From Acetomicrobium thermoterrenum DSM 13490 (GTDB lineage Bacteria; Synergistota; Synergistia; Synergistales; Acetomicrobiaceae), in assembly GCF_900107215.1 (NCBI RefSeq), contig NZ_FNPD01000006.1:49403-113402 (forward strand): a stretch of 64,000 bases of DNA. Direction: 5' to 3'. The notes beneath the pieces were generated by a model, which saw nothing but the letters and a program-made list of their open reading frames with translations, did not search any database and was not told where the DNA came from. The stretch's first letter is position 1; every line of letters begins with the position of its first letter. Made by a program: the position numbers and the translations under genes. Of this stretch, positions 1 through 64,000 are shown one piece after another.

Positions 1-108
1 CTTCGAACAGGCATAGGCCAAAAAAGAACTATCCAATCCGCCCGACAACAATATCAAGATGTTGTCGTATTTATTTATGTATTCCAACAACTTTGTCCAT
101 TTGGACAT
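1..108 (-). CDS. PP-loop ATPase family protein (SGGxDS motif), N-terminal fragment; the gene continues left of the window
   Basis: Minus-strand translation from ATG at 106-108 reads MSKWTKLLEYINKYDNILILLSGGLDSSFLAYACSK. This carries the SGGLDSS PP-loop seen in QueC, LarE and TIGR00268-type enzymes. AGAGGT Shine-Dalgarno sits 6 nt upstream. Confidence 0.45.
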   Translation of the reverse strand, partial: MSKWTKLLEYINKYDNILILLSGGLDSSFLAYACSK

Positions 109-314
109 CCTATTACCTCTTTTCGCCGTAGAGTGCTTCGCAGTTTATTATACATTTTGGCTTATAATAAGTGTAGAAAGTCTGCCGGTCCAGTCTTTAG
201 GTTGATGCATTTAGCCATTGATTGAAAAAGGTAGGCAAAATTACCCTTATCCCTTTTCGGGGTCATGAATTAATATTTAAAAAAACTATGACATTCTAGA
301 AGGATTTTATTTAA

Positions 315-3300
315 ATGTCAAAAAAATTTTTGACAAAAAGAACGCTCAAAACCATAGCATTCCTGTTCTGTCTTTTTCTCTTATCCTTGGTATTGGTCGC
401 CTCGGTGGTTTTAAAAAGGGGAGGCGACTTCGGGTCGGCCTTTGTCGTTGAAGAGATAGAAAAGGCCCTGAAAAATGCCGCAGGTCTTGACCTTCGCTTT
501 GTCTCCTTTTCCGGCAACCCTATCACCGGATACGTAGGTAGCGGCGTCGAGATAATCCTGGACGGCAATGAATTGCTGCTCGCCAAATCTATAGAAATCA
601 AACCATCCGTCAAATCGCTTATCAAAGGGAAACCCGCCGTCAAAAGCATCGAAATAAATTCTATAGATATATCGAAGGATGAAGCTTCGAGATTAGCAAC
701 TGTTATCTCTGCAATCAAAGAAACAAATGCATCGCCCCCTCCACCGATAGAAGAGATCGTCTTGAAAGATGTGGAGATCTCAGGAAAAAGAAACTACAGC
801 ATAAGCCAAGCCAGGTTTAAGCCTCATGACGATTCGATCGACGTCGACTTTCGCGGTGAGATTAATTCCTTAAAAATCTCCGGTAAATTCAGGGCTTTGA
901 GGGCCGACGAAAAGGTAATTTTAGAAGACTGCCATGTTAAGGTGAATGATACAAACCTAAAACTTGAAGGGACGTTGGCACCTCGCATCAATCTAACCGG
1001 TGAAGTCGAGGAGTTGGGCGCCGGAGAGATAGTGGCCCTATTTCCAAAATTCAAAGCGGCACAACCTAGGGGCTTCCTTTCGGGCACTATGGCTATATCT
1101 TACGACGATAGCGGTTCCTTCGCCGTTGAAGGACGTTTTTACGTGCCTTCCGGCGAAATTGTCGATATACCCTTAAACAGCGCTTCATTCACCATGATCT
1201 ACAAAGAAGGCAAACTTAACTTTGAGCTGCTCGAAAATAGGTCTTTCGAGACGGAAGTTACGGGAAACATAGAAGTCGCCTTTAACCCTTTGATTTTGAA
1301 GTTAGACTTATTCTCAGATAAAGCTTCAACAGAAATGTGGCAGGGTCGTTTTCCCTGGCTTTCATCCTTTGGCGGAACGGCAGACGATGTCCGCCTGCAT
1401 CTGGAGGGACATCCGAAGAAGCTCTCGGGAAGGATTCATTTCACGTCCGACGAATTTACCGCCACTTGGTTAACCTTAAAGGATGCTGAAATTGCCGCAG
1501 ATATATCCGGTAAGGAGGTTTCCTTCAAAGGCAGGGGATATTGGCAGGGAATCCCCATCGCTGTGGAGGGATCGGCTCTGCATAACGGCTCCTTGATGCT
1601 CGATGCCTTGGTCTCTACCGAAGGGTTAGAAATCGGTAAGTTGGGCCGACTTTTCAATTCCCTTTCGGACGTGAACCTCGAGGGCCAATGCGACATTACC
1701 GTCAAAGTACAGGGTAAACCTGACGAATTGGCCTTAGAAGGGGTCGCGAAATCTAATCAACTCAAAGCAGGCTTCGCCGATTTGAGAGATCTAAAGATGG
1801 AATTCACCCTTAAAAAGGACGGATTAAAGATCTCGTCTTTACAGGCAAAACTTTACGATGGCAAAGTGACAGGGCAGGGGACTGTCTCAGATCTCTTTTC
1901 GCCGAGCCCTAACATTGACCTATCGGGAATTGCAAGAGATATCGAGTTAGGCGGAATATTCGACTCCATCAATCCAAAGATAAAGGGAAAAACCGAAGTG
2001 AAATGGAGCATTTCAAAGGAAAAGGAGGGGGCCATTTTTTCGGTAGAGGCCGACGCACCTGCTTTAGTCTTTGGCGATTTGTTGAAGCTACAAGACCTGC
2101 ACGCCGAGGCAACTTCCTTTGAAGGCGGCTTAAACTTAAAGGGGCGGGCCCTGTGCAATGGCGGAAAGGTGGAGTTTCTGGGAAAAATAAAAGATGAAAG
2201 GGGCGAGCTTTTTACGGACATCTCAGGGACGATTTCCGATTTGCGCCTCGAGCCGAAAACATGGCCTATTCATGGTATGTTAAGAGGAAATTTCAAAGCG
2301 GAAGAACGCAGCGGAGATCTAAATTTCTATGCAGAGATGTACGGCCAGGATATAACGGTAAAAGACATCCCACTAAGGGACCTAAAATTGGCCGTGGGCG
2401 GAAAGAATTCTTCGATGGAAGTGCAGTCCCTCTCCTTCGGTCTCTGCAATGGCATTGTCTCCTTGGGCGGAATAATTGAGGGGAATAGCTTGCATTTAAC
2501 GGGAGATTTCAATGCCGTCGATCTCTCGGGACTTCCCTTTCCTTCTCTTTGGTTTGTTCGGGGTATAACGGGCGGGAAATTGGTCATAGAAGGTGAGTTG
2601 ACCTCTCCTCAGATTGAGATAGATGGGGTGATCAAAGAGGCAGCAATAAACGGCTTAACTTTTGAAACCGTAAAATTCAAGGCTAAAAGCGATACGGTCA
2701 ATCTTGCATTAGACGTCACGGAGGCCAGCGGTGAAAATTGGACAATAAAGGGGAAAGCTAAGGGCAACATCAAGCCCGATCCGTCCTTCGAATTCGACGT
2801 CGGCGGAGACAACGTCCCCATAGATATGTTTTCCCAACTGCTTTCGCCAAATCTAAAAGGAAAGCTTAAAGGCAGGGCCAAGATGAGTTTTGCCGGCGAA
2901 TACGACGGAGCCTTAACCTATCGGGGCCATATCCGATCAGAGGAGCTTTCTCTTTTCGACGTAAAGTTCCAAGACGTGGAAATTCCCCTTGTTTTTAGCT
3001 CCGATTCCCTTCGGATCGATGGCTTGAAGGCCTCGCTATTTGGAGGAACCTTGAATATGAACTATTTCGCTCAAATTGGAAAGCTCCTAACGTGGCAAAG
3101 CGATATAGATATAAAAAACGCTCCACTGAACGTATTTTTGCAAAATTTTCTGGCGGAATCAGTTTCATCGGATGGCGCCTTAAACCTTTCACTCAATTTG
3201 AAGGGCGAAGGTACGCGATTGGTGAACCTGTCGGGCTACGGCAAATTAGATGTGACAGACGGTAAAATCGTAGGATTTGCTGGAAAAAACGACGGGCTGA

Positions 3301-3929
3301 AAAGTATTGGACTTGATAGCCTGAATTTTCAGAAGGCCTCACTGGACTTTTATATCAACGGTCCGTCACTTTACATTTTGCCGGGAAGCATGATAACCTC
3401 TCAACCCAACGATTCCCTGTACCGATATATCTCCATTGACGGTATTCTAACTTTAGACGGGATGATCGATCTGTTCTGCTCGGGAAATATAAATGTCAAA
3501 GCTTTAAATGCCCTGACCAGGGCCTTAAAGGAAGTAGCGATACTTGAAAATCCGACGGAACAAGAACTTGCCCAAAATTTACTAAAGGGCTTCATCGGCG
3601 GATTTTCCCTCAACGACTTTAAAGACGTTTCTCTGTACATAAAAGGCAACTGGCCATCTCTGACGATCTCAAATCTAAGGGTAAACGAACCTCTCATGGC
3701 CAAAGGCCCATCATATTACCAATTCGATGATGACGAAGATGAGTGGAGATTCAACCTCCATTTTAACTTCCAGACGGGCAGCGGCAAACCTTCTGAGGGG
3801 GATTTCGGGGAGCAGTTCGTTTCACAGATCCTGGAAGGACTTTTAAACGGCATTTTCAACCCCACCTCAGAGAATAACAGTAAAAAAGGCACCTTCTCCA
3901 GCGCGGACGAAATCAAGGGAAATCATTAA
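315..3929 (+). CDS. AsmA/TamB-like large envelope protein (1204 aa) with one N-terminal transmembrane anchor
   Basis: N-terminal hydrophobic helix (IAFLFCLFLLSLVLVASVV) followed by a long beta-rich repetitive region, typical of the AsmA family. TATAAT-like -10 box near 163-168. Confidence 0.5.
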   Translation: MSKKFLTKRTLKTIAFLFCLFLLSLVLVASVVLKRGGDFGSAFVVEEIEKALKNAAGLDLRFVSFSGNPITGYVGSGVEIILDGNELLLAKSIEIKPSVKSLIKGKPAVKSIEINSIDISKDEASRLATVISAIKETNASPPPPIEEIVLKDVEISGKRNYSISQARFKPHDDSIDVDFRGEINSLKISGKFRALRADEKVILEDCHVKVNDTNLKLEGTLAPRINLTGEVEELGAGEIVALFPKFKAAQPRGFLSGTMAISYDDSGSFAVEGRFYVPSGEIVDIPLNSASFTMIYKEGKLNFELLENRSFETEVTGNIEVAFNPLILKLDLFSDKASTEMWQGRFPWLSSFGGTADDVRLHLEGHPKKLSGRIHFTSDEFTATWLTLKDAEIAADISGKEVSFKGRGYWQGIPIAVEGSALHNGSLMLDALVSTEGLEIGKLGRLFNSLSDVNLEGQCDITVKVQGKPDELALEGVAKSNQLKAGFADLRDLKMEFTLKKDGLKISSLQAKLYDGKVTGQGTVSDLFSPSPNIDLSGIARDIELGGIFDSINPKIKGKTEVKWSISKEKEGAIFSVEADAPALVFGDLLKLQDLHAEATSFEGGLNLKGRALCNGGKVEFLGKIKDERGELFTDISGTISDLRLEPKTWPIHGMLRGNFKAEERSGDLNFYAEMYGQDITVKDIPLRDLKLAVGGKNSSMEVQSLSFGLCNGIVSLGGIIEGNSLHLTGDFNAVDLSGLPFPSLWFVRGITGGKLVIEGELTSPQIEIDGVIKEAAINGLTFETVKFKAKSDTVNLALDVTEASGENWTIKGKAKGNIKPDPSFEFDVGGDNVPIDMFSQLLSPNLKGKLKGRAKMSFAGEYDGALTYRGHIRSEELSLFDVKFQDVEIPLVFSSDSLRIDGLKASLFGGTLNMNYFAQIGKLLTWQSDIDIKNAPLNVFLQNFLAESVSSDGALNLSLNLKGEGTRLVNLSGYGKLDVTDGKIVGFAGKNDGLKSIGLDSLNFQKASLDFYINGPSLYILPGSMITSQPNDSLYRYISIDGILTLDGMIDLFCSGNINVKALNALTRALKEVAILENPTEQELAQNLLKGFIGGFSLNDFKDVSLYIKGNWPSLTISNLRVNEPLMAKGPSYYQFDDDEDEWRFNLHFNFQTGSGKPSEGDFGEQFVSQILEGLLNGIFNPTSENNSKKGTFSSADEIKGNH

Positions 3930-3955
3930 GATCCCGCTTTACGTCGAGATTAGCC

Positions 3956-4924
3956 TCAATTTTCGGACAGGACTCTCATCAAAACTTCGTGATCGATGTT
4001 GCCTCCCGATATGACCACTCCGACATTACGCCCCACAGCCGATATCCGTCCCGATAATAACGCAGCAACACCGATAGCCCCCGCTCCCTCAACTACCTGA
4101 TGGTGTTTTTTATGAAGGAAAGAGATTGCCCCGGCAATGTCCTTTTCTTCTACGGCAATGAAATCATCAACGCGAACCCTGGCAAGATCGAGCAAAGACT
4201 GCGGTATTCCGCCCGTCAGGCCATCGGCCAATGTGTCTGAATAGGATACATCTACGACCCTTCCCGACTGCCAAGATGCAACCCAGGGCATGGATGCCAC
4301 CGATTGAACTCCGACGATCCTTATACGGGGAGAAAGGGCCTTAGCAGCGGTAGCGATGCCGGTTATTAAACCGCCGCCCCCTGCCGGCACAACGATCATA
4401 TCGAGCTCAGGTTCGTCCAACAACATCTCAAGCCCCACGGTACCGGCGCCACTTACGATGTAATGATCCTCATAGGAAGAGACATAGGTCAAACCTTCGG
4501 TTCTCGACAGCTCCTTTGCAGCCGCCTCCGCTTCGTCGTACAGGCCTTCGGTCACCCTAAGCTCTACTGTATCGCCGCCCAACCTTTTAATAGCCTTTCG
4601 TTTGGTTATAGGACATACCGACGGTACAAAGACTACCGCCCTGACGCCAAGCATTTTGGCAGCCATGGCCACCCCTTGAGCGTGATTGCCGCTTGAAGCG
4701 GTCACGACTCCCCGCTTTCTCTCGCCCTCGGACATGTGAAACATTTTATTAAGAGATCCTCTGATCTTAAAGGATCCGCAAGGTTGCATGTTCTCCCACT
4801 TGAGAAAAACTCTTCCTCCCGCTATCTCGCTCAAATCGGCCGATTCTTCCGTTGGAGTGCGCCTCGCCTTGCCTTCTAAAAATTTTGCCGCCCTCAATAC
4901 GTCCCTCATTTCAGGCCATATCAT
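3956..4924 (-). CDS. PLP-dependent threonine/serine dehydratase (tryptophan-synthase-beta fold)
   Basis: SFKIRGS motif holds the PLP lysine and a glycine-rich SGNHAQG loop follows. The 322-aa length matches catabolic threonine dehydratase or serine racemase-like enzymes. Confidence 0.7.
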   Translation of the reverse strand: MIWPEMRDVLRAAKFLEGKARRTPTEESADLSEIAGGRVFLKWENMQPCGSFKIRGSLNKMFHMSEGERKRGVVTASSGNHAQGVAMAAKMLGVRAVVFVPSVCPITKRKAIKRLGGDTVELRVTEGLYDEAEAAAKELSRTEGLTYVSSYEDHYIVSGAGTVGLEMLLDEPELDMIVVPAGGGGLITGIATAAKALSPRIRIVGVQSVASMPWVASWQSGRVVDVSYSDTLADGLTGGIPQSLLDLARVRVDDFIAVEEKDIAGAISFLHKKHHQVVEGAGAIGVAALLSGRISAVGRNVGVVISGGNIDHEVLMRVLSEN

Positions 4925-5119
4925 AATTTTTTTACGATTCTCCTTTGTGTGCTTTAATTTTATAAAGGTTTTTACAACACTTCATGGTAATATTATAATA
5001 TTAATAATTCCATGTCAAAGCAGCAGGATACCGTCTGCTCCTGTCCTCTTTGAGGCAGAAATGGCCTTTTGGGTGCGCCGTTTTAAAAATTGATATTTTG
5101 TAGAGGTGACTTCAGCCCA

Positions 5120-6205
5120 ATGAAGCTAATAAGCACGGAAAAGCTGAAACCGGGGATGATAGTAGCGCGTCCTATTATATCGGATGTAGGTATCCTCTTG
5201 CTTAATAGTGATGTAACACTCAATGATAGCCTGATAGAGCTCATAAAAAGAAGGGGCATTCCCTTTCTTTACGTCAAGGACGATAGGATAGATACAGACC
5301 TTAAACCCCTCATAGCGCCTGAGGATACGGCAAAGGCAGTATACGTCATCAAAAAAGCTTTTGACCAAGCCCTTCAAAGCAGCCTCAGGCGTTCCTCACA
5401 GATGAACCTGGAACTTCTGAATGATATAGTTTCAGGCATCGTGGAAATCATTTCAAGACAAAATGACCTGATCGTTCACCTAATTGACATTAAAAACGCC
5501 GATTCCTACACCTTCCAACATAGCCTCCAAGTTATGACCATCTCTCTCATGATCGGCAAGAGCCTGGACATGACCAAAAACCAGCTTCATAATCTGGGCA
5601 TGGGCGCGGTCCTGCACGACATAGGGAAGGTCGGAATTCCTAAGTCAATCTTGAACAAAGAAGGGCCTTTGACGGAGGAAGAGAGAAATATAGTAAGACA
5701 ACACCCCAAAACAGGTTTTGAATTGCTGCAGGATTGCCCGTTAGTTTGGCCCACGGCCAGGGCCGTCGTCCTGCAGCACCATGAAAAATGGGACGGCTCG
5801 GGTTACCCCCGAGGCCTTGCAGGAGAGGACATCCACATCTATTCTCGCATAGTAGCCCCAGTGAACGTTTACGATGCTTTGATATCGAAAAGGCCCTATC
5901 GAGAATCCATGCTCCCTCATCAAGCCTATTATTACATAAAGGGAAAAGCCGGCTTGTTGTTCGACCCCCTCGTGGTAGAAAAATTCCTAGATATAGTAGC
6001 CCCCTATCCGATTGGCACTTGGGTCAAACTAAACTCCGGCGAGATTGGATTGGTCACGTCGATAGAGCCAGGGAAAGTAGCCTATCCCGTGGTCAAGATC
6101 TTTTACGATAATAATTTAAAGCCTATGAAAAACCCAACCACAATATCCTTGTCCGAAAACTCAATATTATCTATAGATGAAGTTGTAGAGGAACCATCAG
6201 AATAA
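5120..6205 (+). CDS. HD-GYP domain c-di-GMP phosphodiesterase
   Basis: HDIGK and HHEKWDGSGYP motifs. Probable start is MKLISTEKL at 5120, with GAGGTGA Shine-Dalgarno 8 nt upstream; the ORF-track start at 5090 is likely an extension. Confidence 0.8.
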   Translation: MKLISTEKLKPGMIVARPIISDVGILLLNSDVTLNDSLIELIKRRGIPFLYVKDDRIDTDLKPLIAPEDTAKAVYVIKKAFDQALQSSLRRSSQMNLELLNDIVSGIVEIISRQNDLIVHLIDIKNADSYTFQHSLQVMTISLMIGKSLDMTKNQLHNLGMGAVLHDIGKVGIPKSILNKEGPLTEEERNIVRQHPKTGFELLQDCPLVWPTARAVVLQHHEKWDGSGYPRGLAGEDIHIYSRIVAPVNVYDALISKRPYRESMLPHQAYYYIKGKAGLLFDPLVVEKFLDIVAPYPIGTWVKLNSGEIGLVTSIEPGKVAYPVVKIFYDNNLKPMKNPTTISLSENSILSIDEVVEEPSE

Positions 6206-6226
6206 CATACGAAGGGGGATCGCTGA

Positions 6227-7225
6227 ATGTTTTTGCTTTGCATTGCCAACACCGAATTGAGCAAAATACCTAGCCTTTCTGCCGCAGGAGAAAACGTCGA
6301 AGCCATAAAGTACACAGTGCCTTCCGATGCAGAACTCGTCTATTGGGGAAAATGCCTCACAAGCTCTTTCCTGCCGGTCGACCCTGAAGGACATCCCACA
6401 CCTGCAATACTTACAAGGGCAGCTTACGAAGAGGCCCAATTTCCCGTTATGGTCGTAAGGACAGGAAGCTTCATCCCTCCCGCCTGTCCCTATGTAGAGA
6501 TATCGTCGACGCCCGGCGCAAATCCCCTAGAAAGACCTGCCGTAATTGAAGCGAAGAGAATATATTCCTGGGCAAAAACCTTGGGACATAACATATCGGC
6601 AATTGAGCCCCTTGTGGTCATAGGAGAATCCATACCTGGAGGGACCACCTCCGCATTTCTCGTTCTTAAGGCCCTGGGCTACGACGGCATGGTCTCCTCG
6701 GCAAGCCCCAAAAACCCGACGAACCTGAAAGTAGAGATTTGGAAAAAATGTTGTGAGGTCTACGGCATAAGCGAAGGTTCGCTTCGACATAAAGGGCTAG
6801 ATGCCCTCTCTCTTTTGGGAGATCCTATGCAGGCAGCGGTAGCAGGGATTGCCATGGGATCCTTTAACAGGTCTCGCGTTGTCCTTGCAGGCGGAACTCA
6901 AATGCTTGCCGTAGCAGCCATCTTGAGGCATGAAGGGTACAATGGGGAAATCGAGATAGCCACAACGAAATACGTGGCCACGGACAAGACGGCAAACTTC
7001 GCCGATTTGGCTGAAAGCCTGGGAATCAAAATTCATGTCGTTCCCGTCGACCTATCCCGCTCAGCCTTCAAAGGGCTTTCGGATTACGAAAGAGGTTACG
7101 TAAAGGAGGGCGTTGGCGCCGGAGGCGCCCTGTGGTATGCAACTTATCTGGGCCTTTCCCTTGATAGGTTGACCGACAAAATAGAGAAACTATACGACAA
7201 CTTAATCAAGGGTGCTCTTCAATGA
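6227..7225 (+). CDS. cobT: CobT-like nicotinate-nucleotide--dimethylbenzimidazole phosphoribosyltransferase (archaeal/UPF0284-type)
   Basis: GESIPGGTTSAF nucleotide-loop motif. Its stop overlaps the cobU start (ATGA) and cobS lies downstream. GAAGGGGG Shine-Dalgarno precedes the start. Confidence 0.55.
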   Translation: MFLLCIANTELSKIPSLSAAGENVEAIKYTVPSDAELVYWGKCLTSSFLPVDPEGHPTPAILTRAAYEEAQFPVMVVRTGSFIPPACPYVEISSTPGANPLERPAVIEAKRIYSWAKTLGHNISAIEPLVVIGESIPGGTTSAFLVLKALGYDGMVSSASPKNPTNLKVEIWKKCCEVYGISEGSLRHKGLDALSLLGDPMQAAVAGIAMGSFNRSRVVLAGGTQMLAVAAILRHEGYNGEIEIATTKYVATDKTANFADLAESLGIKIHVVPVDLSRSAFKGLSDYERGYVKEGVGAGGALWYATYLGLSLDRLTDKIEKLYDNLIKGALQ

Positions 7226-7776
7226 GACTGATATTTATCCTAGGAGGGGCGAGAAGCGGAAAGAGCAGCTTCGCTAAAGCTATATTGGAGAAATATGAAG
7301 GGCCCGTCACCTTTCTGGCCACCGCAAAACCGGGTGACGAAGAAATGAGGAGGCGCATCTTTTTTCACAAAAGAGAAAGGCCTGCCTCATGGAGCACCTG
7401 GGAGGGCAATCCCAAGGATCTCATAGATTTCGCCGACGCGATCAAAGGGGCCGCTTTGATGGATTGTCTCACCACGTGGCTGTCGGAACTCATATTCGAC
7501 AATTACGATATCGAAAACCTCTCCGAAGGGGAGTGGAAAAGGGCCGAAGGAGAGCTTCTCTCCAATGTAGAGGATTTATGTGGAGTCAGAGGACCGGAAG
7601 TATTCGTCATAGTTAGCAACGAGTTAGGTTGCGGAATTACACCCCTCTCGTTAATGGGACGAAGATTTCGGGACCTCCACGGCAGAGCCAATCAAATTGT
7701 CGCCTCGCGAGCGGAAAGGGTCGCCATGATCATGGCCGGATTGCCCCTGTGGCTTAAAGGCAAACCACTCTTTTGA
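7222..7776 (+). CDS. cobU: Adenosylcobinamide kinase / adenosylcobinamide-phosphate guanylyltransferase
   Basis: P-loop ILGGARSGKSSFA. Length of 184 aa fits CobU/CobP. Confidence 0.8.
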   Translation: MRLIFILGGARSGKSSFAKAILEKYEGPVTFLATAKPGDEEMRRRIFFHKRERPASWSTWEGNPKDLIDFADAIKGAALMDCLTTWLSELIFDNYDIENLSEGEWKRAEGELLSNVEDLCGVRGPEVFVIVSNELGCGITPLSLMGRRFRDLHGRANQIVASRAERVAMIMAGLPLWLKGKPLF

Positions 7777-7890
7777 CTTCAGTGATTTGACAAAAGACGA
7801 GCGATGCTGGCCGCAAAAAAATTTTGCATATAAAATATCTTTTCAAGATAATGTAGAGGTAATTCACAAATTCCAAAAGGGGGGCTGGCC

Positions 7891-8637
7891 TTGCGCATAT
7901 TGGAGTTGATAGCGGCTTCATTTGCTTTTTTCAGCAGAATTCCCGTGCCTAAAATCCTTTTGCCCGAAAAAGAACCACCCTATGCCATGATTCTCGTCGT
8001 ATCTCCTCTAATGGGGGGATTCTTAGGCGCTATATGGGGAGGGATAGGGGCATTCCTCAGCTTGAGGTTTGCTGCGCTCGGTGCCGCCTGGGCCTCGGCA
8101 GTAGTATACGTCCTTTTGGGCTGGGGATTGCACCTGGACGGTCTGAGCGACATTGCCGACGGTTGGGCAAGCGGTAAAAGCGGTGAGGAAATGAGAGAGA
8201 TCGTGAAGGACAGCCGCTGCGGTCCCTATGGCGTTATGGCCCTGGTCTTGACCTTTGGCCTCTGGACTTCCCTCCTGTTCGCCCTCCCTTCATGGCGATG
8301 GATAACGATAGGAATGATAGTGAGCGCATCGGGCAAATGGGCGATGTGTTGCGCTGCCTGTATCGGCAATTGTCCTTGGAAGAACAGTATGGCCTTTTCT
8401 TTCGTTCAAAATTTTTCCCTCAAAGAAACCGCTTACGCTTTTGTCTGTTTTGTGTTAATCTTCTTCTTCGGACCTTGGATGTGGGTCTTGTCCTTTTTAG
8501 CGACGACGGTCGTAGGCGTCCTTATGTCCCTTTGGGCACAATACAGATTGGGGGGGATAAGCGGCGACGTCCTTGGGGCAACGGAGGTTTTGGGCGAAGT
8601 CCTTGCCCTTGCTGCTATAGCTTTATTTACGTCCTAA
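7891..8637 (+). CDS. cobS: Adenosylcobinamide-GDP ribazoletransferase (cobalamin synthase), polytopic membrane protein
   Basis: Multiple transmembrane segments and a CobS-like N-terminus (FFSRIPVP). Position directly after cobU. TTG start. Confidence 0.8.
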   Translation: MRILELIAASFAFFSRIPVPKILLPEKEPPYAMILVVSPLMGGFLGAIWGGIGAFLSLRFAALGAAWASAVVYVLLGWGLHLDGLSDIADGWASGKSGEEMREIVKDSRCGPYGVMALVLTFGLWTSLLFALPSWRWITIGMIVSASGKWAMCCAACIGNCPWKNSMAFSFVQNFSLKETAYAFVCFVLIFFFGPWMWVLSFLATTVVGVLMSLWAQYRLGGISGDVLGATEVLGEVLALAAIALFTS

Positions 8638-8702
8638 ACTACCAAGGGCAGGACAGATCCGCAATTTTTAGCACACTGATAAGGAAAGAAGAAGTGGTAA
8701 GA

Positions 8703-9527
8703 ATGAAAAATCCGGTAAGAAAAAAAATAAAACTGATCGCGATAGATCTGGACGGATCTTTATTGACTTCACAAAACAACATTACCGAAAGGACGGCTCT
8801 GGTCATTAAAGAACTGATCTCCCGCGGGGTTATTTTTGTAATAGCAACGGGGAGGATGTTTCCCTCTGCAAGAAAATATGCCCTTCAATTCGGACCCAAT
8901 ACTCAGGTAATATCTTATAACGGCGCCTTGATAAAAAGCGCTGCTGGCGAGCTGTTGTTGCATAAGCCGATACCGCTGAATTTGGCCAAGGACGTGATGT
9001 CCTTTTTAAGGGAGAGGAAATGGCACGTAAACAGCTACATTGACGATGTGCTCTACGTCAAGGAATTGAACCAAAAGGCCTTGATATATGCCAGAAACTC
9101 GGGTGTAACGCCCCAAGTCGCGGGCGATGAGATATACAACCCAAAAAAAGAGCCGACCAAGCTGCTCGTCGTTGCCAACGACCCAAACCAGACGGAGCAA
9201 ATCAGAGACGAGATAAAACTGAATTTCAACGACCGCCTCTTCGTGGCCATTTCATCACCACTTTATATCGATCTTGGGAATCCGGAGACGAGCAAGGGAA
9301 GGGCTATAAAATTTCTGGCCGATCGCCTTGGCATAGAAAGAGACGAAATATGCGTCATAGGCGATTCCGAAAACGACGTAGAGATGTTCGAAGCGGCAGG
9401 AGTGTCGATCGCCATGGGAAACGCCAGAGAGGACGTGAAATCCAAGGCCTCCTTCGTAACTGCCTCCAACGACGAAGATGGCGTAGCCGTAGCCATTGAA
9501 GAGATCGTCATTCCCCGCTATCTTTAA
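8703..9527 (+). CDS. Cof-type HAD-IIB family hydrolase (sugar-phosphate phosphatase)
   Basis: DLDGSLL motif I, ATGR motif II and GDSENDVEMF motif IV. Real start is ATG at 8703 (MKNPVRKK); the 411-aa ORF-track start at 8292 is an unsupported upstream extension that overlaps cobS. Confidence 0.8.
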   Translation: MKNPVRKKIKLIAIDLDGSLLTSQNNITERTALVIKELISRGVIFVIATGRMFPSARKYALQFGPNTQVISYNGALIKSAAGELLLHKPIPLNLAKDVMSFLRERKWHVNSYIDDVLYVKELNQKALIYARNSGVTPQVAGDEIYNPKKEPTKLLVVANDPNQTEQIRDEIKLNFNDRLFVAISSPLYIDLGNPETSKGRAIKFLADRLGIERDEICVIGDSENDVEMFEAAGVSIAMGNAREDVKSKASFVTASNDEDGVAVAIEEIVIPRYL

Positions 9528-10689
9528 CTAATTCCGACAGAGCATTCAAAAAAAACTCTATATCTTCCTCTTCGTTGAAGGGGCCGGGCGAGACCCTCAA
9601 GGCGCCTTCCGGGAAGGTGCCGAGCGTCCTGTGGGCCAGCGGAGCACAGTGCAGCCCCGGACGGGTCTCAATTTTCCACCTGTCGTTAAGCTTAAACGCC
9701 AGCTCGGCGTTATCCCAACCCTTCACGTTAAAGGCGAATACGGGAAGCCTGCCTGCCATAGTCTTCGGCCCATAAAGGATGGCTTCGGGCATGCCCAGCA
9801 GCCCATCTAAAAGTTTCTCGCCGAGGCGGTTGGATTTTTCTGCGATATTTTTTATCCCACGAGCTTCTATCCAATCGATAGCAGCGCTTAACCCAGCTAT
9901 TCCGGGCAAATTAAGGGTGCCGGACTCGAATTTATCGGGTAGTTTATCCGGTTGAACCTCTTCGTGAGAGAAACTTCCCGTCCCCCCCTCTATAACTGGA
10001 GAAACCGCTTCGGCAAAGTCGGGCCTCCACACAATCCCTCCCGTGCCCTGGGGGCCCAGCAGCCCTTTATGCCCCGTAAAACATAAAGCAGCTATGCCCC
10101 TTTTGGACACCGATATAGGCAGATGACCGGCGGTTTGGGCGGCATCTATAACCACAGGAAGGCCGTAATCAATACATGTCCCGCATAAGGCCTCGATATC
10201 CTGAATCGCTCCGCAGACGTTGCTTGCGTGATTTAAGACGATCAAATTTGGTCTGTGTTTTTTTATCTCCTCTTCAAAAAACGAGGGAGATAGGAAACCA
10301 TTTCGGTCGCACCTCATTACGATGACCTTTACGCCCCTTCTCTCCAAGCTTCTGAGGGGCCTTATCACGGCATTGTGCTCCATGGAGGAGGTTAAGACGG
10401 TCATGCCGGGCCTCAAAAATCCCTTTATGACGACGTTTAGAGCTTCCGTAACGTTGGAAGTAAAGGTTACATACCTGGGATCCCGATCCGAATGGCCGTC
10501 AAAAAGGGCCGCAATTTTGGCACGCGCATCGGCGACCAAACCGAGGGTCCTCACGTCTCTGTCGGAAGCGCTTCCCCTGCCAAGATTGGCGCCGGCATTC
10601 AGAATGAAATTCGACATCTCCTCCGCCACCGCCCTTGGTTTCGGCCAACTGGTCGCAGCGTTGTTAAGATATAAGGACACTAACCTCAC
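9508..10689 (-). CDS. Class V aminotransferase / cysteine desulfurase family protein
   Basis: SMEHNAV motif and FTGHKGLLGPQGTGG, which contains the PLP lysine. Length 393 aa. Confidence 0.75.
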   Translation of the reverse strand: MRLVSLYLNNAATSWPKPRAVAEEMSNFILNAGANLGRGSASDRDVRTLGLVADARAKIAALFDGHSDRDPRYVTFTSNVTEALNVVIKGFLRPGMTVLTSSMEHNAVIRPLRSLERRGVKVIVMRCDRNGFLSPSFFEEEIKKHRPNLIVLNHASNVCGAIQDIEALCGTCIDYGLPVVIDAAQTAGHLPISVSKRGIAALCFTGHKGLLGPQGTGGIVWRPDFAEAVSPVIEGGTGSFSHEEVQPDKLPDKFESGTLNLPGIAGLSAAIDWIEARGIKNIAEKSNRLGEKLLDGLLGMPEAILYGPKTMAGRLPVFAFNVKGWDNAELAFKLNDRWKIETRPGLHCAPLAHRTLGTFPEGALRVSPGPFNEEEDIEFFLNALSELVKDSGE

Positions 10690-10706
10690 TCCTCCTGCAG
10701 TAAAAA

Positions 10707-11831
10707 CTAAATATTCTCCAAAACCTTTTTAACTATGAATTCCCCTGCCCTTGGCCTGGCCAAGCCGCCCGCAATATCCGTAAGCCTTTTTCTCTCCGCA
10801 TCGTTTCTGAGGACGGACAATACAGTATGGGCTGTCCTCCGGGGTTCAAATATGGCTTTTGCAGCACCGCGATCGAGCAGATAATCGGAGTTTCTTTGTT
10901 CCTGCCCCGGGATGACTCCACAAAGAAAGAACGGGCGTTTCATGCACAGCACCTCGGAGGTCGATAAACCGCCCGGCTTCATCACGATAGCGTCAGAGGC
11001 AGCATATATGTTCACCATATCCTTGACAAAACCGAATACCTTCACCTTGAAGTTGTCGTAGAACCTCTCCTCCATTGCCTCTCTTAGGTCGTCATTGTTA
11101 CCACAGAGGGTCAAGACTGTGGCTCCATCTATCCGAGACAGAGATTCGACAACATCTTCCAGAGGGCCGACTCCTATACCGCCCCCCATAACTAAAAATA
11201 CCTCGGACTCCTGCGACAGGCCCAACTTGGCACGAGCGGTAGACTTTGTTGGAGGGTCTGCAAAACAGCGCCTCACAGGAATTCCAGAAACGTGAACTTT
11301 GTTCATGTCGATACCGTCTGCTTCGTATTGTAACCTCGCCTCTTCCGAAGCTATAAACCACTCGTCGTAAACATCCTTATCGCGGTGAAAGATATGACTC
11401 AAAAAGTCCGTATTCACCGAAATAATGGGAATTCTCCCCCTGAATTCCTGAGCAACGGCGGAGGCGGCAAAAAAATGGGTGAATATTATCACATCTGGGG
11501 AAAAATCGTATAAAATTTTGAGCAATTTTCTCGCGTTTAACTTTACGGTCAGTTCGTGAAGTCCAATCAGTAGCCCTATAGATCCTTCGGGCGAATCGGT
11601 GGATTCGTAAAAATATCCCCAAATCTGCGGCGCCTTACGAACCATCTCCAGATAGGAGCGAGCATATATTCCTCGAATTAGCGGGTTTACGTAAGCTAGA
11701 GCATCGAGGCATATCGTCTCTACACCGAACATCGAAAACCACTCACACAATGCATTTGCTGCCGTCTTATGCCCCGTCCCAATGGACGAATGTATTATAG
11801 CTGCCCTTCTTTTCTCATTTGTCATAATCAC
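10707..11831 (-). CDS. GT28-family glycosyltransferase (MGDG synthase / UgtP-like diacylglycerol glycosyltransferase)
   Basis: N-terminal IIHSSIGTGHKTAANAL (GxGH motif) and a C-terminal MurG-like domain. Confidence 0.7.
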   Translation of the reverse strand: MIMTNEKRRAAIIHSSIGTGHKTAANALCEWFSMFGVETICLDALAYVNPLIRGIYARSYLEMVRKAPQIWGYFYESTDSPEGSIGLLIGLHELTVKLNARKLLKILYDFSPDVIIFTHFFAASAVAQEFRGRIPIISVNTDFLSHIFHRDKDVYDEWFIASEEARLQYEADGIDMNKVHVSGIPVRRCFADPPTKSTARAKLGLSQESEVFLVMGGGIGVGPLEDVVESLSRIDGATVLTLCGNNDDLREAMEERFYDNFKVKVFGFVKDMVNIYAASDAIVMKPGGLSTSEVLCMKRPFFLCGVIPGQEQRNSDYLLDRGAAKAIFEPRRTAHTVLSVLRNDAERKRLTDIAGGLARPRAGEFIVKKVLENI

Positions 11832-12865
11832 TTTCGCTCCTCGCTTTGCTTCAGCTTATTTTTAAGCATATCTCCCAGAGTCATGGAAATGGGCGTCTCC
11901 TGCTCTGAAATCAATTTGATCGCCGAGATAATGGAATCGCAAATCTGCTCAAGGGAATAATGGGAAGGGAAGTAGAGGGCAGCTGCATCGCCGTGACCAC
12001 CTCCATGGATCTTTTTGCCATCGCGCAACATCCCCGTTATCTTTCCCGCCAATCCCGTCCTGCTCCTAAGGGAAACGGCCCACTCGCCCGTGACCTTTTT
12101 ATTCGCAACGGCGACCATTTTTGGGGGATCCTCGCTCCTATCCAAAATTAGGCCGCAAAAATCGGAGACATCCCCAAACTGCAACAGTTCGGGACCTACG
12201 GCCACAAGATCGTCTCCAAAACGTTTTACCCTTTCTAGAGCCGTTGCGAACCGCTCTTCCTGATCCCTGACGAAAGTCACGGTCGCCTCGTACTCTCCTT
12301 CTGAGAGGGATGAGGAAGGATTGGCTATAAGCCTGCCTAAAACGCTCCAGGGTCCGCACATCGTGATCAACGCCTGCCAAAGCCTGCTTTCGGGAATCTG
12401 TCCCAGCCAAAGATCCCTGTCGTTTGCTACTTCAACTATGTCAGAAAGCGGCAAGAGGCGTTCCTCTACGTTTTTTGGAAGTTCAAGTGACATGAGCCAA
12501 TTATAGTAAACCTTGGCAGCACAACACGATGTATCTATCTTCAGCCAGGGCCTGTTGCCCCAGCGTTCCAGAGTGGTCTTGTGGTGATCAAAACATATTG
12601 GCGAACCTCCGTCGAAAAAGTTGTCTATTAAATCGATCGTCTCCCTCCTCTGGCAGAATAAATCCAAAACGACAAGGCTTCTTCCCGACTTCACCGAATC
12701 GAAGATAACGTTGTCCACATCCCCATATCCTATTAAATAAATCTGCAGGGGGGAGTTATCCGGATAGAGGGCATGCCAGGCCACGGCAGCGGCCACTACG
12801 CCGTCGAGGTCTGTATGGCTTATTATATTAATCAAAGGCCTCATCAAAATAAACTGCACCTCCAA
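11828..12865 (-). CDS. DHH/DHHA1 phosphoesterase (NrnA-like nanoRNase / pAp phosphatase)
   Basis: DHH motif (ICFDHHKT), GGGHGDAAA DHHA1 motif and N-terminal SHTDLDG. Start could instead be the MRPL codon at 12844. Confidence 0.75.
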   Translation of the reverse strand: MEVQFILMRPLINIISHTDLDGVVAAAVAWHALYPDNSPLQIYLIGYGDVDNVIFDSVKSGRSLVVLDLFCQRRETIDLIDNFFDGGSPICFDHHKTTLERWGNRPWLKIDTSCCAAKVYYNWLMSLELPKNVEERLLPLSDIVEVANDRDLWLGQIPESRLWQALITMCGPWSVLGRLIANPSSSLSEGEYEATVTFVRDQEERFATALERVKRFGDDLVAVGPELLQFGDVSDFCGLILDRSEDPPKMVAVANKKVTGEWAVSLRSRTGLAGKITGMLRDGKKIHGGGHGDAAALYFPSHYSLEQICDSIISAIKLISEQETPISMTLGDMLKNKLKQSEERK

Positions 12866-12886
12866 TATTTGAAAGGGGTGATTTGC

Positions 12887-13687
12887 ATGTGTCTTAAAAA
12901 ACTCATATCACGCAGTATAGAGCTTAATATAAAACGTCCCGACCGTCACGAAAATATGATCAAAAGAAGAAGAGACTTCCCTTTGATAATTATAGGTGAT
13001 CTCCACGGAGAGCGCGATTCCCTGAAAGAAATCTTAGAGATAACAAGCGACGAAAGAGATTCCCTTTTTCTATTTCTAGGGGATTACGTGGACAGGGGTC
13101 CAGATTGTATGGGCTTACTTGAAGACATCATCAACTTTCAAATAAACAACGGAGAAAGAGTGATATTGCTTCGAGGCAACCACGAAGATTGGGATATGAA
13201 TATACGCTATTCCTTCGCCAGCGAATTAATAGCCAAAGGCTACGAAGGGGTAATCGAAGATATTCTCTCCTGGTACGAGTCTCTGCCCTTAATTGCCCTT
13301 TTCGATGACGTTGTCGCTTTACACGGTGGCGTCCCAAAACCGATTCCCTCAAATATAGACGACCTTTCCGGAATAAGGGCCACCGATCCTTTGGGGATGC
13401 AAATTTTGTGGAACGACCCTCTGGACGAAGGCTATTGGCCCCGCGGAGGAGGGACAAAACCCTTTACCGCCGAAGATTTGGAAGCTTTTTTGAAGCTAAC
13501 AGGCGCGAAACTCCTGATAAGGGGACACCAATACGTACCTAACAGAGGGTATAAGTTTAATTTCGACAACAGATGTATGACCATCTTTTCCGCAAGCTAC
13601 GGGTACGGTTGGCCCAGATGCTTTGTTTATCTTCCTCCTTGCGATTTCAACGTAGGCGATGTGGAAAAATACATCATCCGGATATAA
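12887..13687 (+). CDS. PPP-family metallophosphoesterase (Ser/Thr phosphatase-like)
   Basis: GDLHG, GDYVDRG and GNHE motifs. ATG at 12887 has GAAAGGGG Shine-Dalgarno 8 nt upstream. The ORF-track start at 12773 would overlap the divergent DHH gene. Confidence 0.75.
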   Translation: MCLKKLISRSIELNIKRPDRHENMIKRRRDFPLIIIGDLHGERDSLKEILEITSDERDSLFLFLGDYVDRGPDCMGLLEDIINFQINNGERVILLRGNHEDWDMNIRYSFASELIAKGYEGVIEDILSWYESLPLIALFDDVVALHGGVPKPIPSNIDDLSGIRATDPLGMQILWNDPLDEGYWPRGGGTKPFTAEDLEAFLKLTGAKLLIRGHQYVPNRGYKFNFDNRCMTIFSASYGYGWPRCFVYLPPCDFNVGDVEKYIIRI

Positions 13688-13989
13688 GGATTCCCATATT
13701 TATTCACTATGGTGTGATCAATTAGCCAGTAAAGTTTCGATAACTTCGCAAAAAAACTTATACACAGTCGGTGAATAACCTGTGGATAACTACATAATCG
13801 CGCTCACTCACTATAAATTATATATTTCACTAAATTGGTTTTAATAATCGAAATCCCGTGGTTAACGCACAATTAAGAAAAAAGTTATCCACATATTTGG
13901 TCAATAACTTGTGTATATGTGGATAACTTTTGTGGAAAATATGTGGTAATATTTAGAATAACCTGTGGATAACCAAGGGGGGCCTTTTT
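13688..13989. other. oriC part 1: DnaA-box cluster upstream of dnaA
   Basis: Perfect TTATCCACA or its complement at 13781-13789, 13885-13893, 13918-13926 and 13964-13972. One- or two-mismatch boxes at 13758-66, 13770-78, 13931-39 and 13942-50. Confidence 0.85.
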
Positions 13990-15330
13990 GTGGACGACAA
14001 GTTAAACGATACGTGGAAAGACATTCTTTCGATAGCTCGTGAAAAACTCCCTCAGGGGGCTACTGAAATATGGCTTAAGACCTGTTTACCCATTTCCCTT
14101 GACAGAGGAAAACTAGTCCTCGATGTTCCTAACGTTTTCGTAAAGGAACAAATTCAATCTCGCTTCTTGAGCGGGCTTAAAGATCTCGTGGCCGACAGGG
14201 GTATTGCCAGGGAAGTTGAGCTGGTAGTGGGAACGGAGGTGCGCGATGGAGAACAAAAGAGAGCTGAAAATGCCTTAAAACAACCACCACCTCCGAATCC
14301 CGACGGACTCAACCCTAACTATTATTTCGATACCTTCGTAGTAGGGAAATCCAACAGATTAGCCCATGCCGCAAGCCTTGCCGTGGCCGAATCTCCTGGA
14401 GTAGCCTACAATCCCTTATTCATCTGGGGAGGCGTGGGTCTTGGGAAAACTCACCTGATGCATGCCATAGGTCATTACGTATTGGAACACCTGCCGGGCG
14501 CACGTGTAGTTTATGCCAGTTCCGAAAAATTCACTAATGAACTGATATCGGCTATACAAAACAACAAGACACAGGAATTCAAGGCCAAGTTTCGGAATGT
14601 GGATATCCTCTTGATAGACGATATACAGTTTTTGGCCAACAAAGAGAGCACCCAGGAGGAGTTTTTTCACACCTTCAACAGCTTGCACAACGCAAAAAGA
14701 CAGATCGTTTTAAGTTCTGACAGGCCTCCCAAGGAAATTCAGAGTATAGAACAGAGGCTGGTCTCCCGATTTGAATGGGGACTTGTAACGGACATACAAC
14801 CTCCCGATCTGGAAACTAGAATAGCGATACTTCAAAAGAAGGCGGAATTTAGAGGATATGACATCCCCGAGGACGTCGTCTATTTTCTGGCTCAAAACAT
14901 CCCCAGCAACATAAGGGAGCTAGAAGGAGCTTTGAACCGAATAATAGCGTGCTCTCAACTTAACATGGAACCGATAACGGTGGAAAATGCCACGGAGTGG
15001 CTGAAGGACATAATAAAAATACAACAACAGGGGCCTATATCGGTCGATCTCATTCAGGATGCCGTCGCTTCCTACTTTGGCTTCGACGTTGAGGACCTGA
15101 AAAGCTCAAAAAGAACTGCCGATATTGCCTTGGCAAGACAGGTAGCCATGTATTTATCCAGAGAATTGACTGAGTCCAGCTTACAACAGATTGGTATAGC
15201 CTTCAACAAGAAGGATCATACGACCGTCCTTCATGCCTGTAGGAAGATTGAGGAGATGATGAAGGAAGATTTGAAGATGAAAAAGATTGTGGATAACTTA
15301 TTGAGTAATTTGCGGTCTAATAGTGGATAA
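13990..15330 (+). CDS. dnaA: Chromosomal replication initiator protein DnaA
   Basis: AAA+ Walker A GVGLGKTHLM, DnaA signature and C-terminal DNA-binding domain. GTG start. Confidence 0.95.
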   Translation: MDDKLNDTWKDILSIAREKLPQGATEIWLKTCLPISLDRGKLVLDVPNVFVKEQIQSRFLSGLKDLVADRGIAREVELVVGTEVRDGEQKRAENALKQPPPPNPDGLNPNYYFDTFVVGKSNRLAHAASLAVAESPGVAYNPLFIWGGVGLGKTHLMHAIGHYVLEHLPGARVVYASSEKFTNELISAIQNNKTQEFKAKFRNVDILLIDDIQFLANKESTQEEFFHTFNSLHNAKRQIVLSSDRPPKEIQSIEQRLVSRFEWGLVTDIQPPDLETRIAILQKKAEFRGYDIPEDVVYFLAQNIPSNIRELEGALNRIIACSQLNMEPITVENATEWLKDIIKIQQQGPISVDLIQDAVASYFGFDVEDLKSSKRTADIALARQVAMYLSRELTESSLQQIGIAFNKKDHTTVLHACRKIEEMMKEDLKMKKIVDNLLSNLRSNSG

Positions 15331-15543
15331 GTTGTCATAAATCCACATATATAATTTTTATTCCAGCTGATATGCGTATATTGTGGATAGATTCCGAGCT
15401 TCTTCGCACGTCTATCCACTGTGGAAAACTCAAGCAGATCGGCCTTGTTCCACGTTATCCACAATATCCACCGCACCTATTACTGTCACTACTATTTTTT
15501 ATATTATTAAAATAAAAGTAATAAATAGGAGGGCCATTGCAAA
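15331..15543. other. oriC part 2: DnaA boxes plus AT-rich DNA unwinding element between dnaA and dnaN
   Basis: Perfect box at 15455-15463, near-boxes at 15322-30, 15382-90 and 15464-72. AT-rich stretch at 15478-15530 lies immediately before the dnaN Shine-Dalgarno. Confidence 0.7.
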
Positions 15544-16698
15544 ATGAGGATAAAAATTGATGACCAAAAATTAATAAGAAGCTGGCAAATCACAGAAAGG
15601 ACCTCCAGAGGACCAAAGACATCGGCTATCCTGTCAGGCATATATGTAAAGGCATATAACAACGACGTTATCTTGATGGCAACGGACCTCAAGACATCCA
15701 TAAAATGTTTAATACACGATGTCACAATTGAGGAAGAAGGAGAATCCATATTTCCAACAAAGGGAGTAGGGGAGATATTAAAAAAGCTATCCCACGGATT
15801 TACTATAGAGGCCACTAACACAAAAGTAACGATTAGACACGAGAAAAACCAATTTAACTTCACAACCTATCCTACGGAGGAATTCCCAAAGCTACCCTCT
15901 TCGGAATCGGCGAAGCTGGTCTGCCGCATAAAATCAAAGGATCTATCCAGATCGATAAGGGAAGGTTCTTTTACGGGTTCAACTAATGAAGAATTTCCTC
16001 AATACCTATCAAGTGCATTAATTGAATTTAAAAGGAACTCCCTCAAGCTAATTGCCACCGATGGCAAAAGACTCTCCCTTTCGGAAGCGGATCTGATGGA
16101 AGGATCGACCGAGGAAGATAGTATCCTAATACCCATCAGAGGGATAAATGAGCTTGAGAGGATACTTTCGACACTGGATGAAGAAAGTCTTATAGAGATA
16201 TTATACGATGACTCCCAATGTTATTTCAGAGGCGATGATATAGAGCTTTCCATTAGAAGGGTCGAATCTCTTTTTCCCCCTTACGATAGAATTATATCCT
16301 CCGACAGGACTACGTGGATGACGATCGATCGTCAGGCGTTGATTGATGCACTTGAGAAAGTAGAGGTAATAGTGAGAGATTTCAATAAAGTTATAATAAT
16401 GGATTTAAAGCCTGCCGGAAATTTGTCAATATCTGCCTTTGCCAAAAACGTTGGAGAGGGCTTCGTCGAAATGGCTGCCGAGGTGGATGGAGAACCTCTG
16501 AAAGTGGGTTTTAACGTCGCCTATTTATTGCAGGGATTAAAGGCCATAGGGGATTCATCGGTAAGGATGAGTTTTAATGGCCCTCACGGGCAAATGAGGT
16601 TGCAAAAAATAAGCAGCGATAATTTCCTTTACATTCTAATGCCTGTAGTGTTGCCCGAAGAGCTGTTAGACGGGGAAGAAGAGGCAGATGTGGTTTAG
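15544..16698 (+). CDS. dnaN: DNA polymerase III beta sliding clamp
   Basis: Three-domain clamp length (384 aa), position directly after dnaA, AGGAGGG Shine-Dalgarno. Confidence 0.9.
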   Translation: MRIKIDDQKLIRSWQITERTSRGPKTSAILSGIYVKAYNNDVILMATDLKTSIKCLIHDVTIEEEGESIFPTKGVGEILKKLSHGFTIEATNTKVTIRHEKNQFNFTTYPTEEFPKLPSSESAKLVCRIKSKDLSRSIREGSFTGSTNEEFPQYLSSALIEFKRNSLKLIATDGKRLSLSEADLMEGSTEEDSILIPIRGINELERILSTLDEESLIEILYDDSQCYFRGDDIELSIRRVESLFPPYDRIISSDRTTWMTIDRQALIDALEKVEVIVRDFNKVIIMDLKPAGNLSISAFAKNVGEGFVEMAAEVDGEPLKVGFNVAYLLQGLKAIGDSSVRMSFNGPHGQMRLQKISSDNFLYILMPVVLPEELLDGEEEADVV

Positions 16699-17752
16699 CC
16701 AGACCTATTGGCTGAATTATAAAAATTTAAAACCAGTGCGAATATCCTGGCATAAAGGCTTAAATGTCGTCGTAGGACCTAATGCATCGGGAAAGACTAA
16801 CACGCTTGAGGCTTTGTCCATGCTTTGCGGTTGGGGTCAGGTTCAGCGGGGAAAGCTAAGGGATCTCGTAAATTGGGATAGCCCCGGCCAGGCAAAGCTT
16901 TATTCGCAATTTGACGGAGAAGAGAACATATCCGTAGTGGTTTCGATACAGGACAAACGAACAATATCGGTTGCAGGAAAACAATGCAGCGCTTCAACGT
17001 TAAGGCTTCATGTTCCCTGTCTATCCTTTTGGAGTGACGACGTTCGGTTGATAGAAGGATCTCCTGCGATCAGAAGGAATTTCTTAAATCACCTCTGTGC
17101 TACTATAGTTCCGCTGTATGCCAGGAGATTATATGACTACAGAAAGCTCCTGCGCCATAAAAATTATATTCTACGGGCGGGCAGATACGACGATGCCGTG
17201 ATTAAAGCTATGGCACCCGTAGCTGCGTGGCTTTGGTCTTACAGGAGAAGCATTGTAGACCTGTTAAAGGTGGGACTTAAGGAGGTATCGTCCCATTTGG
17301 TCGAGTTCGACTTTGAAGTCGACATCGAAGAGGGAAACAAGGATTATTATGAAGATCCCTTAGAGGCTTTTTATGAATCCCTTGCCTTCTTTAAAAAAGA
17401 AGAAATTGCCCGAAAAGTTTCCTTGGTGGGACCCCATAGAGACGATTTGAGAATAACGGTAAAGGGAAGGCCTGCATTTCAGGCCTTAAGCAGAGGGCAG
17501 AGAAGAAAGCTTGCTGTTGCTTTTATGATGGCATCAGCAAAGGTCGTCGAGTATAAGCTGAAAAGAAGTCCTATAATATTATTGGACGAGGTGACGGCCG
17601 AGCTGGATTGGGAAGGTAAAGAGCAGTTGATAAAGGCGCTGGTTGAGAGCAACTGGCAAGTCATAACTGCCACGGCCGATGAACAGTTAGGCTATATTGA
17701 GGATTTTCCGGCAAAGGTTTGGCATATATGTCGAGGAGGTTTATCCGCATAG
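16688..17752 (+). CDS. recF: DNA replication and repair protein RecF
   Basis: Walker A GPNASGKTN and Walker B/D-loop LLDEVTAELD. Start overlaps the dnaN end. Confidence 0.9.
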   Translation: MWFSQTYWLNYKNLKPVRISWHKGLNVVVGPNASGKTNTLEALSMLCGWGQVQRGKLRDLVNWDSPGQAKLYSQFDGEENISVVVSIQDKRTISVAGKQCSASTLRLHVPCLSFWSDDVRLIEGSPAIRRNFLNHLCATIVPLYARRLYDYRKLLRHKNYILRAGRYDDAVIKAMAPVAAWLWSYRRSIVDLLKVGLKEVSSHLVEFDFEVDIEEGNKDYYEDPLEAFYESLAFFKKEEIARKVSLVGPHRDDLRITVKGRPAFQALSRGQRRKLAVAFMMASAKVVEYKLKRSPIILLDEVTAELDWEGKEQLIKALVESNWQVITATADEQLGYIEDFPAKVWHICRGGLSA

Positions 17753-19639
17753 ATGATATATAAGGACGAAAGAAATTTCGATGTTATAGTGGTGGGAGCA
17801 GGGCATGCCGGATGTGAGGCCGCTTTAGTTTCGGCGAGGATGGGGGCGCGAACCCTCCTTCTCAATTTGTATCTGGATAATATTGCATTGATGCCCTGTA
17901 ATCCCTCGATAGGCGGTCCGGCCAAAGGGCATATTACGAGAGAGATAGACGCCTTGGGCGGAGAACAGGCAAAGGCAGCCGATGCCTCTACCATTCATAT
18001 CAGATGGCTGAATACTTCAAAAGGGCCTGCTGTCAGGGCGCTTAGGGTACAGTGTGATTTGTCGGATTACCATAAATACATGAGAAATACCTTGGAGACT
18101 ACAATTAACCTTTATGTCCACCAAGCTCTGGTAACGGACCTTTGGGTGGAGAAGGGAAGGGTTAGAGGAGTAAAGACATGGTTGGGAGAGGAATATTATT
18201 CCCCCTGTGTGATAATAACCACGGGTCCTTATACGAATGGCAGGGTATTTATAGGTTCGCACAGCTTTCCATCGGGGCCATTGGGCCAGATGGCCTCTTT
18301 AGAGTTATCAAACTCATTAAAACGAATAGGTTTCATAATGGGAAGATTGAGAACTGATACCACACCAAGACTTCATGCTGATAGTATAGATTTTACTTCT
18401 TTAACTAAACAGGATTCTGCAGATGAACCATTATGTTTCAGCCACTGGGGGATACCGCGGATCTATAGTGGCTATTCCTGTTATTTAACGAGGTCGACGG
18501 GGAAGACGCATGAGATAATAAAGTACTCTCTTACCCGTTCTCCCCTGGCAAAGGGAGAGATAAATAGTCCCGGGCCCAGATACTGTCCTTCTATTGAAGA
18601 TAAGGTCATGAGGTTTCCTGAGAAGGAATCTCATCCCATATTTTTGGAGCCCACCTGCCGTCATTCGAAGGAAATTTATATGCAAAACTTCTCCACAAGC
18701 TTGCCCTATGATGTGCAGGTGGAAATGGTAAGAAGCGTTCCAGGATGTGAGAGGGCGCACATATTGAGACCGGGATACGCCATCGAATACGATTATTTTC
18801 CTCCGACACAACTTTATCCCTGGCTAGAGACGAAATTGGTAGAGGGGCTTTTCTTTGCAGGACAAATAAACGGCACATCCGGTTATGAGGAGGCGGCAGC
18901 CCAGGGATTGATGGCGGGCATTAATGCCGTACTGAAATTACGAAAAGAAGACCCCATAATACTAGGCAGAGAGGAAGCCTACATAGGCGTACTCATCGAT
19001 GATCTCGTGACCAAAGGGACGGAAGAGCCCTACAGGATGCTCACGAGCAGATGTGAATACAGACTGCTGATGAGACACGACAATGCTGACAAGAGGCTTG
19101 CGCCTATAGGAAGAAGGTTGGGGCTTATAGACGACGATAAATGGAGCCTCTTATTAAAGAAATGGAAGTCCATGGACGAGGAAATCGATCGCCTTAAGGG
19201 TACGAAGATTTATCCATCTTACGAGGTAAATACTTTATTATCTTCCTTAAATCAACCAAAGTTAGAAGAAACCGTAAGCGCTTACGATTTACTCAAAAGG
19301 CCGGGAATTGACTACGATATTTTATATAAAATAGCTCCATTGGAAGAGAGTTTAAACGAAGAAATAAAATCCAGAATAGAGATCGAGGTCAAGTATTCTG
19401 GCTACATAGAAAGACAGACCAGCCTTGCTTCTAAATTGCAAAGGATAGAGCAATTACGCATACCTTTGGATTTAAATTACGACGAAATTAAGGGCCTTTC
19501 TTCCGAGGGAAAGGAGAAACTCAAAAAAATCCTGCCCGGCACTTTGGGGCAGGCAGGTAGAATATCGGGGGTAACGCCTTCCGACCTTCAAATTTTGTGG
19601 ATGTATTTGGAGATGAGGAGTAAAAATAAAGCGTCATGA
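17753..19639 (+). CDS. mnmG: tRNA uridine 5-carboxymethylaminomethyl modification enzyme MnmG (GidA)
   Basis: FAD-binding DVIVVGAGHAGCEAA. 628 aa. Translationally coupled to the recF stop. Confidence 0.95.
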   Translation: MIYKDERNFDVIVVGAGHAGCEAALVSARMGARTLLLNLYLDNIALMPCNPSIGGPAKGHITREIDALGGEQAKAADASTIHIRWLNTSKGPAVRALRVQCDLSDYHKYMRNTLETTINLYVHQALVTDLWVEKGRVRGVKTWLGEEYYSPCVIITTGPYTNGRVFIGSHSFPSGPLGQMASLELSNSLKRIGFIMGRLRTDTTPRLHADSIDFTSLTKQDSADEPLCFSHWGIPRIYSGYSCYLTRSTGKTHEIIKYSLTRSPLAKGEINSPGPRYCPSIEDKVMRFPEKESHPIFLEPTCRHSKEIYMQNFSTSLPYDVQVEMVRSVPGCERAHILRPGYAIEYDYFPPTQLYPWLETKLVEGLFFAGQINGTSGYEEAAAQGLMAGINAVLKLRKEDPIILGREEAYIGVLIDDLVTKGTEEPYRMLTSRCEYRLLMRHDNADKRLAPIGRRLGLIDDDKWSLLLKKWKSMDEEIDRLKGTKIYPSYEVNTLLSSLNQPKLEETVSAYDLLKRPGIDYDILYKIAPLEESLNEEIKSRIEIEVKYSGYIERQTSLASKLQRIEQLRIPLDLNYDEIKGLSSEGKEKLKKILPGTLGQAGRISGVTPSDLQILWMYLEMRSKNKAS

Positions 19640-20124
19640 GGAGGAAAATAAGAGAACCAAAACACATAGCCGAGGTCATTGATAAGGCTTCATCGGTAAA
19701 CCTGAAGAATTTTCTGGAGTTTTATAAAGTAAGCAGTGCATGGCCTGAACTTGCAGGCAGAGTGTCGAGCAGGTCAAGACCTGTTAGTTTGTTAAAGGGA
19801 AAACTGAAGATTGTAGCCGATTCTCCATCTGTGGCTCAGGAAATCATGATGATGTCGGGGAGAATAATTTCCGAAGCCCTCTCCAAGGGCGTTAAGATCG
19901 AGTCGGTCTTGGTTAATATCGGTAGAGTGAAACCTATTGTCGGATCCCGATCTTTGAATGAAGGCAACCGTCACCGGTTTAAGCCGATTTTAAGGGGTTA
20001 CTCGACAGATGATATAGAAAGGGTAAAAAACAGATTCAATCAGAAAGGCCTGCCTAAAGATGTGTTAGATGGACTTTGCAGGCTATATATAGCTTATAAC
20101 AGAAGGTTTAATTCCTTAAAATAA
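19636..20124 (+). CDS. DUF721 (DciA-like) protein, the conserved recF/gyrB-neighbourhood helicase-operator family
   Basis: SAWPELAGRVSSRSRPVSLLKGKLKIVADSPSVAQEI follows the DUF721 pattern (W..i.G.....rP..l..g.L.v.v.s..wa.el). ATGA overlap with mnmG. Confidence 0.6.
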   Translation: MRRKIREPKHIAEVIDKASSVNLKNFLEFYKVSSAWPELAGRVSSRSRPVSLLKGKLKIVADSPSVAQEIMMMSGRIISEALSKGVKIESVLVNIGRVKPIVGSRSLNEGNRHRFKPILRGYSTDDIERVKNRFNQKGLPKDVLDGLCRLYIAYNRRFNSLK

Positions 20125-20158
20125 TTTTAATAATATTAAGAAAAAGAGGTGGCATTTT

Positions 20159-20950
20159 ATGAAAAAAAGTCACTTATTTAATTTGATTAAAAAATTGACT
20201 TTTATTGCGGTTGTTATAACTCTTATCTATCCTTCATACTTGACAAAAATATCAGGTGCTGAGGAAATAGAAGATCTTTTTGTAATTTACGGCGAAAAAG
20301 AACGTGGTGAGGGTCAAGGTCTGATACTGCAGAAAAATTTATTGGAAAAGGCTCCGAAGAATATGTCACAATACGACATGTGGCGTAGCCTTTTCGAGGA
20401 GGATGTAACGGAAGAGGAAAGGGCTGCTTTAGCTTTGAAGTTAATAGACGAGATTTATCCTCAGGGGAATCCGGCAAAATGGGACGAGATAGGGGGGCTG
20501 TGGATTCCACAGCTGGTTCCAAAACCGCTGGCAGCCTTTGATGCTCTTTATGTAGCAGTAGGATCGTTGCTGTCATTAAATAATGAGGGAGCTGCCTGGC
20601 TTGCTAGGAGCTTACTAGTTCAGCTTTATGAATCCAGAGGAGCCAGAATATACGGAATAAGGACTGCTCCAATAGAAGTCGTTGATATAATTGAAAAGCT
20701 GAAAGTGAGGGCACCCTTGCCGCCTATTGGGGGGTGGCCAAACCCTAAGGTCTTAGGGAGGCTTCCCTATGCAAGAAAAATATACGGATACATATCTGTC
20801 GATACCGCCCTTGTCCATGAAATGACCTTTCTCGATTCCCTTGGAAGGCCAAGAGGTGGATCCGGCGTTTATGCCTGGGATAGGGCGAGGGGTAGGATAT
20901 ACAACGTCAAAGGCGGGCGAAATGAGGACGAGATATGGCCAAATTTTTAA
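20159..20950 (+). CDS. Hypothetical exported or membrane-anchored protein
   Basis: N-terminal signal-anchor (LTFIAVVITLIYPSYL). No motif recognised. Confidence 0.4.
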   Translation: MKKSHLFNLIKKLTFIAVVITLIYPSYLTKISGAEEIEDLFVIYGEKERGEGQGLILQKNLLEKAPKNMSQYDMWRSLFEEDVTEEERAALALKLIDEIYPQGNPAKWDEIGGLWIPQLVPKPLAAFDALYVAVGSLLSLNNEGAAWLARSLLVQLYESRGARIYGIRTAPIEVVDIIEKLKVRAPLPPIGGWPNPKVLGRLPYARKIYGYISVDTALVHEMTFLDSLGRPRGGSGVYAWDRARGRIYNVKGGRNEDEIWPNF

Positions 20951-21003
20951 AGTATGTTAAAATAAAATTGTTTTTAAAAGACTATCGCATATAGAAGGAG
21001 GGA

Positions 21004-21402
21004 TTGGATATGAAATTTGAAACATTAATACAGTCAGGCGACTGGAAGGGTGAAAAACACGTTCCCGTTATCGAAGCTCCCGAAGAGGTGGCCTCGGGCG
21101 AAGCTTTTACCGTTACAGTTAGCGTCGGCAAGGAGATACCGCATCCCAATACTACAGAACATCATATAAGATGGATAAAGTTATTTTTTAAGGGAGAGGA
21201 CGAGAAATTTCCCTTTGAAATTGGTACATACGAGTTCAACGCCCACGGTGAGCACGTAAACGGCCCTAATACAGGCCCGGTCTATAGCGAGCCCTATGCG
21301 GTGGCAAAAATTAAACTCAACAAATCTGGCACGCTTTTGGTGATGTCTTATTGTAATATTCACGGGCTTTGGGAAAACTCCAAAGAGATAAAGGTTAAGT
21401 AG
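21004..21402 (+). CDS. sor: Superoxide reductase (neelaredoxin-type 1Fe-SOR)
   Basis: GDWKGEKHVPVIE, EIPHPNTTEHHIRWI and YCNIHGLWEN match Pyrococcus furiosus SOR almost residue for residue. Confidence 0.9.
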   Translation: MDMKFETLIQSGDWKGEKHVPVIEAPEEVASGEAFTVTVSVGKEIPHPNTTEHHIRWIKLFFKGEDEKFPFEIGTYEFNAHGEHVNGPNTGPVYSEPYAVAKIKLNKSGTLLVMSYCNIHGLWENSKEIKVK

Positions 21403-21434
21403 ATATTAACCATCACAATAATCAAATATAAACA

Positions 21435-21470
21435 AAATCATCCCCCGGTAAATTCCGGGGGATGATTTTG
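21435..21470. terminator. Bidirectional rho-independent terminator between convergent sor and lytic-transglycosylase genes
   Basis: AAAATCATCCCCCGG-taaatt-CCGGGGGATGATTTT perfect stem flanked by T/A runs. Confidence 0.75.
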
Positions 21471-21471
21471 T

Positions 21472-22194
21472 TTATAAGATCTCTTGAAGCGTCCTTAGGT
21501 GATTGTTAACTACGCTTTTATATTTAGAAGAAGCTTTCCCGTAATATCGGTCAAGGGCCTTATGTTCCGAGCCATAGGCTCTTATATAGCGGGATAACAG
21601 CAGGGCTCCGGCAGCTATTCCAAACTCCGGGTCATGCAGTAAGTTTTTCGATGTTATACCGTTGGCAGACAACAATCCTGCATGAATATCCCACATGACC
21701 TGCATCACGCCCACAGCCCCCTTTTTGCTCACCGCCTTGGGGTTAAAGTGACTTTCGGTATTGGCAACTGCCACCAACAGATCTTCCGAAATGCCATATT
21801 TTTTTCCATAGTGAACGAAAGCACAGGCTTCTCTCCACACCGTTTTTGAAGACAGCTTTGGGTTGGCTTTTTTTATGTGTCTGGCCAGCTTGGCTACTTT
21901 ATCCTGTTCCTCAGGGGGCATTTCTTCCAAGAATCTGAGGGACGAATTGGGGTGTTCTTCTTGCCACCGAAGTACGTCTTTGGGGGTATTTCCCATTGCA
22001 GTTAGGGCTTTAATGACTTGTTCCTGAAGATTTAACATTTTTTTTGCAGGTTCGTTGTTTACCACACTATCGCTTCGTGTCGTTATGGATAAAAATATAC
22101 TGAAAAATAGAAATATAGTTACGATCTTTATGATTCGAGAGCTGATATTCAGCGAATGTCTCAATATCATCACAACCTCCTTGAAAAATTGCAC
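21472..22194 (-). CDS. Soluble lytic transglycosylase (SLT domain) with N-terminal membrane anchor
   Basis: ESHFNPKAVSKKGAVGVMQV SLT catalytic motif. Confidence 0.75.
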   Translation of the reverse strand: MQFFKEVVMILRHSLNISSRIIKIVTIFLFFSIFLSITTRSDSVVNNEPAKKMLNLQEQVIKALTAMGNTPKDVLRWQEEHPNSSLRFLEEMPPEEQDKVAKLARHIKKANPKLSSKTVWREACAFVHYGKKYGISEDLLVAVANTESHFNPKAVSKKGAVGVMQVMWDIHAGLLSANGITSKNLLHDPEFGIAAGALLLSRYIRAYGSEHKALDRYYGKASSKYKSVVNNHLRTLQEIL

Positions 22195-22243
22195 TTATGG
22201 CCACGGAAGAGAGAAATTTCCCTTTGGCCTGTCTTAAAAACAC

Positions 22244-22269
22244 AATAGACCGCCCATGGGCGATCTATT
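22244..22269 (-). terminator. Putative terminator hairpin downstream of the pst-pho operon
   Basis: AATAGACCGCCCA/TGGGCGATCTATT near-perfect inverted repeat (1 mismatch), with an A-rich run on the forward side. Confidence 0.45.
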
Positions 22270-22342
22270 GTATACAACAAAATAAGTGGATTATATTTGT
22301 AAATCTGATTTTACATGTTTTGCTGGATTTTGCCAACCCGAC

Positions 22343-24157
22343 TTAATCTTTTTTACGTAGTTTCGGCAAACTTACAAGAAAGGTGGTAGGGTCTATAGGC
22401 GATTTTAACTCTATGATTCCTCCGTGTCCTTCTATTATATTTTTCGCTATGGCAAGGCCAAGACCGTAGCCCGCTGATTTTTCTCTGTATCCTGTTTTAA
22501 AGGAGCCTCTCTTAAACCTGGCGAAGATATCTTCAGTCATGTTCGACGGTACTCCTACGCCGTTGTCCGATATGCTCACATGCCAAAAATTTTTGTTCTC
22601 ATCTAGGGATATACAGATAAGTCCTCCCTTTTGGTCCTTGAATTTTTGCTGTGTATATTTGACCGCGTTATCGATTATATTGCCCAAGGCCTTTTTTATA
22701 GCGTCGTAGGAGGCTTCTATGGGAGCGCGAGAGAAGGGTATGTCCACCTTCCATTCTATATATCTGACCTGCGGGTAGCCTTTATATTCACTCACCAGAT
22801 CTTTAAGTATTGAGACGATATCTACGGTCTCTCTTTCTCCCATTGTAATTGTAGTTTGTTGGCTTTCAAGTTTAGCGAGATACAGAAGGTCGTCTACCAA
22901 CCTGGAGAGTCGATCCTGTTGTTCTGCGATTTTTTGCAACAATTTTTCACGCTCGGAGGTCTCCATATTGGGATTACATGCCAAAATTTCCGTTGCGGCC
23001 TTTATTACGGTGAGAGGGGTTTGAAACTCGTGGCTTGCATCGGCGATGAAGTTCCTTCTGGCGATTTCCATTTGCTTCTGATCGGTGGTGTCTGTGATCA
23101 AGAAGAGATAACCCTTTTCTAGACGCTTTGCTTTGCAATTTAAGTATCTTTTATTCTGATTGGTTACTTCAATGGTCGATTCCGCTTCGGATCTTTCTTT
23201 TAATTCGTCGTAAAGTTCTATCAGTTTGGGAAGGCCTATTATACCTATGAATAGTTTATTGATGTAATCGCCTTGAGCCATATCCAACATATCTATCGTG
23301 CTTTTGTTAAGATAGAGTATCTTCCCCTCGCTGTCTATCAGGATGACGCCTGCGGGGAGATAGTCTATCAATTGTTTTAGATTGTTTCTCTGTTGATTTA
23401 ATAGTTTTAAAGTGTTTTGCAGATTTTCCGCCATCTCTCTCAAGCTCTTCGCTAAATTCGATATCTCTGGAGGGCCGATGAGAGAAAACCTGGCCTCTTT
23501 TCCCTCTGCGAGTTTTGATGCTACGCCGGACAATTCTTCCAAGGGGGTTAATATTTTTCTTATAATAAAATGGCTTAGTAAAACAGCAAAAAAAGAAAGG
23601 ATCAACATCAGCAGGAAAAAGTATAAATTTAAGCCCCCTTTTACCGAGGTCAACAGATTTAATGATCGGGATAACACTACGATCAATTCTTCATCGCTCA
23701 AGGAAATTTTTTTCAACATGTGGGTCAAATAGGTTCTCTTTGCTCTATTGTAAATACTGTCGAAGACCAGCGGTTCTTTTAAAGCTCTTTGAAAATCAGC
23801 GCTCCCCGATAAATATTCTATTTTTGCCTTTTCCGGCTTGCTATCCCATATTATTTTTCCAGTTAAATCGTAAAGAGATATTCTGTCTGAATGGGCAAAA
23901 TTTTTTTGGGCTAAAAAACGGATGGCCTCCGATCGATTTAGCTTTGCAATTGATTTCTCAATATTCTCTAGCGTGAGGCTCTGTTCTTCGAAGGCCTGAT
24001 TTATCAATGAATTTTGAAATGCTTTAGAAGATAAATACCACGATGAGCATATTGTGAGTAAGACTAGAAAGACCGTGAAGAATACTATCTGCCCCTTAAT
24101 GCTTTTCATCATTGATGTCACCGCCGAGCCTGTAGCCTCGATGTCTGACAGTTTCAA
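22343..24157 (-). CDS. phoR: Sensor histidine kinase (transmembrane, HAMP, PAS, HisKA, HATPase), PhoR-like
   Basis: H-box ADASHEFQTPL and G-boxes GYGLGLAIAKNIIEGHGG. Last gene of the pst-phoU-phoB operon. Start may be MMKSIK at 24112. Confidence 0.8.
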   Translation of the reverse strand: MKLSDIEATGSAVTSMMKSIKGQIVFFTVFLVLLTICSSWYLSSKAFQNSLINQAFEEQSLTLENIEKSIAKLNRSEAIRFLAQKNFAHSDRISLYDLTGKIIWDSKPEKAKIEYLSGSADFQRALKEPLVFDSIYNRAKRTYLTHMLKKISLSDEELIVVLSRSLNLLTSVKGGLNLYFFLLMLILSFFAVLLSHFIIRKILTPLEELSGVASKLAEGKEARFSLIGPPEISNLAKSLREMAENLQNTLKLLNQQRNNLKQLIDYLPAGVILIDSEGKILYLNKSTIDMLDMAQGDYINKLFIGIIGLPKLIELYDELKERSEAESTIEVTNQNKRYLNCKAKRLEKGYLFLITDTTDQKQMEIARRNFIADASHEFQTPLTVIKAATEILACNPNMETSEREKLLQKIAEQQDRLSRLVDDLLYLAKLESQQTTITMGERETVDIVSILKDLVSEYKGYPQVRYIEWKVDIPFSRAPIEASYDAIKKALGNIIDNAVKYTQQKFKDQKGGLICISLDENKNFWHVSISDNGVGVPSNMTEDIFARFKRGSFKTGYREKSAGYGLGLAIAKNIIEGHGGIIELKSPIDPTTFLVSLPKLRKKD

Positions 24158-24806
24158 TTAGGTTGAAGTTCAAGCCAGCCTTCTTGACCTTCGTCCTCAA
24201 TCTGCTTATATGAACGTCTATGGTCCTGGTCTCTCCAAGATATGTCCCCCACACCTTCGCCAGCAGCTGTTCCCTCGAGACTATCTTTGGTGCATTTTTC
24301 ATCAATATCTTTATCAGCTCAGTCTCTATGGGGGTTAGTACTATCTTTATATCCTCGTATGTCAGGATATCCGCATCAGCAATGAGTTCCAGCTTACCAA
24401 GCTTTATCGTTTCATTTTGAGGGGAAGCTGGATGGGCTCTGCGAAGGATGGTCTTAATTCTCGCGTGAAGTTCAGCCAGGGAAAAAGGTTTTTTTACGTA
24501 ATCGTCGGCACCAAGCTCTAAACCTTCAATGACGTCTCTTTCGTCGCGCCTTGCGGTCAGGATAATTATGGGTATATCCTTCGTTATGGGGTCTTTTTTA
24601 AGCCTCCTGCACACTTCCCAGCCGTCCATAATTGGCAACATGAGGTCTAATATGATCAAATCCGGCAACGACTCGTAACAAATCTCCAAAGCCCTATCTC
24701 CGTCTGCGGCCTTTATTATTTCATATCTCTGCATTGAGAGGTATTGGCTTAGGAGGGAAGCTATATTCTCTTCGTCTTCTACGAGAAGTATTTTTTCACC
24801 GCTCAA
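24096..24806 (-). CDS. phoB: OmpR/PhoB-family response regulator
   Basis: Receiver domain (LLVEDEENIA, DLIILDLMLP) plus winged-helix (RLRTKV, RGYRL). Confidence 0.85.
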   Translation of the reverse strand: MSGEKILLVEDEENIASLLSQYLSMQRYEIIKAADGDRALEICYESLPDLIILDLMLPIMDGWEVCRRLKKDPITKDIPIIILTARRDERDVIEGLELGADDYVKKPFSLAELHARIKTILRRAHPASPQNETIKLGKLELIADADILTYEDIKIVLTPIETELIKILMKNAPKIVSREQLLAKVWGTYLGETRTIDVHISRLRTKVKKAGLNFNLIETVRHRGYRLGGDINDEKH

Positions 24807-25498
24807 GAGTTTTCCTCCCTAGGCCTCCTTATTTGTGAGGCACTTATCTTTTTCCCGGTGACTATATAGATAACCCTTTCAGCTAAATTTGTAGCATGAT
24901 CTCCGGCTCTTTCAAGCGTTCGGGCGACAAGAAGAAGCTCGGTTGCCTGTTCTATTACTTGCGGTCTTTCTATCATGATCAACAGAAGTTCGCGGAATAT
25001 CTGGCGCTCAAGATCGTCAACTTCATCGTCCATACGACATACATCCTCGGCATTTTTCGTATCCTTTTCCATCAGGGCATTAAGGGCGAGAAAGACCATT
25101 TTACGTATGTCGCTTTCCATTCTAGGTATATCCAGGAGAGGTTTTATATGGGGTCTGTCGGAAAGCTTGATCGCCCTTTTTGCGATGCTTGCGCCGTAAT
25201 CGCCTATACGCTCTAAGTCGACTGCCATATGCATTATTGCCGATACCGTCCTCAAATCCTGTCCCAAGGGTTGAAATCTGGCCATAAACGTCAAACAACT
25301 CATGTCGATATCTTCGGCCATATCGTCAAGATTTTTGTCGCCCTCTATTACTGCCTTGGCCTTTTCTACATCCTGTTCTTTTAAAGCAAGAACCGATTGA
25401 GATACGGCATCTATGGCCAGCTTGCCAAGTTTTAAGAGTTTTTCCTCCAGATTTTTTAATTCTAGGTCTATATGCTCTCTAACGTTAATATCCATCAC
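24803..25498 (-). CDS. phoU: Phosphate-transport regulatory protein PhoU
   Basis: Two PhoU repeats with (E/D)xxxD motifs. Position between pstB and phoB. Confidence 0.85.
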   Translation of the reverse strand: MMDINVREHIDLELKNLEEKLLKLGKLAIDAVSQSVLALKEQDVEKAKAVIEGDKNLDDMAEDIDMSCLTFMARFQPLGQDLRTVSAIMHMAVDLERIGDYGASIAKRAIKLSDRPHIKPLLDIPRMESDIRKMVFLALNALMEKDTKNAEDVCRMDDEVDDLERQIFRELLLIMIERPQVIEQATELLLVARTLERAGDHATNLAERVIYIVTGKKISASQIRRPREENS

Positions 25499-25541
25499 TC
25501 CATCACCGACCCTCTTATGTTAATTAAAATTTGGTTATATT

Positions 25542-26315
25542 TTATCCGAAACGACCCGTGATGTAATCGGCAGTGCGCTGGTCTTCGGGAGAGGTGAATA
25601 TTTTTTCCGTAGGCCCCATTTCCACCAGTTCTCCCATCAGAAGAAATGCTGTCACGTCGGAAATCCTTGCAGCCTGCTGCATATTGTGCGTCACGATCAC
25701 TATCGTGAAATGATTTTTCAAGTTTCTTATCAACTGTTCAATGCGGGCAGTGGCCATAGGGTCTAACGCAGAAGTTGGTTCGTCCATTAAAAGCACCTCA
25801 GGATTTACGGCGATAGCCCTTGCCACGCACAGACGCTGCTGTTGTCCTCCCGACAGGGACAAAGCCGACCTGGTGAGTATATCCTTGACTTCATCCCAAA
25901 GGGCAGATGCTTTTAAACTGTTTTCTACAATTTCGTCCAACCTGTTTCTGTCGGTTACACCGTGGAGGCGAGGTCCGAAGGCCACATTGTCATAAATAGA
26001 CATGGGGAAGGGGTTTGGTCTTTGAAAGACCATTCCCACCTTTTTGCGAAGCTCGATTAAATCCACGCCTGGAGAGTAAATATCGGTATCGTCCAGGTAA
26101 ATCCTGCCTTCGACTTTTGCGTTTGGCACGAAATCGTTCATCCTGTTGAGACATCTTAGCAGACTGCTTTTTCCGCACCCTGAGGGTCCTATGAGAGCCG
26201 TTACGCTTTTGTTAGGTATTTTCATGTTTATGTCTTTTAACGCCATAACGCCTTCATAATAAAGGAATAAATTTTCGATTTTCATTTTCATGATGTCCCT
26301 CGTAATGTCGCTCAT
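25542..26315 (-). CDS. pstB: Phosphate ABC transporter ATP-binding protein
   Basis: Walker [13 protein letters not shown] signature LSGGQQQRL, Walker [12 protein letters not shown]. Confidence 0.9.
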
Positions 26316-26334
26316 ATTAAAAAACCTTCCTTTG

Positions 26335-27210
26335 CTACATTAAGTAACGTCTACGGCTTAATCTGGCGCGCATTATAATGCCTACTAAAGTGATTCCCAA
26401 GACCAAAATGAGCAAGACCAAAATTGCGCCATATTGAAGCGGTCGTGTCTTGTCTATAGATGTGCCTGCAGTAGCCAAAACGTAAACGTGAAAGGGAAGG
26501 GCCATGACTTCCTGAAACAGGCTTTTTGCAATTCCGGGCGTGAAAAAGGCTGCGCCTGTAAACATAATAGGTGCCGTTTCCCCTGCGACGCGGCCAACGG
26601 ACAGTATGGCACCAGTGAGGATGGATGGCATAGCCGTAGGAACTACTACCTTACTGATAGTCTGCCACTTGGAGGCACCAAGGGCATAAGATGCATATCG
26701 AAGGCTTTTGGGGACGGCAAAGAGCGCCGTTTCGGCTGCGCCCACTATAAGCGGTAGGGCAATACAGCCCAAAGTGAGTCCTGCCGATAAGAGGGATGGA
26801 TTGAACTTAAGCATTATGCAGAAAAAGGAAAGTCCGAAAAGACCATAGACTATTGAGGGAACTCCCGCCAAGCTCCTTATGGCCAGTCTCAGTGTTGTTG
26901 TGAATATATCGTCTCTGGCGTACTCCACCAAATATATGGCCGTACAAATTCCGACAGGAAGGGAAAAGGCAATGGAGACCAGTATTAGCTGTACGGTTCC
27001 CACGATCGGTGTTAATATACCGCCCTCCGTCATAGAATTTCTGGGCGGTTGTGTTAAAAATTCTATAGACAAGGCTCCGGCTCCCTGGACGATCACGAAA
27101 CCCAAAATGCCGAATAAAATAAGTATCACAGCGAACATAGAGGCCCACAATATAAAGGTCAATGATTTGTCCTTTAACTTTCTTCCCATCAATGCAATTG
27201 CCACCTCCAT
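26335..27210 (-). CDS. pstA: Phosphate ABC transporter permease PstA
   Basis: Six-transmembrane permease with EAA-like loop. Synteny. Confidence 0.85.
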
Positions 27211-28070
27211 CGCTTTTCTACCCAGATGGCCGCAAAATTAAGCGCCAGGGTCATTAACAATAAGAGTAATCCGGCAAAGAAAAGAGCGTGATAATGAGGA
27301 GAACCGACTGGGGTTTCGCCCATTTCGGCAGCTATAGTAGACGTCAGAGGCCTTATGGGATCGAATAAACTCCTTGGGATAATGGCTGCCCCTCCTGCGG
27401 CCATTAAAACCACCATGGTTTCACCAATTGCCCTCATCATGCCAAGTAGACAGGCCTGCATGATACCGGGCAATGCGGCGGGTAGGACCACTCTGGTGAT
27501 TGTCTCCTGCCTTGTGGCTCCCAGGGCAAAGGAGGCGTCCCTAATGTCGGAAGGTACGGAAGAAATCGCGTCGTCAGCCAGCGACCCAGTTATAGGTATG
27601 ATTAGGATGCCCAGAAGTAGGGAGGCGTTGAAAAGGTTTAATCCAGAGACCAGCTCAAAGGTATTTTGAAGCCAGGGGGCCAAAAGGACCATTCCGACGA
27701 AACCCAGCACCACAGAAGGTAAAAAACCAAGCATTTCGAGCAGAGGTTTCATTATATTTCTTAAAGGGGATGGGCAAATTTCGGATAAGTATATGGCGAC
27801 CAGAACGCTTAATGGAAGGGCGAAGAGGGACGACAGAATAGTTACGGCCAATGACCCCGCTATTAAAGGGAGCATTCCAAAATCCGGAGGAGAGTAAGTG
27901 GGATACCAATATAATCCGAATAAAAGCTCCTTGAGCGACGTCGATTTTAAAACCGGGATTCCTTCCTTTATCAAGAAAAACAAGATAAATATAAGGATAA
28001 AGATACCCACCATAGCTATGCCGCTTATAATGGTCCTGGCTATGAGATCCCGTTGCTTTCTATCCCTCAA
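27189..28070 (-). CDS. pstC: Phosphate ABC transporter permease PstC
   Basis: Polytopic permease and first gene of the operon. No pstS is adjacent. Confidence 0.85.
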   Translation of the reverse strand: MRDRKQRDLIARTIISGIAMVGIFILIFILFFLIKEGIPVLKSTSLKELLFGLYWYPTYSPPDFGMLPLIAGSLAVTILSSLFALPLSVLVAIYLSEICPSPLRNIMKPLLEMLGFLPSVVLGFVGMVLLAPWLQNTFELVSGLNLFNASLLLGILIIPITGSLADDAISSVPSDIRDASFALGATRQETITRVVLPAALPGIMQACLLGMMRAIGETMVVLMAAGGAAIIPRSLFDPIRPLTSTIAAEMGETPVGSPHYHALFFAGLLLLLMTLALNFAAIWVEKRWRWQLH

Positions 28071-28363
28071 ATCAGAACTTCCTCCTTTTGGATAACTGAC
28101 TTACGCTTCTATAAAGCTTCATGAAAAATTCATGCCTGTACATACTTATGAAAACAATAACATTCGCTAAGAGCTTATCATATTCTATGTAACAACAATT
28201 TTACAAAATTGTAAAACCAACGTTACTTTAAAAACAGTCTTTTTTGGCGTCACGCCGCCGTATAGTTTCAGTACTGGCAGGAAATATCCGAAAAAGTTTG
28301 TTGTCTTGGCATTTTCGGCTTTAGGGTGTTAAATTTTGTTGGGTTCCTGGAATAAAACTGGAG

Positions 28364-29833
28364 GTGTTGATGTTGAAAGTTTACAAAAGCTCAGCGAGGC
28401 CAAGCGAGGTGAGCTCGCAGGCATTGGGTATTTTCGTCTTTGAAGGCAAAATTGAGGAGTCTTTGAAAGAGCTTGAAGGTTTGGGCAAGAGGGTCAAAAG
28501 ACAGGCGGAACATGAGCACTTTACCGGTAAGAAGGAAAGTTTGCTCAAAGTCACTTTTTCCGAAGGCCCGACGCCCAGGGTTTTTCTGGCGGGATTGGGA
28601 CAAGAATCGAAAGCGAGAATAGACGATTACAGGGTTGCTGCTGCAATTGTAACGAAGGCCGCTTTAGAATCATATGTCGGAGAACTATATCTTTACTCTC
28701 CAAAAATTAACCCTCCCATTTCACAGGCCTTTGCCGAGGGGGCTTTGCTCGGCGCCTACAAGTTCGACCGATATAAAACCGATGGCCGAAAGGAGGAAGA
28801 TAAAGGGAAAATTGATGACCTCTATATAATAAATGGCGACGACGATGCCATCGAAAGAGGCGTCCTTTTTGCCTGCGGACAGAATTATGCCAGGGATTTG
28901 GCGAACGAGCCTCCAAACCTTGTCAACCCAGCCACCTTGGCGAAGGCGGCCGTTGATTTGGCTGATGATATGGGCTTGGAATGCGAGATATACGACGAAG
29001 TAGAGTTGGAACGCATGGGCATGAATGCCCTCCTTGCTGTCGGGAGGGGATCTGCTAATCCACCCAGGTTGATCCACCTGACGTACAAGCCGTCGTCCAG
29101 GCCTTTAAAGAAAATTGCCCTTGTCGGAAAGGGGCTCACCTTCGATAGCGGCGGATTGGATATAAAAACCTCAGAGAACATGAGGACCATGAAGGGTGAT
29201 AAAACGGGAGCATGTGTCGTCTTGGGAGCGATGAGAAGCCTTGTCAAGTTAAATTTGCCGATGGAAGTGCACGCCTTGATAGGAGCCGTTGAGAACATGC
29301 CGAGCGGTTCGTCATATAAACCCGATGATATAATCAAAACCTATACAGGAAAGACCATAGAGATCGATAACACCGACGCCGAAGGGCGGGTGACTATGGC
29401 AGATGTGTTGGGTTTTGCCTCGAAGTTAAATCCCTCTTGCATGGTCGATATTGCTACTCTTACGGGAGGTTGTGCCGTAGCCCTGGGTCCTTACAGGGCA
29501 GGAATATTTGCGAACGATCAAGCCCTTTGCAACGCATTGCTCGATGCGTCGTCCTTCACGGGAGAAATGCTCTGGCAGCTTCCCATGGACGACGAGCGCT
29601 TGAGAAAGCGCTTGGATTCGCCCTTTGCCGATGTGGCCAATTCAGCGGGAAGATATGGAAGCGCCATCACTGCTGCCATGTTTTTGAGAGAGTTTGTGCC
29701 CGAAGACATTCCCTGGGCTCATATCGATATAGCAGGCGTAAGTTACTATAAGGAGCCTTTCGGGTACTACTCCAGCGGAATATCGGGGTTCGGCACCAGA
29801 ACGATATTGCAATGGCTTTACCGGTTGCAATAA
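28364..29833 (+). CDS. pepA: Leucyl aminopeptidase (M17, PepA)
   Basis: NTDAEGRV motif, VGKGLTFDSGG and MKGDKTGA. ATG at 28370 with GGAGG 5 nt upstream is the more likely start than the track's 28364. Confidence 0.9.
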   Translation: MLMLKVYKSSARPSEVSSQALGIFVFEGKIEESLKELEGLGKRVKRQAEHEHFTGKKESLLKVTFSEGPTPRVFLAGLGQESKARIDDYRVAAAIVTKAALESYVGELYLYSPKINPPISQAFAEGALLGAYKFDRYKTDGRKEEDKGKIDDLYIINGDDDAIERGVLFACGQNYARDLANEPPNLVNPATLAKAAVDLADDMGLECEIYDEVELERMGMNALLAVGRGSANPPRLIHLTYKPSSRPLKKIALVGKGLTFDSGGLDIKTSENMRTMKGDKTGACVVLGAMRSLVKLNLPMEVHALIGAVENMPSGSSYKPDDIIKTYTGKTIEIDNTDAEGRVTMADVLGFASKLNPSCMVDIATLTGGCAVALGPYRAGIFANDQALCNALLDASSFTGEMLWQLPMDDERLRKRLDSPFADVANSAGRYGSAITAAMFLREFVPEDIPWAHIDIAGVSYYKEPFGYYSSGISGFGTRTILQWLYRLQ

Positions 29834-29916
29834 AAAGCCCAAAGGCCCATACAGGAGTTTGATGGTAAGGATCCCTTCTCCTTACGCTCCCTAAAAAATT
29901 CATTTTGAAGGAGCGC

Positions 29917-30564
29917 TTAATAACGTGTCGATACTTCTGCCGCCTTGTTTCTTACATGGATAAGCCTTCTGTCGGTTGGAGGATGCGAATTAAAGCCGCT
30001 GGGACTGGTCTCGTAACCTGCCTCTTTCATCTTTTCCAGTGCCCTAACCAAACCCCATGGATCGTAACCGGCCCTGGCGGCCAACTCTATGCCGTAGTCG
30101 TCTGCTTCCACTTCCTGCTCACGGCTAAAACCGGATTCTGCAAGGGCGTAGCCAATGTCCAAAGGATCTATGCCCGAAGAACTTCCCACCTTGCGGAACA
30201 AGAGGCCCCATAAAATGCTTCGGGTGACCGTTCTGCTGTAGTGATTGAGTTTTATGTGTCCGATCTCGTGGGCCAGCACGCCCGCAAGCTCATCTTCGCT
30301 GTCCAGCAATTCGAGCATTCCCTTTGTCACCGTTATCGAATACTTATTCAAGGAAAAAGAGACCCAGGCGTTCGGCTCCTTTTGGTCGACGACAGCGATT
30401 GGAGCAGAAGGATCGATTCCGGCTGTTTTTGCCAATTTCGCCCAAACACTTTTTACCGAATCGGGTTCCAGCGCAGCCAATGAAGCGTTAGCCGAAAGAA
30501 ATATAATAATTACCGCCCCAACGAGGAAAGAGCGTGCAAATTTTTTCATTTTTATCACCCCCAT
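29917..30564 (-). CDS. M48-family zinc metallopeptidase (small, exported)
   Basis: HEIGHIKLNH (HExxH), signal peptide, downstream EADDYG-type third ligand. Confidence 0.7.
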   Translation of the reverse strand: MGVIKMKKFARSFLVGAVIIIFLSANASLAALEPDSVKSVWAKLAKTAGIDPSAPIAVVDQKEPNAWVSFSLNKYSITVTKGMLELLDSEDELAGVLAHEIGHIKLNHYSRTVTRSILWGLLFRKVGSSSGIDPLDIGYALAESGFSREQEVEADDYGIELAARAGYDPWGLVRALEKMKEAGYETSPSGFNSHPPTDRRLIHVRNKAAEVSTRY

Positions 30565-30693
30565 CCATAGTGGGGTAAATTTCTAGATTTATTTTAATTC
30601 TCATTTCCAATATTAATTCTAATATTTTATACTGGAATTGAAAATGGGAATTTTTACGTAGGATGGAGGGATGAAGGCCTTTGATTCTCGGAG

Positions 30694-31482
30694 GTGGATC
30701 TGTTGATATTAGGTGCAATTGTGGGAGATATAGTCGGATCGGTATATGAGTTTGATCCGGTAAAAGACGAAAAGGCGGTAATTTTCTTTAAAGAAGGCTG
30801 CACCTACACAGACGATACCGTTCTCACTGTAGCGGTGGCCGATTGTCTGTTGCATAGAGGGTCTTACGCCGATTATTATTTAAAATATGCCAGCCGATAT
30901 CCAAACGCTGGCTATGGTCGAATGTTTAAGCTTTGGTTGAAATTTAACGGACAGAGATCTATAAAAAGCCTTGGAAACGGTTCGGCGATGAGGGCGAGCC
31001 CCATAGGATGGGCATGTAACGAAGCGGAGGACCTTTTGAGGGAGGCCGAAAAAAGTGCCCTTCCCACGCATTCAGACCCGGAGGGTATAAAGGGCGCCCA
31101 GGCCGTGGCTTTGGCCGTATTTTTAGCTCGAAAAGGTTATTTGAAGGAGCAGATAAAACGAGAAATAGAACGCCGTTTTGGATACGACCTGTCGAGAGAA
31201 CTCGAGGAAATACGTCCTTCCTACAACTTTGATGCCACCTGTCCCGGTTCCGTCCCAGAAGCGCTTATAGGTTTTTTGGAGTCCGATGATTTCGGAGACG
31301 CCTTGAGAAAAGCGATATCTTTGGGCGGCGACGCCGATACGCAGGCTGCCATAGCAGGAGCCGTGGCCCACGCATATTATGGAGGCATTCCCGGCGAAAT
31401 GGTAGAAAAGTCGAGGATGCTCCTGCCAAGCGAGTTTGTAAAGATAATTGATATATTCGTCAATACCTACGATGTCTTTTGA
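30694..31482 (+). CDS. ADP-ribosylglycohydrolase (ARH/DraG) family protein
   Basis: GAIVGDIVGS N-terminal motif and GNGSAMRASP. Start may be TTG at 30703. Confidence 0.75.
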   Translation: MDLLILGAIVGDIVGSVYEFDPVKDEKAVIFFKEGCTYTDDTVLTVAVADCLLHRGSYADYYLKYASRYPNAGYGRMFKLWLKFNGQRSIKSLGNGSAMRASPIGWACNEAEDLLREAEKSALPTHSDPEGIKGAQAVALAVFLARKGYLKEQIKREIERRFGYDLSRELEEIRPSYNFDATCPGSVPEALIGFLESDDFGDALRKAISLGGDADTQAAIAGAVAHAYYGGIPGEMVEKSRMLLPSEFVKIIDIFVNTYDVF

Positions 31483-31598
31483 TTTTGAAGTCATAGAAAA
31501 AATAAGGGTGCTGATTTGTTATCTGAGACCATAAAATAAGGACCGCGGATTTCTGCGGCCCTTATTTGGCATATCGGTGTAAGCCTTTTATAGGAGCC

Positions 31599-32411
31599 TT
31601 AGTCGACCAGCTTTAAAGGAACGGCAGCTTCCGGGGTGTTTACGTTAAACGTAAATGTTTCAGTATAATATAAGGATACTACTGTATCATTGTGCTCTTT
31701 ATAACCGATCGAGATGTCCTGTCCCGATACGAGCTCGAAATCTCCGCCGCGAAGGGAGACAACTATTCCGTCGTTTATCTGGGAAGATAGGATTATCCTG
31801 CTGTCGCCAAGAATGTCGCTGATTTTCTTGTAAAGGGGATAGCCTTCTCCTGCGGAGTATATCCTGGTATAAAGGGCCGGGCTTGCAACAAGGGCGTAGG
31901 GTCCTTCGATGCCGTGTAAGGTAAAATGCGCCCTTACCTGTGCCAAGCTTGCTAGGAGCTCCGATGGGTCTTGAAGGGGCAGTTCCTGGACAAACTCTTT
32001 TGAGGCAGCGAAAATGCCTTCTATGCAGGCATCGTCCAAACCATAGAATACTGCTTTATCTTCGAAGGATGCTATCTTTCTGGCTGCTTCTTCGAGACTA
32101 GAGAGATCGGGAGATTTGGAGCCTCTGGCTATACTGTCTAATTCGCATAGGGATAGCTCGAAGGGCACGTAAGCTTCTACCAAAGGCAAACTCAGGCGCG
32201 TAGCATAACAAACCTCTTTGGAGGCATCGCCCTTTTTAAGCTTTCCCGTCGGGTAGGCTGCATAGTCCCAACCCAGGGGGCCTATGAAATCCACAAACTT
32301 TCTTGCGGAGAGGTTCTGTTTTAATATCTCTTCCGATCTTTGGAGTATCTCTTCCCACGCAGGGTTATTTACGGGTGCAAGCTCTTTTTTTAAAAAATCC
32401 ATCTGATTCAT
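31599..32411 (-). CDS. Family-1 encapsulin nanocompartment shell protein (HK97 fold)
   Basis: Aligns along its full length to Thermotoga maritima encapsulin (FVDFIGPLGWDYAAYP, SLRGGDFELVSGQDISIGY, YYTETFTFNVNTPEA). Probable start is MDFLKK at 32402. Confidence 0.85.
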   Translation of the reverse strand: MNQMDFLKKELAPVNNPAWEEILQRSEEILKQNLSARKFVDFIGPLGWDYAAYPTGKLKKGDASKEVCYATRLSLPLVEAYVPFELSLCELDSIARGSKSPDLSSLEEAARKIASFEDKAVFYGLDDACIEGIFAASKEFVQELPLQDPSELLASLAQVRAHFTLHGIEGPYALVASPALYTRIYSAGEGYPLYKKISDILGDSRIILSSQINDGIVVSLRGGDFELVSGQDISIGYKEHNDTVVSLYYTETFTFNVNTPEAAVPLKLVD

Positions 32412-32418
32412 CCCTCCT

Positions 32419-32778
32419 TTACTTTTTAAGAGATCCGATGTTTAAGCTCGAAGGGGCTTTATCCTTCGAGGGTGTTTCGTTTGACGTCGCCGATTCTTCA
32501 ATTTCCGTAATGGGCTCTTCGGTAAAAAGGTAGGTACGAAGAGCTTCGTCCCAACTCGGCATATTTCGCCTCAGCCATTCGAGAAGCATGGCTGCGTGTT
32601 CCATTTCTTCGTCGCGATTATGCTCTACTACTGCTTTAATCGCTGGATCCTTTGTGGCTGCAGCTCTGTCGTTGTACCACATGACTGCCTCTATCTCTTC
32701 TTTGAGGCTGGCCAGGGCTCTGTGAAAATCTCTATCCTGTGCAGTGAGCTCTTCTACCGGTTCATGATATTCGGCCAT
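32419..32778 (-). CDS. Encapsulated ferritin-like cargo protein (EncFtn) with C-terminal targeting peptide
   Basis: HNRDEEMEHAAMLLEWLRRN matches the EncFtn di-iron site. The C-terminus SLNIGSLKK matches the encapsulin cargo-loading peptide. 7-nt gap to the shell gene. Confidence 0.85.
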   Translation of the reverse strand: MAEYHEPVEELTAQDRDFHRALASLKEEIEAVMWYNDRAAATKDPAIKAVVEHNRDEEMEHAAMLLEWLRRNMPSWDEALRTYLFTEEPITEIEESATSNETPSKDKAPSSLNIGSLKK

Positions 32779-32916
32779 GGAAAATCCCTCCTTAATTTGA
32801 TATGTTTTCGAAATTTATTATACTTCACAATTGGAGCTTGGGCAAAAGAACTTATTCTTTAGTACAATGAGATAGCTATCAAAGAATCAATATAAACGAT
32901 CAGGGAGAGATATATA

Positions 32917-33852
32917 ATGGAGAACAGGGAATTTCAAGTCGACGAAGCGACCGTCGATACTTCTTTAGATTGGTCGAGCCTCATTGCCTTGGCAGTTACT
33001 CTTTTAGTGTGGTCGTCGGCCTTCGCTGCGATAAAGGCAGCTCTAGAGCATTATACTCCTCTTCATCTTGCTGTCCTCCGTTTTATGATCTCTTCGCTGA
33101 TATTGCTTCCCTTCGTATTTTTTAAGTTCGGTTTGCCCCAATTAAAGGATCTCCCATTTATATTTTTTCTGAGCGCTACGGGCATGCTCCTTTACCATAT
33201 ACCGCTTTGCATTGGAGAACAGACGGTTGCGGCGGGTTCGGCAAGTCTCTTGATCGCCACGGCTCCCGTTTTCACTGCCATATTGGCCGTTATCATCTTA
33301 AAGGAAAAGATGAACCCTTTGGGCTGGGCCGGCATTATCATGAGCTTTACGGGAGCAGCCGTGATTTCACTTGGCGAAGGCGATTTTGGCCTGGAGTTGG
33401 GAGCTCTCTGGATTTTATGTGCGGCCTTTATGGAGTCCTTCTATTTCGTTTACCAGAAAAAGCTTTTACCTAAATATGGTGCCTTTCGTCTTACAACTTA
33501 TGTAATAATGGCCGGAACTATCTTGATGATCCCCTTTGGAAAGGACCTTTTGAAGGCGGTTATAACGGCACCTCCATCTGCCACTATCACTGTCGTGTAT
33601 CTCGCCATTTTCCCGACCTGCATCGGCTATGCGGGCTGGGCTTACGCCACTTCCAGAAATCCTGCCTCTCTGGTTGCCAGCAGTCTATTCCTGAATCCTG
33701 TAATGGCTATATTCATAGCTTGGATATGGCTGGACGAAATGCCCACTTTTATATCGATTATGGGTGGCGTAATCGCAATAGTTGGAGTTTGGATGTTGCA
33801 AAGATCTAGAAGGTCTGGCTCGATAGGGGATGTTTCTAAACGAAAAACATAA
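32917..33852 (+). CDS. DMT-superfamily (EamA-like) transporter
   Basis: Ten predicted transmembrane segments in two EamA repeats. Confidence 0.75.
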   Translation: MENREFQVDEATVDTSLDWSSLIALAVTLLVWSSAFAAIKAALEHYTPLHLAVLRFMISSLILLPFVFFKFGLPQLKDLPFIFFLSATGMLLYHIPLCIGEQTVAAGSASLLIATAPVFTAILAVIILKEKMNPLGWAGIIMSFTGAAVISLGEGDFGLELGALWILCAAFMESFYFVYQKKLLPKYGAFRLTTYVIMAGTILMIPFGKDLLKAVITAPPSATITVVYLAIFPTCIGYAGWAYATSRNPASLVASSLFLNPVMAIFIAWIWLDEMPTFISIMGGVIAIVGVWMLQRSRRSGSIGDVSKRKT

Positions 33853-33891
33853 TACCCAATTAGATTGATATTATAAATTTTAGATAATATT

Positions 33892-34251
33892 TTGTTATCT
33901 ATAGATTATAACATCGACATGATAAGTATAAGTACAAGTATAGAAGATATAAAAGAAGCACAAGAAGCATATGAAAATGAATTTTTAATGTATCAACCTA
34001 TAATAGAGGAAAAGGCTATGGACCTTTATAGTAAAAATCCTGCCGAGGCACAATCTTATTTGACGGATTACGTTAATGACAATATAAATAAGGTTGTTGA
34101 TGGTTGGTGGTCGCTAGCGCAAAGGCTTGTTGGAAAATATTGTGATGGTTATATAACCTATCCTGACGGAAAACAGGATGCTGTTGGATATCCCACGTGG
34201 TGGTTAGAGACTGTCGAATTTGGTAAGGAGGAAATGGAACCAAAGGAATAA
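33892..34251 (+). CDS. Hypothetical small acidic protein inside the AT-rich island
   Basis: ORF of 119 aa in a region of about 30% GC. No recognisable motif, and coding status uncertain. Confidence 0.3.
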   Translation: MLSIDYNIDMISISTSIEDIKEAQEAYENEFLMYQPIIEEKAMDLYSKNPAEAQSYLTDYVNDNINKVVDGWWSLAQRLVGKYCDGYITYPDGKQDAVGYPTWWLETVEFGKEEMEPKE

Positions 34252-34418
34252 GTTTCACTTAAAATATAAAAATCCACCTAAGTTGCTCTCTAAAATTATT
34301 TTTGTATTTCATTTTCAATACGGAGCTCAGGAGAAATTAATTGATAATGTCTATCACACAATAGAGAAGAAGTCTTCTCTATCGTGTGATATTATAATCA
34401 AATAAGAGGTGTAAAAAC

Positions 34419-35408
34419 ATAACCAGATACAAAATCCTTGTTACAGGAACAAGAGGAAAGAGCACTTTGGTAAGGTTAATGACGGCTGGGTTTAAGGCAT
34501 TAGGTATCTCCTGTTTTTCTCGTATTACCGGAGTCGTCCCGATGGAAATATTGCCCAGCGGTGTTCGGCAGATAGTCAGATCGAGAGAGGGGCATATCGA
34601 AGAGCTCCGGTGGTGGCTTTACCATGTGCCCGAAGATTCGGAAGCTATCGTCGTGGAAAACAGTGCTGTCTCCGCCGAGCTTCAGCCTCTGGCGGCAAAG
34701 TGGCTCAAGCCCAACCTAGTAATCTGGACCAACTTAAAGGAAGACCATCCAGAAGCTTGGGGTCCGACGAAAGAAGGTGCGATGCGGGCTTTGCTTTCTG
34801 GGATCCCGAAGGGCGTGCCTGTAGCATTGGGCCCTGACATGCATTTGGAAGAAAAATTGCACGGGATTTTAAAACAAAATCGTAACGAGGTTTTTTTGAC
34901 AGGAGATGCTGTAGATTTTGAGGAAGCAAATAAGGCTTTAGCTATAAATGCTCTAAAGACATATGGACTTAATGTAACAGAGGAATCTCTGAGCAGTAAT
35001 TTAACTGATGATCCAGGTAGATTTAGAGTTCTAAAGATGGGTAATGGTCTTCTGGCATGGGGTTTTTCGGCTAACGACGTAGAAAGCACCGTAAGCCTTC
35101 TTTTTTCCCTTAAATGGCAGAAAGAAGAGACTACTGTGCTTTTTAACAATCGTAGAGATAGGCCGGGAAGGCTGAAGGCGTTTGAACCATGGTTTAATAA
35201 TGCTCAGTACAAAGGTATTTACATTTGCGGTTCCCATCCCCTTCGTCATATAAAAGGTGCTAAATGGATTTATTTTAGGGATGTTGACGAGATCGTTTCT
35301 TTCGTGAGTGAAAGAGGTTTGGTTTTCGGTTGCGGTAATATAGCAGGATTGCCCCTTCGAGAACTGCTCTCTTATGAAGAGGTGAATTATATCTGCGACA
35401 GGATTTAA
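34419..35408 (+). CDS. pgsB: Poly-gamma-glutamate synthase PgsB/CapB-like amide ligase
   Basis: P-loop VTGTRGKST, ENSAVSAEL and LKEDHPE, collinear with B. subtilis PgsB. No ATG/GTG/TTG lies upstream of the P-loop. AAGAGGTG Shine-Dalgarno at 34404-11 sits 7 nt before in-frame ATA at 34419. The track's TTG at 34467 would cut the P-loop. Confidence 0.65.
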   Translation: MTRYKILVTGTRGKSTLVRLMTAGFKALGISCFSRITGVVPMEILPSGVRQIVRSREGHIEELRWWLYHVPEDSEAIVVENSAVSAELQPLAAKWLKPNLVIWTNLKEDHPEAWGPTKEGAMRALLSGIPKGVPVALGPDMHLEEKLHGILKQNRNEVFLTGDAVDFEEANKALAINALKTYGLNVTEESLSSNLTDDPGRFRVLKMGNGLLAWGFSANDVESTVSLLFSLKWQKEETTVLFNNRRDRPGRLKAFEPWFNNAQYKGIYICGSHPLRHIKGAKWIYFRDVDEIVSFVSERGLVFGCGNIAGLPLRELLSYEEVNYICDRI

Positions 35409-35806
35409 TCGTTATCGCTGTAAGTATAGCTTTAGGTTTGATATTTTATCGCAGGACAGGTGTAGCTACGGGAGGGATAATTTCGCCGGGCTTGCTGGCT
35501 TTGGGGCCATTTGCACCACGTACGTTTGCCTTCGTCATACTGAGTTCGCTTCTTGTACTCTCTTTACTGGAAGTCCTCGTCAGGGTTTTTGGCCTATACG
35601 GAAGGGAAAGGGTGTCCTTTGCTTTGCTCATCGCAGCATTGCTGGGCTTTTTCTCGAACCCCTTTTTACCATGGGTTGGATGGGTGGTCCCAGGCCTTAT
35701 CGCTGCTGACATGCAGCGTCAAGGCGTCATTCCAACGTCCTTGGCGCTGTTTGTCGTTACCGGATTATCTGTCTTAATGGGGAATTTGGTATATGAGATA
35801 TTTTAA
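35393..35806 (+). CDS. pgsC: Poly-gamma-glutamate synthase membrane component PgsC/CapC
   Basis: VPGLIAADMQRQG matches B. subtilis VPGLIANTIQKQG. The upstream in-frame DLIVIAVSIALGLIF matches the PgsC N-terminus DLYIALILGVLLSLIF, so the start must lie upstream of the TTG at 35438. Candidate start is CTG 35393, 8 nt after a second AAGAGGTG. Confidence 0.65.
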   Translation: MRQDLIVIAVSIALGLIFYRRTGVATGGIISPGLLALGPFAPRTFAFVILSSLLVLSLLEVLVRVFGLYGRERVSFALLIAALLGFFSNPFLPWVGWVVPGLIAADMQRQGVIPTSLALFVVTGLSVLMGNLVYEIF

Positions 35807-36869
35807 CGCCTTCGTGCGTGGCATATTTTCGATGATCCTGGGAAAGGACACAACTTTATCGCGAAGGTGTAACCTGTATCTTTTCATGCTTGCCGCCGTT
35901 ATATCTTTATTGGTGTGGTCCTGGCCTTCAGGAACTCTCACTGTCGAGGAGGAAAGGGTTTGGGATCGGATCAGAGAAGCTCAATTTTATCTTTACAGCT
36001 TAAAAACGCAAAGAGAAGGAGTTGCTCCCTCTCAAAGCTTGGACCCTTGGCAAAGCGGTCTTATCGGGACCGAATGGAGCATCATAACTACCACAGTGGG
36101 CTCTTTGGCGTCCAAACAGATTTCATGTAATCCCCTCTGGGGCGCGATCTTTCTGCGTTGGTTCGATAAGGCGGGACTAAAGCGAGGAGACAGGATTGCA
36201 ATCTTAAGCTCAGGTTCTTTTCCAGGTTTTTTGATATCTTCCCTGGTCGCCGCAGAGGAAAGGGGGTTAGATGTGCTGCTTGTTGTCTCGCTGGGCGCAT
36301 CTTCCTATGGCGCTAATGATCCGAATTTTCCTATCCCGATAATTCTAAGGGAACTGAGAAGGGCAGGATTTATCTCTACGAAGGCGGCTTTTTATACCTT
36401 TGGCGGAGACTACGAAATAGGAGCAGGCATTCCTCCGGATGGACTTGAAATATTGTCGCAATCTGCGATATCGGACGATGTACCGCTTTTACAAGCGAAG
36501 TCATTGCAAGAAGTGATTGATGCAAAGGTAGGACGTTTGGATATATTTAAACCTGCTTTGGTGGTGCAAATTGGCGGATCTCATGCAAATATGGGAACCG
36601 ACGATGCTGTATTGTCGTTACCACCAGGTTTTTTGGATTCAAGATATGCCGAACGCGCCGGCAATGGGGTTATAGGATTGGTCCTCAAAAGAGGAATACC
36701 AGTTATACATATGCTTAACGTCAAAAGTTTATGCCGGATGACCGGCGTTTCCGAAGGGGTAGAAGTTGCAAAGAAAGGACCGAAGCCCTTCAAATTTTCA
36801 AGGGCCTTTTTAGGCCTACTATTTTTTGCCGTCTTTTTGTATAAGTATGAGCGATGGGCCTTTGAGTAA
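35793..36869 (+). CDS. Membrane-anchored protein coupled to pgsBC (possible PGA-system accessory protein; not CapA-like)
   Basis: Overlaps the pgsC stop. One N-terminal transmembrane helix. No metallophosphatase motifs of CapA/PgsA. Confidence 0.4.
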   Translation: MRYFNAFVRGIFSMILGKDTTLSRRCNLYLFMLAAVISLLVWSWPSGTLTVEEERVWDRIREAQFYLYSLKTQREGVAPSQSLDPWQSGLIGTEWSIITTTVGSLASKQISCNPLWGAIFLRWFDKAGLKRGDRIAILSSGSFPGFLISSLVAAEERGLDVLLVVSLGASSYGANDPNFPIPIILRELRRAGFISTKAAFYTFGGDYEIGAGIPPDGLEILSQSAISDDVPLLQAKSLQEVIDAKVGRLDIFKPALVVQIGGSHANMGTDDAVLSLPPGFLDSRYAERAGNGVIGLVLKRGIPVIHMLNVKSLCRMTGVSEGVEVAKKGPKPFKFSRAFLGLLFFAVFLYKYERWAFE

Positions 36870-37069
36870 AGGTGTAAGTATCCTCTTTTTAAATGATATA
36901 CATAGCAGCTTAATATAACAATGAACTCGCCTTAATTCCTTTTTATATCAGGATAAAAATATATTTTTTTGATATTCGTGATACAATTAATCTTAACCTC
37001 TAAGTTCCTCTTTATTAAAAGATGTTGCGGAGGTGATTCGGAAGCGGGAGCTTCAAGGGGGTGTTTTGA

Positions 37070-38200
37070 TTGAATGACGAAAGATTTGATCGACTGGCCG
37101 GTGAGCTTTTGAGGCTCATAGAAATTCCAAGTCCGAGCGGAAATGAAGGACCTATCTTGGGATACCTCGAAAAAAGGCTGCAGTTTCTTGACCTTCCTTC
37201 AAAAAGGCAAATGATAACCGAAAATATGGGAAATTTAGTCTTTAACCCGGGTTCTAAGGTGTTGTTCGATCTTCATGTAGACACCGTTCCTGAAATCATG
37301 GAAGGTATTAAGTGTAACCCGTATCTGGACGGAGATTTGGTTTACGGCAGAGGGGCATCCGACATAAAAGGGTCAATAGCATCGCTCATAATTGCCCTGG
37401 AAGACTATGCACAGATAACCAAAGGGGATGTTGACTTTCCTGCGAGCATAGTTTTTACCGTCGACGAAGAACAGGGCGGCAGAGGAGCCTGCGAAGCAGT
37501 GAACCTAAAGCCGGAAGAGGTCATCGTCTTTGAGCCGACGGAGCTTGATATATGCACAATGGAAGCAGGAGCCATAGGAGTCAGACTGAATTTTTCAGGT
37601 AGGCCCGCCCATGGAAGCGATTTCGAGGCGGGAGAAAACGCCATTACAAAGGCCATCGAATTTTTGTCCAAATTGAAGGAATTACCCTTTCTCGAAGGGG
37701 AGCATCCTCGCATTGGCGAGGCCGGATTCAACGTGCAGGCTCTGTTTGGCGGTTCTGTCGACGAACTGGTCATTCCAAGCCGAAGCGAGATGTACGTCGA
37801 TTTCAGGTTATTGCCAGGGGTAGATCACAGAGAGGCAGAGATTCAGTTAAGGCAGTTCTTTGAGGAGAAGGGGGTCGACTACGAGATCGACGATGTCTCG
37901 CCTTCCTTTCAGTTGGACGATGAAGTTCCAATCGCCAGGAAACTTAAGGAAGTTGCTTCAGCAAAGTTAGGCCTGAGCTTGCAAACGGGAGCTTTTAAAA
38001 GTTGGAGCGATGCAGAGCCTTACGTTACAGCGGGCATCCCCGCGATAGTTTTTGGTCCAGGAAAGCTCTCCATATCCCATACGCCCTTTGAACACATCTC
38101 CTTGGGGGAAATGGATGTTGCAAGCAGGATTTTGACGGCCTTTTTGGCCTCCCTTACAGATATCTCGAGGGATGAGTTGAATATTTCAAGGGTTCGCTGA
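37070..38200 (+). CDS. M20-family metallopeptidase (ArgE/DapE-type deacylase)
   Basis: LFDLHVDTV and GRGASDIKGSIAS metal-binding motifs. Confidence 0.75.
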   Translation: MNDERFDRLAGELLRLIEIPSPSGNEGPILGYLEKRLQFLDLPSKRQMITENMGNLVFNPGSKVLFDLHVDTVPEIMEGIKCNPYLDGDLVYGRGASDIKGSIASLIIALEDYAQITKGDVDFPASIVFTVDEEQGGRGACEAVNLKPEEVIVFEPTELDICTMEAGAIGVRLNFSGRPAHGSDFEAGENAITKAIEFLSKLKELPFLEGEHPRIGEAGFNVQALFGGSVDELVIPSRSEMYVDFRLLPGVDHREAEIQLRQFFEEKGVDYEIDDVSPSFQLDDEVPIARKLKEVASAKLGLSLQTGAFKSWSDAEPYVTAGIPAIVFGPGKLSISHTPFEHISLGEMDVASRILTAFLASLTDISRDELNISRVR

Positions 38201-38215
38201 ACATTCAAAAATAAA

Positions 38216-38244
38216 GGCTGTTTTAGGTTAAACCTAAAACAGCC
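38216..38244. terminator. Bidirectional terminator between convergent M20 and GNAT genes
   Basis: GGCTGTTTTAGGTT/AACCTAAAACAGCC perfect 14-bp inverted repeat. Confidence 0.7.
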
Positions 38245-38268
38245 AATGTTAACTTAAAAAGCATCCCT

Positions 38269-38793
38269 TCAAAGATTTTTTATAAACCTTATCCATTTTC
38301 CTCTTTTTTCTTTTTCTTCGAAACCCTGGCTTTTGTAAAAATTTTGGGCGTGGAAATTCTTTTCGCCCGCCCACAGCTCTATCATCTTGACGCCTCTTTT
38401 AGCCAATAAGTCCACGGCCTTTTCCAATAGCAGTTTCCCGATTCTTTTGCCCTGGTAATCGGGGTCGACCAAGATTTCATGTATTTCTCCCACGATATGG
38501 CTCTCCGGGGAAAGCCATTTGTGGTCTATGGACACGAAACCTACGATTCGCGATCCGTCAAAGGCGACCAAAAAACCGCCATCGGCTCGCCTGTAAAGCC
38601 ATCCGAGATATCTTTTGATCGTCTCGATATCGGTGTCAGCGTACTCCTCTAAGCCTTTGTAAGCACGTCTGTAGAGGTCAACGATCTCCGATTCGTAGTC
38701 GGCGGGGTTCACGCTCTTTATTTCGATAGTACCTGAGGCCTCTCCCTGTTCAAAACCCCATGGCTCACCACCTCCTTCCCTAAAGAAATTCAT
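38269..38793 (-). CDS. GNAT-family N-acetyltransferase
   Basis: Acetyl-CoA binding motif QGKRIGKLLLEKA. Translationally coupled to murB. Confidence 0.75.
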   Translation of the reverse strand: MNFFREGGGEPWGFEQGEASGTIEIKSVNPADYESEIVDLYRRAYKGLEEYADTDIETIKRYLGWLYRRADGGFLVAFDGSRIVGFVSIDHKWLSPESHIVGEIHEILVDPDYQGKRIGKLLLEKAVDLLAKRGVKMIELWAGEKNFHAQNFYKSQGFEEKEKRGKWIRFIKNL

Positions 38794-39736
38794 GTAAAGG
38801 CGCTATCTTTCCCTTGGGGGTAACATACCTTACCTCGCATTCGAGCCAAAAACCAGTCCTTTTGTGGACTGTCTCTCTAATCATGGAAATTAGCTCGAAG
38901 GCGTCTTTGCAGCGCCCGCCTCCCACATTAACTATAAAGTTGGCATGCATTGTGCTAACCATGAGCCCCCCCACGCGAAGTCCCTTCAAACCCGCCTCTT
39001 CTATTATCTTGCCCGGCGGGCCGCATACTTCGTATATTTCCGCATTGTTCGTGAAGACGGAGCCGCAACTTGGAAATTTAAGGGGAAATTTGCATTTTCG
39101 CTCGGCCAGTATGTCTAAAATGCGCCTTTTGATGTTTTTGGGGTCATCGCCTTTGCCCTCGATGCAGGCCTTGAGGATTACATAATTTTTTCTTTGAAAA
39201 AGAGAGCTGCGATAAGAAAATTCGCACTTATCGCGAGATATCTCGATGAGATTTGCACTTTCGTCCAAAGCCAAAACGCTTTTTACATTATCGCCGATTG
39301 AACGCCTCAAGCTGCCTCCATTCATGTAGATAAGCCCGCCCAAGGTACCAGGTATTCCGCTGACGTGCTCAAGTCCCGAGATGCCTTTTGAGGCGGCGAT
39401 CTTTGCCAAGCGAGGAGTCCACACACCGGCATCGGCGACAATACTTGTGCCGCTTGTCCGAACACTTGCGAAGGCTTTGCCGAATTTTGCCACTATGCCA
39501 CGCAGGCCTTCGTCGGGAAAAAGTATATTGCTTCCCCTTCCGATGACGATAAAGGGGATGTCCCACTCCTTGGCGAAGACGATCAACTTCTGCAGGGAGG
39601 GTATGTCGCTCACATTTACCAACACATCGGCAGGTCCGCCGATCTTCCAGCTCGAGTGGAGGGCCAGCGGCTCGTCTTTTTTTAGGTCCTTTATGCCTAT
39701 TTCTCTCAGTCTGTTGGCCAATATTTCAAGTTTCAA
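38780..39736 (-). CDS. murB: UDP-N-acetylenolpyruvoylglucosamine reductase
   Basis: FAD-binding PCMH domain (WKIGGPADVLV, IGRGSNILF) and C-terminal MurB domain. Confidence 0.85.
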   Translation of the reverse strand: MKLEILANRLREIGIKDLKKDEPLALHSSWKIGGPADVLVNVSDIPSLQKLIVFAKEWDIPFIVIGRGSNILFPDEGLRGIVAKFGKAFASVRTSGTSIVADAGVWTPRLAKIAASKGISGLEHVSGIPGTLGGLIYMNGGSLRRSIGDNVKSVLALDESANLIEISRDKCEFSYRSSLFQRKNYVILKACIEGKGDDPKNIKRRILDILAERKCKFPLKFPSCGSVFTNNAEIYEVCGPPGKIIEEAGLKGLRVGGLMVSTMHANFIVNVGGGRCKDAFELISMIRETVHKRTGFWLECEVRYVTPKGKIAPLHEFL

Positions 39737-39928
39737 TTCTATCCCTCATGTCTGCTTTGTATGTGAGATGCTCGACATTTCGTCTCGTAATAGGATATCA
39801 AACTTTCGTCATATTTCTAGGGGGAACTTCTCGAAAAAAAAGCTTCCTTCCAGAGCGCGATTTATCCTCATTAATATAATACAATATACAGATAATTTAC
39901 TTTTAAAGCGTAGTATAATATAAAAAAC

Positions 39929-40462
39929 ATGTTACTAGTCAAACATATCACTATCACTAAAGAAGGGAAAGAGGTGAGGTGTGTGACTAAAGGCACTAAA
40001 GAAGTCGAGCTCGACATTAAGGAGCTAGAGGATATCGTAAACAAGGCTAAGGAAGAGAATTTAGGTTTAATACCTCTGCTCCAGAGAACCCAGGAGGTAA
40101 TCGGCTATTTGCCGAAGGAGACCCTGGTAGTATTGTCGGAGATGTTGCACCTTCCCTACAGCAAGGTCTTCGGAGTAGCTACATTTTATGCACAGTTCCA
40201 TTTGACGCCAAGAGGACGTCACGTGATCCAACAATGCGACGGTACTGCCTGCCATGTCAAGGGAGGTCCCAGGATAAGGCGTGTCATAGAGGAAAAATTG
40301 GGCATCTCTCCCGGCGAAACTACCGAGGATTTGAAGGCTACATACGAGATCGTCTATTGTTTGGGTTCCTGCGGCCTGGCGCCAGCTGCAATGATCGATG
40401 GCAAGGTGATTGGAAGGCTGACTCAGGAGAAAATGAAGAGAATTTTAGATTCGATGGAGTGA
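39929..40462 (+). CDS. NuoE/HoxE-like [2Fe-2S] thioredoxin-fold subunit (StnA/HndA-like)
   Basis: CDGTACHVKG....CLGSCGLAPA four-cysteine motif. Confidence 0.8.
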   Translation: MLLVKHITITKEGKEVRCVTKGTKEVELDIKELEDIVNKAKEENLGLIPLLQRTQEVIGYLPKETLVVLSEMLHLPYSKVFGVATFYAQFHLTPRGRHVIQQCDGTACHVKGGPRIRRVIEEKLGISPGETTEDLKATYEIVYCLGSCGLAPAAMIDGKVIGRLTQEKMKRILDSME

Positions 40463-40472
40463 GGGGAGCGAA

Positions 40473-40874
40473 ATGTGCAGCTTTAAGTTGAAAGGCCCCG
40501 AGGATCTTGAGAAGTTGGCCGAAGAGGCCAGGAAGGAGCTGGTAATTAGGGAGGGTGCTGAATTTACGGTAAAAGTCTTCATCGGATCGCTAAATAACAG
40601 AGAGACATATAAAAAAGTGGCCAAGGCCTTTGTGGATGAAACGAAAAGGGCTAACGTCAGAGCCAGGGTGATAATTGCAGAGGGTGAAGCTGCTTCTGGT
40701 TTCGACCCCCTCGTCGAGATAAATACACCGCGGGACGGCGTTGTTCTTTACGCAAACATCACTCCCGACAAAGTTCCCATCCTGGTAAGAGAGCATTTGG
40801 TAAGGGGAAAAATTGTTTCTGAGTGGATCATCTCTCAGAAGCGCAGCCAGCATGTGCTCTTTAGCTGGCATTAA
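40473..40874 (+). CDS. Small HndB-like thioredoxin-fold protein lacking cluster-binding cysteines
   Basis: Sits between the NuoE-like and NuoF-like genes, as hndB does in hnd operons. Only one Cys in 133 aa. Confidence 0.35.
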   Translation: MCSFKLKGPEDLEKLAEEARKELVIREGAEFTVKVFIGSLNNRETYKKVAKAFVDETKRANVRARVIIAEGEAASGFDPLVEINTPRDGVVLYANITPDKVPILVREHLVRGKIVSEWIISQKRSQHVLFSWH

Positions 40875-40902
40875 TTTCTAATGATATATTGGAGAGATTG
40901 TC

Positions 40903-43900
40903 ATGTCAGTTAATTATCGTGCAAATATTTTGTGTTGCAGAGGTACGAGTTGTACGGCGGGCGGATCCCGTGAGATATTGGAATCCTTTAGAGAACAAAT
41001 AAAGTTGCATGACCTAGAAGATGAGGTCTCCCTTTCCTTTTCCGGTTGTCACGGGTTGTGCTCCATAGGTCCTATCGTGGTGATATATCCGGAGGATATA
41101 TTTTATTGTCAAGTAGAGCCAGAAGATGTGCCTGAAATAGTGGAGAAAACCCTTATTCGGGGCAAATTGGTGGATCGACTTTTGTTTAAAGATCCTATAA
41201 CGTATGAAGCTATCCCTCACTATCATCAGATTCCCTTTTACATGAATCAGACGAGAATTTTGTTGAGAAATTGTGGCCTCATAAATCCGGAACGCATCGA
41301 GGAATACATAGCAAGAGAAGGTTACCAGGGTTTGGCCAAGGCGCTTTATAAAATGTCTCCGCAACATGTCATAGAAGAAGTAAAAAGCTCAAATTTGAGA
41401 GGGCGAGGAGGCGGCGGTTTCCCAACGGGGGTTAAATGGGATTTAACAAGAAAAAACCCCGCGGAACCTAAATACGTGATTTGCAACGCCGACGAAGGGG
41501 ATCCGGGAGCCTTCATGGATCGAAGCTTGATCGAGGGAGATCCTCATGCTTTGATCGAAGGGATGCTCATCGCAGGCTATGCTATAGGAGCGCAAAAAGG
41601 ATTCATTTACTGTAGGGCCGAATACCCTTTGGCCATACAGAGGCTGAAAATAGCCATTGACCAGGCTAAGGAATATGGTTTGTTGGGAGAAGGCATTTTA
41701 GGTTCCAACTTTAATTTCGACATAGAAATAAAGGAAGGCGCCGGAGCCTTCGTCTGTGGCGAAGAGACGGCCTTGATTGCCTCTATAGAGGGCCGAAGGG
41801 GAGAGCCCAGGCCGCGGCCACCCTTTCCCGCAGAAAGGGGTCTCTGGGACAAGCCGACGAATATAAACAACGTAAAAAGCTACGCCTTCGTCCCCCAAAT
41901 CATTTTAAACGGTCATGAGTGGTTTTCCTCCATCGGCACGGAAAAAAGCAAGGGGACGGCAGTGTTTGCCCTGACCGGCAAGGTAAAAAACACCGGATTG
42001 CTTGAAATTCCAATGGGAACGACTATAGGGGAAATCATTTTCGATGTGGGAGAAGGTGTGGCCAAGGACAGGCAGTTCAAGGCAGTGCAAACGGGAGGCC
42101 CTTTGGGAGGATGTCTTCCCTCTGACGCTTTAAACCTCCCCGTCGATTTCGATTCCCTCACGGCTTCCGGCGCCCTGATGGGTTCCGGCGGAATGATCGT
42201 CGTGGATGAGACTACCTGCATGGTGGAGCTCGCTAGGTTCTTCCTGCAGTTTGCCGTGGCTGAATCCTGCGGGCAATGCACCCCCTGTCGGGTTGGCGGA
42301 AACAAGATGCTCGAGATACTCACGCGGATAACAAAAGGACAGGGCAAGATGGAAGATTTGGATATGCTGGAAGAGATAGCGAAGTTCATGAAAAAAGCTT
42401 CTCTCTGTGCTCTCGGACAAGGTGCTCCAAATCCGGTGTTGTCGACGCTCCGTTATTTTAGAGATGAATACGAAAGGCATATATTGGACTTAAGATGTCC
42501 TGCTGGGGCGTGTACGACTCTTGCGCCCTCCCCCTGTCAAAGTGCCTGCCCTGCAGAGGTAAAAATTCCCATCTATGTTTCTTTAATATCGGAAGGAAGG
42601 TATGACGAAGCGCTGGATATACACAGGGCATCCAATCCCTTCCCTTCCGTTTGTGGGCGGGTTTGTCCCTCTTTCTGCGAAGATAAATGTAGGAGAGGAG
42701 AGGTCGATGAACCCGTTGCAATAAGAGATTTGAAGCGCTTCATGGCCGATCGCGAATCTGAAGAATGGTTCCCTAAAGCTTACGAACCAGATAAAGGAAA
42801 AAGCGTAGGTATAGTTGGGGGCGGACCGGGAGGCCTTACCGCAGCTTTAAGATTGGCTCAACTTGGATATGAAGTTTGCATTTATGAAGAAAGCTCGGAA
42901 CTGGGCGGCATGATGAGGTGGGGCATTCCCGATTACAGGTTGCCCAAGGACGTGTTGAGAAAGGAAATAAATTCGATCTTGAACGTCGGGAAAATCGATG
43001 TCAAGTTAAATACTAAAGTAAGTCGCGATATCACAATTGAAGACCTGTTAAAAACTCATGATGCCCTTTTGCTGGCCATAGGGGCACAGGGCTCCAGGGA
43101 TTTAGGAATTCCTGGCTATGAGCTTTCCGGCGTCGAAAGCGGCGTTTCCTTGCTGCGAAAGCTAAATATGGGCGATGACCTCTCCTTCGTCAAGGGTAAA
43201 AGGGTAGTAGTGGTAGGCGGAGGAAATGTCGCCATGGATGCCGCACGATCCCTTCTCAGGCTAGGGGCCAAGGAAGTTCACCTGGTCTATCGAAGGGAGC
43301 GCAAAGATATGCCTGCCCTTGTGGAAGAAGTCGAGGCTGCCGAGGAGGAGGGAATCCACTTCGACCTCAGCACACGCAGGTGGCGCAGACGGAGAATATC
43401 GGCAGAAGAGGAGAGGGTTATATTCCATTATTTAACATCTCCCGTAAAGGTGCTCGGAGAGAATGGAAGGGTTACAGGATTGCTTTGTCAAAAACTTAAA
43501 CTTCACGACGAAAGTGGTAAAAGCCAGTTCGATTCCTCGGCCAGGAAGGTCTCCTTTCCGGTGAAAGGAAGCGAGTTTGTTCTTGACGCTGATGTAATCG
43601 TTGCCGCCATAGGGCAAAAGGTAGAGCAACCCTCATTGGAGGATTTGGGCATCAAACAACACAGGAATGGCACGATCTTGGTAGATGAGAGGAGCTTGAT
43701 GACCAGTCGGGAGGGCGTATTTGCAGTTGGAGATGTAGTGTTGGGGCCAGCAAGCATAGTGGAAGCCGTCGGCCAGGGAAACAAAGCGGCACGGGCAATC
43801 GACAGGTTCCTAAGAGGGCTATCCCTTCCTGAACCGCCTTCATTTATCGAAAGACCGGAGCCGCAAAAGTATGAAATTTCCGAAGAAGATGCGGAGCGAC

Positions 43901-44037
43901 CGAGGGCTAAGACGTCCATATTGTCGCCCGAAACGAGGGTTTACGATTTCAGGGAGGTCAACTTGGGTTTTCCCAACGAAGCTGTGGCCAGGTCGGAAGC
44001 GAGAAGATGCCTTCGATGCGACCTGGAAGAGCGCTAA
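40903..44037 (+). CDS. Fusion protein: N-terminal [2Fe-2S] domain, NuoF-like NAD(H)/FMN/[4Fe-4S] module, 2x[4Fe-4S] ferredoxin, and GltD-like NAD(P)H/FAD oxidoreductase (StnB-like)
   Basis: GRGGGGFPTGVKW FMN site, SCGQCTPCR, CxxCxxC clusters, then GIVGGGPGGLTAA and VVVVGGGNVAMD dinucleotide folds typical of GltD/NfnB. Confidence 0.85.
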   Translation: MSVNYRANILCCRGTSCTAGGSREILESFREQIKLHDLEDEVSLSFSGCHGLCSIGPIVVIYPEDIFYCQVEPEDVPEIVEKTLIRGKLVDRLLFKDPITYEAIPHYHQIPFYMNQTRILLRNCGLINPERIEEYIAREGYQGLAKALYKMSPQHVIEEVKSSNLRGRGGGGFPTGVKWDLTRKNPAEPKYVICNADEGDPGAFMDRSLIEGDPHALIEGMLIAGYAIGAQKGFIYCRAEYPLAIQRLKIAIDQAKEYGLLGEGILGSNFNFDIEIKEGAGAFVCGEETALIASIEGRRGEPRPRPPFPAERGLWDKPTNINNVKSYAFVPQIILNGHEWFSSIGTEKSKGTAVFALTGKVKNTGLLEIPMGTTIGEIIFDVGEGVAKDRQFKAVQTGGPLGGCLPSDALNLPVDFDSLTASGALMGSGGMIVVDETTCMVELARFFLQFAVAESCGQCTPCRVGGNKMLEILTRITKGQGKMEDLDMLEEIAKFMKKASLCALGQGAPNPVLSTLRYFRDEYERHILDLRCPAGACTTLAPSPCQSACPAEVKIPIYVSLISEGRYDEALDIHRASNPFPSVCGRVCPSFCEDKCRRGEVDEPVAIRDLKRFMADRESEEWFPKAYEPDKGKSVGIVGGGPGGLTAALRLAQLGYEVCIYEESSELGGMMRWGIPDYRLPKDVLRKEINSILNVGKIDVKLNTKVSRDITIEDLLKTHDALLLAIGAQGSRDLGIPGYELSGVESGVSLLRKLNMGDDLSFVKGKRVVVVGGGNVAMDAARSLLRLGAKEVHLVYRRERKDMPALVEEVEAAEEEGIHFDLSTRRWRRRRISAEEERVIFHYLTSPVKVLGENGRVTGLLCQKLKLHDESGKSQFDSSARKVSFPVKGSEFVLDADVIVAAIGQKVEQPSLEDLGIKQHRNGTILVDERSLMTSREGVFAVGDVVLGPASIVEAVGQGNKAARAIDRFLRGLSLPEPPSFIERPEPQKYEISEEDAERPRAKTSILSPETRVYDFREVNLGFPNEAVARSEARRCLRCDLEER

Positions 44038-45752
44038 AGGAAGTGTTGACGATGTCTGATATTACCTTGGAAATTAACGGCAGGAAAGTTCAGGGGAGCT
44101 CGGGAGATACGATACTAAAGGTATGCGAGAAAAATGCTATTGTCGTGCCTACACTGTGTCATTTCGAGGGCCTTGCCGATATCGGAGTTTGCCGCATGTG
44201 TCTGGTTGAGGTAAAGGGCGCAAGAGGTCTCGTTCCAGCCTGCACAACGCAAGCTACGGATGGCATGGCGATAGTTACCGAAAACGATGAAATCAGGGAT
44301 CTCAGGCGTTCAAATCTCGAAATGCTCTTTTCCGAGCGAAACCATTTTTGCATGTTTTGCGAAAAGAGCGGAGATTGCGAACTTCAGAAATTGGCCTACG
44401 AGTACGGCTTGGACCACATCAGCTATGGTTTCTTTTGGCCCGAATTGCCCATGGATATCAGCAGAAAATATTTTTTATACGATCAAAACCGCTGTATTCT
44501 CTGCAGGAGATGTCTGAGGGCCTGCGAAGAGTTGGCCGGACATTCCGTTTTGACAGTTCGAGACAGGGGGCCCAAAAGTATGATATGTGCTGACGTCGAC
44601 CTTCCCTTCATCGAATCTACCTGTGTCTCTTGCGGAACCTGTTTGCAAGTCTGCCCAACCGGGGCCTTGGCGGACAGGAAGAGCACATACATCGGAAGGC
44701 AAGAACATATGACTAAAACGAGAAGTGCCTGTGCCTTCTGTAGCGTTGGCTGTGAAGTAGAGATATCCTCGCGAGACGGCGAGCCATTGCGAATAGAAGG
44801 AATATTCGGCCAGGGGCCTACTTCCGGGATTTTGTGTTCAAAGGGAAGGTTTGAGCCCCTTTTCGAGGTAAATAAAAGGCTGGACAGACCGCTATTGAGG
44901 GAAGATGAGGGCAAAAGAAGCTTAAATCTAAATGAAGCCTTGTCTGTTTTAGCAAAAAAGATCAAAGAATGGGGAATTAATTCCTTTGCGGGATTGATAT
45001 CCCCTCGAGCCACAAACGAAGCTGCGTTTCAATTCAAAATGCTGTTTGGCGATAACGTCTTTTTAATCGATTCCTTTTCTGTGCCCCTTGGCAATGCCTC
45101 TATTGAAGAAATCGACGATGCAGATTGTATAGTCGTTGTCGGTGCAAATCTGGACGAGGAATTTAAGGCCCTAAGTTCCTTCGTCAAGAGGGGCGCGAAT
45201 CTAGGATCGACCGTCGTAGTCATGGGTTCTGCCGGGGCAAAGGTAGATATTCGTGCGACATATCGCTTTCATGATGAAGATATTGACTCTCTGAGCGAGG
45301 TCATGGGAAGGTTCTCTAATCCCCTTGTCGTCTATGGGCCGGGGACGAAAAGATCGGTTATGGAGTTTTTATGGGGGCTACGTCCCGGCGTCAGACAGCT
45401 TGGCCTGGCTCGAGGAAGCAACATTCGCGGTATTGAAAAGTTGAAGATCAAACCTTGGAAGAAAGACAAAGGGTTCAGAGGCTTATACGCTCTGCTGGGC
45501 GATTTCGAAGTTTCCGACGATTTGTTGGGACAACTGGGCAATGCCGAATTCCTTGCGGTACAGTCTTGCTACGAAAATGAAGCGGTAAATTACGCCGATT
45601 TGGCCTTGCCTTCCAGGCTTTGGTTCGAACGTTCGGGCACTTATATAAATACCGAAGGAAAAGTTAGACATCTCGAGGCCATACCTGAAATTGCGCTGTC
45701 CCTCCCTTCGGATGAGGAAATCTTAAAGGGTTTAATTAAACTGTTGAGTTAA
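44007..45752 (+). CDS. NuoG-like Fe-S subunit with a truncated molybdopterin-oxidoreductase domain (StnC-like; no catalytic module)
   Basis: 2Fe-2S N-terminus (CHFEGLADIGVCRMC), NuoG HxxxC and 4Fe-4S motifs, and an MopB Fe4S4 start ACAFCSVGC...LCSKGRF. Only 581 aa. Likely start is MSDITLEING at 44052. Confidence 0.75.
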   Translation: MPSMRPGRALKEVLTMSDITLEINGRKVQGSSGDTILKVCEKNAIVVPTLCHFEGLADIGVCRMCLVEVKGARGLVPACTTQATDGMAIVTENDEIRDLRRSNLEMLFSERNHFCMFCEKSGDCELQKLAYEYGLDHISYGFFWPELPMDISRKYFLYDQNRCILCRRCLRACEELAGHSVLTVRDRGPKSMICADVDLPFIESTCVSCGTCLQVCPTGALADRKSTYIGRQEHMTKTRSACAFCSVGCEVEISSRDGEPLRIEGIFGQGPTSGILCSKGRFEPLFEVNKRLDRPLLREDEGKRSLNLNEALSVLAKKIKEWGINSFAGLISPRATNEAAFQFKMLFGDNVFLIDSFSVPLGNASIEEIDDADCIVVVGANLDEEFKALSSFVKRGANLGSTVVVMGSAGAKVDIRATYRFHDEDIDSLSEVMGRFSNPLVVYGPGTKRSVMEFLWGLRPGVRQLGLARGSNIRGIEKLKIKPWKKDKGFRGLYALLGDFEVSDDLLGQLGNAEFLAVQSCYENEAVNYADLALPSRLWFERSGTYINTEGKVRHLEAIPEIALSLPSDEEILKGLIKLLS

Positions 45753-45791
45753 ACCGTAACATTAAATTAGTATATGTCCTTAAAATATAAT

Positions 45792-45828
45792 ATATGGGAA
45801 TGTCTCAGACATTCCCATATATTTTTAG
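45792..45828 (+). terminator. Rho-independent terminator after the stn-like operon
   Basis: ATATGGGAATGTCT/AGACATTCCCATAT perfect palindrome followed by ATTTTT. Confidence 0.65.
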
Positions 45829-45865
45829 GATATATATTATTATTTTATTTAAAAGCTATTATCGC

Positions 45866-46024
45866 TTATGCCGTCAATGAAACCTGACTCATCTCAACGG
45901 GTTGCATATCTTTAATCCAATCGCCGTTCTCGTCTTTAAACCATGTGCCATAGCTTCCAAATATTTCGGTAAAAAGAGTATCTTGTAATATAAACCAGTT
46001 ACCGCTTTTATCTTTCAACCACAT
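45866..46024 (-). CDS. Small orphan protein (52 aa) with a tandem W-x-KD-x-x-G-[ND]-W repeat
   Basis: GGGAGG Shine-Dalgarno sits 9 nt before ATG at 46024. Translation is MWLKDKSGNWFILQDTLFTEIFGSYGTWFKDENGDWIKDMQPVEMSQVSLTA. Below the 60-aa cut-off of the ORF track. Confidence 0.4.
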   Translation of the reverse strand: MWLKDKSGNWFILQDTLFTEIFGSYGTWFKDENGDWIKDMQPVEMSQVSLTA

Positions 46025-46332
46025 ATTTAAAACCTCCCAACCAGGAAAATTTTTTGGTGAAAATCAGCCCTTCCTTGTTGTGAGGCTTCGTCTTATTCGT
46101 CCTGGGCGTCGAAAGAAACCGTTCATATCTGTGATCCCCCTTTTTTCCTTGGAAGATTTATATCACATCCGAAGAACATTGTCAACTTAGGTTTACTAAA
46201 AATCTATAAATCTTATATAAGTTTATGCAATCGTTTGCATTTCGATCCCTTGCGCTTTATTAGCGGCCGAACGCTTTTTTTGCTATAATATATTTGGCTT
46301 AATAAAGTGGATACCCCGATGGAGGTCCTGTC

Positions 46333-46524
46333 TTGAAATTTTCGTCTAATAACGATGATTTTGCTTTTTTGGGTGACGTTGTGGCTTTGATCAATGCAGA
46401 GAAAGGTGCGTTGATCTACATGCGGAATGGGAAGATACTGGAGACAGATAAAAGCGTCAAGGCATTGAAGAGAAAATACGAGGAAATCTTGGATTATTAT
46501 CAAAAAAATTGGCGGGATAGATAA
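46333..46524 (+). CDS. Small protein immediately upstream of gyrB, possibly DUF370/RemB-like
   Basis: 63 aa. [18 protein letters not shown] loosely fits the DUF370 core. The slot directly before gyrB is conserved for this family in Firmicutes. Confidence 0.35.
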
Positions 46525-46570
46525 AACCAAGACTATGGGATATGAAATGCAAAGGGGAAGTGGTGAGTCG

Positions 46571-48484
46571 ATGAAGACAACAGTCGCTGATTTAAAGGAA
46601 TATACTGCAAACGATATACAGATTTTGGAAGGCCTTGAGGCGGTCCGCCGCAGGCCGAGCATGTACATCGGCGATACGGGCATCAGAGGCTTGCATCATC
46701 TGGTCTACGAAGTGGTGGATAACGCCATAGATGAAGCAATGGCGGGATATTGCGATCAGGTGAGCGTGATCGTTTATCCCGATGGCAGCGTGTCCGTGGA
46801 GGATAACGGAAGGGGTATACCCGTAGATACCCATCCGAAGGTGAATAAGCCTGCGGCGGAAGTGGTGTTGACGATTCTCCACGCCGGGGGCAAATTCGAC
46901 AACAAAGCCTACCAGGTATCGGGTGGGCTGCACGGTGTCGGCGTATCCGTCGTCAACGCCCTTTCGACATGGCTTGAGCTTATCATATGGCGTGACGGGA
47001 TGGAGTGGCATCAACGCTATTCCAGGGGTGTTCCCCAGTGCGAATTGACCCCTGTGGGCAAGGCCGATCGGACTGGCACTAAAGTGCACTTCTTGCCCGA
47101 CGATACTATCTTTGAAGAAAAGGATTTTTCCTTTGACGTTTTAAGCTCCAGGTTGCGGGAAATTGCCTTTTTGGTGCCTGGCTTGAAGATAGATCTGAAG
47201 GATTTGAGGAACAACAAATCTGTTGCCTTTAAATACGATGGCGGTGTGATTTCCTTTGTGGAGTATCTGAACAGAGACAAAAACCCTCTGTTCAAGGAAC
47301 CAATTTACATAAAGGGAGATAAGGACGATGTCCTTGTGGAAGTTGCCCTCCAGTACAACGATTCCTTTCAGGAGAGGGTCTTTGCCTTCGCCAACCTAAT
47401 CCATACAGTAGAAGGCGGCACACATGTGGTGGGTTTCAGGACGGCTTTGACCAGGGCTGTAAACGAAATGGCGAGGAGGCAGAAACTTTTAAAGGACAAG
47501 GATGCAAACTTGTCGGGCGATGATTTGAAAGAGGGGCTTACTGCGATAATATCGGTTAAGCTTAAGGAGCCCCAATTCGAAGGACAGACCAAGACGAAGC
47601 TTGGTAACAGCGATGTCAGGGGTATAGTGGATTCGATCGTTTACGATGGGCTGATGGCCTTTTTGGAGGAAAAGCCCGATTGTTTGAGGCCTATCGTTGA
47701 AAAGGCCATAAAGGCAAGGCAGGCGAGGGATGCAGCGAAAAAGGCGAGGGAGCTGGTCAGGCGAAAATCGGCCTTTGGAGGGCTGGACTTGCCGGGCAAG
47801 CTGGCCGACTGTTCCAGCAAAGATCCCGAAGAGTGCGAGCTTTACATAGTGGAGGGAGATTCGGCGGGAGGCAGCGCAAAACAGGGCAGGAACAGGACCT
47901 TTCAAGCGATACTACCCCTTCGCGGCAAGATACTCAACGTCGAAAAGGCGCGCCTCGACAAAGTTCTGTCAAATGCCGAAATCAGGACGATTATTCAAGC
48001 CCTAGGTTGCGGAATAGGGGAGGATTTCGACGTCAATAAACTTCGCTACCATAGGGTCATAATAATGACCGATGCCGACGTCGACGGCGCACATATCAGG
48101 ACCCTTTTGCTCGCCTTCTTTTATCGTTTCATGCCGGGAATAATCGAGGGAGGGCACCTCTATATCGCTCAGCCCCCTCTTTATAGGGTACAGGCGGGCA
48201 AAAGCGAATATTACTGTTACTCCGATAAGGAGTTGCGCAATCTGGCGGACAAACTTGCTAACAAGAAGATATCGGTGCAGCGTTACAAGGGCCTTGGCGA
48301 GATGAACCCCGAACAGCTGTGGAAGACGACGATGGATCCCAACGAAAGAATACTGAAGCGCGTTGATGTAGAAGATGCCCTCGCTGCCGACGAGTATTTC
48401 ACGATATTGATGGGAGACAAGGTGGAGCCCCGAAGGGAGTTTATAGAGAGCCACGCTAACGAAGTGAGAAATTTGGATGTATAA
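46571..48484 (+). CDS. gyrB: DNA gyrase subunit B
   Basis: [38 protein letters not shown], Toprim [10 protein letters not shown] and C-terminal [10 protein letters not shown]. The ATG at 46571 gives an N-terminal length comparable to B. subtilis GyrB; 46535 is the alternative. Confidence 0.95.
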
Positions 48485-48699
48485 TTTGCTATAATGACTA
48501 AAGTAATAGATTTTTCGATAAAGGGGCTACATTATATCAGATATATTTCACGAAAGAGTATACCTGCGTGTTAATGAAAGATTCTAAAGATGAGCACAGC
48601 TTTTGCAAGCTCGAGAGATTTGGGAGCGCGGGTTTGGTTCCCCTGGATTAACCTTGAATAAATAATTTTGGAAGTCTTTGCGGCTTAAAGATATAAAAT

Positions 48700-48732
48700 A
48701 AAGGGAGGAGGATTTCCTCCCTTTATTTTATA
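48700..48732 (+). terminator. Rho-independent terminator downstream of gyrB
   Basis: AAAGGGAGG-aggattt-CCTCCCTTT followed by ATTTTAT. Confidence 0.65.
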
Positions 48733-48765
48733 GTTTTTATTATCTTCGCGAAGGAGGAAGGCCAC

Positions 48766-49968
48766 ATGGAAATTTCGTACGAAAGATTGGTTTCTAAGGC
48801 AGAAGATGCGGTCGATCGATATTCGGGCGAAGCTGTCGCTTTGAGCGATTATCTGGCAGAACATCCCGAGGTCTCGGAAAGGGAATTTCAGTCTAGCAAA
48901 AGACACGCGGAGCTGCTCCGCCGTCACGGTTTTGAGGTCGAATACCCCTTTTTAGACATTCCCACGGCATTTTGTGCAAAAAAATCCAACGGAGAGGGTG
49001 CGAAGGTGGCTTTATTGGTCGAATACGACGCCCTTCCCGAGATCGGCCATGCTTGCGGGCATTGTCTCCATGGTGCCATGTCTACCCTTGCCGGCATAGG
49101 GCTGGCTCCTCTCCTGGATGAGGGAGATATCAAAGGCACCTTATTTGTTATAGGGACTCCAGCAGAGGAGACGAACGGAGCGAAGGTCACTATGGCGGAA
49201 AAGGGCGTGTTCGATGATCTTGATCTTGCCGTCATGATTCACTCTTCCGGGAATAAAAGCTACGTCAGATACAGGAGCCTCGCCATGGATGCCATGGAAT
49301 TTAGCTTCAAAGGAAAACCCGCCCATGCGGCAAGTTGCCCCTGGGAGGGCCGTAACGCCTTGAATGGCGTTCAGCTGTTTTTTCACGCCCTGGACATGTT
49401 GCGCCAGCACATTCGATCGGAAGCGAGGATGCACGGGATAATACATAGAGGTGGCGATGCGCCAAATATCGTTCCGGAAGCTGCTGCCTGCAGATTTTAC
49501 TTCAGAGCGCCCACCAGGGCTTATCTGGATCATTTGGTAGAACGAATCAGGAAAATCTCCCTGGGCGCGGCCATGGCAACGGAGACGGAAGTAGAGATGA
49601 AGAACTTCGAATTTAGCTTCGACAATATGTTGAGCAACGAGGCGGCGGAAAGTAAGATGGAGGAAATAATGAAAGGCCTTGGCATAGAAATAAGCGAAGA
49701 GGAGGGTTATGAGGGTTCTTCCGACATGGGCAACGTGAGCCATCGCTGCCCCGCTTTGCAGCCAAAACTGGCTATAAGCGATGAACCTCTGGTGACCCAC
49801 AGTCGAGAGTTCGCAGAAGCAGTGACGACTTCCAGGGCGCACGAGGCTTTGATCTTAGGCAGCAGGGCTTTGGTCAGGATGGCCCTGGCCATTTATTGCG
49901 ACGGAGATCTTAGGAGGGCTGTCAGGGAGGATTTTGAAAGGGCCAAGCATGGGGAAGAACTTTTTTGA
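48766..49968 (+). CDS. M20D-family amidohydrolase (aminoacylase/hippuricase-like)
   Basis: HACGHCLHG and GTPAEE metal-binding motifs. Confidence 0.8.
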   Translation: MEISYERLVSKAEDAVDRYSGEAVALSDYLAEHPEVSEREFQSSKRHAELLRRHGFEVEYPFLDIPTAFCAKKSNGEGAKVALLVEYDALPEIGHACGHCLHGAMSTLAGIGLAPLLDEGDIKGTLFVIGTPAEETNGAKVTMAEKGVFDDLDLAVMIHSSGNKSYVRYRSLAMDAMEFSFKGKPAHAASCPWEGRNALNGVQLFFHALDMLRQHIRSEARMHGIIHRGGDAPNIVPEAAACRFYFRAPTRAYLDHLVERIRKISLGAAMATETEVEMKNFEFSFDNMLSNEAAESKMEEIMKGLGIEISEEEGYEGSSDMGNVSHRCPALQPKLAISDEPLVTHSREFAEAVTTSRAHEALILGSRALVRMALAIYCDGDLRRAVREDFERAKHGEELF

Positions 49969-49989
49969 TCAATGTTTAAGAGGTGATAA

Positions 49990-50955
49990 TTGATGATTTC
50001 TTTGGAAGACGTAAAGAAGGCGAGAGAACGAATAAAGGATTGGATTCACGAGACGCCGCTTTTTTCTTCGGCTACCTTCAGCTTATGGTCCGGAAACGAG
50101 GTTTATCTAAAGGCGGAAAATTTACAGAAAAGCGGAGCCTTTAAATTCAGGGGAGCGATGAACTTCATGCTTTCTATGGATGAAGAGGAGAGAAAAAAGG
50201 GAGTGGTTACGGGATCCTCGGGAAATCACGGTCAGGCCCTTGCCTGCGCAGCCAAGATTTTGGGTGTAAAGGCGATAGTGGTAGTTCCTGAAGATGCTTC
50301 TTCCGCTAAAGTGGCTGCTATCGAAGGATACGGAGCACTTGTAGAAAGATGCGGACGTTCGTCGACGGAACGCATATCAAGAGCTATGGAGATAGCAGAA
50401 CAAAGAGGGATGACCTTTGTACCCCCCTTTGACCATCCTTGGATCATGGCAGGTCAGGGAACGACTGGTCTCGAGATCCTGGACGAATTGCCCGACGTCG
50501 ATGCCGTCCTTGTCCCATGTGGTGGTTGTGGTCTGATCTCAGGAGTGGCCACGGCCCTAAAGGAATCCTCTAAAAAGGTCAAAGTTTACGGTGTAGAACC
50601 TGAGAGGAGCAACAGCACCTATTTGTCCCTTAAGGCCGGTCACATAGTAGAACTTAAAAACATCGAGACGATTGCAGATGGCCTGAGGACTGCAAGCCCC
50701 GGGAAGATTACCTTTCCGATAGTTCAGAAATATGTAGATGATGTCCTTCTGGTGTCGGAGGAGGAAATTAAAAATACGGTTCTCTTGCTTCTGGAAAGGG
50801 CTAAATTGCTCGTGGAGCCGTCGGGAGCGGTACCCGTTGCCGCACTTTTATACGGGAAAGTTCCCTTTAAGTCCAAGAAAACAGTGGCCTTGATGTCGGG
50901 CGGAAACGTAGACCTCTTGACCCTTAGTAAGTGGATAGAAGAATCGAAGGCATAA
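49990..50955 (+). CDS. PLP-dependent threonine/serine dehydratase-like enzyme (second paralogue in window)
   Basis: SGAFKFRGAMN motif with the PLP lysine, SSGNHGQA, and glycine loop GGGGLISG. Confidence 0.75.
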   Translation: MMISLEDVKKARERIKDWIHETPLFSSATFSLWSGNEVYLKAENLQKSGAFKFRGAMNFMLSMDEEERKKGVVTGSSGNHGQALACAAKILGVKAIVVVPEDASSAKVAAIEGYGALVERCGRSSTERISRAMEIAEQRGMTFVPPFDHPWIMAGQGTTGLEILDELPDVDAVLVPCGGCGLISGVATALKESSKKVKVYGVEPERSNSTYLSLKAGHIVELKNIETIADGLRTASPGKITFPIVQKYVDDVLLVSEEEIKNTVLLLLERAKLLVEPSGAVPVAALLYGKVPFKSKKTVALMSGGNVDLLTLSKWIEESKA

Positions 50956-50957
50956 AA

Positions 50958-51407
50958 GTGAAACTTTTGGTCAGCGCCTGTCTGGTAGGATGTCGCTGTA
51001 GATATGACGGCAAGTCCTATGAGGATGAAATTTTAAGGGCCTTAGTTGAAAAAGGCCTGGCGTTATCGGCTTGCCCGGAGGTGCTTGGAGGGTTTGCAAT
51101 ACCCAGGCCCAGGGCTGAAATAGTCGATGGGACGGGAGAGGACGTTTTGCTTCGACGTGCCAGAGTCATAAATGAAAACGGAGAGGATGTAACGCCACAA
51201 TTTGTTAGAGGAGCTTTTAAGTTTTTGGATTTAGCGATAAAGAACAACATTAAATATGCTATCTTAAAGGATAAAAGTCCATCCTGTGGTGTATATAACA
51301 TTTACGACGGATCCTTCACGGGTAAACTTAAGCAGGGCAGAGGTGTATCCTCTGCCCTGCTTCGTAAATGGGGAATAATTATATATTCCAGCGGTCAGAT
51401 AAAATAA
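50958..51407 (+). CDS. DUF523 family protein (TudS-like Fe-S protein)
   Basis: KLLVSACLVGCRCRYDG and SPSCGV cysteine motifs. GTG start one codon after the upstream stop. Confidence 0.5.
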   Translation: MKLLVSACLVGCRCRYDGKSYEDEILRALVEKGLALSACPEVLGGFAIPRPRAEIVDGTGEDVLLRRARVINENGEDVTPQFVRGAFKFLDLAIKNNIKYAILKDKSPSCGVYNIYDGSFTGKLKQGRGVSSALLRKWGIIIYSSGQIK

Positions 51408-51537
51408 ATGCCCATCGCAAAATACCTCCGTTATTTTCTGTCATGGTCTGCTCTATATTGCTATTTGACATGAATTTATTTAGAGTTTAAAATGAAATAA
51501 GATTAGGGTTACCTAATTATATGGAGGTGATTTATTT

Positions 51538-52158
51538 ATGGACGTTATAGAGGCCATTCAAAAGAGGAGAGCCATTAACTTCTTCGATTCCGCTAAGGAA
51601 GTACCTGATGAAACGATACAGAAATTGCTCGAGCTCGGCAGCCTTGCCCCATCTTCTTTTAATTTGCAACCCTGGGAAGTCATTGTAGTTAAAAATCCCG
51701 AGAGGAAGAAAGCCTTAAGGCGCTGTGCCTCCGGCCAGCCTAAGGTGGAAGAAGCCTCGGCAGTTTTGATATTCATAGCCGATCCAGGTGCTGTGGAAAA
51801 GAACCTGGATAAAATACTGGACAAGAATGTCGAGCTTGGCTATATGAAACCGGAAGGACGCCAGGGAACGACAGAAATGGTCCATAACTTATACGGTCCA
51901 AAGGAAAGCGTCAAAAGGAAGATCTTCGCCGCCAAGAACACGGCCTTTTTCGCCATGACCGTCATGATTGCCGCACAGGGCCTGGGGCTTGAAACCCATC
52001 CCATGGATGGTTTCGATGAGGAGGCCATAAAGAAAGAGTTCGGCATATCGGAAGATAAGATCATACCCTGTATCGTTGCCCTTGGCTATATGAGAGAGGG
52101 GATAAATTTACTGCCCAGGTTCCGCTTCCCCGTAAAGGAGATAGCGAAGTTCCTTTAA
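51538..52158 (+). CDS. Nitroreductase-family NAD(P)H flavin oxidoreductase
   Basis: N-terminal RRAINFF and a length and profile typical of the nitroreductase fold. Confidence 0.75.
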   Translation: MDVIEAIQKRRAINFFDSAKEVPDETIQKLLELGSLAPSSFNLQPWEVIVVKNPERKKALRRCASGQPKVEEASAVLIFIADPGAVEKNLDKILDKNVELGYMKPEGRQGTTEMVHNLYGPKESVKRKIFAAKNTAFFAMTVMIAAQGLGLETHPMDGFDEEAIKKEFGISEDKIIPCIVALGYMREGINLLPRFRFPVKEIAKFL

Positions 52159-52216
52159 ATTCATCGTAAGATCAGGGGGGAAGAAAGAAAAACCTCTTCT
52201 CCCCTGATCTTTATCC

Positions 52217-53110
52217 TTAGAGGGAACCGCCCAATAGTTTATTGGCGATGGAACCTATGACGAAGGAGATGGCGGCGACGCCGAAACTCACCAAAGCCAT
52301 TTCGGTGAACATTGGCTTAAAGCTGACGGACCTCACGACGGAAACGAAGAAGGTAAACAGAGCAATGATAATGAGGGCGTTGATCAAGCTCCATGCCAAC
52401 GCTGCATATACCGAAGAGGATACGAAAAAGGGAAATATGAGCAAAGCGACTGTTATGATGTAAGCCACTCCTGTATATACAGAAGCCCGCAATGGGTGGG
52501 TATCTCTTTCCTCCGACTTTTGGGAGAGGTATTCCGAGGCTGCCATAGATAGCGATGCGGCGATGCCCGTAATCAGGCCGGCTAAACCGACTATTCTGCT
52601 GTTTGCCAAAGCAAAAGTCAGTCCGGCCAAAGTTCCGGTAAGCTCCACCAACGCGTCGTTTAGCCCTAATACTATTGAGCTGGTGTATTTTAGCCTCTCT
52701 TCGTCAATCAAGTCCAGCAGAGCTTGCTCATGTTTTTCCTCTTCCTTTAATACTTCTTCGGCGTCCGGAAGGAGCGTCAGAAACTTCTTGTATTTTTTCT
52801 GAGCCCTGTCTTCGTTTAGCTCCATGAGTTTTAAGGTGAAGGTAATTCCAAATAACATATTCAAAAATGAGTACAAGATAACGGCCACAGGATTTGGCCT
52901 TACTTTTGTGTTCGTATATCTTTCCCATATTGAAGCATGTCGAGCCTCGTCTTCAGATATTTGTTCTAAAATTTCCGCGTTCCTGCCGCGCTGTTTTTTA
53001 GCTAACCTCTTGTAGACGACATGTTCCGTCATTTCAGTCTTTTGCGATTTTAAAACTGCCTCTTTAGTTTTTGCGTCCAGTTTCGTTTCAATATCCTTCA
53101 TCGTCATCAC
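52217..53110 (-). CDS. mbfA: Erythrin-VIT1 fusion (MbfA-like membrane-bound ferritin / iron exporter)
   Basis: N-terminal ferritin-like ExxH motifs (EDEARHASIWE, EEKHEQ) followed by a VIT1/CCC1 five-transmembrane domain. Confidence 0.7.
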   Translation of the reverse strand: MMTMKDIETKLDAKTKEAVLKSQKTEMTEHVVYKRLAKKQRGRNAEILEQISEDEARHASIWERYTNTKVRPNPVAVILYSFLNMLFGITFTLKLMELNEDRAQKKYKKFLTLLPDAEEVLKEEEKHEQALLDLIDEERLKYTSSIVLGLNDALVELTGTLAGLTFALANSRIVGLAGLITGIAASLSMAASEYLSQKSEERDTHPLRASVYTGVAYIITVALLIFPFFVSSSVYAALAWSLINALIIIALFTFFVSVVRSVSFKPMFTEMALVSFGVAAISFVIGSIANKLLGGSL

Positions 53111-53186
53111 CTCATCCAGCGATGTTGTCGTATAATGCTAACCAAGGTATTAAACCATTCTAACATGATAAGGAGAAGGATGCAGA

Positions 53187-53951
53187 ATGAAAATTGTTCG
53201 TTTCGTGGCCCCAAAGGGGTCAATTCATTGGGGTATAGTCGAAGAAAATGAGATCAAAGAGACAGAAGGTTTGTTGGGATCTTTTACGGGAAAGAACTTT
53301 GTTCTTTCCGAAGTGAGGCTCTTGGCCCCCGTTGAGCCGTCAAAGATCGTGTGCGTCGGGAAAAATTACGTCGATCACATCGAGGAAATGGACGGGGATG
53401 TAAGCAGTCTTCCAAAGGAGCCCGGACTTTTTTTAAAGGCACCGAATGCTTTGGCCGATCCTGAGGACATAATACCCTACCCTGCTTTCACTAAGGAATT
53501 CCACTACGAAGGAGAGCTTGCGGTGGTAATCGCTAAACCGATGAAAGAGGTTCCGGAAGATGAAGCATTAAACTATGTGTTGGGTTATACCTGCGCCTTT
53601 GATCTTACAGCTAGGGACGCTCAGAGGGAAGACCTGCAGTGGATAAGGGCCAAATCGGCCGATAAATTTTGTCCCATCGGTCCCTGGATCGAGACCCGGC
53701 TCGATCCCACCGATCTCGGCATAAAAACGGAAGTGAACGGACAGATAAGGCAAAACAGCAGGACATCCCTTATGATATTTTCCGTCAGGAGGATATTGAG
53801 CTACATATCTTCTTTCATGACATTATTTCCTGGAGATGTGGTTTTGACGGGAACTCCTAGCGGCGTTGGAGAGCTTCGCAGGGGGGACGTCGTTTCTGTA
53901 ACAGTGGAGTGGATAGGAACCCTTAAAATTTCCATAGGCAGTCAAAAATAA
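53187..53951 (+). CDS. Fumarylacetoacetate hydrolase (FAH) family protein
   Basis: Motifs FTKEFHYEGELAVVI and GTPSGVG. Confidence 0.8.
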   Translation: MKIVRFVAPKGSIHWGIVEENEIKETEGLLGSFTGKNFVLSEVRLLAPVEPSKIVCVGKNYVDHIEEMDGDVSSLPKEPGLFLKAPNALADPEDIIPYPAFTKEFHYEGELAVVIAKPMKEVPEDEALNYVLGYTCAFDLTARDAQREDLQWIRAKSADKFCPIGPWIETRLDPTDLGIKTEVNGQIRQNSRTSLMIFSVRRILSYISSFMTLFPGDVVLTGTPSGVGELRRGDVVSVTVEWIGTLKISIGSQK

Positions 53952-54000
53952 ATGGGCTGTCCCGAGGCAGGGCGCTGAAGAACCTCTTGCCACATGGCCT

Positions 54001-55239
54001 TTAGTGCCCTGCCTTCCTGAACCAATTTTTACCTTCGAGGAATCGGGCCACAAGCATGGAGGAGGCCGTGTCACCCGTGGCGTTGACCATGGTAGCTGCC
54101 GGATCGACGAGAAAGCCGATGGTTGCTATTATGGGAAAGGCCTCCGGGGGGAAACCGTATAAGCTTACGATCAGCATTTCGCCCACCAGGCCGCCTCCGG
54201 GAATCCCCGAGAGGACTACTCCGCTTAAGGCGGCAATTGCGATGGCGGTGACGAAGGTGTTCACGCCTGAGAAACTCAACCCGTAAAAGCCAAAGAGAAA
54301 GGATATCTTAAGTATGCCGCTCAAGCACGATCCTTCCATGTGAATTGTCGCTCCCAGGGGCAGGACCATGTTTCTTATGTCTTCCGGAACTCCAATATTT
54401 CTCGCGGCCTCCAGATTTACGGGCAGTGTGGCGTTGCTGCTTCCCGTTGCAAGGGCAGTAATGGCGGGGGTGATCATGTTCTTCCAGAAAGGGGCTATGC
54501 CCTCGCCATCCGTCGAAATGTAAGCATAGACGCTGAAGGCGATGAAAAAGTAGGCAAAGGTAACGGTGTGATAGACTATCATGGCTCTTGCGTATGAACC
54601 GAGAAGTTGCGGTCCGAAGTCGCCTACCAGGGTGGCGAAGTAAGCCCCAAGCCCGATGGGGGCATAATACATTACGATCTTGACCAGTTGCAACATGGCA
54701 TCGGATAGTATTGATACGATATTAACTACGGGGCGAGCTTTCTCGCCGAGGGCGTTCAAACTGACGCCCAGCAATATGGAAAAGATTATCAGGGGTAAAA
54801 TGTGCCGTCTCGAAAATAGGTCAGCAAAATCCTCTACCGTGAAGGCTTTTACGATTTGTTCGGCTGTGTTCAAAGGCTCGAAATCCTGAGGAGCAACTCC
54901 CTCTATCACTATGCCCTGTGCAGGAGGAAAAAATACTACGGCGGCGAGCATTAGTACGGCAGCTATGACGCCGGTTATGAGAAAAATAGATATAGTCGTT
55001 CCGAGCACTTTTCCCAAACGTTTAAGAGACGACATTCCGGCAACAGCGTTCGTTATGGTACAAAATACCAATGGCACGACTATCATGAACATTAGATTTA
55101 TAAAGACGTCGCCTAAGGGCTTGAAGACCAATGCCTCTTTGCCCATTAAGGCGCCGATAGTCGAACCTACTGCTATAGATATCAGCAAGATTACGGGAAA
55201 TCCGTAATTCTTTAACAAGCCTATCCTACTATCGGTCAT
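54001..55239 (-). CDS. Dicarboxylate/amino acid:cation symporter (DAACS, GltP/SstT-like)
   Basis: 412 aa, 8-10 transmembrane segments, SDF signature region around GATIHMEGS. Confidence 0.8.
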   Translation of the reverse strand: MTDSRIGLLKNYGFPVILLISIAVGSTIGALMGKEALVFKPLGDVFINLMFMIVVPLVFCTITNAVAGMSSLKRLGKVLGTTISIFLITGVIAAVLMLAAVVFFPPAQGIVIEGVAPQDFEPLNTAEQIVKAFTVEDFADLFSRRHILPLIIFSILLGVSLNALGEKARPVVNIVSILSDAMLQLVKIVMYYAPIGLGAYFATLVGDFGPQLLGSYARAMIVYHTVTFAYFFIAFSVYAYISTDGEGIAPFWKNMITPAITALATGSSNATLPVNLEAARNIGVPEDIRNMVLPLGATIHMEGSCLSGILKISFLFGFYGLSFSGVNTFVTAIAIAALSGVVLSGIPGGGLVGEMLIVSLYGFPPEAFPIIATIGFLVDPAATMVNATGDTASSMLVARFLEGKNWFRKAGH

Positions 55240-55258
55240 TGCTTTCCCCCCCGGCGTC

Positions 55259-56101
55259 TTATTTAAAGCCTTCTTCTTCTGACAAGGCCTCTTCCGTAAT
55301 AAGTCCTTCTGCCACTATTAGAGCTTTACCCGAAAGAGAGGCCTCGAAGACCTTTTCGGATGTGAGCCTCAATGCCACTTTATTTACGCCCCCCGGATTT
55401 TTAACCTTCATCGAAAGAGGAGAACCGAAAAACAGATGGGATGCGAGGCAACAGGCTATGGATCCCGTGCCGCAGGAGAGGGTGAAATCCTCCACCCCTC
55501 GTTCGTATGTCATCGCCACTATGCAGTCTTTATTCCTCTCTGCGAAGTTTACGTTTGTCCCTTCGTCGAAGATCGCGCCCTTCCGGCGCATATGGCGTGC
55601 AAGGAAAAGCAAACTGTCGCGCGGTATGTCCCGAAATCCAGGAAAAAAGAGGACGCAATGAGGTACGCCAACGTAAAAGGCCATATAGGGAATTTCTTTG
55701 TCAAAGGCGTTGATTTTCCCCTCTTTCAGGTTTGAGACATCGATTTCGCCCATGTCAATTGTAGCCCAGGGAGGATTTACGGAAGCCCTTAAGGGGCCGG
55801 CTTTGGTCTCAAAGGTCATGTCGCTTTTCGCATGGCCTTTTTCAAAGGCGTACCTCGCGATACACCTGGCACCGTTCCCGCACATCTCTCCCTCCGATCC
55901 GTCGGCGTTGAAAAGCCTCATATAAAAATCGAACGTTTTCGAACCCTCGAGCACCAGGACTCCATCTGCGCCCAGAGAAGTCTTTCTGCGGCATATCTTC
56001 TTTGCCAGATCGGATAACCCATCGTCGCTGTATGTCCCTTCTTTGTTTTCTATTATAATGAAGTCATTGCCGTTGCCATGGGCTTTTACAAAGGATATCA
56101 T
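55259..56101 (-). CDS. dapF: Diaminopimelate epimerase
   Basis: N-terminal FVKAHGNGNDFIII and active-site GEMCGNGARC. Confidence 0.85.
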   Translation of the reverse strand: MISFVKAHGNGNDFIIIENKEGTYSDDGLSDLAKKICRRKTSLGADGVLVLEGSKTFDFYMRLFNADGSEGEMCGNGARCIARYAFEKGHAKSDMTFETKAGPLRASVNPPWATIDMGEIDVSNLKEGKINAFDKEIPYMAFYVGVPHCVLFFPGFRDIPRDSLLFLARHMRRKGAIFDEGTNVNFAERNKDCIVAMTYERGVEDFTLSCGTGSIACCLASHLFFGSPLSMKVKNPGGVNKVALRLTSEKVFEASLSGKALIVAEGLITEEALSEEEGFK

Positions 56102-56210
56102 TCGTGGGCCGCCTCCTTTTCAGGTAACATCATTACTGAAATTTTACACTAAATGCAGGTATCCGGGACAATGGCCAAGTTTTAAACTCCGTGCTGGAAA
56201 GCGGGACGGA

Positions 56211-57587
56211 CTAGTCCTTGAAGGAAAATTCGCCGTTTTTAAGTAGGCTTGAGCAGGCTTCCACTACCCAAGGATCGTAATACGTGTCTTTGAAGGCCTC
56301 TATTTCCGCAAGGACGGTTACTACGGGGAGCCCCTTTCTGTAGGGCCGGTCTGAAACCATGGCCTCCACTACGTCGGCGGCGGTCAGTATGAGGGCTAAG
56401 GGGTGAATTTCGCTTCTCCATAGCCCTCGCGGGTACCCGCTGCCGTCCAGTTTTTCGTGATGCTGATAGACGATCTCGGCTATGGGCCACGGAAACTCTA
56501 TACTTTTCAAGATTTCAAATCCTACACGGGGGTGCGTCTTCACGAGCTCGTATTCTTCGAAGGTAAGTTTCGACGGTTTGGTCAGTATCTCCGCAGGAAT
56601 GCGAATCTTGCCTATGTCGTGAACTAGGGAAGCCATATAGAGGGCCTTAACGTCATCTTCTGTCAACTGTAACTTCAAGGCTATGGCTTTGGCTAATTCT
56701 GCGACCCTCCGTTGATGACCTGCCGTGTAAGGGTCTCTTTGTTCCAATGCGAAACCCAAAGCCGATATAGTCTGAATCCATGCCCTTTCTAAGTAGCCGA
56801 CGTATTCTTTCAGCTTTCGTGCGGCCCTTTTCCTTTCGGATATATCCCTATAAATAGTGTATATTCCGAAGAATTCGTCACCGAACTTAACGGGGATTGC
56901 GGTAATGGCTACTTCGAAAAGGGTGCCGTCCTTCTTCTTTCTCACCGATTCCAAATCGAGAGCTTTGCCGGAAGTTACCAGGGAGCTCAAATGAGATGCC
57001 TCTTCGAAGTAGGGGGAGTCTTTTGCCACGATCTCGTCGACATGCTTTCCCCTAACTTCCTCTTTATCGTATCCGAAAAGTTTGCAGAAAGGGTCGTTAA
57101 CTTCAACGATAAAGTTGTTTTTATCCGTCAATACTATGGCCTCTGGATTGTCGTAAAATAAATATTGAAGGCGTGCTCTCTCCCTTTTCAATTCCTGTCG
57201 GGCTTTCGTCTCCTTGGAAATATCGCTCCAACTAATTGCTATGCCCTTTGGATTGACGTCTTTTAATAATCCGTGATAGGTGGCCAGCACTAGGTTTTTG
57301 CTCTTTTTTTGAGGGTTTAAGACTTGGTACGCCGTTGTTACGGAACCACCATCTTTCGATAGACATTTCAAAAGGCATTCTTTCGCCGTCGGTAAGTCCT
57401 TTTCATCGACAAATTCACAGATTGATCTTCCGATCAGCTCTTTCGGCGAAAGGCCGATGAAATATACGATGCTCGATGAAGCAGATATAACCTTTCCCAA
57501 TTCGTCCGTAATGATTATTGCGATCTTGAACGGGTTCTCGTCAAATGTAGGCATGAAGGAAACCCTCTCTTTCTTTGATATGGGCAA
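56211..57587 (-). CDS. PAS-PAS-HD-GYP c-di-GMP phosphodiesterase
   Basis: Two PAS-like N-terminal domains, then HDIGKIRIP and HHEKLDGSGYP. Confidence 0.8.
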   Translation of the reverse strand: MPISKKERVSFMPTFDENPFKIAIIITDELGKVISASSSIVYFIGLSPKELIGRSICEFVDEKDLPTAKECLLKCLSKDGGSVTTAYQVLNPQKKSKNLVLATYHGLLKDVNPKGIAISWSDISKETKARQELKRERARLQYLFYDNPEAIVLTDKNNFIVEVNDPFCKLFGYDKEEVRGKHVDEIVAKDSPYFEEASHLSSLVTSGKALDLESVRKKKDGTLFEVAITAIPVKFGDEFFGIYTIYRDISERKRAARKLKEYVGYLERAWIQTISALGFALEQRDPYTAGHQRRVAELAKAIALKLQLTEDDVKALYMASLVHDIGKIRIPAEILTKPSKLTFEEYELVKTHPRVGFEILKSIEFPWPIAEIVYQHHEKLDGSGYPRGLWRSEIHPLALILTAADVVEAMVSDRPYRKGLPVVTVLAEIEAFKDTYYDPWVVEACSSLLKNGEFSFKD

Positions 57588-57722
57588 GCCTGGGTTCTTA
57601 TTATATACGTAATCTGGTTTAATGATTAGTAACTTTTCGGAATTTTCTCATTTCTTACGACAGGCAAAAGTATGATAATGTATATTTAAATCGACTGCAT
57701 CATGACGGAAGATACATCCCTC

Positions 57723-60700
57723 TCAGGCACAAGCGTTTTTCCAGGGACAGGCATTGCAGCGTGAGGTGTCTTTTTCATATGGCCCAACAGCGGCCTTCAG
57801 GGCTGCCTCCTCAATGCTTCTTTTTATCTTTGCGAAGGAAATGTCTTCTGCGTCTAGCAAGATTTCTCTGCTTTCCCTCAACATGTAAAGCCCCATTAGC
57901 AGGTTCTTTTGGGGAAACTCCCGATTGACTGCATATCCGTAAAATTCCAGCTGCTTGCGATAAAGTTCCATGAAGGAGCCTTCGTCGAGGTCTTCGGTTA
58001 TTTTGTAATCCCATATATGGGCAGTCGCGTCGTCCAGGTAAAGGAGGTCTATCTGGCCTGCCAGCCGAGTGCCCGATTCAAGCTCGAAATCGAAGGGTAT
58101 TTCCCTGTAGGTTTTATATTCGGGATCTTTCGACGAAAGGATCCTTCTCAAGGTAGAGCCCAGAAAGCTGCCGGCGAATGCGGTGAGCCATCTTTGAAGA
58201 AGGGGCCAGTGGCTTTTGTCCTTTAGGATCGGGCGAAGTCCCGTGGGGAGCATCCTCAAGGTCCTTTCTAGGTTCTCGTCGTTTTCAGGGAAGAACCTCA
58301 CGAGACTTTCTTCTTTCAAGTCCCAACGGGATAAGATCCAATGCACCAAACTGCCAACGTCGGGGCCTCCGTATTCTTCGGATCTCGGAAGTTCCCATTT
58401 CAACGGCAAACCCTGCCTGCAGCTCATCCTATATGCATGGGGACACCATGAAATTAAGGCATATTCAGTGGCGCTGAACTTATCGAGGGGAGAGTCGGCT
58501 ATGGGCCTTATCAATTTTTTAAGGGATATGCCTCTGGAATGGGACAGTTTATTTTTTTTGCTCCCGGCGTCGCTTGTCTTCGGTGTAATTATTTCAGCTT
58601 CGTCAATGTCGTCGGGATCGGCGTATCTGCGAGCACCCTCCCAATTAAGTACGGTTTTAAGCCAAAGACCCGTTTTTTTTGAAGGGTTGCCCTGCGAATC
58701 GATTTCGTAATTGCCGCAGAGGATCAGGTGTTTCTTGGCGCGGGTGCAGGCGACGTAAAAGAGGCGCAGATTTTCTTCCTCCTGTTTTAAGCCCTCAAGG
58801 TAGTCGTGAGCTGCCTTTGAAGGCGGATTTTTCTTTCTGTCAAAGGGGTCACCGTATGAGCTTGCCACGGTGCCTACGAAAATTGACGGTACCAGGGAGG
58901 AGCCGCTTCTCGGGTGACGGGCGTATTCGAGGCCGAAGACGGCAACAACGGGAAACTCCAATCCCTTTGCGGCGTGGACCGTCATTATCCTCACCACATC
59001 TTCGTCCTCTCCCAGGGGTGTTGCTTCTTCGTAGGGAGCGTTTAGCCTTGCCGTCTTTTTGAGATAGTCGGCTGCCCCGGCGAGGTCCTTTCCGAAGGCG
59101 TCTTCATAGCCTCTTAAAAAGTGTATTAGATACCTGATGTTAGAAAAGGCCCTCATCCTTTTGTTGGAAGGAAGGGCAAGGAGCCACAGGGGTTCTTCCA
59201 GAAGGTAATTTAAGACGTCGGAAGGGCCGCGCAAAATTGCCCTTCTGCGGAGATATTCTATCTTTTCGGCCGTACCTTTGAGGTTTGTCTTGAGGTATCT
59301 CCAGATCCTCCCCTCTCCACCTTCGCCTTCTATAGAGGAAAGGGCCTTCGATACCCTTTCCTGAGATAGTCTCAAAAAGGGAGACGAAAGCATCCCGATC
59401 AGGGCAAAATCATCCTCGGGATTGTTTAAAGCGGTCAACAAAGCCGTGGCATCCAACGTTTCGGACCTTGAGAAAAAGCTCCTTTGGTCCACGAATACTG
59501 CAGGTATTTCTTCCCTTTCAAAAGCCTCTTCCAGAGTGTCGAAATAATTGCGGGTTGGAACCAGGACCACCATATCTTTCCAGAAAACTCCCCCTTCGTG
59601 AAACATCCTGAAGCGGTGCGCCAACTTCGTGGCCAGGGAGTTTTTTCTTTGGGCGGAACTTGCCTTGTTCCCATCTTCGTCTTCAGCGTTCGTCTCAAGC
59701 AGTATTTTTAAATCGCCTGAGCTATTTTCGTTTTTTAACGTTTCCGGATAGACCAACGGTTCGTAAATCTCTTTCAAGGAAGAGCTTATTCCATCCTTCC
59801 AGATATACTCGAAAAGATCGTTTATCCTTTCCAACAGATCCCTGGTCATCCTAAAAGATTCCTTTAAGGCAACGTACTTGCCGGCTCCACTTTTGGCTTT
59901 CTCGATGTAGTCGGCGAAAATCCTTAGGTCGGCGTGGCGAAACCTGTAGATGGACTGCTTAAGGTCTCCCACGATGAACAATTTTGTCGCTCCTTCTTTA
60001 CCGGCGGCGATGTTTTTTATCAGAAGGTTTTGAACGCCGTTTATATCCTGAAATTCGTCGACTAATATGTATTTGTATCGTTCGACAGCCTTGGGATATT
60101 TGTTTACCATATCCTTTGCTTTGGTCAACAAATCATCGAAGGAAAGGATGTTCTTTCTTTTTTTCTGTTCCTCCCATAGGGCCCAAAGCATGCTGGCAAA
60201 CTTGAGCAAGGTTTCGCGAAGGGGTCTGTCTTCATGGGCCTCCTTCGACCATTTGGCAAGAGCCACCTCCTGAGATAGGCTTTCGCGATGGATTTTCAGC
60301 CCCTTATGGCCAAAACGATCGCTTAGAAGCGATTCCAGTTCCTTTTTGAATTTTCCACCGCCTTTGATGTTCGAGAGAAGACTGTCGTTTAAGTCCAGCA
60401 AAAAATTGACCCATGTGGCAGGTGAGTCGGGGTAAATGCCCTTCCACCGATTTTGAAATTCTCTAACCCTCTCGGACAGGCCGTCGTTGTTGTCGTCTTC
60501 TGTCCTAATTTCTTCAACCCAGAAGTCATAGAGGTTGCGATATAAGTTAAAACGTTCCTTTAAGCCGAAGATCATCTCCTCTGCCCTTTTGTCAACCTTT
60601 TCAAGGGAGGCCGATTCTTTGAAGAGGTCCTCGGGGTTTAATCCTCTGCTTCCAAAGAGGGAGGAAGCTGCCTTAGAAAGTTCGACGATGGCATTTGCGC

Positions 60701-61298
60701 CGAAGAAGTCTAAGGCTTTTTTGAAATTATCGTCGGAAATCATTGCTTTAATTCTTTTTTTCCACTTAGTGGGGGCGTTTTGTGCAAACCATTCCCCGTC
60801 GAGAAAATCCAGGGCGCTGAGGGCAGATTGGTAGAACAGGTCTTCCTGTTGTGGCGTAACGATATTAAAAGCGGGGCTTATCTCCAAAAATTGGCTGTAG
60901 GATTTTAGAAGGTTCATGGCAAAGCTGTGAATTGTCGAAATTTGCGCTTCATCGAAACGACTGCAGGCAAGCTCCAGTCTCTTTTCTGTGTCCTCTCTTT
61001 TCTGCCGGGAAAGGTTCGAGCTTCTCACGGCGTTAAGCCAGTCCCCCAGAGTCGATAATATTTTATCTTCCATCTCTTGTGCTGCCTTTTCGGTAAAAGT
61101 GATGGTCAATATCTCATCGTGCCTTGCCCTTCCCGTTGCGACCAGCCATGCAAATCTCCACGAAAGGGTGCGAGTCTTCCCGCTTCCGGCCCCGGCGCTA
61201 ACCACCACTAAATCGTCTTCCGCTAAAACTGCTTCACGTTGATTGGGTGTGGCGGTAGCCAGGAAAATCTCGGCCATTGCTTCATCATTGTTCGCCAT
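57723..61298 (-). CDS. addA: ATP-dependent helicase/nuclease subunit A (AddA-like; UvrD helicase plus C-terminal PD-(D/E)xK nuclease with a Cys cluster)
   Basis: Walker A GAGSGKTR with UvrD motifs. The C-terminal nuclease domain (QIDLLYLDD, DYK) is flanked by C...CNACPWKNAC (C-x2-C-x5-C). Confidence 0.8.
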   Translation of the reverse strand: MANNDEAMAEIFLATATPNQREAVLAEDDLVVVSAGAGSGKTRTLSWRFAWLVATGRARHDEILTITFTEKAAQEMEDKILSTLGDWLNAVRSSNLSRQKREDTEKRLELACSRFDEAQISTIHSFAMNLLKSYSQFLEISPAFNIVTPQQEDLFYQSALSALDFLDGEWFAQNAPTKWKKRIKAMISDDNFKKALDFFGANAIVELSKAASSLFGSRGLNPEDLFKESASLEKVDKRAEEMIFGLKERFNLYRNLYDFWVEEIRTEDDNNDGLSERVREFQNRWKGIYPDSPATWVNFLLDLNDSLLSNIKGGGKFKKELESLLSDRFGHKGLKIHRESLSQEVALAKWSKEAHEDRPLRETLLKFASMLWALWEEQKKRKNILSFDDLLTKAKDMVNKYPKAVERYKYILVDEFQDINGVQNLLIKNIAAGKEGATKLFIVGDLKQSIYRFRHADLRIFADYIEKAKSGAGKYVALKESFRMTRDLLERINDLFEYIWKDGISSSLKEIYEPLVYPETLKNENSSGDLKILLETNAEDEDGNKASSAQRKNSLATKLAHRFRMFHEGGVFWKDMVVLVPTRNYFDTLEEAFEREEIPAVFVDQRSFFSRSETLDATALLTALNNPEDDFALIGMLSSPFLRLSQERVSKALSSIEGEGGEGRIWRYLKTNLKGTAEKIEYLRRRAILRGPSDVLNYLLEEPLWLLALPSNKRMRAFSNIRYLIHFLRGYEDAFGKDLAGAADYLKKTARLNAPYEEATPLGEDEDVVRIMTVHAAKGLEFPVVAVFGLEYARHPRSGSSLVPSIFVGTVASSYGDPFDRKKNPPSKAAHDYLEGLKQEEENLRLFYVACTRAKKHLILCGNYEIDSQGNPSKKTGLWLKTVLNWEGARRYADPDDIDEAEIITPKTSDAGSKKNKLSHSRGISLKKLIRPIADSPLDKFSATEYALISWCPHAYRMSCRQGLPLKWELPRSEEYGGPDVGSLVHWILSRWDLKEESLVRFFPENDENLERTLRMLPTGLRPILKDKSHWPLLQRWLTAFAGSFLGSTLRRILSSKDPEYKTYREIPFDFELESGTRLAGQIDLLYLDDATAHIWDYKITEDLDEGSFMELYRKQLEFYGYAVNREFPQKNLLMGLYMLRESREILLDAEDISFAKIKRSIEEAALKAAVGPYEKDTSRCNACPWKNACA

Positions 61299-64000
61299 TT
61301 TCTAACCATTCTCCTCCTTCGATTTCGCTTTTGCGACAGAGGACCTTATATTGACAGTCCTTGCAGGTCTTTCGATCGTAATGGGGTTCGAAGGACCCGG
61401 AGGTCAAGTCCTTTGCCCAACTGATCAGCTGTTCTTCGGCTCTCTTTGCGATATCCTCGAGTTTCTCGCGTTTTATTTTTATGTTATCGGAGTATCCTTC
61501 CGGGACCAGTCTCTTGTCGAGGCCTTTGTGCTCCTTTGAAATATGCCCCAGACACATGCTGTCACTGTGGCACAGGTAGAAGGCGCCTCCTGTCTTTTGG
61601 TCGGCCTTCGATAGCGCCAGGGCGTAGGAGGCAAGTTGCAATGAATTTTCGTAATTTTTGGAACCCGCAGTCTTGTAGTCCCAAAGGATTTGGCCAATTT
61701 CCTTCAGGTGGTCTATGCGGTCTGCCCTGCCGCGAAAGGAGACATCGTTTATCGTAAACGGAGGAAGCTGCCTTTCCCATTCAGTCGATGCGAAGGCTGT
61801 GCGAAGTTTTAGGTATATCTCTTCCTGAATGCGGGCAAGGCGCAGGACCTGCAGGCGAAGCCTTTCGCGATGGCGATGGAGCTTCCTGATGTGGTTAAGA
61901 AGGGGATAGGTCGATTCCACCACTTCTTCCCACAGTTGCTCCACACAAGCTTCAAGGGAAAGCCCCTTTTCAGAACTTCTCATTTTCCATGCCTTCGACC
62001 AGAGGAGGTGAAGCATATTACCGCACTTTTGAGCGTCCAGCCCTGCTTCTTTCGGTTGAAAGAGCTTTAGAATGCTTCTGTAAGCGTAGAGGGCGGGGCA
62101 TTGAACCCAGGTGTCGATATCGCTTAGATAGCCTTCGTCCTTTGGTTTTACCGAGGGGATAGGCTTCCTTCTCGGGCGGGAAAGCTTGTCTTTGGGAACT
62201 TCCGCTTCGCGAAGGAACCTCTCTCCCTCGGGCAACAACTTGCTCAAGGGCCTTCGTGTCTCTTCTACGATTATATAGAGATCTTCCTTTTCACCGTCCA
62301 TTTCCAAAAAGGGAGAGAGCTTGTTCGGCCTGCCCTGGGCGTCGATAGCTGAAAAGGTTAACCAGGTTTCTTCCGTGGAAGCGTATAAATGCCTTCTGAA
62401 GAGGGCTTCCTTTTGTTGTCGCCTTTCGTGCCTTAAGGGCAAGTGGATTCCTGCAAGATTGGCATTTTCGTGTATCATCCTCCTCGCCTCGTCGTTCAAT
62501 AGGGGGGGATCTGTTATCTTTCCGGGCCATTGTTGTGAAGTTGCGTTTATTACTACGTATAATTTATGGGTTGCCAGAACGGGAGAGCTGTCGAAGTAAA
62601 TCGTTACCGATTCTCTTTTTCTCTTCGGAGGCAGGATTCTCGTCTCTTCGGCGAAGCGATTTAAGTATTCCCATCCTTCGGCCTCGGAGAGCATGTCTTT
62701 CTGAGCCGGCCCCAACTCAGGCAAGGACTCGGCCAAAGAAAGCGCCTTTTTCTCCAAAGCTTCCAAGAATTTAGATACCTCGTACAAACTTTCGTCTAAT
62801 GAGGGGTCGGTTACGCAAGCTCCTGCCCTTTTTCGGATTTCAAGCTCATCGTCGAGCAGTTTGAGAAGTCTTTGAAATAAACTTTCTACATTGGAGCCCC
62901 TTTTGATGTGGTCGAAAAAGGAGTCCCATTTTTTAATGATGCGAGTCAACTCCGTTGCGCCGCTTTTACATAATATATCGGTCCATTCCTTTGCTCCCGA
63001 CGGGATCCTTTCTTTAAGAAATTCTAAGAATTCTTTAGGCAAATCGAATCCGAATAGAGGGTTGGAGAGAAGTCCTATGGTGGCAAGGAAGGGCCAATTT
63101 TCATCCTTGGCGATTTTAAGTCGCTTTACCAAATCCCAGCACATCGTTTCGTTCAAATATTTTCCCGAGCCTGACTTCCATGGAATTCGGTAAGCGTTTA
63201 AAACGTCCTCCGCGATGTTTTTGTAAGAGGAAGGTATCTCTATGGCAATGTCCTTAAAAGTTAAGACTCCCTCTTCGACCTTAAACCATAAATTTCGTGC
63301 GAGCGTTTCTAACTCCTGCCTCGGATCGCCACAGGTGAAAAGACGAATCTTTGCAGGCCTGTCCTCTGAGACCTTGCCGATAAAGGCTTTCTCGGCGAAT
63401 TGTTGTTCTGCATCGTAAAATTTATCGCCCATCGTCGAGTCCGGTTTAAATATGTCTATGCTTGCCCCTATATCGTCCAAGGTATCTATGAACTCTCGCT
63501 GAGCCCTCATGAAACTCATAAAACCCACCAGGACGAAGGGCCTGTCTTTCAATTGGCGGGCAAGACTTTCTGTGTCGAGCAACTTGCGGGCAAGGATGGG
63601 TATCTGGGCACTGTCGGCAAGGTCGTTTTCATTTAAGTAATTCAAGTATTTTTTGTAGATATGACATAAAAGACCCGTCGGTTCTGTCAGGTGGGGGCAA
63701 TCATCGGTGCAGCTTTTGCAATTTAGTGTCGTCGAAAGGTCCTCGGGCAATGTGTCCTCGCCGATTAGCTCGTGAAGTTGCCGTCCTATGGTCTCTATGA
63801 AGGCAGGTTGCCCTACCGCCGGGATCTTTTCTTTCAATTCTTTCGATGATGCGAGGATATCGTGGACCAGATGCCTTACCACTAGCCAATGGTCAGGGGG
63901 GTCCAGCTGTCTTTTGACTACTGTTTCGAACCCAGATCTTCGAAGGATGTCGGAAAGTCCGCTGTACAGGTCTCCCCATTGCCATATCTGGGGCAAATTG
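61285..64000 (-). CDS. addB: Helicase-nuclease subunit B (AddB-like), partial; N-terminus lies beyond the window end
   Basis: The C-terminal RecB-type nuclease domain ends CKDCQYKVLC (Fe-S staple). Translationally coupled to addA. The ORF is open to the window edge. Confidence 0.7.
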   Translation of the reverse strand, partial: NLPQIWQWGDLYSGLSDILRRSGFETVVKRQLDPPDHWLVVRHLVHDILASSKELKEKIPAVGQPAFIETIGRQLHELIGEDTLPEDLSTTLNCKSCTDDCPHLTEPTGLLCHIYKKYLNYLNENDLADSAQIPILARKLLDTESLARQLKDRPFVLVGFMSFMRAQREFIDTLDDIGASIDIFKPDSTMGDKFYDAEQQFAEKAFIGKVSEDRPAKIRLFTCGDPRQELETLARNLWFKVEEGVLTFKDIAIEIPSSYKNIAEDVLNAYRIPWKSGSGKYLNETMCWDLVKRLKIAKDENWPFLATIGLLSNPLFGFDLPKEFLEFLKERIPSGAKEWTDILCKSGATELTRIIKKWDSFFDHIKRGSNVESLFQRLLKLLDDELEIRKRAGACVTDPSLDESLYEVSKFLEALEKKALSLAESLPELGPAQKDMLSEAEGWEYLNRFAEETRILPPKRKRESVTIYFDSSPVLATHKLYVVINATSQQWPGKITDPPLLNDEARRMIHENANLAGIHLPLRHERRQQKEALFRRHLYASTEETWLTFSAIDAQGRPNKLSPFLEMDGEKEDLYIIVEETRRPLSKLLPEGERFLREAEVPKDKLSRPRRKPIPSVKPKDEGYLSDIDTWVQCPALYAYRSILKLFQPKEAGLDAQKCGNMLHLLWSKAWKMRSSEKGLSLEACVEQLWEEVVESTYPLLNHIRKLHRHRERLRLQVLRLARIQEEIYLKLRTAFASTEWERQLPPFTINDVSFRGRADRIDHLKEIGQILWDYKTAGSKNYENSLQLASYALALSKADQKTGGAFYLCHSDSMCLGHISKEHKGLDKRLVPEGYSDNIKIKREKLEDIAKRAEEQLISWAKDLTSGSFEPHYDRKTCKDCQYKVLCRKSEIEGGEWLENGEQ

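Follow-up and report, generated by a model that had tools for sequence, protein, structure and literature searches.

A hydrogenase-derived operon of Acetomicrobium thermoterrenum with a HydB-GltD fusion and no linked hydrogenase genes encodes a candidate NAD(H)/NADP(H) oxidoreductase

Introduction

Of the electron-bifurcating enzymes, the Bfu type (HydABC, HydABCSL and NfnABC) is the class that is least understood. To our knowledge, all current models take the C-terminal ferredoxin-like domain of BfuB as the low-potential exit. An operon in a 64,000-nucleotide stretch of the Acetomicrobium thermoterrenum genome (the window) encodes NuoE-, NuoF- and NuoG-like proteins, the second of which is fused to a GltD-like module; no catalytic subunit is encoded beside it. 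The original prediction was that the operon has the StnABC architecture. The analysis described here indicates instead that the operon is, by its predicted products, the electron-handling half of a nickel-iron hydrogenase in which the ferredoxin-docking domain has been swapped for an NADPH-binding module.

Results

Organization of the operon

The predicted NuoE, NuoF::GltD and NuoG triad with an additional HndB-like gene is real. It comprises four intact open reading frames on the plus strand, hydC', hydD', hydB'::gltD and hydA', whose domain content agrees with the prediction (Table 1). The sequences of the fusion and of MurB are exact matches to A. thermoterrenum DSM 13490. The mechanical ORF of hydC' spans 39929-40462; translation probably starts at the GTG at 39983, which is preceded by the ribosome-binding site AGAGGTGAGG and yields 159 aa, the length at which hydC' is called in relatives. 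Similarly, the likely start of hydA' (ORF 44007-45752) is the ATG at 44052, downstream of the ribosome-binding site AAAGGAAG. This start lines up with Met1 of 7t2r_A, agrees with the gene calls of relatives and gives a 566 aa protein. The strong terminator proposed at the operon end turned out to be a hairpin with a perfect 16-bp stem and a T-run after it, and equivalent hairpins lie 3' of hydA' in the related loci L010 and L011.

Table 1 Predicted features of the operon, in window coordinates.
Feature	Position	Strand	Basis
hydC' (NuoE/BfuC-like, [2Fe-2S] C1 cluster)	39983..40462	+	PF01257, PDB match 7t2r_C
hydD' (HndB/HydD-like, thioredoxin-fold, cluster-binding Cys lost)	40473..40874	+	PDB and BLASTP matches
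hydB' core, aa 1-541 of fusion	40903..42525	+	7t2r_B alignment, invariant ligands
GltD/NfnL-like module fused to hydB', aa 542-1044	42526..44037	+	Fer4_20, Pyr_redox_2, PDB matches
Arg-rich insertion of ~21 aa (DLSTRRWRRRRISAEEERV), NADPH-binding domain	43363..43425	+	Alignment of relatives
hydA' (NuoG/BfuA-like adaptor, 566 aa)	44052..45752	+	7t2r_A alignment, Pfam
Bidirectional intrinsic terminator hairpin, operon end	45789..45823	.	16-bp perfect stem, loop 3, T-run on + strand

HydC' matches PF01257 (2Fe-2S_thioredx, E 2.7e-46) and contains four cysteine residues (CDGTAC...CLGSC) and the linker FYAQFHLTPRG, as expected of a NuoE-like subunit with one [2Fe-2S] cluster, a component that Stn/NfnABC also has. 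In the PDB it matches best 7t2r_C, HydC of the NiFe-HydABCSL from A. mobile (E 8e-47), compared with E values of 2.3e-36 and 8.4e-42 for the StnA/NfnC-type chains 8oh5_A and 9n5u_C. The extra Cys-less HndB-like ORF was confirmed as HydD', a 133 aa protein whose single cysteine is at position 2; the three cysteine residues of other HydD proteins are replaced. HydD' has no match in Pfam or NCBIfam. In the PDB it matches the N-terminal domain of NfnB (9n5u_B, E 1.4e-7), and BLASTP aligned it with the HydD of the canonical hydrogenase operon (E 7e-14).

The HydB'-GltD fusion

The fusion (40903-44037, 1044 aa) contains the Pfam domains Complex1_51K, NADH_4Fe-4S, Fer4_20 and Pyr_redox_2. The HydB' core consists of an N-terminal thioredoxin-like [2Fe-2S] domain (B5), an FMN/NAD(H) site, the [4Fe-4S] cluster B1 and a linker with the B2/Zn site. 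Residues 5-541 align with 7t2r_B (E 5.9e-245, PDB alignment), and the core resembles bifurcating HydB more closely than StnB (818 bits to 7t2r_B versus 671 bits to 8oh5_B). In 25 family members with 58-85% identity, no ligand set of the fusion varies; those of the core are Cys12, Cys17, Cys49 and Cys53; Cys456, Cys459, Cys462 and Cys502; Cys439, His526, Cys532 and Cys537; and the PGAFMDRS motif. The core was compared with the Bfu features defined by Schut et al. 2022 and Li et al. 2025. Invariant ligands indicate that the core has both the B2 site, with Zn or a [2Fe-2S] cluster, and the B5 domain at its N-terminus. Of the Bfu-type residues Phe182, Ala202 and Met204 (A. mobile numbering), the last two could be placed, at Ala203 and Met205 of the fusion, within PGAFMDRS. 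The flavobicluster unites FMN with two clusters, [4Fe-4S] B1 and [2Fe-2S] C1, the latter on a flexibly linked C-terminal domain of BfuC (PMC11829005); judged from its ligands only, it is present.

The B3/B4 clusters that lead toward ferredoxin are missing, and the two [4Fe-4S] clusters of the GltD module stand there. Alignments of the fusion with StnB and HydB stop at residues 541-542. The alignment with canonical HydB ends exactly before the B3/B4 motifs (CxxCxxCxxxCP), both of which are absent from the fusion, and the GltD module, joined right after RCPAGAC, takes their place. No Fer4-type Pfam match was obtained in the fusion.

The GltD module has predicted sites for two [4Fe-4S] clusters, FAD and NADP(H). 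Its sequence is circularly permuted and places RCLRC at the very C-terminal end. Eight invariant cysteine residues (545, 549, 584, 588, 592, 596, 1036 and 1039) account for the two clusters, and the NADPH motifs GGGNVAMD and YRR are present and conserved. In the PDB the module matches best the GltD inserted in the A subunits of Nfn-Bfu enzymes (9bov_A, E 5.9e-113; 9n5u_A; 8oh5_C), and more weakly NfnB (4ylf_B, 1e-85). Foldseek superposed the module on 9bov_A with an rmsd of 3.6 Å over 505 columns and returned no PDB chain covering both halves of the fusion. With a pTM of 0.60, the AlphaFold model of the fusion gives no reliable picture of where the GltD module lies relative to the core; at residues 822-833 pLDDT drops below 50. 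The Arg-rich insertion is common to the whole Synergistota clade, including the hydSL-linked L012 and L001, and is absent in L003 and L005.

The NuoG-like subunit

Pfam places Fer2_4, NADH-G_4Fe-4S_3, two Fer4, Molybdop_Fe4S4 and a partial Molybdopterin domain in the hydA' reading frame. The protein is predicted to bind the clusters A1 ([2Fe-2S]), A2 (His-ligated [4Fe-4S]), A3/A4 and A5, and to end in a short, inactive molybdopterin-like domain. Its best PDB match is 7t2r_A, the A. mobile HydA (E 2.5e-89). A truncated molybdopterin domain without an H-cluster had been predicted for a protein of 581 aa; the partial domain and the missing H-cluster are borne out, and the length is probably 566 aa. 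A length of about 570 aa is not peculiar to the Acetomicrobium locus. HydA orthologues adjoining hydSL have 567-573 aa, and in the alignment with these HydA' keeps all cluster ligands and shows no deletion.

Neither an H-cluster nor a Cys/Sec Mo-site motif is present in HydA'. Assignment as an [FeFe]-hydrogenase HydA was rejected, as the H-cluster domain PF02906 is absent from HydA' and only the N-terminal FeS domains (~210 aa) align with [FeFe]-hydrogenases. Assignment as a formate dehydrogenase alpha subunit was rejected as well: the Mo/W-bisPGD loop with the Cys/Sec-His active site (FdsA loop '...VCHsptg...') falls in an alignment gap, Pfam detected no Molydop_binding domain (PF01568) and only a partial PF00384 in HydA', and the score to TIGR01591 is 87 bits against a cut-off of 666. 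Databases label hydA' 'formate dehydrogenase major subunit' and the fusion 'NuoF' or 'FAD-dependent oxidoreductase'.

Hydrogenase genes in the window and the genome

The expectation that no hydrogenase or formate dehydrogenase (FDH) catalytic gene is linked to the operon holds for the entire window. Pfam searches of ~50 ORFs in the 64 kb identified no such gene, tblastn with HydS and HydL against all 64 kb gave a best E value of 0.098, with no hydSL remnant, and hisK and hydP are absent from the operon. Thus, hydSL is not encoded with these HydABC-like subunits as it is in [NiFe]-HydABCSL. Elsewhere in the same genome lies a complete canonical operon, hydC-hisK-hydD-hydB(597)-hydA(693)-hydS-hydL-hydP, which contains the exact A. 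thermoterrenum HydL. As HydS and HydL are encoded there, the lack of a nearby catalytic subunit applies to the window only.

Descent and selection

Descent from a [NiFe]-HydABCSL enzyme is indicated by the best PDB matches (7t2r_A, 7t2r_B and 7t2r_C) and by the neighbor-joining (NJ) tree, with bootstrap values of 95-100. In orthologous operons at 72, 71, 67 and 59% identity, hydS and hydL, which encode the [NiFe] small and large subunits, directly follow hydA. The loci L007-L009 (98%) and L010 (85%) share the murB...gyrB synteny and lack hydSL. In L011 (84%) the contig ends 51 nt past hydA', where a terminator-like hairpin and no hydS start are seen. In the tree, the operons without hydSL form a clade (bootstrap 100) that falls within the hydSL-linked one (bootstrap 100/95/95), which implies that hydSL was lost secondarily. 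Hence hydS and hydL were lost from the operon in the Acetomicrobium lineage while the other four genes were kept under purifying selection.

The dN/dS values relative to L007 are 0.08-0.23 across the four genes (0.21 for hydD'), and relative to L010 and L011 synonymous sites are saturated with dN just 0.10-0.30, values that indicate strong purifying selection on all four genes. In the C-terminal domain of HydA', 9 of the 26 positions invariant in hydSL-linked orthologues are changed, compared with 8 of 78 in the FeS domain; the changed residues show no convergence on those of canonical HydA. The rate of HydA' relative to HydB' is ~1.5x that in hydSL-linked pairs. These changed C-terminal positions and the faster evolution of HydA' appear to be signs of a lost partner.

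Discussion

Proposed function

The preferred explanation, to which we give about an even chance, is that HydA'B'C', together with HydD', forms a stand-alone NAD(H)/NADP(H) oxidoreductase that is possibly coupled to ferredoxin and is Stn-like in function, outside the Stn family. This flavin/iron-sulfur complex descends from a [NiFe]-hydrogenase of the HydABCSL/Bfu type. NAD(H) would react at the FMN of HydB' and NADP(H) at the FAD of the fused GltD module, and electrons would pass between the flavins via HydC', through its mobile [2Fe-2S] cluster, and via the two [4Fe-4S] clusters of GltD, whose ligands start just eight residues past the Zn/B2-site linker, the normal place of B3/B4. With such a two-flavin path the enzyme would link the NADH and NADPH pools. 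As the NAD(H)/FMN and NADP(H)/FAD sites are intact, a transhydrogenase-type role is plausible; the original proposal of a bifurcating transhydrogenase thus survives as a candidate function, while its placement in the Stn family does not.

In the A. mobile enzyme electrons travel along FMN-B1-A1-A2-A3-S1-[NiFe] (Feng et al. 2022, PMC8880783). For monomeric FeFe hydrogenase, ferredoxin has been proposed to act at A3 (PMC8880783). With the hydrogenase gone, the HydA' chain (B1-A1-A2-A3) would most plausibly end at a surface-exposed cluster that trades electrons with ferredoxin. It is possible, though on balance doubtful, that with this end point the complex catalyses a three-substrate reaction like that of Nfn, in which the NADP(H) and ferredoxin sites have traded places compared with Stn. 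Which way electrons flow in HydA'B'C', and how the flow is coupled, is purely what we infer.

Alternative explanations

HydA' keeps all five clusters and the full C-terminal domain that contacts HydSL in its relatives, so a hydrogenase partner supplied in trans is conceivable. The main alternative, which we regard as unlikely yet deserving serious attention, is that HydA'B'C' recruits HydSL from the canonical operon and forms a second hydrogenase coupling H2 to NAD(H) and NADP(H) rather than to NAD(H) and ferredoxin. The genome encodes HydS and HydL, the HydS and HydL of GltD-type operons share 50-63% identity with their canonical counterparts, the closest operon relatives are all hydSL-linked, and purifying selection has kept all FeS ligands and the entire C-terminal domain of HydA'. 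However, HydA, HydB and HydC are also encoded in the canonical operon itself, and HydA' is only ~37% identical to that HydA over 402 aa and ~125 aa shorter. Furthermore, the residues invariant in hydSL-linked HydA proteins are changed preferentially in the C-terminal domain without approaching canonical HydA, each of the three diverged lineages has a terminator immediately after hydA', and the hyp and hydP genes are not linked to the operon.

A less probable arrangement is that HydA' docks another unlinked catalytic module, such as an FDH, an aldehyde oxidoreductase or a further redox partner, giving a Bfu-type enzyme with a third substrate that is neither H2 nor ferredoxin. Many different partners do accompany NuoF::GltD fusions (FeFe HydA, Sec-FDH, HdrA/MvhD-like and GltB-like proteins), and the A. 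hydrogeniformans genome is reported to encode two putative FDHs and one formate hydrogenlyase (PMC6025917). In every other case seen, however, the partner gene adjoins the fusion; by sequence and tree HydA' is of the NiFe-adaptor type, and the window offers no candidate.

Membership in Stn/NfnABC (Nfn-Bfu), with NADPH entering via the NuoG-like subunit and ferredoxin reduced at the NuoF-like C-terminus, is very improbable despite the same three protein families, a GltD module nearest to that of Nfn-Bfu A subunits and the lack of a linked catalytic gene. In Stn/NfnABC the GltD module is inserted in the NuoG-like StnC/NfnA (residues 102-565), with which the PDB alignments agree, and StnB retains a C-terminal ferredoxin-like domain with two [4Fe-4S] clusters, the site of ferredoxin reduction (PMC10482914). 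In the Acetomicrobium operon HydA' has no GltD module, which forms residues 542-1044 of the fusion instead, and the NuoF-like subunit lacks the B3/B4 domain that defines the Stn ferredoxin site (PMC10482914); the StnABC architecture was therefore misassigned. In addition, the HydB' core and HydA' score best to NiFe-HydABCSL subunits, the NJ tree places the operon among hydSL-linked operons, and no PDB chain spans both fusion halves. Equally hard to credit is a decaying, non-functional remnant of a hydrogenase operon: hydSL and the HydD' cysteines are gone and HydA' evolves somewhat faster than in hydSL-linked relatives, but at least four lineages with saturated synonymous sites preserve all four ORFs intact, dN/dS is far below 1 for every gene, and all cofactor ligands, the ribosome-binding sites and the terminator are conserved or intact.

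The NuoF::GltD fusion family

NuoF::GltD fusions form more than 120 clusters at 90% identity and ~130 at 50% identity, and across this wide family a GltD/NfnL-type module takes the place of the B3/B4 ferredoxin-reducing domain of HydB. The gene partners are NiFe or FeFe hydrogenases (FeFe HydA), Sec-FDH, MetVF, HdrA/MvhD-like or GltB-like proteins, or nothing. One fusion (L095) occurs without any BfuA or catalytic gene and three (L100, L108 and L114) adjoin metV/metF only, which suggests that the module works in contexts other than hydrogenase operons. Neither a functional description of such a fusion nor a biochemical precedent for NADP(H) on the normally low-potential (ferredoxin) branch was found in the literature. 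The fusions may constitute an unrecognised Bfu branch, in which NADP(H) on GltD replaces ferredoxin off the FMN/[2Fe-2S] site and of which the Acetomicrobium operon is a natural hydrogenase-deleted version; taken as a whole, this reading is speculative and its chances are rather low.

If it is correct, enzymes of the family would link H2, formate or another substrate to NAD(H) and NADP(H) together, and the Acetomicrobium operon would encode a new type of transhydrogenase, a mirror image of the Stn topology in which ferredoxin, if used, enters via HydA'. The conserved replacement of the BfuB C-terminal domain makes it testable whether the FMN/B1/C1 site can drive a nicotinamide acceptor in place of ferredoxin. 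The Acetomicrobium version, which has lost its hydrogenase, is still selected and occurs in cultured strains, is the simplest member to purify and could show whether a BfuBC core with GltD alone is a transhydrogenase. Meanwhile, the database labels on hydA' (FDH) and the fusion (NuoF) skew metabolic reconstructions of H2-producing Synergistota.

Comparison with known systems

Stn/NfnABC (S. ovata 8oh5, C. saccharolyticus 9bov, T. sibiricus 9n5u) resembles the operon in combining a GltD-like part with NuoE-, NuoF- and NuoG-like ones and in lacking any further catalytic site. Its GltD is the closest relative of the module described here, with the same circular permutation (RCLxC after the flavin domains), the NuoG-like part is an inactive FDH-like relic in both, and the two systems probably share substrates, namely NAD(H), NADP(H) and perhaps ferredoxin. 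The GltD of Stn lies within the NuoG-like subunit, following its [2Fe-2S] domain, and feeds B1, whereas the module described here occupies the ferredoxin-domain position of HydB', which puts the NADP(H) site on the opposite side of FMN.

NfnAB/NfnSL (T. maritima 4ylf, P. furiosus 5jca) has a GltD-like large subunit with two [4Fe-4S] clusters, FAD and an NADPH site. There the FAD itself bifurcates, the partner is the small NfnA/S subunit, NuoEFG-type parts are absent, and the N-terminal RCLxC segment is not permuted, unlike in the present module. SfrAB of Geobacter sulfurreducens, compared by description only, combines a GltD-like NADPH subunit with an inactive NuoG/FDH-like FeS subunit, a likeness noted before (PMC7483475). 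PRK12771-type stand-alone proteins ('NuoF C-terminal domain + GltD', ~580-650 aa) have the same junction of a B1-type domain to GltD as the fusion; both SfrAB and these proteins lack the FMN/NAD(H) domain and a NuoE-like subunit. The gene order of HndABCD/HoxEFU (NuoE-like, thioredoxin-like HndB, NuoF-like, FeS/catalytic subunit) is that of the operon, and HoxE and HoxU are among the best NCBIfam matches to its proteins, below cut-off. Unlike the operon, Hnd and Hox are encoded with a hydrogenase subunit and without GltD, and HndB binds a cluster.

Among solved homologues, the A. mobile HydABCSL (7t2r/7t30), from the same genus, gives the highest scores to HydC', the HydB' core and HydA'. B1, FMN, C1, B5 and the B2 site are conserved between the two, and HydA is of the five-cluster type (A1-A5). 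The A. mobile enzyme has hydS, hydL, hisK and hydP, which the operon lacks, HydA' is ~125 aa shorter than A. mobile HydA, and HydD' is devoid of cluster-binding cysteines. Where A. mobile HydB carries the B3/B4 ferredoxin-like domain, HydB' has GltD.

Organization of the operon and its genomic setting

The NuoE-, NuoF::GltD- and NuoG-like genes and the terminator of the original prediction are present within a set of four genes of one orientation, as identified by an ORF and Pfam survey of the window. These comprise hydC' (NuoE-like), hydD' (Cys-less, HndB/HydD-like), the hydB'::gltD fusion and hydA' (NuoG-like). The likely start of hydA' lines up with Met1 of A. mobile chain 7t2r_A and agrees with the gene calls of relatives; its product carries the database label 'formate dehydrogenase major subunit'. 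Exact-sequence look-ups assign the locus to A. thermoterrenum DSM 13490 (Synergistota). A 180-aa ORF upstream was rejected as spurious, as it overlaps murB on the opposite strand and has zero Pfam matches.

Features of the hyd' operon and its surroundings (window coordinates)
Feature	Position	Strand	Remarks
Origin cluster	13990-19639		dnaA, dnaN, recF, mnmG/gidA
Encapsulin shell gene	31599-32411	-	Linocin_M18
Spurious ORF	39381-39923		180 aa
hydC'	39929-40462 (ORF)	+	likely start GTG 39983, preceded by RBS AGAGGTGAGG
hydD'	40473-40874	+	
hydB'::gltD fusion	40903-44037	+	1044 aa; WP_091461387.1 (exact-sequence match)
Insertion in GltD module	43363-43425		fusion residues 821-841; TRRWRRRRISAEEER
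hydA'	44007-45752 (ORF)	+	likely start ATG 44052 (566 aa); RBS AAAGGAAG upstream
Terminator	45789-45823		perfect 16-bp hairpin and T-run; closes operon
Small ORF	45866-46024	-	52 aa
Small ORF	46333-46524	+	63 aa
gyrB	46535-48484		directly after operon

The window represents the origin region of the chromosome, with gyrB lying ~27 kb beyond the origin cluster. The stretch from the terminator to gyrB contains two small ORFs, of which one has many W/G repeats (MWLKDKSGNWF...) and the other is immediately 5' of gyrB; counterparts of both are called at equivalent sites in the 98% (L007) and 85% (L010) identical relatives. In L007, which is A. hydrogeniformans-like, a 722-aa methyl-accepting chemotaxis protein (17636-19804) is encoded between gyrB and the M20 peptidase gene; window positions 48484-48766 do not contain this gene, which therefore represents an indel between close relatives. 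An EncFtn-like cargo gene adjoins the encapsulin gene in the 98% relative.

Pfam analysis of ~50 ORFs in the window revealed housekeeping genes only (including dnaA, dnaN, recF, mnmG, murB, gyrB, peptidases, transporters, an encapsulin and AddAB), with no hydrogenase or formate dehydrogenase (FDH) gene. Tblastn searches of the whole 64 kb with the HydS and HydL sequences of relatives yielded no hydSL remnant (best E 0.098). HydA' has neither an H-cluster domain nor a Molydop_binding domain by Pfam, the Cys/Sec-His loop of FDH is an alignment gap, and neither HydA' nor the fusion reaches an NCBIfam equivalog cut-off. With no partner in the window and none of these catalytic elements in HydA', the earlier observation that the module has no linked catalytic gene is confirmed.

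A GltD module replaces the ferredoxin-like domain of HydB'

A PDB search matched residues 5-541 of the fusion to BfuB chains, with a higher score for A. mobile 7t2r_B (818 bits) than for StnB (8oh5_B, 671 bits), the comparison suggested originally, and residues 543-1041 to A-subunit residues 102-567 of 9bov_A and 8oh5_C. Each half matches a different PDB chain, and a Foldseek search with the AlphaFold model returned no solved chain that spans both. The AlphaFold2 model (pTM 0.60, mean pLDDT 78.5) is too uncertain for placing GltD relative to the core. The junction was mapped by alignment to canonical Acetomicrobium HydB, in which '...RCPAKVCPAL' is followed by the two CxxCxxCxxxCP motifs of the B3/B4 clusters. 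These motifs are missing from the fusion, where '...RCPAGACTTLAPSPCQSACP...' passes directly into an intact FAD/NADP(H) module with two clusters. GltD begins eight residues past the last B2-site ligand, at the position where the ferredoxin-like domain normally starts.

In Sporomusa ovata StnABC and other NfnABC complexes, the GltD-like module comprises residues ~102-565 of the NuoG-like subunit, and the C-terminal ferredoxin-like domain of StnB, carried on a Zn-stabilised linker, is the proposed ferredoxin site (PMC10482914, PMC7483475, PMC11829005). The StnABC architecture of the original prediction is not borne out: GltD resides on the NuoF-like rather than the NuoG-like subunit, and the ferredoxin-like B3/B4 domain that it replaces is missing. 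Judged by these two architectural features, the locus is not a member of the Stn family. The fusion does resemble StnC/NfnA in that its GltD is circularly permuted; the segment 'SPE.R...F.EV...RCLxC' opens NfnB/NfnL but closes the fusion, whose C-terminus reads '...RRCLRCDLEER'. The sole Acetomicrobium given by Kremp et al. as having Stn is A. mobile (Anamo_1498).

Within the GltD module, the NADPH-binding domain also contains a conserved, Arg-rich insertion of 21 residues, predicted to be disordered, that is common to all Synergistota-clade fusions, including the hydSL-linked ones, and absent in those of Poribacteria and Anaerolineales.

Descent from hydrogenase-linked operons

In a protein search, full-length fusions at 56-98% identity fell into more than 120 clusters (90% identity), mostly from Chloroflexi/Anaerolineae and the rest from taxa such as Synergistales and Poribacteria. 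Of the relatives outside the clade of the window, the nearest have a hydA of 567-573 aa followed directly by [NiFe]-hydrogenase small (~180 aa, Oxidored_q6) and large (~473 aa, HoxH/NiFeSe_Hases) subunit genes, and the large subunit of the closest of these, the Synergistales locus L012, matches A. mobile HydL with E 1.6e-180. The loci 98% (L007-L009) and 85% (L010) identical share the murB...gyrB synteny of the window and have no hydSL. In L011 (84%) the upstream context differs; a hairpin lies 3' of hydA', and no hydS start is found in the 51 nt that remain before the contig stops.

In a bootstrapped neighbour-joining tree built from 35 fusions with canonical HydB as root, the hydSL-less clade (bootstrap 100) has L012 as its sister (100), followed by L001 (95), L003 (95) and L093 (100). 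Because the hydSL-less clade nests among hydSL-linked fusions in this tree, the hydSL genes were lost secondarily, and this loss is particular to the Acetomicrobium lineage. L093 belongs to the lineage sister to the Synergistota clade. Here a HicB-like antitoxin ORF (4955-5144) takes the place of hydS behind the NiFe-type hydA, which reflects either an inserted ORF or a second, independent loss; the contig stops soon after.

Genes downstream of the fusion in other loci
Downstream genes	Loci	Remarks
hydSL	L012	Synergistales MAG; 72% identity
hydSL	L001, L002	71% identity
hydSL	L003, L004	Poribacteria; 67% identity
hydSL	L005, L006	Anaerolineales; 59% identity
NiFe-type HydA + HydSL	L101, L104, L124	
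HoxU-like + HoxYH	L138, L139, L147	
FeFe HydA	L111, L141	both Pfam-confirmed
Sec-split FDH	L097	
HoxU-like + GltB-like protein	L128	
HdrA/MvhD-like proteins	L094, L121	
metV/metF	L100, L108, L114	no BfuA at all
Nothing recognisable	L095	

More surprising than this single operon is the NuoF::GltD family that it exposes. In a metagenome scan, of which the best 80 of at least 600 matches were kept as a sample rather than a census, ~58 loci carry fusions and the gene 3' of the fusion varies. The FDH alpha subunit of L097 (11061-13763) appears as ORFs of 354 and 543 aa, and the break is probably an in-frame TGA selenocysteine codon. Three metagenomic fusions directly adjoin metV/metF (methylene-THF reductase, MTHFR) with no NuoG-like gene, which points to an MTHFR complex linked to NAD(P)H; S. 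ovata stn likewise sits by metVF. With the 181-aa junction as query, 134 representatives (50% identity) were found with E values up to 1e-30, along with stand-alone PRK12771-type proteins consisting of a B1-type domain and GltD. Two of these (P0254 and P0275; NCBIfam NF009410), of ~580-650 aa, contain only the NuoF C-terminal [4Fe-4S] domain and GltD. As they have the same junction, it may predate the full fusion.

Selection on the orphaned operon and the question of a borrowed hydrogenase

Every clade member compared retains the four ORFs intact. The dN/dS values versus L007 are 0.08 for hydC', 0.21 for hydD', 0.085 for hydB' and 0.23 for hydA'. Versus L010 and L011, where synonymous sites are saturated (pS 0.76-0.92), dN is 0.10 for hydB', 0.23-0.30 for hydA', 0.14-0.17 for hydC' and 0.22 for hydD'. 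Among 25 family members, the ligands of B5 (C12, C17, C49, C53), B1 (C456, C459, C462, C502), the B2/Zn site (C439, H526, C532, C537) and the two GltD [4Fe-4S] clusters (C545, C549, C584, C588, C592, C596, C1036, C1039) are invariant, as is the Bfu-type PGAFMDRS motif; the NADPH motifs GGGNVAMD and YRR are conserved in the GltD module. HydA' keeps the A1-A5 cluster ligands and has no deletion relative to hydSL-linked orthologues. The dN/dS values and intact ligands rule out a pseudogene cluster and argue that the operon is still used.

HydA' might still serve a hydrogenase by borrowing the HydSL of a canonical operon, the main rival reading and one we consider less likely. Exact-sequence cluster look-ups showed that HydS (SDX86266.1) and HydL (SDX86249.1) are encoded on another contig of the A. 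thermoterrenum genome, and the C-terminal domain of HydA' remains clearly constrained. However, HydA' is only ~37% identical to canonical HydA and ~125 aa shorter. Of 26 positions in the C-terminal domain at which hydSL-linked orthologues do not vary, 9 are altered in the hydSL-less clade, versus 8/78 in the FeS domain, with no convergence on canonical residues. Relative to HydB', the C-terminal domain evolves ~1.5x faster than it does in hydSL-linked pairs. Contigs with the identical HydL sequence carry the complete canonical operon (hydC, hisK, hydD, hydB, hydA, hydS, hydL, hydP; cf. locus L019), with a 597-aa hydB containing Fer4 domains and a 693-aa hydA, and the canonical hydrogenase is therefore equipped with a diaphorase of its own. 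When genomes were scanned with A. mobile HydL, GltD was found on HydB in none of 80 loci, a set that excludes A. mobile, A. thermoterrenum and A. hydrogeniformans themselves; the canonical and GltD-type operons therefore belong to different lineages.

Flanking genes that encode a sensory [FeFe]-hydrogenase-like domain (Fe_hyd_lg_C), HATPase and PHP domains occur at the canonical operon and at one hydrogenase operon of the GltD type (L173 1160-4005; L001 1-4236), with none at the window operon; they are probably H2-sensing regulators.

Proposed function and comparison with known systems

The locus is a Bfu/HydABC-type module that has undergone a novel domain replacement and has been orphaned from its hydrogenase, and A. 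thermoterrenum provides the simplest and most tractable member of the family. Literature on HydABCSL, BfuABC, hydrogenases and Acetomicrobium yielded no functional description of a NuoF::GltD fusion. The sole hint is a rule of HydDB, 'GltD but not NuoF', which implies that such downstream proteins have been seen before. Schut et al. require clusters B2-B5 in BfuB for Bfu classification and describe NADP modules only on BfuA.

The NAD(H)/FMN/B1 core of the fusion is intact, with HydC' alongside. Electrons would presumably pass reversibly from FMN via C1 and the GltD clusters to FAD, a path that would link NADH and NADPH. The chain of A. mobile runs FMN-B1-A1-A2-A3-S1-[NiFe], and A3 corresponds to the cluster at which ferredoxin is proposed to act in monomeric FeFe hydrogenases (PMC8880783). 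The cluster chain of HydA' has no linked catalytic end, and A3, without HydS, could take electrons from or give them to ferredoxin. The same logic predicts that the hydSL-linked relatives couple H2 to NAD(H) and NADP(H) with no ferredoxin. The bifurcating transhydrogenase function originally guessed may be roughly right: with ferredoxin served at A3, the orphaned operon could carry out an Nfn-like reaction, with the NADP(H) and ferredoxin positions swapped relative to Stn.
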